From Selaginella moellendorffii (taxonomy: Eukaryota; Plantae; Lycopodiophyta), in NCBI RefSeq assembly GCF_000143415.4, contig NW_003314327.1:458775-522774 (forward strand): a DNA stretch of 64,000 bases. The letters run 5' to 3'. Numbering within the stretch: position 1 is the stretch's first letter; each line of letters starts with the position of its first letter. The notes beneath the pieces were generated by a model, which saw only the letters and a program-made list of their open reading frames with translations, was not told the DNA's origin and did not search any database. The position numbers and the translations under genes are program-made. Shown here piece by piece: positions 1 through 64,000 of this stretch.

Positions 1-574
1 ATTTTTGACTATTTTGAAATTATATAGCTACTTTAAAATATTTGAGTATATATATAGTGCAAAATTTTAAATTCACAACGAAAATTAAATAAAAAACCAA
101 AAATAGAAAGAACATTAATAAAAACTATATAACTACTTGTGGTTTATGTAACCAAACTTCGAAGTGCATTTGATTTCATTTTTTATTTTCTCTTTTTTAT
201 CAAATTCGTTTCTAAATCATTGAAGTCTTTTTGTTATTACATTTTCCTTTTTTTTTTAATTCTTTCCTAAACCCCAAAACAGACCCTTCTTTTACAACTA
301 TAAAATGGACAAGCAATAATATTAATATCTTCATGGGCAAAATTACGTGTAAGAGATTCTAATCTACAAAACAAATGTTTCAGAAGAGATCTTAATCTAC
401 CATTAAAGTCTCACAAAGCAAATGTTTCTTGGTTGACATGCATTGGGTGGTGATCAAACTGGCTGCACAACATGCGTCTTCGGCAATGGAGAAGTAAAAC
501 CGAGACTCTCGAAATGGTAAGGACTCACAGGTTTTCAACCTGGAAAACAATAAATTATTTACAACAGCCACAAC

Positions 575-3362
575 TAGCTTGTCCTGTTACCGGGTAGTCT
601 TTTAAGTAGCCATGTCCTCCATGCCTCATTTGCAATGTTAAAGCAAGCATCAGTAGCGAACCTGAGAAAGGAACAAGCAAAAATGTTTAGAGCTAAGCAA
701 TGAGCACAACAACCTTTTCGCCATTGCAGCACAAGCCGAGGCTTTCAGCAGCGGCATTTAACAAAGGTGAGCGTCAAAAGCACGAGAAAAGTACTTACGT
801 ATTTCTCTCTCCCAGCTCGCTGCGAAGATCGTTTTAATGCTGCTGTTTGTTGGTTGGAAAGAAAAGTTAATTCGCCGCCAATGATTTTCATCCCAACTGT
901 GCTTGAACAACCCGGGAGTCCAGATGGATGCACTCTCTCACTGACGATCCACTTCAACCATCTGGATGTCATTAGGCGAGAGTAGCACGCCTGGAGTTTG
1001 TTGAGCAAAGACGTCCAGGGTGTCCGGGAACAAACTCGTAGATATACCACCTCCGAGCGATGAGTTCCCGTTTAACAGCAGGCTTTGCCCGTGCGCGAAC
1101 GTCCCATCCACAGCTCCCAATGAATCGGCCTAACAGGAGAGTACACGAGCAAAGTTTAATGCAAAAACAAGTCTTCCACTGCAATGAGGAATCGCTCACC
1201 CAATACAGGTCCAAAGCCGATGAGCGGAGCACGTCCGCGTTTGACGATGAGCGGAACAAATCAAAACTGGATGTGCCTTGCGACGTCCCGAGTAGCGAAC
1301 AAGCGGCAGATTCCTGGACATAAAACGCTGGAGTAAATCAAACACAGAGAGACGCTGGAAGCATGCATACCCGAGCTGGTGGCACAACTCGAATGTGCTC
1401 CTTCGTTTTGAAAGAAAACGCATCGCATGTTTCTTCGCCTCCCCACACCGAAGGCGTCAAAGAATATCGATCGGCGTCCTGCTTGGAGGCGTCATTCAAT
1501 ACAATGAAGCGATCAACCGAAGAAGCTCCCAGTAATTCCTGCAAAAGCCCGCAAGATTTGGAATAAAGAAGTACGTCGAACTGTTAGCTTACCTCATCTC
1601 GCCAAAGCCGCTGGCCGAAGCCATCCGTACTTCTATCATACAACCAGCTACAGCCAGGTACTTGAGAATCCAGTTGAGAATGATCTTCGTGTCTCTCGAT
1701 GACAGTGACTGGCTCCGCACCAGATTTTGAACTCTTTTCACAAACATTTTGGCACCAGCCATACCTGTCCAGCATAGCATGGTGGCAGTGAAGTTAGCAA
1801 CTCCAAACTAAAGAACGCAAAAGAAAAACAGGCATTACCTCAAGCGAAATACTGAAGGTCTTCCTACGACATCGTAAACGTCTGCAGCACACACCACATC
1901 TTTCGAGTTCCAGCTTGTAGAGGAAGGCTGTCGAATGAAAGGATAGAGACGAATATCTCCAGTAGCCACAGAGCAGCGACCCCATTTCTGAGACAAGTGC
2001 TGTAGCACAGAGCTTATGCTTTTCGAGGCCTTGAGTGTCAACTCAAGGTGTGGATTGTGACCCTCCTGTAGCAAACAATATTTGTTAAAAATGGTTGTAA
2101 ACTCAATACTCAAGTTTTTAAGATACCTGCTCCAGTGCTGTTTTAGTCTTGTCGTCAATTGGGAAAAGCTGCAACTTGATTTTCAAAACCGCAGTCTCCA
2201 TTTGAGGAACAGATGTGCTAGACTTCAAGTTAGGCTCAGAGGGCGTGGGCGTTGATACAGAGTTCTGCTTCTCCATATTATTTTCTTCCGGCTTTCCACC
2301 TTCAATGATCTTGCTATTTAGCTCGGATTCAGGGGGCTCCAGACGCTATCTGCATACAAATTTTTATTTAACACACATAAAACCTGCAAACAAGAAGCGT
2401 ACCACTAGCTGCTTTAACTTGAGGCCTCACTGGAGCTCTCGTGGACGATCTTTTCTTGACTTCACCAGCAACAACACTGGCAGGTTTGTCCGTGCTTGTT
2501 GAGGGAGCTTTAACCTTCTTTTTAGCTTTCTTCCTATCCTTCAGACGATGTTGCTCCTAAATTAGACATAAAAATGCATCAGGAGAGTCCACAGTAATGA
2601 ACATACATACCAAAGCAGTCGCAATAGCCTTCAAACGCCGAGGCTTCAAATGAAGCTTAGAAGACGAGCACTTAAACTTCTCCAAAAGCGACCACCTGAA
2701 ACAGAACATTTAAATGTCTCAGACAAATGAGATCCACCTCACCAGCACAACATCGCCGAATCTACATCTTTGGAGTTCCTCGCATCTATCAGAAGATCTG
2801 ATCGCAGGAACTTGTTCATGCGCTTAATCAAGCGATAGTAGTAATGCCGGACCTAAAAGAAGATATAAAGCTAAACAGCATACTTGCATCCAGACAACGC
2901 ACCTGATCCTTATTTTTGCTCACAACTTGAGATGTGATTTTCTCGAAATCCTGCAAATAGTACTCAAAGTTCTTTACATTGGAAAGTGTCACTGCGATAG
3001 TACCTTGCCAACTTGTCGTAACGCGGAAAAAAACTTTTCCTCTTCTTCATGAGTCCACGCTGCCCATTGCCTCGTCCTTTTTCCTGAAAGAACAAAGATA
3101 AAGAGTCAAAATGTCCGGTCCATGTAAAAAAACCAAGAACTAGAACTAGAACAACAAAAAAAAACCCGGCATCGCAAGAAAAGACGGTGCCTTACATGAA
3201 ATACAGCGGCAATCTTCTCTGTTTCTTGGCAAAAACTGAGATTCAACAAGAGTAGAGCTAAATTCTGCCGAGCTAGGACTCCATACCTGATTCGACTGGC
3301 TCCTGCTGCTCCCGAGTAGTGTCTTGGCTCAGAGCCGGCGAAGAATCCGTGGTCTCCAGCAT
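575..3362 (-). CDS. TKI1: TSL-kinase interacting protein 1-like SANT/Myb-domain protein (multi-exon; 3' end approximate)
   Basis: Spliced minus-strand exons at 2800-3085 read RTRQWAAWTHEEEESFFSALRQVGK|DFEKITSQVVSKNKDQ|VRHYYYRLIKRMNKFL, the plant TKI1 SANT signature. Later exons give GHNPHLELTLKASKSISSVLQHLSQKWG and FRLRYGW. ATG at 3362 (MLETTDSSP). Confidence 0.85.
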
Positions 3363-3735
3363 GAATATCGTAGCCGCATCAACGAAGATCCCCCCGCACA
3401 GTGCTCTACCCTAGAAAATCGACTGAGACCCTGGATTTCCAAGCCTGGAAGCTACGCGATCCCTGAGTCCCTGCGAGCGCCTAGATCCAGCCTCCGGCTC
3501 CTCCACGAATGACCTAAAACAACGAGAGAGGGAAAGAGTTTGGGCGGGCTTTTGGACGGGCCGGTTTTCTTGGTACTTTTTGAAAAGGCAAAGCCAGATT
3601 GTATGCCAGCTAAGCAGAGCTACACTGCCACGTCTGCATAATATCCAACCTGGTATCTCACGTGGAGATTGAAGTGGTTTTTGCGTGGCACAATCGCAGC
3701 CGTTGAAGGTTGAGTGCTTAAACCCTAATCTCGAA

Positions 3736-4883
3736 ATGGGGAGTATCATGAGGGCGTCAATCGCGCGCCTTGCGAATGCGCTTGGATCCGGCGGAGCGCT
3801 CGCCGGTAGGATGATTCGCGAAGAGCAGTCCGTGCGGCACGACCAGGCGAGATTCTTTTGGTCGATTTCAAGAGTAAGTTTTCCAATATCATGATCTGCA
3901 GGCCTAAATTCTTTATCCCAATTGTACCAGGCGATCAGCAGGGGTGATCGCAAAGCTGCGAATCTCAAGGAGCGAGCCAAGATGTACGTGAATTCCTCCC
4001 TGCATTTCTTCTTTCTTTGCAAAGGAATTTTTGACGCGGTGTCCTACATTTCCATTCTTTAGTGCAGAATGGAGGATATCGATCAAGGCTATTTCTTTGA
4101 CTTCAAGGACTTCAAGAAACACAGTGGAAAGGTATGCATTCTCTTTTTTTAATTTTTATTTTTGTTCTTGAGCTTTGTTCTTGCTTCTTTCTTTTTTCTC
4201 CCAGGTAGTAGCGACGAGCACAGCGCTAGACCCTCCAGCATCAGCGACCATCTTTCCAAAGTCGACAGTCTACACTCCAACGAGGGAGTCATCTATCTTT
4301 CCATTGAACAAAAACTCTTGCGTTACGTTGGTGTGCTTGTCATTCCGAAACAGTGCCGAGGTATGCATCGTAGAAAACAAAATCCAAAACTGAAGCTTCG
4401 CTTCTTTTCGCAGGCAATGGTGGATTCCTGGGTCTCGCCACTTCGAGAAGCTTTCCCTTCCACGAGTGACATCCAAGTCATTGAGGTCGGGTCGATTTTC
4501 ACGACTATAAACATTCTAACGTTTCTAGTTTCATTGCAGCTTTCATGGGTGGAATCCGGAGTTTTATCCTTCGTCCCGGTGAGGCACTTGTTTCTCATGT
4601 GCATAAACTCGTCCAAATCGTGCACGAAGGCTGACAGGAAGCTACTCTACGCATTTGGTGATTCTTACGACTTCAGGAAAGACCTACGCGTTACGAATCG
4701 ATTAACTGGGTAAGCGAAAGAACTGTCATTCTCGAGACAAATCTGTGACTTTGTGTTCTTCCCAGGTATATGTTTCTGGTCGATCGCGCTGGTCGCATAA
4801 GATGGAGATCTAGTGGACAAGCCTCACCTGAGGAAGCCTCCCATCTGGTATCGTGCACGGCAAGTTTGCTACAAGAATCATAG
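3736..4883 (+). CDS. ATP10: Mitochondrial ATP synthase assembly factor ATP10-like (multi-exon)
   Basis: Exons give DQGYFFDFKDFKKHSGK|VVATSTALDPPASATIFP, TLVCLSFRNSAE|AMVDSWVSP, LYAFGDSYDFRKDLRVTNRLTG|YMFLVDRAGRIRWRSSGQASPEE, matching plant ATP10. The Arg/Ala-rich N-terminus resembles a mitochondrial presequence. Confidence 0.85.
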
Positions 4884-4998
4884 CTTGGAACAATTTGAGC
4901 TTGGAGCTTATTCGAAGAAAGAACTTTCATTGGATTTACTCGGGCTGAATAGAAGTTAGTCCCTCAAGCAAAAAACGAAGAGCAACACTGCTGAAAGT

Positions 4999-6183
<1,185 letters not shown>

Positions 6184-6249
6184 CTAGGTAGAGCAAGTAG
6201 AGGAAAAAGAGACTAGAAATTAGGGTTCTTGGCAAGAGAGGTTTCTTCA

Positions 6250-9200
6250 TTATTTAACCAGCTTTGCCAGTCGCTCATCCATGCTCGAGAGTTGGCCCAT
6301 GAGACTGTCAATAACGCTGTTTGTTTCGTCTTCTCGTGGTTTCTCTCGTTCGTCCGGGTTGGTCTCCCGAGGAAATGACGTCTCGTCCTAGAAAAAAACA
6401 TTATAGAAGGCAAGAACATCGAGTAGAGTTTTCTCCTCAATCTTTGACATACCTCGCACATTTTGAAAAAGAAGGAGCCGTGCTCGCTGGCTGCGAGAGC
6501 TTGGGAATCGTCATACTCTCGAATGAGAAACCTGTCGGATTTTCTTCGAGTGTCAGCTGATAAGCTCTGAGAAAAAATGGAAGCAAACCTTATGTCTCCA
6601 CAGTTAACACCATGCCTCCGCTTGATATACTCTTCCATCGTGGACCAGGTGGACCGGACGAGCTTGTCAAACTTGCCTCCCCACTGAAACTCGCTCATAC
6701 CGTGAACGTTGCGTATGACATCAGCTAGAAAATAGGCACAACAAACTCAGTTCAGCGCTCGGAAAGGCGAAGTTTTCTTTCCATTACCCATGAGTGTTTG
6801 TGCAAACTCGTCTTGGTGGCTCTGAGAATGCGAATAGTGGCCGATGCAATAGAGTTTGTAGCCTTGCCAGAAATCCCGAGGTCTGCCAAAAGAAAAAATT
6901 CAAAAGAATGGGACGCGAGCTTTGAAAACGCTACAAACCTGAAGTTTACGTCATCCAAAACTTCCAGCAATTTCTTAAGGGAGACATCGTCTTCATCAAA
7001 AAGCTGCAATGCCATCTTCGTTAGAGTATTGCACACATGTTGTAACTTACTGAGTCAAGCTCAAAACTGATGCTTGGAGGGGGATTTAAAACTGCTAGAC
7101 CAGCGGTGCTATCAATGCTGTCCTTAGAGTCATCGCTGGAACAGCCTGCTTCTGAACACCCAAGCAAGGCCTTTTTCATGTCCTCGGAGCTCCTAAACGT
7201 ATTCGGATTTCTGTAAACGAAGATTCCTGAGTAATAAAATCAAATGTAAACGTATACCTTCGAAGGGGCTCAAGGAGCTCTTCCCACAGAGAATTTCTTT
7301 GTAAGTTGGATGCACTTCCAATTATGAAAAGATGATGTCTAGCTCGAGTAAGAGCAACATTTAGCCTCTGCTTGGATGCCAGAAATCCCAAACCAGCCGT
7401 CCGGCAACAAGATCTGTCACAGCTAGATAAAAACAAGTTTCCGCGAAGTTAAACTTACAGGATGATCACGTCTTTCTCTAGGCCTTGAAATGCGTCAACT
7501 GTTGACACTTTAACATTTTCCACTTCACTATGAGCGGTTTCTTTCTTCCTTCCAAAACCAGGACACGCATCTTTGGGGTACAGCATTTGACGTATCAAAC
7601 TTTCCTGCAGAAGATAAATGAGTAAATTAAACTGGCAACCATGCTAACAACCTGTGATTTGTACAGAGCGATCACTCCAATTTGTGACCCCGAAATCGTC
7701 TTCGAAATTAGAAGTTTGACAAAGGAACACACCGTCTCTGCTTCATAAGGATTTGAATAGCTTCCTGTCAAGAAATCCTTCTTTTCTTTTCCTTCCTTGC
7801 ATGTGTCGCAGAACACCAAAGGTGGTATACTAAGAAGCAAAGCCGATCGCTCCATCTCACTAAAACCACAACACACGAGCACTTAAAACATAGATACAAA
7901 CGTCATACATGAAGTACCTGCACCCGTCGACAAGTCGTCCTTCGTAAAACAAACGATTGGGGACTCTTGATAATCTGCTGCCATTATTTAGTCGATTGAA
8001 AACTTGAAGTGAATATTATCAACCTTGGATGACAACGATACTGCGTCTGAAGGGGTACAGGACGGTGTCCAAGAGCCGCTAACCTTTCAAAGAGAGTCCT
8101 ATAGAAAACAAACAGGAACCTTTAACAATAGCAAAAAGAAAGATAAAATGACACCTTGAAAGATCTGCAGACTTCGCAAAACTGTTTGTTTCAGTTGGTG
8201 AAAGAACTGGAGGAAGTTGCTGTGGATCACCGACAGCGACAAGTCTTAAACGTAAAGAATATCGTCAGTCTTAAGTGTAAAGAATATAGTTCGACGAACC
8301 ACCTTTCACATCGAAATTGGGATATAGGTAACAAACTCAATGGCTCCACTATTTGCGAACATTCATCCAGAAAACACATCTTGAAAGATTTTTCAAAATT
8401 CAATAACGAGAACAGAAAGAATATGACGCAGTACCTTGAACGTATTGCCATGCAAAACCTCATTGATTGTAGAACAGCAAGTGACCCCAACAGCGCGTAC
8501 TTTTTGTAACCTCGTCTTGCGGTGATTTAGTTTTCCATCTTTTATTGCTTTCAGCTCGTTTTCAATCCTCTGTAAGGTGCGAAGTTAGAAGTTGCAATCG
8601 GCACGACGAGGATTACCATACCGCTCTCTCCTTTCCAACTGCATCTTTCAACAGCCCTTTTAAGTCTTTTTCGGCATCATCTTCCTCCTTGCAGTTTTTT
8701 GAGGCTGCGTGCACAGAATAGCTACACAAACTGTCAGGCAGAAATAAAATCGTAACAGTGTTCTTACGGAAGAATATTGCTAGCAATTTTGCCAAGAGAA
8801 CCCACGCGTAGAAAGTCATCAAAACCATGCTCTAAGAGCCCTGTTAACACCCTGAAATCTTATAGTCAGGCCTGTACCCAACCATCTCTAAAACTACCTG
8901 TCAACGGCGCTATTAGTTGCACTTGCAATGATAAACCTGGTAGAGAAGTCATTTTGTTTCTGCATTGATAATGTTAGGCAGTGTAGAAAACTTGAATACT
9001 GAAGTAGTTTACGTTCAAAATCTCTGAAAGAAAAATAACCAACGCCACGAGAAGGTGACCTGGAAAGAGACTTGTCAAATCTCAAAACTACAGAGAGACG
9101 GTAAGCTTACTTTTTCCCGATCCAAATGGTCCATGTACGAGACAGACACGGGGCATAGTGATATCTTCCGATGTAAACCATCCGCCCACTGTAAACAAAA

Positions 9201-11196
9201 CTTTTGCCTAGAATATTTGTCTCGGTGTGAAAGGTAGCCACGAGAATAGAGTGACTACCTGGTCACTGTTCAGGTTGTATTTAAAGATTGCCTCTTTAGC
9301 TACGCGGTCCATACTCGTCGGAATTACAGCCTGTCTAGGCACATACGTATCCGATCCCATAAGAAGAGGTAACAACGGCGTACTGGAGGATTGGATCTTT
9401 CTAAAAGCAGCACGTTATAAATTAGAAGAAACACGTAAACAGGACGTTACCTTATACAATCGAGCATCGTCAGCTCCGATTGAAGACTAGGCCCTTGTAA
9501 GACATATATTTTCTTTCCTTCTCTTATTGGTACTGGTTGTCCATGTAGTCGTAACTGCGAACAATATCAGCTCTTCAATTATCATGTCGATATACCACGT
9601 TTTCTTCTTTTTCCATTTTTACCTCTACGGCTGCATTCCTAGAAGAGCCAAACGATTCACTTGTAGCCACAACAGTGAACTCCTCGCTTCAGAAAAACCA
9701 TTCAGTGCCTTGCCGTTTGTCACAATTACGATACCTGTTTTTCTCCGGGAAGTTTGAACTGGAACTAATGACCATCAAATCTCCCCTGCAAAATAGACTT
9801 ATTAGTAGCCGTCAACAGGTAGCAATGATGATATATACTTCGCATAGTTCAAGGGAACAGTTCTTCCCAAATGGATGTTTATGTATCCGGGCCTTGAAGA
9901 TCTGAAAAGCAAAAGAATTAAGTCAGACTAAATTCGACAGTCATACCTTCTCACTAGGTGACAGTGCGCATAGAGGTTAATGTCATAAGAAGCATAAAGT
10001 CTTTCGAGTTCGTCGGCAGATAGTTGGGCGCTCTTACCACCTACAAAGAAAAGTGAGGCTATGAACACCAGCCATGACACTTACTTGCAGTGTCTGCCCA
10101 GGACTTCATACAAGGCGGATTCCTTGAACAAGTATAAAACCAACGCCCTTTAAAGTCTCCATCCTAAGACGAGAACACAGAAGAAGCTTTAAGACAACCT
10201 GCAAGCAAATACCTCGTCATTTCGGCGTAGCTCGCACTCTCCGTGGCTGCAAGAGGGCTTAATAGCAGCTTGGATCTTTTCTTTTGCAGAGTTGAAACGC
10301 CTGGCAAAGTCGGAAATCTGATATAGTAGTTAGTGAAACTACATGTTGTTAAGTTGAAGCACTTACCATCAGGGAAATCTCTTCGATCAGTGCTGAAGAC
10401 ATAACTTCCTTGTACTCGGAGCAATCCTTGAACTTGTCTGGAATGGCGACGTTTCTTTGTAACTGTCCAGCAGCTTGGAAGTAAAACTGAACTGGAGGAG
10501 TGACATCGGGCACAATGTTTAGCCTGCATACATTTTCTGTAAATACAATACAAAAGGAATCAAATAAATTCACCGACCTCAAACACAAAGACGCGTTTTT
10601 CCCATTCTCGTCGCAAACAAAAACTTGGGAGGCTTGCGCATTCTGAGAGCTCCTTTGTTGAGAAAATCCATTTGGCATTCGGAGTCTATCAAGAATCTGA
10701 TTGGCTGCATTGATGTTGTCAGCGAGGAAAAAATTCGAATCAAAATAGCTAAGGAGCATACTTGTTCTTCGTTCGATGCTCGGCTTTAGTTTCTTCTTGA
10801 GCGGGAAGTAGAGAGCCTTGGTTTTTGTCTGAGACAAATCCTCCTCCTCTGCAGCCAAATCTTTTTTCGTGGAGCTCGATCCGCCGGTAGCATCGGTACC
10901 ACCAACCCGACTATCCACTTGCACGATGTATCGATCAAACTCTAGGTCGCTCCCTTGCATCACAACATCCCTTTGCCCTCTAAATTTCTCGTCCAGCGGA
11001 TTTTCTCCTTCATCCAGCAGCACGAGCTGATCAAGCGCGCGGCAATCAATGAGCCATTGCTCCAAAAAAAAATAAAGAAGCGATCGAAGGAAGAACAACG
11101 CACCTTGTTCGCCTTAACGAGAAGGAATCCATCCTGGAAGCTTTTGTTCTTCTTGGCGGTGCGCTTCGCGTATAGAGCTGCCCATTTCCCTTCCAT
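6250..11196 (-). CDS. ZGRF1: ZGRF1-like protein: N-terminal DUF2439-like domain plus UPF1/DNA2-type SF1 helicase (many short exons)
   Basis: N-terminus MEGKWAALYAKRTAKKNKSFQDGFL...LVLLDE. Walker A VCLVHGPFGSGK (~9115-9150), IASATNSAVDR, FLRVGSLGKIA, FLDECSQIVEPLSLLP, QIGVIALYKSQ, VSTVDAFQGLEKDVII, RLNVALTRARHHL. Confidence 0.8.
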
Positions 11197-11893
11197 CTCC
11201 CCTATCAAGCCCTAACAAAACCCCTAAAAATGCAGAATTTTCGGCGGGAAAATTAAAATTATAAAATGCAAACCAAAGAACTTCTATCAAAGGGGAGATT
11301 TTCGTTTTCTTCGTCACTAGAACGAAGAGCGACGATGTCAGCGCACATTCTTCTCGGAAGGTACAAATTCGTGAAGAGTTTTTTCTCTTCTTCTTTACGT
11401 TTTCGAATCTGGGGGCTATGGATTGAAGTAAAGCTCGACTTGTATCACTACAGAGTGGCTTCTTTTGTTTATCGAGACTTCACGGGCTGGAGTGCTCTCT
11501 GGTTGTTCCTCTGGGAGTACAGGAAATAGAACACGGCAAGACTGAATCGAGCCGAAGCTCAGAGTTTTGTTCTCTTCCTCGGGTGAAAAGAAACGCACTG
11601 ATGATGCTTTCTGTTGGACCTTTTTTTTTTTGTACAGAAACTCGAAGTGCCTTGATCCCAGAGGAGACGCTCATTTGATCAAGTCAAGGTAACTACTCGA
11701 CGAACTCATTCTATAAAGAGCTCGCAAAATGAAGCCTGTTACATTGCAACATATATGGTTGTTTGGTTCATTGTTTGCATAATTCAAATGCAATACTGCA
11801 TATTGTTTGCTTTCCACGCGGTTGCTTGCTCTCAAGTGGATGACTGCAGCAAACGTTTCGATTTTATTGCTTTATCTTTATGCTGTTTGAGCA

Positions 11894-14235
11894 GAAGGCG
11901 ATTCATATTGTCTATCTCGGAGATTTGGACGCGACTCTTCACTGCGGTCCCAATGTTGTCACCGACTCGCATTACCAGCTGCTAGAAAAAATCCTCGGAA
12001 GGTAAAATCTTCATTCTCGGAGACGTTCCATAACAGCTTTTTGATTTTGCTGGAATTTATGCAGCTCTGAAGCTGCAAAGGCGTCTTTGACTTACAGCTA
12101 TCGCCATGGATTCAATGGCTTTGCTGCGTCACTTAGAAGCGAAGAAGCCGCCCGCATCTCTCATAAGCTCCACGTCAAAATTGCTAAGTTCGCGTTTTGA
12201 TATGGCCAATGTTATATCCGTCTTTCCGAGTCAGACACACAAACTGCACACGACCAATTCCTGAAGCTTTTTGGGCTTTGAGGAGGACGGTGGCAAGAAT
12301 GCCCAGTCGCTATATGGTGACTACGAAAGCCAGTCATTGCGGAGAAAGGCAAGATACGGTGACGACATTATAATCGGAATGCTTGATTCCGGTACGTGGT
12401 TTGCGACTGGCCACTGGACACACACAACGTCCACAGCCGCGGGCCGGTTTGTGGAAAACGCGAGCTGGTCCGGGTGCGCAGCGGCGCACCAAACTCTCGC
12501 ATTGCAGCGTACAAAGTTTACTGGGGCGAAAAATGTCCAAGCGAGAGCGTGTTGACGCGGGAATACACGACGGCGTGGATGTTTCTCAGTCTCGCTTGGC
12601 AGATCATTTTCCAGCCACTACATCTCGGATCCCATCGCCATCGGTTCCTTCCATGCAATGCAGAGAGGCATCATTGCGGCAGGGAATGAGTATTTCCCCG
12701 GCACTGAAACAAATGCGCCACCTTGGATCGTCACCGTCGCCGCCAGCACCATCTCTCGCAGTTTTACGTCGCGAATCTCTCTCGGCAACAACCAGAGCTT
12801 TGCAGTGAGTAAACCTTTGGTTCTACCTTCTTTTCCTTGTTCTTTGTGTAGGCTTCACTTCTTTTTTTTCTTATGCTTTGATATTATAGGGCTTGAGCCT
12901 GACAAGCGATGGTATCCTCTTTTGTCGAGTCTGGACGTTGGCATTCCCAACTCAAGCTTTAGTACAAGGTACGTATTCCAATGCTTGACAAAGTATTGAG
13001 ACACTGTTTACACTGCAGTGCGCTAGAGGAATGTGTGTCGGGATCCTTGGATTCAACACTAAACCCACACCAGTGATGGGATTATTCTCTTCGCAGGGCC
13101 CCAACCGACATTCTCAAGGTATGTAATTTGCATGATTTATTGATTTATTTATCTATTCTTTTTTCTTCTAGCCTGATATGGTGGCTGCTTTGGCAAACAA
13201 TACGCAATATGGTATTATGAACTTCCATGTCTTTTCCGCGTGTCTCCGGGATCGATGCACTCCTCAAGGCATACCGTCCCAAATGTAATCCAGCGGCTAT
13301 TGAAGAGGTGTGAAAACTCCTTTCGCTGGAAATTTATTGTTAGTAAGAAAACAAAAGAGAAAAGGGCTCAATCTCCAAGGGCAGAGAAGAAGCAAGAGTA
13401 AAAGAATGTTGTGTATTGATAAAAAAAACGATGGAATGGAGATAAAAATCCATAATTCAGATTCCCCCTTTTGAAAGGCTAGCAGTTCTAAGTGCTAGCA
13501 TATACTATATGTTGTGCATGATTTAATCTATGGCTCTAATGTAGCCCTGGGTTCAAAGTCAGAGTCCCTTGAGCCTGGGTTTTAGGTTAATACAGCTATC
13601 AACTCAACAATCGTAACTATGTGCTTTCCAGAAGAAAACAATCGATTCTTTTCTCTTGTTTTGCAACAGGTTTTGTCACTGATAACTCTGGAGAGCCGAT
13701 CAAAGACACAGCATTGCTCCCCACCACCCCTTTCAACTTCGGTGGAGGCCACGTCAATCCAAACGCGGCTGCTCACCTGGGCCTCGTCTACGATAGGCGC
13801 CCGACTTCACGGAATTTCTGTGTGGATTGAGGCAGGAAAGACGAAACCGCAACGGTATGTATATCACAAAGTTTTCAGAGCAAGCCATCTTCTCCACAAA
13901 TTTACAAAGATCATCTAAAGTGCTCATGAACTGCGTTGATGTCTCCACTTTCGCGAACTTGAAACATACGACGACGCATCCCTCCATCGCGATCTCTTCT
14001 CTCAAAGGCAAGAGAACCATCCACCGGCGAGTGACAAACGTAGACGACGACGCTACCACGTACCGAGCAAGCGTGGAGTCTCCGGACGGTGTTTTGGTAT
14101 CGGTGGTTCCTCCACTTCTAGAATTCGAGCGTAGAGGAGAGACAATAATAGCTTTTAAAGTTCCTCCATGCAGTCAAAGCCAACCAAAGCTGCGCTTTTG
14201 GAGCTCTCGCTTGGAGCAATGGAAAGTACAGCCCA
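11894..14235 (+). pseudogene. Subtilisin-like serine protease (S8A, I9 propeptide) pseudogene, tandem copy 1
   Basis: I9 remnant (YSYRHGFNGFAA), IIIGMLDSG, APWIVTVAASTI, FNFGGGHVNP, RRVTNV. In-frame TGA at ~12262, large deletions relative to copy 2, and a solo-LTR insertion. Confidence 0.85.
13301..13594 (-). mobile_element. Solo LTR (294 bp) inserted in subtilase copy 1
   Basis: Absent from paralogous copy 2 (compare ~16940). TG...CA termini (minus strand TGTATT...TCTTCA). 5-bp target-site duplication GCTAT at 13296-13300 and 13595-13599. Strand is tentative. Confidence 0.85.
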
Positions 14236-14867
14236 ATGGCTGTGCGGATAGAGAGCTAGCGATATAGGAGGGTTTATGGCTAGAGATTTCTAGGGTTTAT
14301 CAAAGGCGATTTACGTTTTCTCGAAGAGCGACGTTGTCAACGCACATTCGTGAAGAGATTTTTCTCTTCTTTGTTTCTTTTTCGAATCTGGGGGCAATGG
14401 ATTGAAGAATGTATCACTATAGAGTGGCTTCTTTGTCAAGAAAGCTATCGGAGTGCTCTGGTTATTCCTGGGAGTACCGAAGTAGCCAAATACGGCAAGA
14501 CTGAATCAACCCAAAGCTCAGAGTTTTGTTCTCTTCCCCAGGTGAAAAGAAACGCATTGATGATGCACTGATCATTAGCCAACCTTGACATTTTGAGATT
14601 TCTGGTGATGGTTTTGTACAGAAACTCGAAAATCCTTGGTCCAGTTTCCAGACGAGACGCTGATTTGATCAAGTCAAGGGGGTAACTAATCGACGAATTC
14701 CATTCATTCTGTAAGAGCTCCATAGATGAAGCCTGTTGCATTGCAACATATATGGCTGTTTGGTTCACCTTTTGCATGTCGCTTGCTTTCCTCGTGGTTG
14801 CTTGCTCTCAGGTGGATGACTGCATTAAAGTTCTCGATTTTCTTGCTTGACAATATGATATTTGAGC

Positions 14868-17537
14868 AGAAGGCGACTCATATTGTCTATCTCGGAGATT
14901 TGGACGCGACTCTTCACTCCGATCCCGATGCTGTCACCGACTCACATTACCAGCTGCTAGAAAACATCCTTGGAAGGTATAATTTTCATTCTCGGAGACG
15001 TTCCATAACAGCTTTGTTTTTGTTTTCTCTTGTGAATGTATGCAGCTCTGAAGCTGCAAAGGCGTCTTTAACTTACAGCTATCACCATGGATTTAATGGC
15101 TTTGCCGCATCACTTACAAGCGAAGAAGCCGCTCACATCTCTCGTAAGCTTCAGTTCAAGAATTGCTCAGTTCTCGTTTTGATATGTTCCGGATACCAAA
15201 TGTTATATCCGTTTTTCCTAGTCAGAATCACAAAATGCACACGACCAACTCGTGGAGCTTCTTGGGCTTTGACGAGGACGGTGGGAAGAATGTCCAGTCG
15301 TTATTTGGTGATTCTGGAAGCGAGCCACTGCGGAGAAAGGCAAATTACGGTGAAGACATTATAGTCGGAGTGATTGACACGGGTACGTGGTTTGCGTCTT
15401 ACAAACAAGTGCTATGCTCTTCTTGAAAGTTTTCACTTCCATTGCTTCTATCGCAGGAATATGGCCAGAGTCCAAGAGCTTTGCGGACGATTCACTTGCG
15501 AGCAAGGAGAGAACTTCACTTCCTCGCATTGCAACAGGTGAATTCGGTCAAACATAAAGTTGGTAAACTTTAAACTCTTTGCAGGAAACTCATCGGTGCA
15601 AGGTTTTTCGAGCCGGAAGGAAGAACCAACACGGAGATATCTTCTCCCAGAGACGCGAATGGCCACGGGACACACGCAGCTTCCACAGCCGGGGGCCAGT
15701 TTGTAGAAAATGTGGGCTGGTCCGGCTACGCAAGCGGCACCTTGAGCGGTGGCGCATCAAACTCTCGCATTGCAGCGTACAAAGTTTGCTGGGCTCGCCA
15801 GCAAGCTTTCGACTGCACAAGCGAGAGCGTCTTGGCAGCTTTCGAGGCGGGAATACACGACGGCGTGGATGTTTTCTCCGTCTCGCTTGGCACAAATTCC
15901 AGCGGCTACTTCTCGGATCCCATCGCCATCGGTTCCTTCCACGCGACGCAGAAAGGCATCGTCGTGGTGCCCGCGGCAGGGAACAATTATTCCTTCGGCA
16001 CTGTTGCAAACGCGGCACCTTGGATCATCACCGTCGCCGCCAGCACCATCTCTCGCAGTTTTACGTCGCGAGGCTCTCTCGGCAAAACCTGAGCTTTGCA
16101 GTGAGTAAAACTCTGATTCTATATCAGTAGTCTCGTTTTTTCTTCTCTTATGTTTTGATTACAGGGCTTGAGCCTGACTCACTCTCGGCAGGCGATGGTA
16201 TTCCCTTGTGTCGAGTCTGGACGCTGGCATTCCAAACTCAAGCTTTAGTACAAGGTACGCTGATGCCAAGCATGAACACATTCATAATACACCTTTTACA
16301 TTACAGTGAGCTAGAGCGATGCGTTTCGGGATCCCTGGATCCAAAGAAAGTCCGGGGCAAAATAGTGACATGTCTTGATACGCTACCTCTTGGAGGAGGA
16401 GCTCGTCAAGCTGGGATAATTTTCTACAACCGCGGCCCCCAAAGTGCTCGTCCTTTTGAAAACGCACTTTCTGCGTCTCATGTCAACAGAGCCGCGGCAA
16501 ATGCCATAAAATCGTAACTCCACAAGGTTTACTTTTTGCTCGCGTAGAAACAAGCTTGTGTTGCTTCATCTTGTAGATCTCCTGTGGCACAAATATCTGC
16601 AGCCTCCACGCTACTCAACGCTAAATCCGCACCAGTGACGGGAGCATTCTCTTCGCAGGGCCCCAATCCCGACATTCTGAAGGTATGTAAGAATTAATTT
16701 TCAAGTTCTAAAAAAAAGACTTAGTCTCTCTTCTTCTTCTTCTTCTTTCTTGTTTTCTTTTTTTTTTCTTTTCTTTTTCTTTTTTCTAGCCCGATATCAC
16801 AGCTCCAGGAGTGGACATTCTAGCTGCATACAGCCCTTTCGCAAACAATACGGAATATCGTATTTTGTCTGGAACTTCAATGGCTTGTCCGCATGTCTCC
16901 GGGATCGTTGCACTGCTCAAGGCATACCGTCCCGAATGGTGTCCAGTGGCTATCAACTCGGCAATCGTAACTACAGGTAAAACGCAATGTGCTTTCAGGA
17001 GAAAATCGGATTTTTTTTTTCTCGTTTTGCAAAAGGTTTTCTCACTGATAACTCTGGAGGGCCGATCAAAGACGCAGCATTGCTTCCCGTCACCCCTTTT
17101 AACTTCGGTGCAGGCCACGTCAATCCAAACGCGGCTGCTCATCCGGGCCTCGTCTACGATGCCAAGGCGCCCGACTTCACGGACTTTCTGTGTGGATTGA
17201 GTCAAGAGAGACGATACATCTCGACTTTCGCGAACTGTGCCATACGACGACGCATGGCTTCCAACAATCTCAACTATCCCTCCATCGCGATCTCGTCGCT
17301 CAGGGCAAGGGAATCGTCCACCGGCGAGTGACAAACGTAGACGACGACGCTACCACGTACCGATCAAGCGTGGAGGCTCGTGTTTTGGTATCGGTGGTTC
17401 CTCCAGTTCTAGAATTCGAGCGTAGAGGAGAGACCATAGCTTTTAAAGTTCGCTTCCAGGCAGTGAAAGCTTCCAACCAGAGCTACGCTTTTGGAACTTG
17501 GAGCAATGGAAAGTACAAAGTGAGGAGCCCGAATAAA
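14868..17537 (+). pseudogene. Subtilisin-like serine protease (S8A) probable pseudogene, tandem copy 2
   Basis: Catalytic motifs IIVGVIDTG, HGTHAASTAGG and LSGTSMACPHVSG are all present. A 1-nt deletion at ~16086 (GGCAAAACCTGA versus GGCAACAACCAG in copy 1), a TAA at ~16515 and a frameshift at ~17303 disrupt the frame. Confidence 0.85.
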
Positions 17538-17696
17538 GAGTTTATAACGGCCATGCATATGAATAGTTTTTCAAAACAAAATAGTGGGGGTCTCCTAGGG
17601 TTTATGGGCGATGGCGTCTGGCGCTGGATTTTGGAGGGATTGAGTGGGATTCCACCTACATTTTGTGGGAATCGCTAGGATTGCTTGATTCCGGCC

Positions 17697-19522
17697 ATGA
17701 GCGCCATGGCTTTCTCGTCTCCAGGGCTGCGATTTCATTCAAGAGATGGAATGTTTGCTAAGCTAGATCCCTCCTGCCGGATTTTGCCGCCCTTCTCGCT
17801 TGTCTCTAGCAGGTGTCGCGCATTCCCTAGAAAATTGGCACTGGCGAGGTGTAGCTCTCAGCAACAGTCGCGGGTCTCGGGTTTGTGGAATTTGGGGCAG
17901 ATCGAGAGGTGTCTGGAGGCGATTCATTGCGCGCTCGACCCCAAGCTCGCCGCGGTTTTGGTAGTGGTCGCGTGTTCTTCGTTTAGAAGGTCTGGTAAGA
18001 AGAAACTTGCTTATCGCAATCTTTCTTGGTGATTTATTTTTTGATGTTTTGTTTGTAGAGAAGGACATTCTTACACCAGCCAAGCTCCAGTTTTTTGCTC
18101 AATAGCAAGCGAACAGGTGATAAAAAAAAACTTGTGTTAAATTCAAGCCCTGTGATCGTGTTTTTTTTTTGTTTTTTTTTTTCCATCTCTCAGCCAGCTA
18201 TTAGAGCACAGATTCACGTCAAAATCAATCAAATTCCAGTAGAAATGTCGACGCCAGAGTCCGATATCAGTGCTTGGCTCGAAGATCTCAAAGAGGAGGC
18301 AATTCAGCGAGGCGTCGGCAAAGACACGGTGCTAGAAGCATTCGACGGTGTCAAAATTTCGCCAAAGATTATGGAGAAGGATCAAACTCAGCCAGAGAAA
18401 ACGCTTACTGCGGAAGACTATATAAAAACGTAAGGCAACTTTTTGTTTTCTAGCTTTTAACACATTCTCTGCGTTTTTGCTAGTATGGTGAGCCAGAGCA
18501 GGGTCTCGAGAGGTGTCCAGGCGTTTGTTGATAACAAAGCGTTGCTGGAAGAAATCTCTGCGGAGTATGGAGTACCCGCGTCACTTTTGGTGTCCATCTG
18601 GGGGATCGAGTCCAAGTAAGATCCGCGTTCATAGATTTTGTCTCTTAATTGCTTTTTGCAGCTACGGTTCCTACACGGGTTCGTGGAATGTCATTCAAGC
18701 GCTTGTTACTCTTGCGTTTGATTCCCCAGAGGTTGGCGTAAATCTATGATACTGAGTCGAGTTTACAGTGATTTGTTTTCTCACAGGCAAGACGTAGAGC
18801 ATTCTTCAGGGATGAAGTTTTCCATGCTTTGTTTATCCTTGACAAGGCCGAGGGCCCGTCTAATGCAGCTGGCTTGAAAGGTTCCTGGGCCGGTGCCATG
18901 GGACAATGCCAATTCATGCCGTCTAGTTTCAGGAACTACGCAGTTGATTTCGACAGAGATGGACGCAAAGGTACTCAAAGGTTTCTTCTTTAGTGTCCAT
19001 TCCTAAAACGTTATTTCCAGATATCTGGTCTTCAAAGGCCGACATATTTGCATCCATTGCAAACTATCTCGCTGAACATGGATGGGAGATTGGCGGAAAA
19101 TACGCACAGAAGGTTTGCCTTCACTTTTCTCTCCTTAACCTGATCGATTGGTGTTTCTGCAAGGTCAAAATTCCATCCGACATGGATAAATCTGTCTACG
19201 GTTTGGATATCAAGAAAAATGTGAACAGATGGTTAGAAGAAAATACGATCACCGCCTGCGATGGAAGTCAGCTATCTGGTGACGAACCAGTCAGTCTGGT
19301 ATGTAAGAATTCTCCATTTGCTGATTCTCACTCTTTCTCTCGCCAATAAATTCTTAACAGGTTGCTCCGGACGGGCCTTCGGGAGTAGCTTATCTTGTCT
19401 GGGAGAACTTTCGTGTTGTTATGCGATACAACATATCCATTCTATATAGTCTTGCAGTTTACGAGCTTGCTGAAGAGATCACTGCCGGAATGACGGCCTT
19501 AGAATCAAAGGCAAACGAATAA
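17697..19522 (+). CDS. MltB: Lytic murein transglycosylase, MltB/SLT_2 family, with putative plastid transit peptide (intron-containing)
   Basis: AWLEDLKEEAIQRGV...DQTQPE, YGVPASLLVSIWGIES|NYG (catalytic Glu), LKGSWAGAMGQCQFMPSSF, AVDFDRDGRK|DIWSS...ASIANYL...GW, NFRVVMRYN. Ser/Arg-rich N-terminal extension. Confidence 0.9.
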
Positions 19523-19680
19523 ACCTTGTGAATCCCTTTTAAGTTTATTTAAGTTTGTCGACTGTGCTATCAGAAATATATTCCATTTCAATTATCATAT
19601 GGTTAAGAATAGCATCGATTGTTAATATTAGTGAAACAATATCGGTATATATATACGACTTTATATCATCGCAATCAACA

Positions 19681-21405
19681 ATGGAATTAAAGTGTTTGGC
19701 TCTGGCTGCCTTCCTTTTCATCGCTTATGTTGCTGCAGATGGTTAGTCATGTAGTTTCCAAGGTTTTCCATGTAAACCAATGTTTTAAAACCTTTTTCAC
19801 AGATTTTCCATTCCCTCTTAGCGAGGCACACCAAGCGCCTGACTTGATTAAAGATTTGGATTACATTGTTGTGGGTGGCGGAGCTGCAGGATGTGCATTG
19901 GCTACAACACTTTCACAGAATTTTACTGTTCTTCTGCTTGAGCGAGGTGGCTCCCCTTACAATAACCCGCTGTTTATGAGAGAGGAGAATTTTATGCTTG
20001 GTTTACTTGACGAAGGAACACAAGGCTTTGTCAGCACAGATGGTGTTGCTAATTCAAGAGGGCGAGTTTTGGGTGGGGGGTCATCGATCAATGGGGGATT
20101 TTGGGACCGTGCATCAGCCCAAGAAATCAAACAGATCGGACTTGACCCTGTTAAAGCCAATGCTTCCTACATTTGGGCCGAGAATGTGATTGTTTCCCTA
20201 CCAACTTTAGGACCTTTCCAGACAGCTTTCCACAAGGGGCTGGTTGAAGCCGGAGTGACACCGGATCTCGGTGCTACATACGAGCACTCTGTGGGGACCA
20301 AGACCGGAGGAACCTTGTTTGATGAGAATGGCCAGCGCCGACCGTCTTCCAACTTGATCGCCGCTTATGCTAACCCGCAAAACCTTCAGGTCCTGCTGAA
20401 TGCTCAAGCCGTGAAGATCCATTTCGATGTGTCTGGTAAGAATCAATCTTGGTTATATAGTTATATAATGACTGTTCTGCAGATTCTGGAGCTCCAAGGG
20501 CGATGGAAGTTGATTTCATCGACCGAAATGGAGGTCTTCATACTGCTTTTCTCAAACAAGATTCGGCCAGTGAGATTATCCTCTCCGCCAGCGCAATCGG
20601 AACTCCTCATCTTCTTATGTTGAGCGGTGTTGGGCCGGCTGATCACCTCAAGCAGTTCAACATCAATGTCGTCCTCAACTTGCCTGTTGGCAAGAACATT
20701 GCAGACAATCCAGCCACAAGAGTCTACGTGCCATCGCCTCTGCCTGTTGAGTCTGCGCTCGTAAAGGTGGCGGGTATCACCCCCTTCGGCAGCTATATCG
20801 AGTCCCTCAGCGGAGTCCAGAACCTTCAGGGCAGCGTCATCTTCCAAAAGGTGGCGGGCCCAAAATCCACCGGAGAAGTGGTCCTTAGTAACGACAGCTT
20901 GGACATTACCAACAATCCCGTCATCACTTTCAACTATTACAACAACTCAGATGATCTAGCAACCTGCATTGGCGGTCTTAACATCATGGAGAAATTCCTG
21001 CTGTCCAAGACAATGACCCCTTTTGTGAGCGGCATGCAAGCTATGCCATCGGGCAACGTGCTTGGCTTGCCGATCCGCAAGTTTACGTCACAGGAGGTTA
21101 TCAACGCGACACTGAGTGCATACTGCAAGGTTAATGTTGGTACAATGTGGCATTACCATGGTAGCTGCCGGGTTGGCCAGGTGGTGGACTCCCAGTACAA
21201 GGTGTTGGGTGCGGAGAGGCTCAGGATTGTCGATGGATCTGTGTTTGACTTCTGCCCAGGTACCAATCCCCAGGCAACATTTGTAATGATGGGAAGGTAT
21301 GTGCAGAATTCTTATCCGTAGTTTTTACAATCTTTTTGTTTGCAAATGGACAGGTACATGGGATTGGAGATTATAGATGCGCGGCTCAATAGCACATCCA
21401 CCTGA
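19681..21405 (+). CDS. Secreted GMC oxidoreductase (HOTHEAD/mandelonitrile lyase-like), copy 1
   Basis: Signal peptide; DYIVVGGGAAGCALATTLS, GRVLGGGSSING, GTPHLLMLSGVGP, WHYHGSC, PGTNPQAT. Confidence 0.92.
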
Positions 21406-21589
21406 AAAAAGCTTAATGCAAACTTTTTCATGTTTCATCAAACCTTTAATTTAGAAAACGCGGGTAAAATGTTATCTTCTGGCATCACAAATTCGAACGT
21501 CAAAGTTCAGCACAAAAAGATCTACTCAATGATCGACTAGCTTGGCACCATTCTACATTGCCGCTCAACTCTTTTTCTCTTTCTACAGG

Positions 21590-22420
21590 AACCTGCAAGA
21601 GGATGCGAGAGTTCTGGGAACAGATCGTGCAACACGGGGCAAACGGATTCTCTCGTGCATTGACACCACCGATCCAAATGTGTGGCTGCCTGGACCATGC
21701 CCACGGCGTATTCTACATCTTCTCACACACACGGGATTTGCTCTAAGAAGTAGCGAGCGATGTGACGTGAAATGCACTGGTGAACGTTTTGGCACAAGAT
21801 GGACAGCTTGTACTGGTGGTCTGCTGGAATTCCATTTGAGACGTTGTGTCTTATTTTTATTTCACCATATTCCGTGACGGGTATATTGGGTATTTGGCAC
21901 GACTTGTTTGATTTGATGCCGCACGAAGAGGTCACTTGGAACGCACTGGTGTCTCGATTATCTGATATTTTAAGGTCCTTTGAGTATGCCAAAGCATTCA
22001 ATGCCACTGGAATGTTGCGGCAACGACGACAGAAAATGCCCAGATGGAAAATCTAGAGGCTGCTGCTTAAACTTTCGAGAGGATGCCGCGGCAGAACGTG
22101 ATCTCTTGCTTGATGCATATACTTACAAGCGGGGCCTAATATTCTTTGGACATTACCAACAATCCTGTCATCACTTTCAACTATTACAACAACTCAGATG
22201 ATCTATTGACCTGCATTGGCGGTCTTAACATCATGGCCATCCTAACTGCAAGGATTTACGCAATCACGAAGCAAAGCTCTACTTCAACAGCATGCCTCAA
22301 CAAAACGAGAGCTTTCAAACCACGATCAAGCTCTGGAAATCTTCCAGAGAATGCCCCGCGATATATATGTTGTGTCCTGGATGACAAGCTTTCAAGAAGT
22401 TTCTTTGAAGAGATGACGTA
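21590..22420 (+). pseudogene. Degenerate PLS-type PPR fragments with an embedded GMC exon fragment
   Basis: Broken motifs LFDLMPHEEVTWNALVS, EAKLYFNSMPQQNE, SRSFFEEMT. 22146-22237 is a near-exact copy of GMC1 ~20899-20988. Confidence 0.55.
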
Positions 22421-22616
22421 GAATTTTTTTTAAAAAAAGTGGAAAGAAGCTGTTATAGCATAGATATAAAATCCAATACTTAGTTCTTTTTTGGCATGCA
22501 AGTTACATGCATTATTAGCACTTTTTCTTTATTTATAGGTTGGGAAGTAATTAAGGTTTTTTTTTACGCATTATAAAATAATGCCCAAAAGAACACAAAG
22601 CTTGTGAATCACAGGA

Positions 22617-24342
22617 ATGGGGATCCTTGGCTTGTTCTTCGCAGTTTTCATTGCTTGTGCTGCTGCAGCGGGTAATTATTTAAAAGTTATTTCTTATTTC
22701 TTGTTTACTGACTGTGTCTTTGCTGAAAACTAAATGCAGAATTCCCCTTTCCTCTCCAAGAAGCTCACAATGTCGAGTTGACGCAAGACTACGATTACAT
22801 CATTGTGGGAGGCGGTGCCACAGGATGTGCACTGGCCGCAACACTGTCAGAGAACTTCCGCGTCCTATTGCTCGAGCGAGGAGGCTCCCCTTACAGCAAC
22901 CCACTGCTCATGAGGGTGGAGAATTTCTTCCTGGGGTTCCTGGATGATGGAGCTCAGAACTTCGTCACCACTGAAGGCGTTGCCAATGCTCGGGGGCGCG
23001 TTTTGGGTGGTGGATCATCGATTAACGCCGGTTTCTGGGACCGTGCCCCGGCTTCGGAGATTGCGCAGCTCGGACTCGATCCCGTCAAGGCTAATGCCTC
23101 GTACACCTGGGCAGAGAATGCGATTGTCTCGCTCCCTGTATTGGGACCTTTCCAGAGCGCTTTCCACAAGGGGCTTGTCGAGGTTGGAGTGACACCGGAT
23201 CTTGGTGCCACTTACGAGCACTTCGTGGGAACCAAGACTGGGGGCTCGCTGTATGACAGCAATGGCCAGCGCCGGCCGTCTTCCAACTTGATTGCCGCAT
23301 ATGCCAATGCGACCAACCTTCAAGTTGTGCTCCATGCAACAGTTACAAAGGTCCAGTTCGATGGTAAGTTGTTTTCAAACTCTTTTCTTGCTTTGAAATC
23401 ACAAAATTCTTGTTCTTTTGTATCGAAGATGGTCTTTCCAAGCCCACGGCCATTGGAGTTGAATTCGTCGACGAGCTCGGACAAATCCACGCCGCGTTCC
23501 TCAAGGCTGACGAAAGGAGTGAAGTGATACTTTCCGCCAGTGCCATCGGAACTCCCCACCTCCTGATGATGAGCGGCGTTGGGCCGGCGGAGCACCTCAA
23601 GCAGAAGGGCATTCCCGTCATTCTTGATCTTCCAGTCGGCAAGAACATTGCGGACAATCCCGCCACCCGACTGTACGTCCCCTCTATGTCGCCTGTGGAG
23701 CCGGCTCTCGTACAGGTGGCCGGAATCACGCCCTTTGGCAGCTACATCGAGGCCCTCAGCGGTGTCCAGAACCTCCAGGGCAGCGTCATATTCCAAAAGG
23801 TGGTAGGACCAAAATCCACGGGAGAGGTTCTCATTGACAGCATGGATATCAGGCAGAACCCCTCTGTCACCTTCAACTATTACAAGGATCCCGAGGACTT
23901 GCAGATCTGTGTGGGCGGCCTGAATGTGATCGAGGAGCTCCTTTTGTCCAAGAGCATGACGCCGTTTGTCAATGGTATGCAAGCAATGCCATCTGGTAAC
24001 ATTCTTGGCCTCCCGATCCGTAAATTCTACCCCAAGGAGATGATTGATATGGCCCTGGGTGCGTATTGCAAGGCCAACGTTGGTACTATGTGGCATTACC
24101 ATGGTAGCTGCCGGGTTGGCCAGGTGGTGGACGCCCAATTCAAGGTTTTGGGCACAGAGCAGCTCCGGATTGTGGATGGCTCCGTGTTCGACTTCTGCCC
24201 GGGGACCAACCCACAGGCAACTTTCATAATGACGGGAAGGTATGCAAAACTGATTTCATTTTTGGCAATTCTTCATTGCTGCATTTGTTTGTTTCATAGA
24301 TACATGGGAGTGGAGATTACTTCCCGGCGTTTGACTGCATGA
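22617..24342 (+). CDS. Secreted GMC oxidoreductase (HOTHEAD/mandelonitrile lyase-like), copy 2
   Basis: Signal peptide MGILGLFFAVFIACAAAA; DYDYIIVGGGATGC, GRVLGGGSSINAG, WHYHGSC, PGTNPQAT. Same exon layout as copy 1. Confidence 0.92.
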
Positions 24343-24811
24343 GCTACTGAAGGCAATTCCAGATGTCACTCTCCGCCGCACCGCAAAGTAGTTATAGTGT
24401 AGATACGTTGTCTAATTTTCACTGCTACAATCTATAATCTATAATTAACTAACATTTCATGAATGAGACCTTCTATTCGAAGAGAGGACGAGAGGGTATT
24501 TGTGTTGGATGAAAGCTGATCTCTAGCCTAAAACAAAGGAAGCTGTCCCGTTAAAAATCCTCAGAATCCATATCCTCAAAAATATATATATGGATATGGA
24601 GATGCCAGGAGTTGAACCCGGGTAAACAAGCTGCTGCGCATTTGATTAACCACTAAAAAGAATATTGATTCTTTTAATCGAATTATCCTTTCTCCAACTA
24701 AAGTCAACGCATAGTCTAACAAATTTTCAACCCGTATATACCACCCGTTTACTTTACACACCACATTCCACGAGGATAGAAACTCTAGTCTCGGACGATA
24801 AGATTCACAGT

Positions 24812-26056
24812 TCAGTTGATCCTGCTACAATCCCTTCTGATTTCCCCGCTCGTCCCTGTTTTGACGCCGATGCTGCCCATTTTGTCCATGGCGTCAGCAA
24901 ACGCATTAAAGAAGCGCTGGCGCTTCTTTGAAAACAAGCGGACAAGCTTCCTGGTCCGCCTGTCCGAGTAAAGTTCCTGGTCCGAGGTTACCAACCCTCT
25001 GCCCGCCAACAGATTCTTGTAGTACGCGTTGTCAAACTCGAAAGGGGTCACTGGATCAAACGGCTCCACCAGGTTTGGATTTCCGCCCCGGATGGGGCAC
25101 GATTTCTTGAGGTCCGACGCGAAGCTGGAGCTCATTGTTGGATCCATCCTGTTACTGCTGCTGAAGTTGTAGAGCCGGCTGCTGAATTGATCGCAGTGTG
25201 CAAAGCCAAATGTGTGAGCTCCTGGAGTTTTTTGTTTGTGTAGTTTGGATCATGGAAGAAGAAAAGTGAGTGATTGATGTTTTGGTGACTTCTGCGCATA
25301 CCTGAGAGTGACACCAGGTCGACGAGATTGAGACCCTTGGTCGCAAAGTTTTTGAGAAGTTGGTTTACGGAGAATTCCGCGCCGGGGAGATTGGCAGTGG
25401 CGGCTTCCGCTCTGGAGATTCTCCCGTCGCGTCTTCCTTTCTTCACTTGCCATGCTGGTCCTCCAGTCTGACCAACATAAAAAAAACGCATTTTGTTTTT
25501 GAGTCCCCTTTCGTTTTGGAGCTTTGGGCATGAATGGAAGACCTCCAAAAGGCTTTAAAGAAGGGAAGTTTCGCTTACCAGGCCAACAAAGTCGCGCGTT
25601 AGTATGGCGAGAACATCGGCGCAAGAGACCACTCCCGGGCACTCGGCTTCCACGGCTTTCTTGGCTTTCATCACCGAATCAAATGCGTCTCCGGCCAGGG
25701 ATTTGTTGATGTCCGCGTCCTTCTCGGCTCTGTTTGCCGGCGTGGATGCTAAGGTCACGGAAGCATCACACCCCTGGATGGAGGAATTCATGGAAATCCG
25801 GACAAGTTTATCAGGGATGAGAGAAAAAAAACTAGATTTTTTTCTCTCCACTTGCCTCGACGAAGCAGTCGTGGAAGAAGAGACGGACTGTGGCAGCGGC
25901 AGATGTTGGTGCTTGCTTAAATTTGTCGAGAGCTACTCGCTTGACGATGGATTCCACTCGCGGGCAGCTCCTGCCGTAGAAGCCAACCGAGAGTTGGGCC
26001 GAGGAAGAGGAAACGCAAACTGTAATCACTAGCAAAAGTAGCAATGTTTTATCCAT
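24812..26056 (-). CDS. Class III secretory heme peroxidase
   Basis: Signal peptide then QLSVGFYGRSCP, RLFFHDCFVE|GCDASV, CPGVVSCADVLA, GRRDG, DLVSLSG|AHTFG, FDNAYYKNL, GEIRRDCSRIN. Alternative ATG at 26074. Confidence 0.95.
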
Positions 26057-26699
26057 GAAATCGTAGCGAAACATGGAAGCTGCACGGGATACGAGAAATC
26101 AGATGTTTAGAAATGATATGTGACTTTAAAAACAAACCTGGGGATCACTGAAGAACACGGCTGAGCTCTAGAAAAAAGGAAGGACGGACAGTTTCATTTC
26201 CAGAAAGAAGTATAGGGAAAAGAAGCTGTCCCAAAGTTATAACGCTGCTGGAAAGAAAAAGAAAAAGGAAAAAAATGAAAAGAGAGATTTGGCAAAGTTT
26301 AGGGGAATGTTGCTGGACAGCACAGACTTTGCTTTCAAGCCTACACATGAAACCGATGACAAGAAGAAAATTTTGTATCTCTCCCGAAGAGCCACGAGCT
26401 GGCACACTACAACACAGGCTAGAAGCTGAGTAGGAAGAAGCCGATAGATTGACAAAAGAGAAACAAGGAATAAAATATCGGGTTTTGATCCCTGCTAAGT
26501 ATGTATACAAACGAAGCAGACAAACCAGGATAATACTTGTAGAATACGATATTCTCCTTGTGATCGATCCCCTTACCGAATCGTGCAAAAGCGATTCTTA
26601 ACATAAGAGAAAGATATTTAACTTAATGCAGTTCCAATTTTCCAATCTTGTTCAATCTATGGACAAGATGGTGCACATTCCAATGACTTTGCAATGTCT

Positions 26700-26790
26700 A
26701 CTTCCGGAACATTATCACCAGCGTGTATGCCCAGAATGTGTTTCCTGGAATTCTATGGTGACGGCGTATGCGGGTGCTCAAGCAAATGGC
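26700..26790 (+). pseudogene. Isolated PLS-type PPR motif remnant
   Basis: PECVSWNSMVTAYA matches the S/P-motif consensus VSWNxMIxAYA. Confidence 0.45.
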
Positions 26791-27075
26791 AGCCCAGGAT
26801 TTCGTGGACACTCGACTTCACGCTCTGTCGGCTCGAGCCCAGTGCTTTCTCTGAAGGACGGACGGCCAAATCGCATCTTGGTCGTGGGAAGCTCTCTCAT
26901 CAACATTTAAATGTGTTTGCCAGTCACCTTGTATCAAATATAAAGAAAAAAATTTACCTTGATCTTGCTACTACTTCTCGAGCAGGGCAACAAAAATACG
27001 GCTTCTCAGCTCCCCGCTTGAAACGCTTGCACCTGTTCGTATTTGTTAGAACTAAGCTGAACATGCACACAACCA

Positions 27076-27147
27076 GGGCAGGTAGCTCAGTGGTAGAGCA
27101 CCTGGCACCGGTGTAGGAGGTCCTGGGTTCAATCCCCGGCCTGTCCA
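27076..27147 (+). ncRNA. tRNA-like Pol III cassette in the 5' LTR of the TRIM
   Basis: GGGCAGG/CCTGTCC acceptor stem, GCTC-AGTGGTA-GAGC D arm (A box), CTGGG-TTCAATC-CCCGG T arm (B box). Anticodon arm is aberrant (CCTGG-CACCGGT-GTAGG, no U33). Confidence 0.85.
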
Positions 27148-27280
27148 GATCCATTTTCCAACATGGTATCGGAGCTATGGTTGGATGGCCTGTGGTAGGC
27201 ATGGACTGGGCAGGTAGGGATGTGTGGTGTGTTCAGCTTAGGGGGGAGTGTTAGAACTAAGCTGAACATGCACACAACCA

Positions 27281-27352
27281 GGGCAGGTAGCTCAGTGGTA
27301 GAGCACCTGGCACCGGTGTAGGAGGTCCTGGGTTCAATCCCCGGCCTGTCCA
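27281..27352 (+). ncRNA. tRNA-like Pol III cassette in the 3' LTR of the TRIM
   Basis: Identical to 27076-27147. Confidence 0.85.
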
Positions 27353-28222
27353 GATCCATTTTCCAACAGTATTGACAAACCCAGAACACGGAACTGCTTT
27401 CTCAAGAGCTAATTCTTCAGGCTCAGGAAGCCTCAATTTATCAACAAATGCCAACGTTCCATCAAGTTCTGCAAAGTTCTGCAAAGTTACTGACACTCAC
27501 ATTTGCTACAGAAACAGTGAATGAAGTTAGCACGGATAAACACCTTTAGATAGAAAAATGCTTACCACCCACAACGTCTAGGTGACAAACATGTGGCAAA
27601 ACGTTGGTACTAGAATATCCCAACAGCTCCTCAAACATCATGAACCGAGAAAGGATCCCATCTTTCCATGCAATATGGCTCGCTTCCGTTTGGTTGATGA
27701 CACTGAGATCTGTACTCCAGCCCGTATTGCTCGTCACACCTGGCCGCACTAAATCAACGGCCTTTTCGTTACAAAACAGAACCCCGGAGAGCAGCTCCTC
27801 CATAGTAGTAGCCAACAAAGCTTCCAACTCATACTCCCAAATAGCGGCCAAGTATGCTTCCCTTTGCCTTAACTACATTCACCACCAAAGCCTCCAGCCT
27901 CGCGGAGTTGTGGGTTGAGAGAACGGCTGCATCTTGCTGAACGTCAAATGCCCATATCTTCCTCTCAGGTAACCGATACAAAGCTTTGGACCTATTCATG
28001 ACTTCAGCTGCCAGAAAGTCCACCAAGTATCTGGAAATGAGCTTCATGTAATCTCCTCCGAAACGTTAAGGTAAGCAGAGGCGATTGTTCCCTCGGTAGC
28101 AATCCTCATGGATATGCCGCGTGTTCATGTTCATTCAAGCCAAGAAAATCCATGAGCCGCGCATCATCGCCGCCTTCGAGCTCAACGAGGAATGACGCTA
28201 CCTCTTTCAGGTTGCTACCGGT

Positions 28223-28432
28223 ATGCTGCATTTGAAAAGGATAAGCTGCGGTGCCTTGCTGCTCTCGGTCAGCTGCTATTTGCTTCTAGTTCTTGTTCTA
28301 CTAGTCTTTCCGGAGCACAGGATCAGCATTTCGTCCGATCTCAGGCGGCCGCTCTTAAACAACCTGGTACGAGACGAGCCCGGTGGCCAAGTCAGTTTCG
28401 ACAGGTGCTGGGGGAAAAGAGTCTATGTCTAC
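28223..28432 (+). pseudogene. 5' fragment of a GT47 (exostosin/xyloglucan galactosyltransferase-like) gene
   Basis: Type II membrane anchor followed by DRCWGKRVYVY, resembling the C-x-G-x-x-I/V-Y-V-Y start of plant GT47 domains; similarity stops abruptly. Confidence 0.45.
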
Positions 28433-29132
28433 AATAGTACAATCTTCCAGTCCACTAACGTACCTTACTATGTCCATGGTGTAAGGTAGGATAAGCATGT
28501 CAAACGCAGCTGGTTGCTTGGCCTGGACATACAGCTGAAGCAGCCGTGGAGTGAGCACTGTGTGGTACACCATTGCCTGTGTGGTGCCAACACCGAACGG
28601 AGACTTTGCCAGGCAAGTCTTGAACTCCTCCGCAGTGAAGGGCCCGCTGAACTCCATTCGCCAGGCTTCTTGTCTGTATAGAGGTATTCCATGAATGATT
28701 CAGAAACCTTGACCAGGACATGGAAATAGCTCGCTTCCTCCAAAGCAGACCTCTACTGTGTAACTTCGAGATTCACAGCCTTCAAATCCAAACAGTTCCA
28801 CTTGTCCGCCATTCAGCTTGCCCTTAAAAAAGCCTACCAGACTCGGAAGTGAGTTTGCAGACAGCACCAGTTCTTGAGTCGACTCCTCGAAGACCACAAT
28901 GGGTCTCTAGGGAACTGGTGTCCAACAATGTAGACAGACCACCAGGGCCTCCGGACAAGCATGTGTCTGGCAAGAGAATCCCGTGAAGAGCAGATCGCTG
29001 GTGGCAGCGACACAAAACGATTGTACACCTTTCACACCCGAAAGCTGCCATATCCACAGTTTATTTATAGCACCGTTGAAACCCTAAACTTTGCTCTTTA
29101 ACATTGAAGAAAAAGAAAGCTTAAAAAGACTA

Positions 29133-29205
29133 TGGAGTTGAGGGGCATCGATCCCCTTACCTATCGCATGCAAAGCGATCGCTCTACCATCTGAGCTACA
29201 ACCCC
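29133..29205 (-). tRNA. tRNA-Ala(TGC)
   Basis: GGGGTTGTAGCTCAGATGGTAGAGCGATCGCTTTGCATGCGATAGGTAAGGGGATCGATGCCCCTCAACTCCA: 73-nt cloverleaf, G3-U70 pair, downstream T-run terminator. Confidence 0.96.
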
Positions 29206-29269
29206 TCATTTATATTTATCTATGTCTAACACGAATCAGAGATTAATTGATCAATAGTGTTTTCTTTAA

Positions 29270-29385
29270 ATTCCGTTTTTATTCGCTAAGTATGTATACA
29301 AACGAAGCAAAGGAAAACATTTTCACCAGACGTGGATAAGGTTGAGTAGCACCAAGAGCAACGCAACAACAAGACGTATCACATA
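29270..29385 (-). repeat. Diverged duplicate of the SYP5 last-exon end and 3' UTR
   Basis: Aligns by eye with 29972-30085 (ccgtttttattcgcta...ttcaccagacgtggataag...accaagagcaacgc). A shorter third copy is at ~26492-26518. Confidence 0.75.
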
Positions 29386-30032
29386 CAACCTAATATAAAA
29401 GTACTATTTAACAGATAATATTATATTCATCCTAAGGAAACAAGCTGGTATGTGTGGCTTCCTAGTGTCGCAAGGAACACTATTGTCAATCTCCGTCTGA
29501 ATGTCGAGAAGGGTGAGCCGGTCTGCCTTGCTAGTTGGAGGGGAAAGCTCTATATGGTGTGGCTCAACGTGGAACACAAGTGCACAATTGTGGAGATTTC
29601 TGTGGAGACTGGTGAGGTGATAGCATTTAATCAGTAACTCGTAAACAGAGCTACTTCCGTGGTCAAGCTGGTAACTATTTGAATATTGAAGGATATTATG
29701 GAAGGGTACGTAGGTTTTTCTCATATGATCTAGATGCAAGTACTTGGACTGAAAGATTACAAGCCTGTCTCAGTTCCCAGGCTTCTGTAGATTGAATTAT
29801 AAATTTATAAGAAAATTAAATCCAGACAGAAAAATATGTGGAATGTAGCCTTAAGTGGGTGGTAAATTCCATCTGGAAAACTCGCAGTGCCTCCTCCGGA
29901 CAATATTAACAGTGTTTACAAAGGATTCTCTTTAAACTTATAGATGCAGATAGAAGTAGGACCTGTACACAATCCCGTTTTTATTCGCTATGTATGTATA
30001 CAAACGAAGAAAGCACGCGAAGGAAAAGACTT

Positions 30033-31055
30033 TCACCAGACGTGGATAAGCTTGAGCAGCACCAAGAGCAACGCCACAACAACGAGCATCATCAAGCACA
30101 GGCATCCCAAGGCTGAGGATCCGGCACGTTTCGACAAAACGACCAAACGCTTGTGCACATTCTGTCGAGACGAAGAAAATGAGGGAGAGATTTGCAAGCG
30201 CGAAGATGACACGCGTATACTTACTTGTAAAACTGTGTTCGTTCGATCAGCGTGACGATCCATATCGTCCTGCAGCAAATAGGACATTGGTTTTTTATCA
30301 CAAAACCACTGGTAAATCGAGCTAGAGCTTACCAGTAAGTGTGCTTGGAGGTCCAGCTCTTCATTCACAGTCAGTGCGATGTGCTTCGTACTGATCACAG
30401 ATTTCTCTAAATCTTCAAGGTCGACGTCTTGGTCTGATGAGGTGCACGTAAACAAAAGGAAACAAAAGCTTTGACAATGTTCCTCGCTACCTTTCATTGT
30501 TTGTCGCTGGAACGCGATCAATCCATAATTGTCCAAACCCGTAGTCTTATCCGTCTCGACGGGAGGGCCCCTGGTGCCATCAGCTAGCAAATCGTCCCTG
30601 GAAGCAGCGTTTAGAAGAAGCTTGAAACAAAAGAGAAAAAGAAAGCACAAGGAAAATCTAGTTTTCAAGGAAAGAAAGACTCAAGGATTTTTATACCTTG
30701 CGTTTTGGGAGCTCTTGTAGCTGGAATCGAGTTGCTTGACGCGGAGTCCTAGACTTATAATCGCGTCTTGGCAACGAAAAAATTCCTTTTCTGATCTGGA
30801 GCACAGTGTTAGTGCGATCAAACCATTCACCACGACTGCCACAAACACTTACAATTGGCCGCGCAGCGTTTCGAGAGTACTGGTAAGGCGATTAACCTTG
30901 TTGTCCAGAATGAGGATCTTCCTTTTCGTGGTAGAGAGCAGCCTAGATCTCTCGCCTCTAGACATACCGCCGGAATTCGCATTGGCGATGCTGCCTTTGA
31001 CCTCCTCCGCCAAGCGCGTCGCCTCGTCTAGCTCCTTCGCCCAGGCGTCCGCCAT
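30033..31055 (-). CDS. SYP51: Syntaxin SYP5 family (SYP51/52-like Qc-SNARE)
   Basis: MADAWAKELDEATRLAEEV, GLDNYGLIAFQRQTMK|DQDVDLEDLEKSVISTKHIALTVNEELDLQAHLL, C-terminal transmembrane helix. Confidence 0.9.
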
Positions 31056-31169
31056 GGCCGAAGAACCCTAATGTTTATTTTTCCCCTATTTTAAGATAAC
31101 GCAAAAACAGGGGCTCTGTAAAATAATGTATACTCTCTCTCTTAGGGTTCTTGCGATCGCGCATTGGCG

Positions 31170-34158
31170 ATGGAGACGCCTCCGCCAAAGATCCAGCGCC
31201 AGGTATCTTGGATCCGTGCAATGCGGGTGTAAGATTGATGAGTTTTTTTTTTCTCTCTTCTAGCCGAGCGAAGTCGAGGCGGAATTGAAGCTTGCGCTCC
31301 AGGAAGCTGGACTTGACTTCTCATCCAGTCTAGAGGTGAATTTCTTTCCTTTCACCTGTTCTTCTTTTTTCCTAGCGTATGAAATCCTTGCATTGAAATC
31401 CAGGCTTTCTACCGGAGAGTAGATCCTTCTGCGGTGACCGTCGAGAAGATTACAAGATGGTTTGCGTCAACACGAGCTCTAAGATCTCAGCTCCTTACCA
31501 GGAGAGAATCCAAGCTCATTGAGATTCCAGAACAAACGTAAGCTTCTCATGTTTCTCCTCTCTTCCTTCTTTTGTATAGAATCTATGAATATTTTTTTTC
31601 TTTTCCTTTTCTTTTGGCTGATACTATTCTCTTTGTGTTTTCAGCAATCTAGAACCAGCTGCACAAGAATCTAGCACCTTTGAAAGCGTGCACGAGAGGC
31701 TACAAAAGGCTGCTGATATAAACATAAATTCCAGTGACTTTAAGTGGGAGCGTCTTGTGTCCTTGCACACTCCGGAGCATGCAAACGACACAGAGGATGA
31801 AGAGAAAGAAGCGACGGCTCCAGCGTCTCTCGAGGTAGGATAGCTTAGTTCTACTACTTTCAGATTAGATTTTGAAGTATAGATTCTTCAAAACAGGTGA
31901 ACGTGAACTCAGGTGGAATTGTCTACTTTGCAGTGTTTCAGCTGGGAAACGGCGAGGAGGCCGCAGCTTGTCTCAAGTTCACTCCTTCACGCTTGACAAC
32001 GCAGTCTGAGCGCTTGGGATACGAACTTGGCAGACACCTGGGAGTATCGACACCTCAGGTAATTTAGAGCTTCTCTTTGTTTATTCATAGCAGATCTCAA
32101 TCAGGCTCGAATCGTGAGAAGCGAGTCGCCAGAATGGTCGGAAATTATTCGTGCAACTGAAAATGTGAAGCTTCAAAATCCAGATTGCGTGAAAACATGC
32201 GACGAGATGCTAGAAGCGCTTGAGATCAACCGCTGCTTGCTGCTCATGGGGTAAAAACACACTACTCGTAAGCCTGTTAAAAACAATCATACTTTTCGTT
32301 TTTGCAGGTATGTAACTGGATGTCCACTGCACAAATACAAACCTCCAGTCCTCACACAAGCCATAGCGCGAAGAATTGCTGGAAGTTTGGGCCGGGTGCT
32401 GCTGCTAGACCTTGTTCTTCGCAATGAAGACCGCCTCCCATGCCAGCAACTGGGGTGGCGTGGAAACCCGGGGAATCTCTTATGCACCGAGAGGACGCCA
32501 ATAGTAGAGCCGCTCCAGACGAAGAAACTCGAGTTTAAAGTTACTGGACGACGAAGCATCGTGTCCGGCCGGAGCGTTCCACCGATCCCAAAGCACGCAA
32601 GAGAGAGGACCACAACGATCACTGTTGGTACCTCCGTCGAAGCGGAGCAGCCGCAAAGAAATCCACCCGGTGGAAAGGCCCTCCATCTCGTGGCGATCGA
32701 CTCGGGTGTCCCACGAAGGCCTCCAAGCCAAAAGAGAGAGCTGGATAGAGCGCAGTATCCACGGTTTGTGGAGATGCTCCTCCACGACTTCGACACTTCT
32801 TCCGAGGTGGTGAAGGAGATATCGAGTGGCTACCTGGAGACTGTTGCGGAGGAGACGGAGAAGCTGGATATGGCTGGCGTTACGAATGCTTTTCTGTCTG
32901 GTTTCCAAGCCGGACTTAAAGCGATGGTGCCGCTTCGCTCGTTTCTCGTGAAGCTACAAAGGAGGCTGGACTTTTATCTGAAGCAATTTGTCGCCGATAT
33001 CAGGGAAAACCTTCCTTCCGACTGGAGTCCAGACAAATCCTCGCCTAGTGAACGACTGAGTCCCCAGCCCTCTCCTCCGACGCTTTCATCGGCTGATGGC
33101 GTGAGTCCTCCGCTGAAACTCGAGAGACGTTTCACACTTCAGCTGAAAGACTACAATAAACTAGCCAAGGTAAGGAGCGTCTCTCACGCGACAAAGTTGA
33201 ACGTTACGAACCTTCTTTTGCAGGTGGATGATGGAATTCATGACAGAGTTGAGCACTGGGACAAGGTGTTGGGTTCCGAAGGCCACAAGCTTTGCCAAAC
33301 GCACGACTTTTCCACGGGGTTCCTTGAAGGCGGCGGACCGCATAGCGTCGTCGACAGCTACGAACTCAAGGTAGTATTTCCACTTCGATAGCCAGTGAAA
33401 AAAGCTGTGAATTCAGGTTCGTCTGGAGCACGTACTGGAAAGAATGGAGTTAATTGCTCAAGGAACCGAAACAGAGAGGCCTTCTCGTGTGCTGGACTGC
33501 CTTTACGTCGGAGGAGCACTGGCTGCAAAGTCAGTTAATATCCTCAAGCACGTTGGCATCACTCACATTTTGTGCCTTTGTCCGATCGAGGTTGGATCTC
33601 CAGAGCCGGAAGTTGCTGAGTATTTCAAGTACAAGACCTGCCAAGTACGTGAAAAGAAGAAGAAGAAACTCCTCTTTCTTGCGCGACTTAATTGTTTGCT
33701 TTACAAACAGGTCCTTGATATTGAAGAGGAGGACATCGCGAGCCACTTTGAAGAAGCTTGCGGATACATCGAAGATTGTGAGAAGAGCGGCGGGAAAGCT
33801 CTGGTTCATTGCTTTGAAGGCAAGAGCCGCAGCGCAACGATAGTACTCGCGTACCTGATGCTGGCAAAGTAAGAAAACTCGACGTTCCAGTCCGCAAAGT
33901 AATTTTGCGTTGTTTCTCAGGGGTTTTACGCTGCTGGACGCATGGAACTTGTTGAAAGGCGCTCACCCCCGCGCGCAACCAAACGATGGCTTCATGAAGG
34001 CTCTGGGAGAAGTGGACAAGAAGCTCCATGGCGGTAGTAGCTCCATGGATTGGCAGCAAAGGAAACCAGCGGCTCGTCTCTGTCCACTGTGCCAGAAGAA
34101 CGTAGGCCTCAGTAGCAATTCGCTCCAACACCACATTAACAGGTACCACCCTCAGTAA
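31170..34158 (+). CDS. PHS1: PHS1: atypical (actin-fragmin kinase-like) tubulin kinase plus dual-specificity phosphatase
   Basis: VNSGGIVYFA, TQSERLGYE, GRVLLLDLVLRNEDRLPCQQLGWRGNPGNLL, AIDSGVPRRPP, VHCFEGKSRS, HPRAQPNDGF. Confidence 0.93.
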
Positions 34159-34863
34159 GAAATGGATTATTTTGTCAACTTGTTCCCGTCAATTTTAACA
34201 ACTTTACATTATAGTTTATACACTAATGTATATATTAATGTATAATTAATGTATATAGTTTATACATTACGTCATTAGTTTTTGGATAATTCAAGGCCTT
34301 GAGCATTTTCACCTTAGATGATCTTGTTAGCGCAATGGACACACCAGCAGATGTTCGCAACTTAATAGATCGTCCTCTCCCCAACGATGTAAGTGGGTGT
34401 GCTGTAGTGTCTGCGAAGCTGGCGGCCTGGCGGTTGCAGCTGCAGCAGTTTAGCATCCGTCTTTACAGAACAGATGGATCCTCCGGAATACTCGTGCTGT
34501 TTGCCAGAGGTCTTTGCGGATGATGAGCCGAGGAACTTTGGGTTTTGCGCGATGGTGACGCGCGACTCGGTGTGGTTCTTCAAGTTGAGCCGGTTGCTAG
34601 CTTTCGCCGGCGGCTTGTGGACGAGGATGGTATGGTTTGGCTGGCTAAGCTCTTGTGTGCACCTCACTTTCGCGAGGCTTCTGTTGTAGTCGAAGATCCT
34701 CTCGTAGTCTCACACTTTGAGTCTAACACTCCATTCCAGCCCCAGCCCCAATGTTTAATTAAATCGTGAAACAAGCACAGAAGGATGATTACATACCAGA
34801 AGGGATGAATTTCTGTGCAGCAATTCGAACAAAACTAGCTCAAAGTCTCTGGAACCCATGAAG

Positions 34864-37800
34864 TTACGTGAATGAAAAATACAGGCCAGATGCGGCCACA
34901 AATAATAAATCGGTTATCAAAAGACCAATCGCATCAAAAACGTATTTTGGAGCAAATAATCCCCAAACCTGAAGCAGCCGTGTTTGCAATAGAGAAAGCA
35001 AAAAAGAGATGCCTACCATCAAGTGTCGTCTTTGTATTGCTACACAAATCGTCGAGAAAGTAGTGGTGACGCTTCGGATGAGCCCGAAGGAAAGGTAAGC
35101 CTGCAAAATATGTGGAAAAGAAGATTATGGCTTCGGAGTTATCATAAAAGCCTTACCAAAGCAATGTCTAGAGCAAAATGTGTTGAGCGACGTCCGTCTG
35201 CCTTCTTTTGCTCGCTATCCTTTTCAGATTCAGCGACAACAAGAGAAGGCAGGCCGATTATGGGCAAAACATGCGATGCGCCATAAGTGTCAATAATAAG
35301 AAGTGCTCCTTGTCGATAGAGGTTAAACTCGTCAAATCTGTAAACTACGTAATCAGCAGAAGCATGATACTACACCGTGTGAAGATAAGTTACCCGATGA
35401 ACGCCGCAGGGTAACGAAGACCGTCAAATGTACATCTAAAACGCAGAGGTGTTAGTCGAAGAAGTTACAATTCTACATGCCTGTGGTTAGTGCAAAAAAA
35501 TAGCAAAAGTGCTAGAAAATTCCAGTGTGAAGAAATAAGCTTTCGTTTCTCCAAGCTTTGAAGCTCCAATATACACCACACTGCAGGAAACCAATCACAA
35601 AGCTGGCACACAGAACTGTAAGAAGATTACCTTCGAGCATTGCAAGAAAACCGAGAGCCGGAGATGTGCGTCCAAGAAGCAGGAGAATAGAGGCACTCCA
35701 AGCTCCGAACAACGCAATCACAGCATCTCTAAGATGTGATTTACCAGCGGAAAGTTTCCCAGCCAAGTAGACGAGACCCGTGGCTAATAAAGTGCCCAGA
35801 AATACCACACGAGGTAGTTGTAAACGGGCAAATTCTCTTATATCGCCAGGTATCGTGATAGTCTTCACTTCGCTCAAATCCAAGATAAGCCAATGAACTG
35901 CGATGGCTGCGTACATTACAGGTAGAGCAAGTGTTGCCACGAGGTAAGCGTTTAGCCGATACAAGTTCCTGGATACGTGCCGGATGGCAAGCCAAGAAAA
36001 TATTAGCAAGGGAACGCAATATATAGTTGCATCAAGCCAGTTAGCGTAAGAGACTTCGTTGCCAGATTCTACCGTGTCTTTGACAATGCTCGTTAAACCC
36101 ATGCCAGAAAGGACACGATTGACAACAAGAAACAAGACGGCCTGAAACGGTTTGGTGTCAGTACAAAGAGAAAGAGTAAACGGTGCTTGCCTGAAAGATT
36201 TTAGATTGGAACTGCAGAGCAAATCGAAAGTATATCAATCCAATAGTTGCAAGAAGGTAACTTGCAACATGTCCTTCAGCCACTGTAACATTAAGTTTAG
36301 ATAAGCCGTTAGAAGTGACTTACTTACTGATGAAACTGTTTGAGAGGAGACTCAAAGCGTGCAGCATTACAAACATAACTCCTGCTATGGCCTTCGAATC
36401 ACAGGCATAGCTCCAGAAGCGTTTTTCAGAGCTTTTGGTCTTCGCACTTAATGTCTTTTGAAAAAATCCAGAAAGAAGATACGCAAATACTGCAGCAAAG
36501 CCCACGGCTCCAAGAATAACATACCAGCTGAAGCCTTTACCTAGTGTAACAGCTGTAGCCACAGAAATAAGACCTCCCAATGTGCATGCGGAGGCAATAA
36601 GTCTTCCAGGAAAGATTAGTTGCAGCTCATAAGAATGGTGAGTCCCTCGGAAACGCGACACTCTTAATAACGCCAGTGCATGAACCGGAACAGATAATAC
36701 TAGAAGGGTCAGGCCTGCAGCCATCTTAGCATCTCCAAATTGGGTCCACTGAGATCGGGCTAAATCGGCAGCTTCCGTAAGAAAAGTGTTGTATGAAGTT
36801 ATTTGGTCCTTGAGACCGGTGGCAATTCCAGTTGCGTCTCGAGACAAAGGTTCGTAATATGCTTTCAAGCGCATTAAATCGGGAGCTGGAATCCCATTAA
36901 GCGAATGCGCTGCATAATGCTCGAGATATCTCATGACCTGAAGAGGCATGTCTTACAGATACATGAGAAACAAGAAATAACGTGACCTTACCTGCCAGCT
37001 ATTTATACAAAGAACATTCTGGTAGTGTTCTGGTGTATTTGAGGATTCATGGTTAGACCAAGCCAATGAAAGCAATTCCAAATTTACTCGTCCAACACTA
37101 CAACCAGACACGTTAAGAACGTAAGCAAGTACGTGAGGAAACAGAGCTACCTTCCAAAAGGAATGGGAACTCCTAAAATTGTAGATAATGTAGGAGCAAA
37201 ATCTAGCTGCATACCGGTCATCAATGTTCATCTCACAGAATCGATTCTAACCTGTGGAAGCGTGCTTATACCCGGGCTACTGGCGTCCTGGAAACAAATA
37301 TATGTTAAATATTACGCTGGAAATACTCCAGGAAAAATAAACAAACCATGCACAATCCACAAGAAGAACAATGAATATCCTTGCCTTTTCGGCCTCCCAG
37401 GACCATAGCAAAAAGTCCAGTATCAACCTGTTACTCATATGGGGTTCAATGAAAAATGCCAGAAGAACAACGAACCTCTTCAGCTGTTCCACCACCATGA
37501 TCTCCATTAAGAGTTTGACCATGATCACCCATAACAATCAGCATAGTATTTTCGTGGAGACCACCAGGACCTGACTCCTTTTGAAGGATAGAAATGATTT
37601 CCTGTAAAGTAACGTATCCCAAAAATGTCTTGAATAATGGTGGTTTCAAACATTACCTCCAAGACATTGTTATACTGCGTCAGCTTTTCAACCATGAGAG
37701 GAGATTCTACCCCGAATATATGTCCAACATGATCCTGATGTAGATTAAATCGCATCACGAAAAATGACCAAAGCAAAGGAGCAGCGTGCTGCTCGCGACA

Positions 37801-38773
37801 AAAGTACCACGCCAAGAAAGTGGGCAATAAGTAAGTCCCAGTTGTTTTGATGCAGCTTGGGAAAGATGTTGCTTATAACACCATTGTCCACCTACAATGT
37901 TGCGTACAGATTAGTTTGCAAGCAAAATTTTTGAAAATGTTTTACTGTATGCAAATCTTTGACGTTGAATGATGGAAATGGATAAGCTTCGGAAAAATGA
38001 TTTGGAAATAGCTGCAACCACGTATCGTCTCCCATCATCACAACGCGCTTGCCATTTCGTGCAAGCTGGACGAAACCAAATATTAAACTATGACTTCTCA
38101 TAGAAGATTTCGTATAAGGTCTGACCTGAAGAATTAAATTATCTTCGACTATTGCAGGAGCACCAAAACTGTGGCCAACATCAATAAATGTTGGCAATCC
38201 TCCCGTCGTTAGCCCCTGAAAGAAGGAAAAAGAAAACAGTGAGATACGAGGGATCGAACCAAGAAAAAGGTATGCATATAAACTTTGAGCCGCTGCAGTG
38301 TTGTCGTGGGTGGATCAGCAACGTACTTAAAAATTCTAGCGTTTGCTTCGTTCTCTGCTAGATCTTGTAGCACTGTAAGCCTATCCATCCATGGCTTTGA
38401 TTCTAGAAAGCCGTAAAGTGACGCTGGCTGGCAAAAATTACGAGCACTCTTACCGGAGAAGAATTCACTCCTTGCAAGGAAATCAAATCTACAGTGACAA
38501 TAGCTCAGATCCATAAATATTTTACACGATCACCTACCTCAACGCATCGATTATGACAACGATCGCGCGCTTCACTCCACCGGAATCCGTCCAGCAACTG
38601 GCATTCGATCCGCTGCCGCGACCGCAAGGGGCGGCGGCGGCATCCGCGCATTCGCTCACATTCGGCAGCTCCGTGCGCGTGAGGAGGAATCCCGACGTGA
38701 AGAGGAAGATCGCGAGGGAGTGGAGCGCCAGAATGTAGAGCAGCAGCAGCAGCAATCGCACCTGGATGCCCAT
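34864..38773 (-). CDS. PIGO: GPI ethanolamine phosphate transferase 3 (PIG-O/GPI13)
   Basis: [19 protein letters not shown]|[51 protein letters not shown]|[11 protein letters not shown]. Confidence 0.93.
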
Positions 38774-38830
38774 TCGCGCTCCTAAAACCCTACGAAATCC
38801 CAGGAACCCTAAAAATGTATGCGTGCTTCC

Positions 38831-38863
38831 CACGTGTTTGCCAGCTGTCAATTTGCCCACGTC
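38831..38863. promoter_or_regulatory. G-box/ACGT elements in the divergent PIG-O / bZIP promoter
   Basis: CACGTG at 38831-38836 and CCACGTCA at 38857-38864. Confidence 0.4.
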
Positions 38864-39139
38864 ACGGCCGCCAGAAGTTAGGGTTCTTAAAGCCCTAGGT
38901 CCAGTCAGCGCAGGTTTGCCGATGCCAGCGCGGCGCTTGTGATCCTAGTCCGCGGCACAGTCATCCGCGCGCCATTACACACACAATCGGAGCACAGATC
39001 GAAGTTCCAAGCTCTTCTCGCGCCAGCGCTCGCCAAATGCCTCCTCTTTGATCCATTCCAGGGTTTCTAGAGCTAAAAGGTAAGCGCTTTGGTGTTCTTT
39101 CTCGCAGCTTGGGGTGATTCCTCTAGGATTTCTTCCCAG

Positions 39140-40698
39140 ATGGGTTCTGGCGACGCGCCCCCTTCCAGTGCGAAAGCTTCAAAGGCAGCGCCGCCGCCTC
39201 CTCCTCCACCTCCTCCTCCTCCTCCGGCCACTTCTTCTTCCCAGGTTTGTTCGTTAAAGCCTTTGTCTTTATCCCATTTTATAGTTGACACAAACGAGTG
39301 AGTGCTTAGGAAACTCACACTCCAACCTCGTGGCCACAAGTAAGAGCATGCTTCTCACTCTGTCGATTTGAGCTTGTGACTAAGTCGAGTTTTTCCTTCC
39401 TTTTTTCTTCTGTGTAGGGATACTATCCTCCTCCTCCAGCGCCGGGGGGAGCACCACAAGCTGGCTACTTTCCTGTGTGGCATGGACAAGTACAAAGATT
39501 CCAACTTTCTTGGAACTAAGTAGCTTGGCTGATCTTTTATTTTTCTTTTTCTTCGCAGCATATGCAGCCTATGATGTATGGACATTACGCAATGTACCCG
39601 CATGGAGGCTACCCATACGGTCTCGCTGGAATGGCGTCTCCTCCCGGCAGTGGAAATGACGGGGTAATGTATCCAGAAAACAAAAGGAAATCTCTAATAA
39701 ACACTGTTTGCTGTGATTCTCAGGCTGCGGAAGGCAAGTCATCCAAAAGTAAGAAAAGGAAGACGAAACCAGAAGCTGCTGTTGACAAAGCAATTGCCCC
39801 GAGGTTTTTGCTGTGCAATCGGGCTGTTTTTGTTTTTGGTGGATTAACGTTCTGACTGGCAGAACCGAGGAGAGCGACAGTGATGGTTCTCCCAGTGGAA
39901 ACAGTGACGAGGACAAGGTATGACACGTTTTGCCTTTGCTAAGGCTGGCGTTTTGTTGGTCCTACGCAGACGGAGAACAAGAAAAACAGTAGCGAGCAAG
40001 GGACAGAGACAACTAATGGGTTTCAGTACACAGGTTGTTATCAAAACCACTCCTTTTCTCTTAGATTTGATTAGCGAGAACAAGTCCAGGTGTAGATTTC
40101 TGGAATGGTGGTCAGGGAAAGCAGCGTGCGTCCGGAGCTATCGTTCCAGCCGGGGCCCTGGAATCTGACATGATGTTACAAGTACGCATCCTGGCTCGAT
40201 ATGAACCTTTACTAATAAGTTCTTCCTTTAAATCTCAGGATGAACGCGAACTTAAGCGTCAGCGTAGGAAGCAATCTAACAGGGAATCAGCAAGGCGCTC
40301 GAGGCAAAGAAAACAAGTTAGTCTCTTTCTCTTGTTTTCCTTCTCCCCTTTCACAAGCACGTTTACATTTGGTTTTGACAGAAAGAATGTGAGGAACTGA
40401 GCCACAAAGTGGAAGATCTAACCCAAGACAATGAGAGGCTGAAAGCTCAGCTAGCAGATGTCCAGGAAATAAAGCGGCAACTCGAAGAGGAGCGCGACTC
40501 TTACCTGGTAAAAGCTTTCGTTTTCTCTTTTCTTGTCTAAAGTTCTCTGATTTCTAGGAGCAACTCCAAGCTTTGCAGCAGCACGGGGACTCTCCCAAAG
40601 CCGCCGAGCTACACAAAGGCAAGCAAAGGGACCAGCAAGGCTCTAGCTCGCCCATTGTACAAAACAATCAGCAGCAGCATCTGCCAGAGATTGGATAG
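39140..40698 (+). CDS. G-group bZIP (G-box binding factor-like) transcription factor
   Basis: Pro-rich N-terminus MGSGD...PPPP, QDERELKRQRRKQSNRESARRSRQRKQ, leucine zipper. Confidence 0.9.
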
Positions 40699-40841
40699 CA
40701 ACGAAAGCGCAAAAGCATCTATAGAGTGTACTATGACAGAACCAAACACGTTTAAAAGCTTCCCTTATAACATTTTTTTAAAAGGGTCCAGTTCAGAGGT
40801 TTAGGGCTCCTCGGAGATTTTAGGGCTCTGCAGTAGCGGGA

Positions 40842-43275
40842 ATGGCATCAGTGTATCCATCCGGGCGAGCGCCACCAGCGAGGAGCTCACAGCCGCCGCC
40901 CCCGCCTCCTCCTCCTTACGGTAGTAGCAGTAGATCGCATTCGTCGCAGCATCAGCCTCCTCCTCCCGGATCGCAGCAATATCCACCAGGGCCTCCGCCC
41001 GGCGTGCCACCGTATTCATCAGGTACGAGCTCGGGCTATGGCGGCCACTATTCCGGAGGGGGAGGGCATCACCATCAGCCGCAGCGCCCCAGTCACCACG
41101 ATAGGCCGCCGGGCGGCGGCGGCGGCGGCGGCTATGGAAATTATCCTCCTCCACCACCACCGCCGTCGTCCTCTTCCTATCCGGCTCAAGCGCCAGGGAG
41201 GAATCCCAGCTCCAATTCTTCGAGTCATCCCAATTCGGGTGATCACCATCAACAGCACCAATCTCACCCTGTGAAGAGGGAAACGGAGGAGGAGAGACGC
41301 GAAAGGAAGAAGAAGGAGTATGAGATGAGGAAGCAAAGGGACGCTAAGGCCTCGGCTCACCACTCTCAGCAGAAGCAGCGGATAGAGAAGAAGCCATCCG
41401 TTGTGCCGGACAAGGCTGAGAACCGGTTGAAGAGACCATCCACCTTTCTTTGTAAGATCAAGTAAGTTCGCGGATGTGTGTTGCTCGAATTTCTTACACA
41501 CTGGGTGTTTTCTTTCTCCAGATTTAGGAATGAGCTGCCGGATCCTGTATCACAACCAAAGTTGCTTCGCATATACAATGATAAAGACAGGTACGTTTTG
41601 ATTTTGATCGATTTGTTCCAGGACGTCGCGCTGATTGTTTCTCCCTGGTTTTAGATATTCAAAGTATTCTATTACATCAATGGAGAAAACCTTCAAGCAC
41701 AAGCTTTACGTGGAGCCAGACCTTGGTATCCCATTAGATCTTCTCGACCTCAGTGTATACAAGTATGGCTTTGCATTTCTAGATGTTGGATTTACGTTCA
41801 GACTTGCAGTCCGCCAAAGACGAAGGCTCCTCTAGATCCTGCAGACGCAGAGCTTCTCGTGGACGACGAAGTTGGAGTGAAGCAGAAGGCTGAACTAGCG
41901 AGGAGAAAAGAACGGCCTACTGACAAGGGCGTGGCCTGGCTGGTGAAAACTACATACATTTCTCCTGTCAGTATGGATCCTGCTAAGCAGGTAAGGCTTA
42001 CTTTTTTCGTCTTCTTTCTTTACTTCATGTCCGCCTTCATGCTTGTGTTCAGTCGTTGACGGAAAAACAAGCCAAGGAGCTGAGAGAACAGAAGGAGGGC
42101 CGAAAAGGTCCAATCAATGACAGGTGAAGGATCAACGTTGTTGATCAATTTCACAGCTCTCAATGCTTTTTCTTTTTGGCAGAGACCACCAAATTCAAGC
42201 CATTGAGGAAACTTTCAGGGTTTCTAAGATGGAGCCTGTACATCAAACCAAGCCCGAACTCAAACCTGTGGAAGTTTTACCTTTACTACCAGACTTCTCC
42301 AGGTTAAGCATGCAGCATTATCGTTCATTATCGTTCATTATCCTGATTTTGTTTGCTTCTGTAGGTGTGGCGACCAGTTTGTCCATGTTGTTTTTGACAC
42401 CGAGCCAACCGGGGACTCGGAGCTCTACAGCAAACTTGATCGGAACACAAGGGACTACCTTGAATCTCGAGTACGGTTTCCATTTCAAAACGTGCAATTC
42501 TTACTGGTAAATTGGGGTGAAACAGGCGGTTGTAAAGAGTTACTCGTTGCCCAAGGAAGACGGTAAGACGGAAAAGTTTCTGGGCTACATGGTTCCAAAA
42601 CTAGACGAGGTATTCTTTATTCATTCAGTTATATTTCAAACCTGTGTGTTTTGTACTCAGGCGCATGACGACGACGATGAAATTCCCTATACCTGGATAA
42701 GGGAGTATCAATGGGATGTACGTATAGTTTTCTGGTGCGAAAGTATGTCTCATTCTCTTGAAACTCCAGGTCCGTGGAGAGGATGCTCGAAATAACTACG
42801 TCTTCTGTTTTGGAAAAGATGCTGTACAATACTTGGTACAAGAAAAATCTGGAGTCGTCTCTAGTATAACAATCTGAACATTTTATGCAGCCAATCAGCT
42901 CCAAGCTCATACTACACAAGAAGAAGGCTAGGGAGGGCCGCTCTAAAGACGACGTTGACAATCAATTTTTAGTTCCGTCGAGCGTTACAGTCCGTCGAAG
43001 AGACTTGACGGAGGAAGAAGAAGACCAACGAGAGTCCATGCGAAGAATCTTCATGGATGTAAGTCGGAGGTTATGAGTTTTGGTTTGTAGAGACTGAGAG
43101 CGCGGTTTTTTTTTCGCAGGGCCGCCTAACTGAGACAGCGATAGAGGAAGAAGCTCCAACGACAAAGAGCAACAAGAGACCCATGGAAATCGAGAGACAC
43201 TCCACGAAACGAAGACGGCCGTCTTACCAGGAGGAAACAAGAGAGGCTAGCGAAGACGAGGACGTCTCTATTTAA
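40842..43275 (+). CDS. ELF7: RNA polymerase II-associated factor 1 (PAF1/ELF7)
   Basis: Pro/Gly-rich N-terminus; RLKRPSTFLCKIK|FRNELPDP, YSITSMEK, EPDLGIPLDLLDLSVY, GVAWLVKTTYISP, PVEVLPLLPDF, YTWIREYQWD. Confidence 0.93.
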
Positions 43276-46200
43276 GCGTGCTTTTGGATTTGGACAAGGA
43301 AAGCAAACCAAGCTCTGCCAGCGGCGCTTACCAGGTACACAGAGACGCGCTACAGCCATACAGCAAAGAGAGAGGGGGAGTTCTTTGCTTTTGGTTTTTA
43401 AATTCTTTCTCGTGACGCGAAGTCAATCGCGCTACTGACCCGCGAATCGGCAGCAAGGCAGAGCTCTCGGCTGGCAGAGAACATCACAGAATCGCGAAGA
43501 TGGTGAACGAAGAAAAGAAGCGACGATGACTTCAGTGGTTCTCGTTCACGAGAAGACAAGATAGAAAGAAGAAAGGAAGGGTTGGCTTGAGTGTACATTA
43601 TGGCAGTTAGTACTGACTGACAAAATGCCATGGCAATAAAGTTCCAGATTGCAATTGAAATCGCCCATCTCTCTTGTTATATGCTTTGTCTTTTTTTTTT
43701 TTTTTTTTCCCTTCTTTTCATGTGAGGAACTTTTGTTGTGTTGTGTGTGCGAGTCTGCCTGTCCTTCGGTGGTGGTGCCAATGTACCACACAGCTCCCCT
43801 TGGAAAAGGATATGGTCAATGCGCAAAGCGCGTTATCGGCTGTTAGCCTATCGCCTCTTTCGAATCTATTCGATTGTAACTCCAAAAGGAGCCTGTCTGT
43901 CTATTTCTCTCGTAGCATTTTCTTTCACAGGCGACCATTGGAGCATTTACGGAACTTTAACTTGGTTTTTTCTTTTTCTTTTTTTTCTTTCCTTTGTTTC
44001 CATCCTCTTCAATTTTCTTGCAGTTTTTCTCGTTTCTTCGCCTCGCTCGCTAGCTGTAAACTTGCTTGATTGCACTTTGCTCTCCTTTGTCAAAAAGGCA
44101 TACCTGGCTCCCTGCGAGAATGTCCAATGTCCATGTCTCTCTCGCTTCTAGAATGCAAGGAAGAATTAAAAAGAAGAGTTTCCCAGAGGAAGTTTTTTAC
44201 AGAGAAACGAACTCCATTCACAACTAGTCCGCGTGATGCATAAATTCTCTCCCGTCCGTACCTGTCGTACGATCTGTTCACCATGTGAATCCCCGCGAGG
44301 TTTCTCGCAAATCTTGTTTTTTCTTTTGTGGCCACCTTTGATTCGCTTCGTATCTTTGCAACAGCGCCGGTGGCCGTTTGGTGCTTGTCGACGTAGCCAA
44401 AATCCCCAAATCTTTCCATCCGTAAGGATCGGCTGCGTGATTGTCTTTAAAAAACGTAAAATTCCGCGAATCCTTGTCATGCTCTCAAGGCAAAAGCTCG
44501 AGAACCAACACTGGTCAACTGCACTACAAAAACTCCACTGCGGCGATCTCTGCATTACTTCGTTTCACCCAACACAGCAATGTTGTCAAATTTCTTGTTT
44601 TTGTTTAGTTTTCTCACACACACATGTTACACATAGAAAAGGATGCACAAGTCAAACAAAAGTATGATAAGAGTGTGTAACTTTTGATGGTACCGCCCAC
44701 ATTCATAAGCTCGAGCTTGTGCTGCAGACTAGACTGATCCTTGGAAGAGATGCATTTTGCATTTTGCATTCTGCATCTCAGGACAAGATCTGTTTGGTGC
44801 TCATTTTCAATTTCAAGAAACCAAACAGGTTACAAGATCAGGATCAACAGTGTAGTGCACCAACCATGTTCTGGGTGAACCTTCTTGTAAAGCTTTCGTT
44901 TTTTTTCGTTGTTTTAAATGCAATTTGTTTGGAGTGACCATGTGAAAGGAGGGCCTGCCCTGCACAGTGACAAGTTAGAAATGGCTGCGCTCTCATGTGA
45001 CCGTGGCAGCAACAAGCTGCCGTATCTATCACACCATATGTACCAGAGATATTTTTCTCCTTTCTTAGTCTCGAGCAGTCGATACTCGAGAGAAGAGAGA
45101 ATCCAAGAGTTTAACACCACAGGGAGAAACATCACCAGGTTTGACCCCTCGAGAGACTGGAAGGAAAACAAACGCGTAATGTCGGTGTTTGCCTCTCAAC
45201 TCGGTATAATATTCTTGAAAACAGTACATACATCTATATATATCCGGAACGAATAGTCAGAAATTAAAACGACTGACACAGAGGGAAAGAGAGAGACACG
45301 AACAAGACGAAGTTCCCTCATGCTCTTTTCATGTGCTGCTTGTCTGAAATTTTCTTCTGGATCGTCATCTAGCTAAAGATCTTAGACTTGTTTTTCTTTT
45401 TTTTCTTCGCCTCACAATTATATAGGATCCAATCCAATCCAACAAGGCAACATAAACAAGTTGGATATTCCCAAGCTCTCTGAGTTGCTGTTTGCTAAAT
45501 GATTAAAATTCCCATGTTGTGCCATGTTAGATCTAGCCTAGGATGGATACAAGGCATGCATTGCATTCTGATCTAGGGTGTGTGTCCTTGTGGGATTTGC
45601 TGCTCCAGAGTGGGGCCTGGGCTGCTCCCAGTGACATGACACCATTGCGTGCTCCGTTTTGTGCTCTCCCTTTGGTGCCTTGCAGATTAAAACCACGTAA
45701 CGTTCAAACCATCTTCTTCTTCATTTCTTTCCCCTTCCCCAAAGACCTTTTCCCCCTTCAGAAAATACAAAACTTGAGTAACATGGATATGAAGTTTGGG
45801 CATTTGTCTTGCTTGCCTCAAAGTCACCACATCAACAGTGGAGTCACTTGCGAAACAGGAGCGGCGGACCCCAACTGGAGATTGAACCGGGAGCTTAGTA
45901 CTAAAGGATTCGTGGAAACTATGACCCTCCTTTGTACAAAAATCCCTGGTGTCCGAAGGACTTGCTTGCCCAAGTTGGCGCTCCACAGTTGCGGAATTAG
46001 TTTGGGAGCGGGGCCATGCCCCCACAAGTGGGGGTTAAAAGTAACAAGATATTCCCCTTTACCGGGTCCGGGAACTGTGGCAGCATCGCGGGGGAGTGTT
46101 TTTATGATTGTCTTGGCTAGTCTAAGTGGTGGCGGCACATTTGGAAAACATGACGAGGAGCACAATGCCTTTGGCATGATCACCACCACCTTTGTGTTTG

Positions 46201-47218
46201 AACCTGAGCCCGCCCGCCCCCCGCCCGCCATCCAGCTTTTAAAATCACATTTCATGAACAACGGCAGACACCAAGCACGAATGGGGGCTTGTATTTTATC
46301 TGGTTTTGTGCTGCTGGTGGTGGTGCGTGGTGGTGGGTTTTTTTGTTTGATTAGGCCTACTTGATTAGCTTTTGATCAACTTTTGATTTGTGGGTGGAAT
46401 ATTCTGTTGTTGGCGGCAGGAGCAGCAGCAGAGCAGCCAGATGGGTTATAAATGCCAAGCAGGTGAGCCCTATTTAATAGTCTTTGACCCATGCCTCTTT
46501 TTTTTTTTTTTCCTTCAGCCATGCAAGCAAAGCAAGCAAGCAAGCAATGCTACTACAAAACAAGACTACACACAAAACTCTCAGGACAAGTGGACAACAC
46601 ACACAAACGAAGCGCCAAAAAGAGAAAATGAAAATCATCTCATTTCTTGAGCAGAATTAACCAAGACAATGCTGCAGGACACTGACTCTGACTGTCCTGA
46701 ATGAATGGGGTCGCAAATTAGAAGGAGAAGAAGAAAGAAGAAGAAGCTGGGAGGAAGATCACTCCCTTGTGTGTGTCCGTCCGTCCGCCATAGCCAATAA
46801 GAACCCTAAAAACTGGACGGGGGATGGAAGGGAAAATTCCCTCCGTTGGGTTGCCCGGAAGAGACGACTTTGAGGTTTTGTTTGTTGAATCCGTCCGACA
46901 TGCTCAACGGTTGCGGGACCCTCGAATTTTCTCACTCTTCGCGATTTAAATCTCTTTGTTTTTCCTATTTTTTTTTCTCTCTAGCCAGCCAGCCCAGCTC
47001 TGTTCCTGCTAGTAGCCATTTCCCGCTCCTCCTTTTAATTGCTACTCGTCGAAGTGCATAGAAGTAAAGTTTTGCGCTCATTCCCCTCAGAGCTCCAGAC
47101 GAAAAGAGTGTTCTTCTCTTCTGTGCTCGTCCTCCACTGTTCCTTCTCCCTTCTTGTTCGTTGTTCTTGAGGTTCCCCGCTTAATTGGTGCTGGAATTGT
47201 ATCGCGAATCCATCGAGA

Positions 47219-48274
47219 ATGGGGAGGCCGCAGCGGTACCGGGGCGTGAGGCAACGCCACTGGGGCTCTTGGGTCAGCGAGATCCGACACCCTCTGCTGT
47301 AAGCTCCGCCCAAAATCCAGAGTCTTTTCTCTTGTCGCTCGGGGAAGATAGCTGAAGAACAGAGCTTGCATTGTTTCTCTCTCTCTCTCTCTCTCTCTCC
47401 CCCCCTCTCGTCTATTTCACGGCGAAAGAAAGAGAGGAGTGCTTGGTCAATTCCCACTTTAAAAGATGGCCTGCATTGTCCAAGTTAGAATCTAAGAAGG
47501 AACACCTTTTCCCTTACTCTTTGCTTGTCGAGAAGTCTGTAGATCAATCCAGAGTCTAGAGCTCCGCAAGTGTTGATCGATCGGATCTCCATGGTAGACG
47601 AGCAGCGGGCAGGATCATCTTAGATTTTTCTTTCCTTGTCTTGCTGTTCTTGGCGAGGATTGATGGGATTCCTTGAATGCAGGAAGACGAGAGTGTGGCT
47701 GGGCACATTCGAGACCGCCGAGGACGCCGCCCGTGCCTACGACGAGGCCGCCAGATTGATGGGAGGCCCCCGGGCAAGAACGAACTTCCCCTACGATCCC
47801 AATGCGCCGCCACATCCATCCTCCTCGACGCTCCTCTCCACGCTCAGCGCCAAGCTCAATCGATGCTTCTCCTCCTCCTCGTCTTCCTCCTGCTCCACCG
47901 ATCCCCACAAGAAGGATCCTAGGGTTTCGCAATCCCTGACGTGCTTGCGCCTGGATCCCGAGCAATCCAACCTGGGAATCTGGCAGAAGAAATCGGGCAG
48001 GCAGCCCGAATCCAACTGGGTGATGAAGGTACACTTTGGAAGCCAGGGCGGCGGTGGCGTGAGCAGCGACATTGTTCTTCCCACCGATAATCCCGCGCCG
48101 CCACAGCCCATAGAGCACAAGAAGATGAAGAGCGAGGAAGATCTGGCCACCGAGATGATCGAGGAGCTCCTCAACTTCCCGGATTCCTCTTCGCCGTCGT
48201 CGAGCACGAGTTCCTCCGAGGCGAAGAACCCTAATTTTTCTTCCTCCGATCTCCTCCACCATATACTCGTATAG
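47219..48274 (+). CDS. AP2/ERF transcription factor, group V (ERF003/ESE3, SHINE-related), two exons
   Basis: [27 protein letters not shown]|[26 protein letters not shown]...LTCLRLD...LGIWQK...MIEELL. Confidence 0.93.
47376..47399. repeat. (CT)n microsatellite in the ERF intron
   Basis: About 12 CT units. Confidence 0.8.
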
Positions 48275-48401
48275 AGGATCGAGCAGCGCTGGGCACACGA
48301 TCGAGAGAGATCGCCGGGGCTGCTGATCTGGAGAAAATATTTCTTAGCTTTAGCTATACTATCGGGGCTAGAACCCTAATTAATCGTTCTTTGTTCTAGC
48401 A

Positions 48402-49060
48402 ATGGATGCGCGATTCGCGAAGGTTTCTTTCGGATTGTCTGATCTTTTCTTGACCATTTCCTTCGAATCGCAGCTCCCGAGATTCGTGACAGTAGCGATC
48501 GAGGTCCCGCGCGGGAGCTTCGTGAAGCGGCGCGTCGATGGATCCGTGGATTTCATCGCGCCGCTGCCCTGCCCCTTCAATTACGGCTCGGTCTCGTCGA
48601 TCCCAGCTCCCGACGGTAGGGGTAAATCTCCATCGCTTTTGGATCGACTGTTCACGGCAATCCAATCCACAATGCAGGTGATCCACTGGACGCCCTTGTT
48701 CTTGGCGAAATCCTCCCATACAATGCCGCTACCACGCACAGGGTCGTGGGCGTCGTTCGATTCACCGACGCTGGATTCACGGACAACAAGCTCGTTTGCG
48801 TCCAGGCCGATCGAAATCTCAAGCGTAGGAAGGAGGAGCTCCTCTCAATCTCAATGCGCCGCAGGAAGAACTTCAGCGCCGCCGCCAAAGCCATGATCCG
48901 AGAATCCATCGACGACGATCATCTCCGGCTCCTCGATTACTGCTCGCTCACCGCATTCTTCGGAATCTACGCGATTTTCAAGCGGGGGCTCAATGCAGCC
49001 AGGGGCCGCGGCGGCGAGACGGTGTTCCATGGCGTGGAAATCTTCCCTCCATCGCCATAG
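48402..49060 (+). CDS. Atypical family I soluble inorganic pyrophosphatase-like protein (3 exons)
   Basis: VAIEVPRGS, PCPFNYGSV, PD|GDPLDALVL, VVGVVRFTDAGFTDNKLV, FFGIY. Confidence 0.75.
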
Positions 49061-49153
49061 CTTCCTCCTCGCATGACCCGGCACTTGGCGGGATCACGGC
49101 CGTCGGCTATTTTAGGGTTTTTCTGTTCTGGTGGGAGCATTCTCTCTGGAGCG

Positions 49154-50150
49154 ATGGCGTCCGCGATGACCAGGTTGGGGAGGAGGGGGATTCGCTCCGC
49201 GCGATGGAGCTCCATGGCCGTGGCTGGGCAGCAGAGCAGGGCCAGCCACAGCTTCACGCTCCCGGATTTGGATTACGACTATGGCGAGCTGGAGCCGGCC
49301 ATCAGCGGCGAGATTATGAAGCTCCATCACACTAAGCACCACCAGACTTACATCACGAATTTCGTCAAGGCGCTGGAGCAGCTGGAGCAGGCCGAGAAGG
49401 ATGGGAATGCCGAGGCAATCGTCAAGCTCCAGGGTGCTATCAATTTCAATGGAGGAGGTAAGCGTAGCTTCTGGGCACAGGAATCTCACTTTTCCTTACA
49501 ATCTTCCTTTTGTGTTTTCTTTTTTCTTTTCCTGTCTTTACAGGACATGTGAATCACTCGATCTTCTGGAAGAACCTGGCGCCCTCAAAAGTAAGCTAGA
49601 TCTGCTGGGCACAAAACTTTTCTTCTCTTGTGATTTTTAGAGTGGAGGTGGTGAGCCACCAGAGGGAAAGCTTGCTTCGGCGATCAAGGACCAGTTTGGA
49701 TCGCTGGAGAAACTTATCGCCAAGATGAATGCTGATGGAGCTGCTCTTCAAGGCTCTGGATGGGTGGTATGTGTCTTTCTTTTTTCTTTTATCTTTCATG
49801 AACTCTATGGCTTGATCAGTGGCTGGGACTGAACAAGGATCTCAAACAGCTTGCTGTGCAGACCACTGCGAATCAGGTCTATGACGGCGCGTTGTTTCCA
49901 TTCCTAGATTTCTCTAAACTTTTAAAGTTGCAGGACCCTCTTGCGTCGAAAGGTCTTGTGCCTCTGCTGGGAATTGATGTGTGGGAGCACGCTTATTATC
50001 TCCAGGCATGGACTGATGTAAAATCGATCTAGCTTTCTAACAGTGATGTTTTTTTTTCAGTACAAAAATGTCAAGCCGGACTACCTCAAGAACATCTGGA
50101 AAGTGATAAACTGGAGCGACGTTTCTAGCAGATACGAGGCAAATTTGTAG
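49154..50150 (+). CDS. MSD1: Mitochondrial manganese superoxide dismutase
   Basis: [36 protein letters not shown]|[25 protein letters not shown]|YKNV. Confidence 0.96.
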
Positions 50151-50315
50151 GTTTCTCTTGGTTTTCCGAGGTTTGTATCATCACACCAAATAAGGAATGA
50201 GAGTTTCTTCCACACAAGATGCTAATAGAATATTCGGTGAAGACTATAATAATCTTTACTAAGTATTCGAACTCGTGACCTCCTTAGGTACATTTTAGGG
50301 TTCTAGAGAGAAGCA

Positions 50316-52006
<1,691 letters not shown>

Positions 52007-52049
52007 GGAAATTTTTTTCTTCCTTTATGCTAGCTTTTTCTTACAAAGT

Positions 52050-52424
52050 TTATGTCTCGTCTTGGATAAGCTCCTGGATAAAGCTAGGATCCACGTCGAG
52101 GATTGGGTGAGGCTCGAGCTTACAGCGAGAATAAGATTGGGTGCTGTAGATTGCATCGGAGGGGAAGGAGCGAGCCGTGGGCTGGCCATTGGGAGCGATA
52201 AAGTGGTGTGGAATTTCCTCCAGGCTCCGGCTCTCCAGCTCCAACGCCAGGCGGAGCTCCTTTTGGCGGCGGCGCTCCTCGGCCACATCTTTGAGCCTCT
52301 GGCGCTGCGCTCGCTCCATGAGCTGTCGCCTCTTTCGCTGCTGCTTTGCCCATTCCCACTTTGTTATGCCGCCAGGAAATGTTCGAGGGCCCCCGCCCAT
52401 CATCACCACCGCCAATGCAGCCAT
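52050..52424 (-). CDS. Small protein carrying the MGGGPRTFPGG motif found at the N-terminus of plant organellar DEAD-box helicases RH33/RH48
   Basis: Single 124-aa ORF with MGGGPRTFPGGITKWEW followed by a charged coiled coil; no helicase motifs. Confidence 0.6.
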   Translation of the reverse strand: MAALAVVMMGGGPRTFPGGITKWEWAKQQRKRRQLMERAQRQRLKDVAEERRRQKELRLALELESRSLEEIPHHFIAPNGQPTARSFPSDAIYSTQSYSRCKLEPHPILDVDPSFIQELIQDET

Positions 52425-52943
52425 GGTAGTCAAAACTAGACTTGATTGTGATTAAGAAATATTATAAATTTGAATATTCTAACAAATTTTATCTATCACA
52501 GGTGTCTAATTAGTTGTCTAATTAGTGCAACTCTAAGAAATGAATTTGTGAGGGCCAAGTGTACGGCTACGATGCCGTATACTAATATTAGCGTAGTGGA
52601 TTTTGGTAGCCGTCGGATTGGTTTCAATCCGGACCACTCGCTCTTGTATATAAGCTAGGGTTTTTGGGCTAATTGATATGCACATTTCTGTATTTCCTTT
52701 CCATATTCCATGCACTCACATTGGTGGAGTTGAGGGGCACCTTTGATTGTTCCTGGGGAGTGCTTGGATTTGGGATTTCGGTTTAGATCTAGCTTTTGAT
52801 CTAGCTTTTTCCATTTTCTTTCTTTTGTTTTTTCCTTTCAGGATTTTGGTTTAGATCTACCTTTTTGCATTGTCTAGATCTACCATTTCTTTCCAGCTTT
52901 TTGTCATTTCTCTTCTTTTGCTCTTTCTTTTTCATTCATCTTC

Positions 52944-53876
52944 ATGGCTGATCCGCAATCTCCTCCTTTGACTCTAGAGCAGCAGTTGGTTCAATTGCTT
53001 GATGCTATGCGCTTGCAATTGAACAATCAAACTCAGTTGATGGCGGCATTCACGGCACATGGTACAACTCCTCTTGTTTTTGGTGCCAATCCTTGCGTTT
53101 GGCCGGAGTTCTTTCGTGGGAATCCTAGGGATGATGTGTACCATTGGTTCGATCACTTCACGGTGATTGCCACATATCATTCTTGGGATGATGCTCGACG
53201 TTTGCGTGAGTTCCCCACATGTCTCCAAGGGACGGCATTGCAGTGGTACAATGGATTGAGCGCAGCTACTCGTGGCGATTGGAGTGTTCTTCTGGACGTC
53301 TTCAAACGCGCCTTTGGACACGCCGACGATTGTGATGATGCCTTCCAACAATTGCATCGTCTTCGCCAAGGGCCATCTGAGTCGGTGATGCAATTTGGCG
53401 TTCGTTTCCGAAGTCTTTTGCTTCGTGCGGAGCCAAATATGTCGGAGCGGATCAAGCTAGGAATGCTGTGGCCAGCACTTCGTCAAGATCTTGTCGGACT
53501 TGTGCATGCACTTGCTCCTGCCACTCTTGACGATGCTCTTCGCTTGGCACAACGTTATGAGACGTCGCCTCTTCCACTTCTTGCTACACGTCCTTCAGCT
53601 CCACTTCCTATGAGTGATGGTTCTGTTCCCATGGAGGTTGATGCTGCTGCTACTCGAGTCCAAGGACAAGGGCGAGGACGTGGTCGTGGCCGTGACGTTC
53701 GTTGCTGGGCATGTGATGAAGTTGGTCATACTTATCGGCGTTGTCGGCGCTTTCCAGATTGGCGACCTCCATTTCCTGGGTGGAGACCTTGGCGTCAGCA
53801 ACGTCCCGTTGGTGCTGCTGTGGTGGAAGGTTTGGATCCCGAGGTGCATTCGGGAAACGAGGAGTCGCGCAAGTAA
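52944..53876 (+). CDS. gag: Retrotransposon Gag with CCHC zinc knuckle
   Basis: LQGTALQWY, LRQGPSESV, PMEVD, CWACDEVGHTYRRC. Confidence 0.92.
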   Translation: MADPQSPPLTLEQQLVQLLDAMRLQLNNQTQLMAAFTAHGTTPLVFGANPCVWPEFFRGNPRDDVYHWFDHFTVIATYHSWDDARRLREFPTCLQGTALQWYNGLSAATRGDWSVLLDVFKRAFGHADDCDDAFQQLHRLRQGPSESVMQFGVRFRSLLLRAEPNMSERIKLGMLWPALRQDLVGLVHALAPATLDDALRLAQRYETSPLPLLATRPSAPLPMSDGSVPMEVDAAATRVQGQGRGRGRGRDVRCWACDEVGHTYRRCRRFPDWRPPFPGWRPWRQQRPVGAAVVEGLDPEVHSGNEESRK

Positions 53877-56800
53877 TGGAGGGACCTTGCACGAATAAGT
53901 TAGTGACCCCTCCATCTTTCTTTCGGGAGTATCATCAAGGGGTTCACTCGGCACCGGTTCATCCAGTGTTTACTTTCCAAGCTCGTTTTTATAACAAGAG
54001 GTCTCCTATTCTTCTCTCCGTGTTGGTTGATACAGGTTCGAGTTTATCTTCTATTGCTCGACCTGTTGCCACACGTTGTCGTCTACACTTGCGTCGTGCG
54101 GCAGATCCAGTTTTCATTCTTTACCGCAACGGCCGTATACATGCATGTGCACGAGATGAGGCGGACCTGGTTGTGCGTGTGGGCGATCTCGAGCTTGAGT
54201 TGCAGTCGTTGCGGGTGATGCCGAGTCAAGCTTTTGACCTCATTCTTGGTATGGATTGGTTGCAGCACAATCATGCCAAGTGTGACTTTGAGGCTTCTCC
54301 CCCTTGTCTCATACTTCCTTATGTTTCATCCATTCCTCTCACTTCCGTACCTCTTCGTCCCTCTACTTCTACCTTTGCTTCCATTACTTTTGTTCCCCCA
54401 CTATTTCCTCTTGTGTTTCCATCTTGTTCTACTCTTCCCTTTTCCGATCCCTCCGATGATCTTTGTGTTGCAGCTGTTGACCAGCTCATGAAGGAGTATT
54501 CTGATCTCTTTGAATTTGACCTATCGTCTGGGGCCAAGATTGCCACACGTCATCCCATTCCAACCGGGGATGCTCGTCCAATCAAGGTTCCTGTTCGTCG
54601 TCGGTCACCCAAGGAGATCAAGATTTTACATGCAAACGTCAAGGAGATGTTGGAGAAGGGTGTTATTCGGAAGTCGCGGAGTCCTTGGGCATGTGAACCT
54701 CATCTTGTGATGAAGCCTGATGGGAGTATTCGTTTCTGCATCGACTATCGTCCGTTAAATGAAGTGACGATCCCGGACGTGTACCCTCTTCCTCACACTG
54801 CTGATCTCTTGGATCGTCTGGGGCGAAGTCGTTGGTTCACCAAGCTAGATCTTGCTTCTGGGTATTGGCAAGTACCGATGGCCGAAGAAGATATTCCTAA
54901 GACTGCTTTTCGTACACCATTTGGTTTGTACGAGTTTTTGGTAATGCCGTTTGGTTTGAACAATGCTCCAGCAACTTTTCAGCGGATGATGGACGAGGTT
55001 CTTTGCGATATGCCGGAGGTGACGGCTGACTTCATTGATGATGTCTTGATCCACTCGGAGGGGACGTGGGAGGAGCATGTTCGTGATGTTTGTAAAGTGT
55101 TGGATCGGCTACGTGACGTTGGTTTAAAGTTGAAGCGGTCGAAGTGCGTGTTTGGGTCCAAGGACACAACTTATCTTGGGTACTGTATTTCTCGTGAGGG
55201 TTTGCAAGTTGATCCTGACAAACTTGTGGCTGTTCTAAAGTTCCCTACTCCGAAGTGTGTGAATGATGTGCAACGCTTTTTGGGTAAAGTGCAGTATCTT
55301 GGTCGTTTTGTGGATCATCTTTCCGATCGCACTACACCATTGCGAGCGTTGCTGAAGCCATCAACGTCATCTTTCATCTGGTCTCCCGATTGTGAATGGG
55401 CGTTCGTGAATCTCAAAGAGCTATTGACGACTCTTCCGGTTTTGGCATATCCTGACTACACTCGACCTTTTATTTTGCGCGTGGATGCTTCTGACATTGG
55501 TCTTGGAGGTGTGTTGATGCAAGAGAGCTCGAGTGTGCCTGGTCAGCGCCATTCCATTGCATACATAAGCCGTACATTACAACCAGCGGAGATGAACTAC
55601 TCCACGACGGAGAAGGAGTGTTTAGCAGCAGTCTGGGGTTTCGAGAAACTTCATGCATATCTACATGGTTCTCGGACGTTACTTGAAGGTGACCATGCTG
55701 CTGTTACTTCATTATTGAAGCGGAAGAACCTGGTTGGTCGTACGGCTCGATGGGCTTTGAAGCTTCAGATATATGATTTCGATGTTGTTCATCGCCCAGG
55801 GAGTTCTATGGCTGATGCTGATGCCCTTTCTCGAGCTCCTCTTCCTTCTCCACTCACTTCTCATGTTTCTGACGAACCTGTTGTTCCAGCATCTGTGGAT
55901 TTTCTAGATGAGGATTCTGTGCCGTCGGCGGTTGCTGTCCTTGACGTTCAGTGTCCACAGGGCGTAGAGCAAGATCTACCTTCTCTTGATGAGGTTCGCG
56001 AGGCTCAAAAAATTGAGCCGTGGATTCGAAGGCTTCGAGATGGGTTTGAGAATCCTGCATCACTTGCTGATGACTTGCCTTTTCGGCATTTACATTCTCA
56101 ATATCGCCTTGAAGATGGCCTTCTTTATTTTGTGGGGACGGATCCTGATGATCATTTACGGCTGGTGGTGCCTTCGGTGTTTATTCCGCGGTTTCTCCAT
56201 GCCTACCATGATTCTCCTATTCTAGGTGGGCATATGGGACATCGTCGTGTGACCGAGAAGCTGCGTAGATCTTTCTATTGGCCAGAGATGCGACGTGATA
56301 TTATCCGGTATGTGCGTAGCTGCGTTTGGTGCCAAGCTCGTAATACTCCCCCTTGTGCTGCGGAAGGACGGTTGGAGTCAATTGCAGTTTCTCGTCCGTT
56401 TGAGTTGGTGGCGTTTGATCTTATGGGACTTTTCCGCGATCGACTGCTGGCAATGAGTATGTTATTATTGCTTCTGACTACTTGACTCGTTGGGTGGAAG
56501 TTGGTGCTCTTGCTAGTGCCTCTGCAACTGCTGTTGGATACTTCCTCCTCAATCGAGTGGTGTTCCAGCATTTTTGTCCAGAGTGGATTCTTTCGGATAA
56601 TGGTCCTGCATTTATGGCTGAGGTATTTCATGTTTTGACATCTCGGTTGGGGATACGCCACACTTTTACGAGTGCTTATCATCCACAATCAGACGGTCTG
56701 GTGGAACGGCTCGTTCGGACATTTAAAGGGATGATTGCGAAGTATGTGAACTTTCAACATTCGGATTGGGATGGTTATTTGCCGTCTCTTCGGTATGCCT

Positions 56801-57339
56801 ATGTCACAGGGGTGCAGAGTTCTATTGGTGCTTCACCATATAAACTTCTATATGGTCATGATCCAATATTACCAACAGAGCTGGGTTTACCTTCGCGATT
56901 GCCACGAGCTCCTGATGCTAGATCATGGGATCAATATTTGACAAGCATTCTTCCACTTGTCCGAGCGGAGTCTGCTGAACACTTAGGCCGTGTACAAGTG
57001 GGACAACAACGGCGCTACAATTCCCATCATCGTCCACCTGCAGAGTACAAAGTGGATGATTTGGTGTTAGTCCGTTTTCCCCATCTTACGGTACGTGGTT
57101 TATCTAAGGGGCTCCTTGCGCAGTGGAAAGGACCGTATCGGGTGTTGCGGCAAGTTGGACCACAAGTTTATGAGGTTCGGCATGACGTTCAGCAGGCCGA
57201 TCCTCCGGAGATTGTGCATGTGCAGCGGTTAAAATGCTTCATACAAAGGGATCAGGAGCAGTTAATACCGTCTACAGATCCACCGATGCCTCCTCCTGAT
57301 GTTCCTCCAGATCCCGGCCCATCTACAAGAGAACCCTGA
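53852..57339 (+). CDS. pol: Pol polyprotein (protease, RT, RNase H, integrase) with one frameshift at ~56428
   Basis: LVDTGS, ILGMDWL, RFCIDYRPLN, MPFGLNNAPATFQ, FIDD, VDASD, HHCC zinc finger, SDNGPAF, YHPQSDGLVER, WKGPYRV. A 1-nt loss in MG(P)FP splits the integrase. Confidence 0.92.
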
Positions 57340-57620
57340 CGGCCTTCCATTATTACGAGAGGAGGGGATGATGTGAGGGCCAAGTGTACGGCTACGATGC
57401 CATATACTAATTTTTTTGCGTAGTGGATTTTGGTAGTCGTCGGATTGGTTTCAATCCGGACCACTCGCTCCTGTATATAAGCTAGGGTTTTTGGGCTAAT
57501 TGATATGCACATTTCTGTATTTCCTTTCTATATTCCATGCACTCACAAATTGAAATATTTTGTTATTTCCTAAATAATTAATTATTTAAACTTAAACAAT
57601 AAAAATAATAATGTAAAGTT

Positions 57621-57622
<2 letters not shown>

Positions 57623-57707
<85 letters not shown>

Positions 57708-57722
57708 TATATATATATATAT
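57623..57722. repeat. (TA)n microsatellite
   Basis: About 100 bp of near-perfect TA repeat. Confidence 0.95.
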
Positions 57723-59347
57723 TGTGAGGGCTAAGTGTACAGTTACAATGCCGTATACTAATATTAGCGTAGTGGGATTTTGGTACCCGTCGGATTGGTT
57801 TCAATCTGGACCACTCGCTCCTGTATATAAGTTAAGGTTTTTAGGCTAATTAAGATGCACATTTCTGTATTCCCTTTCCATATTCCAAGCACTCACATTG
57901 GTAGAGGTGAGGGGCATCTTTGATTGTCCCTAAGGAGTGCTTGGATTTGGGATTTTGGTTTAAATCTAGCTTTTGCATCGTCTAGATCTAGCTTTTTCCA
58001 TTTCCTTTCTTTTGTTTTTTTTTTTTAGGGTTTTGGTTTAGATCTAGCTTTTTGCGTTGTCTAGATCTACCATTTCCTTCTAGCTTTTTATCATTTCTCT
58101 TCTTTTGCTCTTTCTTTTTCGTTTATCTTCATGGCAGATCAGCAATCTCCTCCTTTGACTCTAGAGCAGCAGTTAATACAATTGCTTGATGCTATGCGCT
58201 TGCAATTGAACAACCAAACTCAGTTGATGGTGGCGTTCACGGCATGTGGTACAACTCCTCCTGCTCTTGGTGCCAATCCTCGCGTTCGGCCGGAGTTCTT
58301 TCGCGGGAATCCTGGGGATGATGTGTACCATTGGTTCGATCACTTCACGGTGATTGTCACATATCATTTTTGGGATGATGCTCAACGGTTGCGTGAGTTT
58401 CCCACGTGTCTCCAAGGGACGGTGTTGCAATGGTAAAATTGTTTGAGCCCAACCACTCGTGGGGTTTGGAGTGTTCTCCCGGACATCTTCAAACGCGCCT
58501 TCGGACATGCCGATGATTGTGATGATGCTTTCCAACAATTGTATCGTCTTTACCAAGGGCCATCTGAGTCAGTGATGCAATTTGGCATTCGTTTCCGAAG
58601 TTTTTTGCTTCGTGTGGAGCCAAATATGTCAGAGTGGATCAAGCTAGGAATGTTGTGGCCAGCACTTCGTCAAGATCTTGTCAGACTTGTGCATGCACTT
58701 GCTCTTGCCACCCTTGACGATGCTCTTCACTTGGCACAACGTTATGAGACGTTGCCTCTTCCACTTCTCGCTGCACGTCCTTCCGCTCCACTTCCTATGG
58801 GTGATGGTCTTGTTCGAATGGAGGTTGATGCTGCTGCTGCTCGAGTCCAAGGACAAGCGTGAGGACGTGGTCGTGGCCATGATGTTTGCTGCTAGGCATG
58901 TGATAAAGTTGGTTATACTTATTGGCATTGCCATTGTTTTCCAGATTGGCGACCTCCATTTCCTGGATGGAGACCTTGGCGTCAGCAACGTCCCGTGGGT
59001 GCTGCTGCAGTGGAAGGTCTGGACACCGAGATGCATCCGAGAAACGAGGAGTCGCGCGAGTAATGGAGGGACCTTGCGCGAATAAATCAATGACCCCTCC
59101 ATCTTTCTTTTGGGAGTATCATCAAGGGGTTCACTTGGCACCGGTTCATCTAGTGTTTACTTTCCAAGCTCGTTTTTATAACAAGAGGTCTCCTATTATT
59201 TTCTCCATGTTGGTTGATACAAGTTCGAATTTATCTTCTATTGCTCGACTTGTTGCCACACGTTGTCGTCTACACTTGCGTCGTGTGGTGGAACCAGTTT
59301 TCATTCTTTATGGCAACGGCCGTACACATGCATGTGCACGAGATGAG
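57723..59347 (+). mobile_element. Second, decayed copy of the same Gypsy family (5' LTR, gag, start of protease), interrupted by a nested insertion
   Basis: LTR 57723-57897. gag from 58131 has stops at 58434 and 58860. Similarity to copy 1 ends at GAGATGAG (59347). Confidence 0.92.
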
Positions 59348-60073
59348 TGTGAGACACAAAATCCCTAGGCCCCAAAGTGGAGCCGGAAAGGGTGCCACGT
59401 GGTAGTGGCCAAATCGAAAGCTAAACGAGCATAACACGTTTGGACTAAAAGCTTCGACTTGGAAGGTCGAGAGCGGGAGTGGAACTCCCAACAAAGTGCT
59501 TGAGGAGCAAGCACGAGGCAACCAATAAGCAAAGCTCCAAAAAGGGACCCAAAAAGGACCAACACATGACACGTGGAAGTATCCGAGATGGAGTCCGAGG
59601 CGGACCCGAGTTGGAGTCCGAGATGGACCCGAAGTGGAGTCCGAGATGGACCCGAAGTGGAGTCCGAGATGGAGTCCGAAGTGGAGTCCGAGATGGAGTC
59701 CGATATGGAGTCCAAGATGGACCCGAAGTGGAGTCCGATATGGAGTCCGAGATGGACCCGAAGTGAAGTCCGATATGGAGTCCGAGATGGAGTCCGAGAT
59801 GGACCCGAAGTGGAGTCCGATATGGAGTCCGAGATGGAGTCTGAGATGGACCCGAGATGGAGTCCGAGATGGAGTCCGAGATGGAGTTCGAGATGGACCC
59901 GAGATGGAGTCCGAGATGGAGTTCGAGATGGAACCGAGACCGGGACCGAAACCGAGATCGAGACCGAGACCAAGACGGAGTCCGAGTCCGAATCCGGGAC
60001 CGAGACCGAGTCCGAGTCCGAGTCCGAATACTAATATAGGCAGTTGGGTGAAAGCCCAAAGCGATCGTCCCCC

Positions 60074-60105
<32 letters not shown>

Positions 60106-63100
60106 TCCGGGGGTTCCCAAAAAATATTAAGGGGAATGGGGGGGTTTGGCCCCCCTGGGGCCCCTTTTTCCCAAAAAAGCCCTTTTTGCCCCAAAAGGGC
60201 CAACCCCATTTGGGGGGGGAAAACTCCCCCCGGGGAGTCCCAAAATAAGGGGGACCCCGCCCCCCCAAGGGGGGAATTTTGGGAAAGTTTTAAAAAATGG
60301 TTTTTTTTTCCCCCGGGAGATCGACTGGCCGATACTCCCAGTCCAAGTGTGGGTGGCACTACCTACTTGGATACCAGGCGTGGCTCAACGGAACCTTGCT
60401 CTAAGCCTATGGCTAGAGCACCCAAGGGTAGAAGGCGGGGTGAGTACCTAGGTGGCTCGCGTAAGGCCACGGTGTTCCGAAATGTTGTCCTAAAGGCCCA
60501 GACTGTGGAAAGGAAGAGGAGCAGTCCTCTGGGGTAGTGACCAAGGACATAGTTGTGTGGTGAGGAAGTCCTAGAGGACCGTGGGACTTAGTGGTCAGGC
60601 TTGTGGGCCTCGATCTAGTGGCAGTGTTGGCAAACACGGCCAGGGGCAGAAAGGGACTTAGTGGGGACTGATAGAGGGATATTGGGGAAGGCTATTCCCC
60701 TTGTCGGTGGGCATCCTAAGGATGCTAAGGAGTGGATCTGAGATGACCACTCATGGATGGTTTGCTTAGTCTTGGAGAGCCAAGACTGTGATACAAGTGG
60801 TATTGGACTACCAGTGTGGCAAAGGTGATTGGGCATGGCCTTAGCATAACAGGTTGCCATGTCGGTGGTACTTTTGAGTGTTGGTCATGGGATCGGACAC
60901 GTGGAGCACTTGGACCAAGTGCAAATGTTGAGTGGCATAGATGCCATTCTCAGGGCTAGCAAGTCCCAAGTCCTGAAATGGACTTATGGAGGTTGTGATT
61001 GAGACTCCTCCAAGTGGTCAAAGGTGTGGTTAAGTGACTAAAGTAGAATGGAAAATTTAGTCGCCTACAATTTGGTATCGGAGCTGTTCTTTAGTCTGAC
61101 TTTTATTGGTGCTCAAGTATATCACCATTGATGTTAGAATTGGAAGGTCCTAGGAGTGGGTCTATCCTTGAGGAGTAGTATGTCAAGAGGACATGGCTCT
61201 CCACTCAAGTTCATGCGTGAACTTGGGCACAATGTGGTGGATAGAAAAGGGCCAATAATGGAACGACTTTGGGATCTTGGGAACAGTATAAGGTCTCCTC
61301 AGAGAGCTGAGGATGTGATCCAAATGAGCGTTTGACGTAGCAAACGGGCTAACGTAGTTGTGATAAACAACTATAGTTGGGATCACGGGAAAGATGTAGA
61401 CTCCAAAACAATAAAGGAGTCACAAGATTATCCTCATATAGTTGAGGTTGGCGCTCATGAATGTGAGACCAGAAGTAATGACCGTGGGAGGTCAAATACG
61501 GAAGAGGACTCAAGTCCTTGAAATGGTAGCCGGGGTTACCTTTAATAAATGCTGGAACAACCCAAGGAGTTGGGGGGTATACTTAGAGATGAGTTGGTAT
61601 TCTCATCACATGGATAAGTAGTCCTAAGGGGTAGAGGTTGCCCCAGAGAACAAAAACAAGTGTCAGAGTAACACTTGTGAAAATAGTCCTTCTGAGTAGG
61701 ACAAGAATGCAGGAAGTGTATTCCAATGAGCTAGTGCCTCACAAGTGGGACCTTACGGGTCTGTGGATTAACCAAGTCCAGAACTGCTGGATGACTCAAG
61801 TAGAGTCAAGGAATGGTCCTAAAAGGACTGATGGAAGCATTTGGATTGAGGTGTGTGGTACCCCACGAAGGATGGGGGGGGGGGGGGGGATCATAGGATC
61901 CAAGGATGAGAAGAAAGGGTATCTCATTGATGGCAAAATGTGCCATGCTAAAGTTGTGGGAAAGGTGTTCCCAAAAAAGAAAAAAACTTTGACACAAAGT
62001 TGTGTGTGATTTCTATGGTGCAGTGTTAACAGATGGTTGGCATGAGAAAGAGCGGTATTGGTCTTGGCAAAGACTTAGACACAAAGAAGAAGTGTCATAG
62101 AGGTAGGCTCGTGAAGCCAATGGTGTGGAGACACCAAATGTGCCAAGGTGTGATACCTTGAGGCTATGTTGGTGGGTTCATGAAAACCCTTTGCCAAAGG
62201 AATCCTAATGGAAATGGGAATGGCATAGCTTAAGCGGCAAAGCATGCAGTTGGAGTGTGGTGACCCAGATAATGATGGAGGTGTGGAAGCACCAGCAATG
62301 AGTTGTAGGACTTGACAACTATGAGGCAACTAAACAAGAGGTGCAAAATAATTGGTTAAACGGGTAGAAGGTAGCTACCCAAGCCTTCTTAATGGCATAG
62401 GGAAGTTGGACGTACCCTTATGGGGGATAAGTTGCTTATGTTGCAATATAGTAAATCAATGTCATAAAAGGAAATACTCATTGTCAAGGAAGCCATCATT
62501 GGGACACTCGAACACTCTAGAACACTAGGAGGTGGTGTTTGATGTCGCGAGGGTAATAAATAAGGCCCAAGGGACTAAGTCCCTAGCGAATGATGGATAG
62601 AAGGTGCTATCCAAATGTCCAAAGGTGGCGGAGACAGGAGAAGACTGTCTACTTGAATTGGACAAAGCCAAAAAGGGAATTTTGGCAAGGCTAGTGATGA
62701 GCATGTAAAGGCCCGTAAGCAACAATGTAATCTTGTTGTATGGGATTATAGGGTGAGCATACCTGGATTGAGGAACCACTCCCTAGGCTATCGGGTAGGT
62801 TCATCCTTAAGAATACTTTCTAAGGCATGATAGAAAGTGCAAAGTTATCCTCTTGGTTTGGAGGAGAATGACCGAAGGAAAAGTGTAAAGCCAAAAGCAA
62901 GAAGTAAGGGGATAGAACTGAACCATAGGAATCGAAGGGCATAACCAAGGTTGGTTATGCCAGCTGGGAGTGGAGAATCAAGTGGGGGCTCGAGGGTGTT
63001 GCCGCTAGCAACCGTGATGCCATGGAGAGTCTAAAATATGGAATTGTCCATGTTAGACTATATGGTAATTGGAAAGCTTGCAAAAAGGGAGGCATTAGCA

Positions 63101-64000
63101 AGCTAAGGGACAGAGTTCCTTCAAGGTTCCCAAGGATGATTCTAGGTAGCTTAGTACCTAGAAAGGCCAAGCGTAAATGGTTCAAGGAATGCGTGAAATT
63201 AGAGTGGCGCAGCAGAAGCGTGGTCTTGAAGCTTGCCATGAGACAAGGCTATCAAGGTTAGGGAAGTAGTTCCCGAGTGTTCAAAGAGAGGGCTTTGAAC
63301 GAAAGTCGATGACCAAGGGCTTTCATGCTTGTGTAGGAACCATGTTACAGTGGTCGGAGGACTTGCCAAAGTGAGATTGGCAAGTCATAGTTGAAGGTGA
63401 TAACTTCAAAAAGGGTGGGCCATGGGGCCAAGCATGGAGGAGTCCATGCATGATCACAGACTTGTCAAGTGAGAAGACTTGGCAGTGTGGAGGAACTAGG
63501 TTCCTAAGCTGTGATCTATGGCGCACTTTGAGTATAAGTTGGTGCACCGGCGTGGGGAGTCACGCCAGACATCCTAGGTGATGCCGTCCATAGATGCATA
63601 TACGGAGGTTGGGTTCGAGTCCCAACCCTCTAGTGCTTGGGTTCGAGTCCCAACTCACTAGGGCGTGGTGATGGTTTGGAATATGAGGACACTCATTTTT
63701 CGGTGGTCATGGACTCTCAGTGTGGAGACTGGCTTGGGCACACTGCCAAGCGAGGGATGCCTCGGAGTCGTGATGCACGGTTAGATTGCTTAGTGTGGCT
63801 CAGCATATCTAACTTGAACACTTTGGTGCAAGTGGCACCAAGGATGTGGTGAATGAGATGGGGACACCTAGTCTTAGTTGCTATGGACCCTTGGCCGGAA
63901 GGGTTGGCTTGGGCGCACCGCCAAGTGTGGGGGATGCCCCCGGGGTTGTAGTTAACAAATTAAAGGTCTGGAAGACCTAGTACCTATTGGCAAACCTGTT
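59348..64000 (+). mobile_element. Nested LTR retroelement: ~1.7-kb LTR, Met-type PBS, heavily degenerate internal region (runs off the window)
   Basis: Begins TGTGAGAC at the break point. Probable LTR end TACA at 61069, then PBS TGGTATCGGAGC at 61073. Internal region has no long ORF, only protease-like traces (GDWLG at ~63725). Confidence 0.75.
59580..60030. repeat. Minisatellite of 11-12-bp units (GGAGTCCGAGAT / GGACCCGAAGT) grading into 6-bp CCGAGT/CCGAGA units
   Basis: Directly visible tandem array inside the nested LTR. Confidence 0.92.

What the first reader, a model, noticed from the sequence alone, without database searches (positions are those of the whole stretch)
27044..27368. 325-bp TRIM whose LTRs each carry a complete tRNA-like Pol III gene (tRNA analogue of Cassandra)
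Seen: two identical 120-bp LTRs, PBS, PPT, an 85-bp non-coding interior and a 5-bp TSD (GTATT). 72 of the 120 LTR bases fold as a tRNA with intact A box (TAGCTCAGTGG), B box (GGTTCAATCC) and paired acceptor, D and T stems. Established: LTRs normally hold Pol II promoters, and Cassandra TRIMs are the known exception, carrying 5S rRNA/Pol III cassettes. Inference: this is a SINE-like Pol III promoter inside an LTR chassis, mobilised in trans by an autonomous LTR element, and identical LTRs indicate a recent insertion. From memory, tRNA-bearing TRIMs were recently reported under the name Helenus, so novelty must be checked.
Basis: partly seen in the sequence, partly recalled or inferred. Interest (0 to 1): 0.92.

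Follow-up and report, generated by a model that had tools for sequence, protein, structure and literature searches.

The report
Known Helenus tRNA-carrying miniature retrotransposon
This is a real, intact 325-bp miniature LTR retrotransposon with a tRNA-like unit in each terminal repeat, but it is a near-perfect copy of Helenus-1_SMo, a family published in 2024 from Selaginella moellendorffii, so it is correct but not new.

Summary
There are two identical 120-bp LTRs (27044-27163 and 27249-27368) with TG..CA ends. The 85-bp interior carries a PBS and a PPT. A 5-bp target-site duplication, GTATT, flanks the element. Each LTR holds a 72-nt tRNA-like unit with A and B boxes, followed by TTTT.

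It is not new. Kojima 2024 (PMC10886601) describes Helenus-1_SMo from Selaginella moellendorffii with the same dimensions (LTR 120, interior 85, total 325, TSD 5). The published consensus matches this copy at 324 of 325 bases; the one difference is a CpG-to-TpG change at 27228.

Three things are added here:
- Contigs from two public runs skip exactly 330 bases (the element plus one GTATT). The same contigs lack a 60-nt GT..AG intron of the minus strand, so this is an expressed empty site.
- The insertion sits antisense in the last coding exon of a lineage-specific gene. It splits a motif that is continuous in the S. moellendorffii homologue SELMODRAFT_428724.
- The LTR layout fits U3 (about 32 nt), R (tRNA-like unit plus TTTT) and U5 (6 nt).

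Pol III transcription remains untested, here and in the literature. Earlier follow-ups of this scan reported four other copies of the family in this genome. Novelty: already known. Interest: low.

The parts
27039..27043 (.). Target-site duplication GTATT, left copy
   Evidence: the empty-site contigs keep one copy
27044..27163 (+). 5' LTR, 120 bp, TGTTAG...CCAACA
   Evidence: identical by block-wise comparison to the Helenus-1_SMo-LTR consensus printed
27044..27075 (+). Putative U3 (32 nt upstream of the tRNA-like unit); inferred
   Evidence: position relative to the tRNA-like unit; inference
27076..27147 (+). tRNA-like unit 1 (ARAGORN Arg-CCG; A33, G.G at 31-39); core of the putative R
27083..27093 (+). 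A box TAGCTCAGTGG
   Evidence: read directly
27126..27135 (+). B box GGTTCAATCC, 32 nt after the A box
   Evidence: read directly
27154..27157 (+). TTTT, putative weak Pol III terminator 7 nt after the tRNA-like unit. With its twin in the 3' LTR it is the only run of four or more T on the + strand of the element
27164..27248 (+). Non-coding interior, 85 bp; 84/85 to the consensus Helenus-1_SMo-I (T at 27228 where the consensus has C, a CpG>TpG change)
27164..27175 (+). Primer-binding site TGGTATCGGAGC (initiator-Met type, one base from the Cassandra PBS)
27208..27217 (+). GGGCAGGTAG, a 10-nt exact repeat of the 5' end of the tRNA-like unit. In the predicted fold of the putative genomic RNA the region around it (27201-27215) pairs with the 3' acceptor strand and trailer (27139-27154), enclosing the PBS
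27228..27241 (+). Interior arm of a 14-bp stem with the start of the 3' LTR (27257-27270); the PPT and LTR start lie in its loop
   Evidence: (I2)
27240..27248 (+). Polypurine tract AGGGGGGAG
27249..27368 (+). 3' LTR, identical to the 5' LTR
27281..27352 (+). tRNA-like unit 2
27359..27362 (+). TTTT, putative end of the genomic RNA (end of R)
   Evidence: inference
27369..27373 (.). Target-site duplication GTATT, right copy
27369..27505 (-). Host gene, last coding exon, part upstream of the insertion (...NFAELDGTLAFVDKLRLPEPEELALEKAVPCSGFVNT). Contains a 10-nt tandem duplication (about 27455-27474) that shifts the frame in this allele
26954..27043 (-). Host gene, last coding exon, part downstream of the insertion (NRCKRFKRGAEKPYFCCPARE...; stop TAA 26956-26954)
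27506..27565 (-). 60-nt GT..AG intron of the host gene, removed in the X4 and X6 contigs

Best explanation
This is a full-length, essentially unmutated copy of Helenus-1_SMo, the tRNA-bearing terminal-repeat retrotransposon in miniature (TRIM) of Selaginella moellendorffii.

How it most likely works:
1. The element has no genes. It borrows Gag, reverse transcriptase and integrase from an autonomous LTR retrotransposon.
2. Reverse transcription is primed at the PBS by a tRNA (initiator-Met type). Plus-strand synthesis starts at the PPT.
3. Integration made the 5-bp GTATT duplication.
4. Its RNA is proposed to come from the internal A/B-box Pol III promoter of the tRNA-like unit in the 5' LTR. 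The proposed layout is U3 about 27044-27075, R about 27076-27157 and U5 = CCAACA.
5. Most transcripts would stop at the TTTT in the 5' LTR, giving a tRNA-like RNA of about 82 nt. A fraction would read through and stop at the same TTTT in the 3' LTR. That gives a genomic RNA of about 287 nt with R at both ends.

This copy inserted recently, antisense, into the last coding exon of a lineage-specific gene.

Shown: anatomy, family identity, empty site, host exon. Inferred, with rough odds: trans-mobilisation (about 0.9), Pol III origin of the RNA and the U3/R/U5 borders (about 0.5).
For: Family identity:
- Kojima 2024 gives Helenus-1_SMo as LTR 120, interior 85, total 325, TSD 5, from assembly GCA_000143415.2.
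- The consensus printed equals the window at 120/120 for each LTR and 84/85 for the interior.

TRIM hallmarks:
- Searches show the LTRs, PBS, PPT and TSD.
- The tRNA-like unit is supported.
- Only tRNA matches were found in 26000-30000, and no 5S match.

Insertion event:
- Contigs in X4 and X6 join 27038 to 27369, skipping 330 nt, with 5 letters fitting both sides. They also lack the GT..AG intron 27506-27565.
- No canonical splice dinucleotides are possible at the 330-nt skip.
- The S. moellendorffii protein SELMODRAFT_428724 reads CSGFVN-MNRCKHFKRGAEEPYFCCPAHE continuously, where the window has CSGFVNT | element | NRCKRFKRGAEKPYFCCPARE.

Dispersed copies:
- LTR-containing contigs with at least four different flanks and sequence variants were seen in three runs.
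- Scan notes report a 311-bp copy, a 374-bp copy, a solo LTR and a broken copy in this genome (not checked by me).

Pol III model:
- The A and B boxes are intact while the anticodon arm is degenerate (A33, G.G).
- The single T4 run lies 7 nt after the unit.
- Cassandra LTRs likewise carry Pol III promoters and terminators (PMC7215508).
Against: - No experiment or read-level data show a Pol III start at about 27076. All runs available were assembled contigs, which cannot show ends, strand or level.
- The one presumed-RNA contig spanning 27147-27316 (X6) could come from Pol II read-through of a host gene carrying another copy, or from DNA in the library.
- A T4 in the 5' LTR should terminate many Pol III transcripts before the PBS, so full-length RNA may be rare.
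- No autonomous partner was found in the window. The Ty3/Gypsy element at 52598-58284 shares nothing with the element.
- The comparison with the consensus was done block by block by eye plus one 26-nt pattern search, not by a formal alignment.
Confidence: 0.9

Rival explanations
1. The element is an ordinary TRIM whose tRNA-like segment is an inert relic. Its template RNA would be made by Pol II, from a cryptic LTR promoter or by read-through from neighbouring genes, and the A and B boxes would play no part in mobility.
For: Pol III activity has not been demonstrated for any Helenus (the paper's discussion). The TTTT in the 5' LTR would stop Pol III before the PBS. [quoted passage not shown]
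Against: Only 32 nt lie upstream of the tRNA-like unit, and they contain no TATA-like motif. Read-through RNA would lack the R-U5...U3-R ends needed for strand transfer. The A box, B box, D, T and acceptor stems are intact while the anticodon arm has decayed, which is the pattern expected if the promoter rather than the tRNA is under selection. At this locus the host gene runs antisense to the element.
Confidence: 0.3
2. The two units are genuine tRNA-Arg(CCG) genes duplicated in tandem, and the surrounding features are coincidental.
For: ARAGORN and Rfam both call a tRNA. A terminator-like TTTT follows each unit.
Against: The units have A33 in place of U33 and a G.G mismatch closing the anticodon stem. 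PBS, PPT, TG..CA ends and a 5-bp TSD are all present. A precise 330-nt empty site exists, and the insertion splits a conserved coding motif. The paper reports that only some bivalve and fungal Helenus families pass tRNAscan-SE isotype consistency.
Confidence: 0.02
3. The element is a dimer of a tRNA-derived SINE mobilised by a LINE.
For: It has a tRNA-derived Pol III promoter, is short and is dispersed.
Against: There is no A-rich, simple-repeat or LINE-derived 3' tail. PBS and PPT sit between two exact terminal repeats. The fixed 5-bp TSD and TG..CA ends are integrase hallmarks.
Confidence: 0.01

Closest known systems
Helenus-1_SMo (Kojima 2024, Biology 13:119, PMC10886601), Selaginella moellendorffii
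   Same: Same dimensions: 120-bp LTR, 85-bp interior, 325 bp in total, 5-bp TSD. The sequence matches the consensus at 324/325. It has the same tRNA-like unit and comes from the same species, judged by the host-gene homologue.
   Different: Nothing structural; this is a copy of that family. The paper does not give three things for the plant family: this copy's empty site, its position in a coding exon, and the PBS assignment.
Cassandra TRIMs (5S rRNA-derived Pol III unit in the LTR; PMC7215508)
   Same: A non-coding TRIM chassis with a small-RNA-gene-derived Pol III promoter and terminator inside each LTR. The PBS is nearly the same (TGGTATCAGAGC against TGGTATCGGAGC). Both are plant elements.
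   Different: The captured gene is a tRNA (type 2 promoter, A and B boxes), not 5S (type 1, A box/IE/C box). No 5S match was found. The element is much shorter (325 bp against 565-860 bp). Cassandra transcription has been shown experimentally; Helenus transcription has not.
tRNA-derived SINEs (SINE2)
   Same: A tRNA-like head with A and B boxes, non-autonomous, short, spread by reverse transcription.
   Different: SINEs use LINE machinery, have a 3' tail and variable TSDs, and have no LTR, PBS or PPT. Here the tRNA-like unit is followed at once by its own terminator, with no SINE body or tail. This LTR therefore looks more like a captured tRNA gene than an inserted SINE (inference).
Canonical plant TRIMs (for example Katydid; survey by Gao et al. 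2016, PMC4717578)
   Same: Size class, PBS/PPT, 5-bp TSD and residence in genes. Gao et al. counted 8 TRIM subfamilies and 10,158 copies in S. moellendorffii.
   Different: Canonical TRIM LTRs have no small-RNA gene. Whether one of Gao's eight subfamilies is this family could not be checked, because no sequences are held.

Membership tests
Helenus (TRIM with tRNA-derived LTR; TRIMp3) | Two direct terminal repeats with TG..CA ends flanking a short non-coding interior | tested here: met
   120-bp LTRs 100% identical, 85-bp interior
Helenus (TRIM with tRNA-derived LTR; TRIMp3) | PBS next to the 5' LTR and PPT next to the 3' LTR | tested here: met
   TGGTATCGGAGC at 27164, AGGGGGGAG at 27240-27248
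Helenus (TRIM with tRNA-derived LTR; TRIMp3) | tRNA-like sequence with conserved A box (TRGCY..YGG) and B box (GGTTC) inside the LTR | tested here: met
   (52.7 bits against 29); motifs read; criteria quoted
Helenus (TRIM with tRNA-derived LTR; TRIMp3) | 5-bp TSD (plant and fungal Helenus) | tested here: met
   GTATT on both sides; the empty site keeps one copy
Helenus (TRIM with tRNA-derived LTR; TRIMp3) | Transcription by RNA polymerase III from the LTR | not testable with these tools
   Only assembled contigs were available. The paper itself says this is unvalidated
Helenus-1_SMo (the specific family) | High identity to the published consensus over its full length | tested here: met
   Block-wise comparison gives 324/325. 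One search confirms the single mismatch at 27228.
Helenus-1_SMo (the specific family) | Host is Selaginella moellendorffii | tested here: met
   The interrupted gene's best homologue among 1.84 billion representatives is SELMODRAFT_428724, collinear over aa 58-639. Scan notes name the same species
Cassandra | 5S rRNA-derived sequence in the LTR | tested here: not met
   no 5S match at E up to 1 in 26000-30000, only tRNA
tRNA-derived SINE | Single unit with a 3' A-rich or LINE-derived tail and LINE-type TSDs | tested here: not met
   no run of four or more A in the element; LTR, PBS and PPT present
Functional tRNA-Arg(CCG) gene | Canonical anticodon loop (U33) and fully paired anticodon stem | tested here: not met
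   A at position 33, G.G at 31-39. tRNAscan-SE was not available

The most novel reading that the evidence does not exclude
This copy may be a very young insertion that is still segregating, either between haplotypes or between accessions. It sits in the coding exon of an expressed gene. That would be the first indication that the only known plant Helenus family is currently or very recently active. The LTR would then be a minimal U3(32)/R(tRNA-like unit plus T4)/U5(6) design that depends on leaky Pol III termination.
Probability: 0.4. Interest if true: 0.3.

Novelty: already known. Interest (0 to 1): 0.12.

Why it matters
As a discovery it does not matter much, because the family, its dimensions and its consensus were published in 2024 from this species.

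This copy is still a convenient experimental handle on a question the paper leaves open: whether Helenus LTRs really drive Pol III transcription and retrotransposition. It is intact and matches the consensus at 324 of 325 bases. It has an identifiable empty site and lies antisense in an expressed exon, so sense-strand element RNA from this locus cannot be host-gene read-through.

It is also a reminder that tRNA predictors (ARAGORN, Rfam) call these LTRs as tRNA-Arg genes, which inflates tRNA gene counts.

Tried and rejected
- Thermodynamic folding of the 72-nt unit alone does not give a cloverleaf and is no better than shuffles. The tRNA call therefore rests on the covariance model and ARAGORN.
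- No other copy or solo LTR was found in the window.
- Autonomous partner in the window: the Ty3/Gypsy element at 52598-58284 has no similarity to Helenus. The same PBS 12-mer at 61073 is not followed by gag or pol ORFs. No candidate was found.
- Host-gene function: Pfam found nothing on seven minus-strand ORFs or on the homologues P0001 and P0002. The ESM Atlas gave only a sub-threshold Peptidase_M24 lead (0.86), which nothing else supports.
- The Gao 2016 supplement holds no TRIM sequences, so overlap with its eight Selaginella subfamilies could not be tested.
- The search of earlier findings by sequence and by relatives was blank.
- The 8-nt palindrome CACCGGTG in the anticodon loop was considered as a dimerisation site. 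It was dropped: a palindrome this short is expected by chance about 0.25 times in 72 nt, and its CpG is mutated in most other copies (27109 C>T).
- The 53-nt skip 27747-27799, seen only in X4, has no canonical splice ends. I read it as an indel, not an intron.
The comparison was made in 10-nt blocks by eye, plus one 26-nt pattern search.
Exons were searched singly, by reference.

Full report
**Observation**

- Two 120-nt direct repeats, 27044-27163 and 27249-27368, are 100% identical. They begin TGTTAG and end CCAACA.
- The 85-nt interior (27164-27248) opens with TGGTATCGGAGC and closes with AGGGGGGAG, which abuts the 3' repeat.
- GTATT flanks the element on both sides, at 27039-27043 and 27369-27373.
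- ARAGORN calls tRNA-Arg(CCG) at 27076-27147 and 27281-27352.
- The Rfam tRNA model scores both at 52.7 bits (gathering score 29, E 1e-9). No 5S or other family appears in 26000-30000.
- The A box TAGCTCAGTGG is at 27083-27093. The B box GGTTCAATCC is at 27126-27135, 32 nt downstream.

The cloverleaf forms 20 of 21 pairs. Position 33 is A instead of the near-universal U, and the pair closing the anticodon loop is G.G. Free-energy folding alone prefers another structure (-27.9 against -24.8 kcal/mol, z -0.39). The unit is therefore tRNA-like, with intact promoter-bearing arms and a decayed decoding arm.

**Identity**

A full-text search for Helenus found Kojima 2024 (PMC10886601). Its section on plants states that the only plant Helenus is Helenus-1_SMo of Selaginella moellendorffii. 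That family has a 120-bp LTR, an 85-bp interior and 5-bp TSDs. Table S1 gives a total length of 325 bp and the assembly GCA_000143415.2.

The consensus in the paper's Data S1 (printed) was compared with the window in 10-nt blocks. The LTR is identical at 120/120, in both copies. The interior is 84/85. The one difference is T at 27228 where the consensus has C in a CpG. A 26-nt consensus pattern search found the site with exactly one mismatch. The element is thus a 324/325 copy of a published family.

The host species agrees. The gene that the element interrupts has, among 1.84 billion representative proteins, only three hits. The one collinear over aa 58-639 is EFJ08652.1, hypothetical protein SELMODRAFT_428724 of S. 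moellendorffii.

Four earlier follow-ups of this scan reported other copies of the same family in this genome: a 311-bp copy, a 374-bp copy, a solo LTR and a broken copy. I did not re-examine those copies.

**Evidence that it inserted here, and recently**

Logan contigs of four public runs were laid on 26200-28200.
- In two runs (X4 and X6, guessed to be RNA) a contig joins 27038 directly to 27369. It skips 330 nt, which is the element plus one TSD copy, and 5 letters fit on either side.
- The same contigs also lack 27506-27565. On the minus strand this segment begins GTAAG and ends TGTAG, so it is a canonical 60-nt intron. The contigs are therefore spliced minus-strand RNA.
- None of the six possible registers of the 330-nt skip gives canonical splice ends. 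It is an empty site, not an intron.
- These contigs differ from the window at several SNPs and two small indels. They come from another allele, haplotype, accession or very recent paralogue.

The protein homologue gives independent support. SELMODRAFT_428724 reads ...CSGFVN-MNRCKHFKRGAEEPYFCCPAHE... without interruption. The window reads ...CSGFVNT, then the element, then NRCKRFKRGAEKPYFCCPARE..., and reaches a stop at 26956-26954.

The insertion is therefore in conserved coding sequence, about 27 codons before the stop, and antisense to the gene.

Neither allele looks fully intact. In the window's allele a 10-nt tandem duplication about 90 nt upstream already shifts the frame; NFAEL is read twice, in two frames. 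The empty-site contigs lack that duplication but lack 11 nt at about 27430-27440. The 3' end of this gene may be decaying in both forms. The gene family has no Pfam domain.

Identical LTRs say little about age on their own. Zero differences in 120 bp bound the age only to roughly a million years at an assumed 1e-8 substitutions per site per year (my arithmetic; the rate is assumed). The retained CpGs and the empty site are better signs of youth.

**Dispersed copies**

In the run guessed to be DNA (X1), 88 contigs lie on the element, with several sequence variants. One example is C>T at the CpG at 27109 in most of the depth. Contigs in X1, X4 and X8 leave the LTR ends into at least four different flanking sequences (table 7). 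X8 is from a third coded organism whose flanks are about 97% identical to the window, and it carries LTR copies with 4 differences in 126 nt. The window itself holds no second copy.

**Mechanism**

Shown:
- The element has no ORF of its own origin.
- It has a PBS, a PPT, TG..CA ends and a 5-bp TSD. It therefore moved by the LTR-retrotransposon route, using proteins supplied in trans.

Inferred:
- The PBS differs at one base from the TGGTATCAGAGC of Cassandra (PMC7215508). From general knowledge, that motif is the initiator-Met PBS common to plant LTR elements.
- The same 12-mer recurs at 61073, three bases after a CA-ending stretch. It is probably this species' version of that PBS.
- The only run of four or more T on the sense strand is TTTT at 27154-27157 and 27359-27362, 7 nt after each tRNA-like unit. 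Each LTR is therefore a complete Pol III unit: promoter, body and terminator.
- This suggests U3 of about 32 nt, R of about 82 nt and U5 = CCAACA. A productive genomic RNA of about 287 nt would arise only when Pol III reads through the first T4 and stops at the second. The short tRNA-like RNA would be the main product.
- The predicted fold of that 287-nt RNA is much more stable than shuffles (-139 kcal/mol, z -5.6). Two helices stand out. One pairs 27139-27154 with 27201-27215 and encloses the PBS. The other is a 14-bp stem, 27228-27241 with 27257-27270, that presents the PPT/U3 junction in its loop. No comparative data were available to test these helices.

Pol III use is unproven here and in the paper, which says so explicitly. 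I put it at about even odds. The alternative is Pol II or read-through transcription.

The LTR has no SINE body or tail after the tRNA-like unit. For this family, direct capture of a tRNA gene seems at least as likely as the SINE-insertion origin that the paper proposes for Helenus in general (inference).

**Comparison and verdict**

- The element works like Cassandra, with a Pol III small-RNA gene in a TRIM LTR. It is not Cassandra, because it has no 5S sequence.
- It shares a tRNA-derived promoter with SINE2 but none of the LINE-dependent features.
- It meets every testable defining feature of Helenus, and it is a member of Helenus-1_SMo by sequence.

The finding is already known, and the scan has met the family several times in this genome. 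The modest additions here are the empty site, the coding-exon location and the explicit U3/R/U5 read-through model.

Noticed in passing
window 29133-29205 (-): A bona fide-looking tRNA-Ala(TGC) gene (Rfam 61 bits). It folds as a cloverleaf at MFE and lies 1.8 kb from the Helenus copy, just upstream of the host gene's first aligned exon.
   Followed up: partly
window 26954-29049 (-): The host gene is a spliced minus-strand locus homologous over aa 58-639 to the 674-aa S. moellendorffii protein SELMODRAFT_428724. It has no Pfam domain and only 3 hits in 1.84 billion representatives. One hit, P0001 (1882 aa), matches residues 59-86 of the 101-aa query ORF in 21 stretches, so the family carries a repeated motif.
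   Followed up: partly
window about 27455-27474 and 27430-27440: A 10-nt tandem duplication (GTTCTGCAAA twice on the + strand) shifts the host reading frame in the window's allele. The empty-site contigs have one copy but lack 11 nt nearby. Both forms look frame-damaged relative to the homologue.
   Followed up: partly
window 28115 and rightwards: Contigs of all four runs, including the one guessed to be DNA, match the window from 28115 rightwards. To the left of it they all continue with the same different sequence (...AAACGGCTCCAAACGCTTGCGTC), which is absent from the window. Depth there is high in X8. This is probably a duplicated fragment of a highly expressed gene located elsewhere, or a structural difference.
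   Followed up: partly
window 24812-26074 (-): Exons of a class III peroxidase-like gene (signal peptide, then FFHDCFV and later motifs in the ORF translations), immediately downstream of the host locus.
   Followed up: no
window 11530-17379 and 19841-24135: Two pairs of tandemly duplicated gene-sized units, each about 3 kb apart. The first pair is 84-93% identical. The second pair is 73-79% identical and looks GMC-oxidoreductase-like from its ORF translations.
   Followed up: no
window 52598-58284 (+): A Ty3/Gypsy LTR retrotransposon with LTRs of about 500 bp, 91% identical, and gag, protease, RT, RNase H and integrase ORFs. It is unrelated in sequence to Helenus.
   Followed up: partly
window 59570-59991: An array with 11-12 and 23-nt spacing (23 overlapping copies of a 128-nt reference) inside long ORFs on both strands.
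   Followed up: no
window 61073-61084 (+): An exact second copy of the PBS 12-mer TGGTATCGGAGC, three bases after ...GCCTACA. It may be the 5' LTR/PBS junction of another LTR element running off the window. No gag or pol domain was found downstream within the window.
   Followed up: partly
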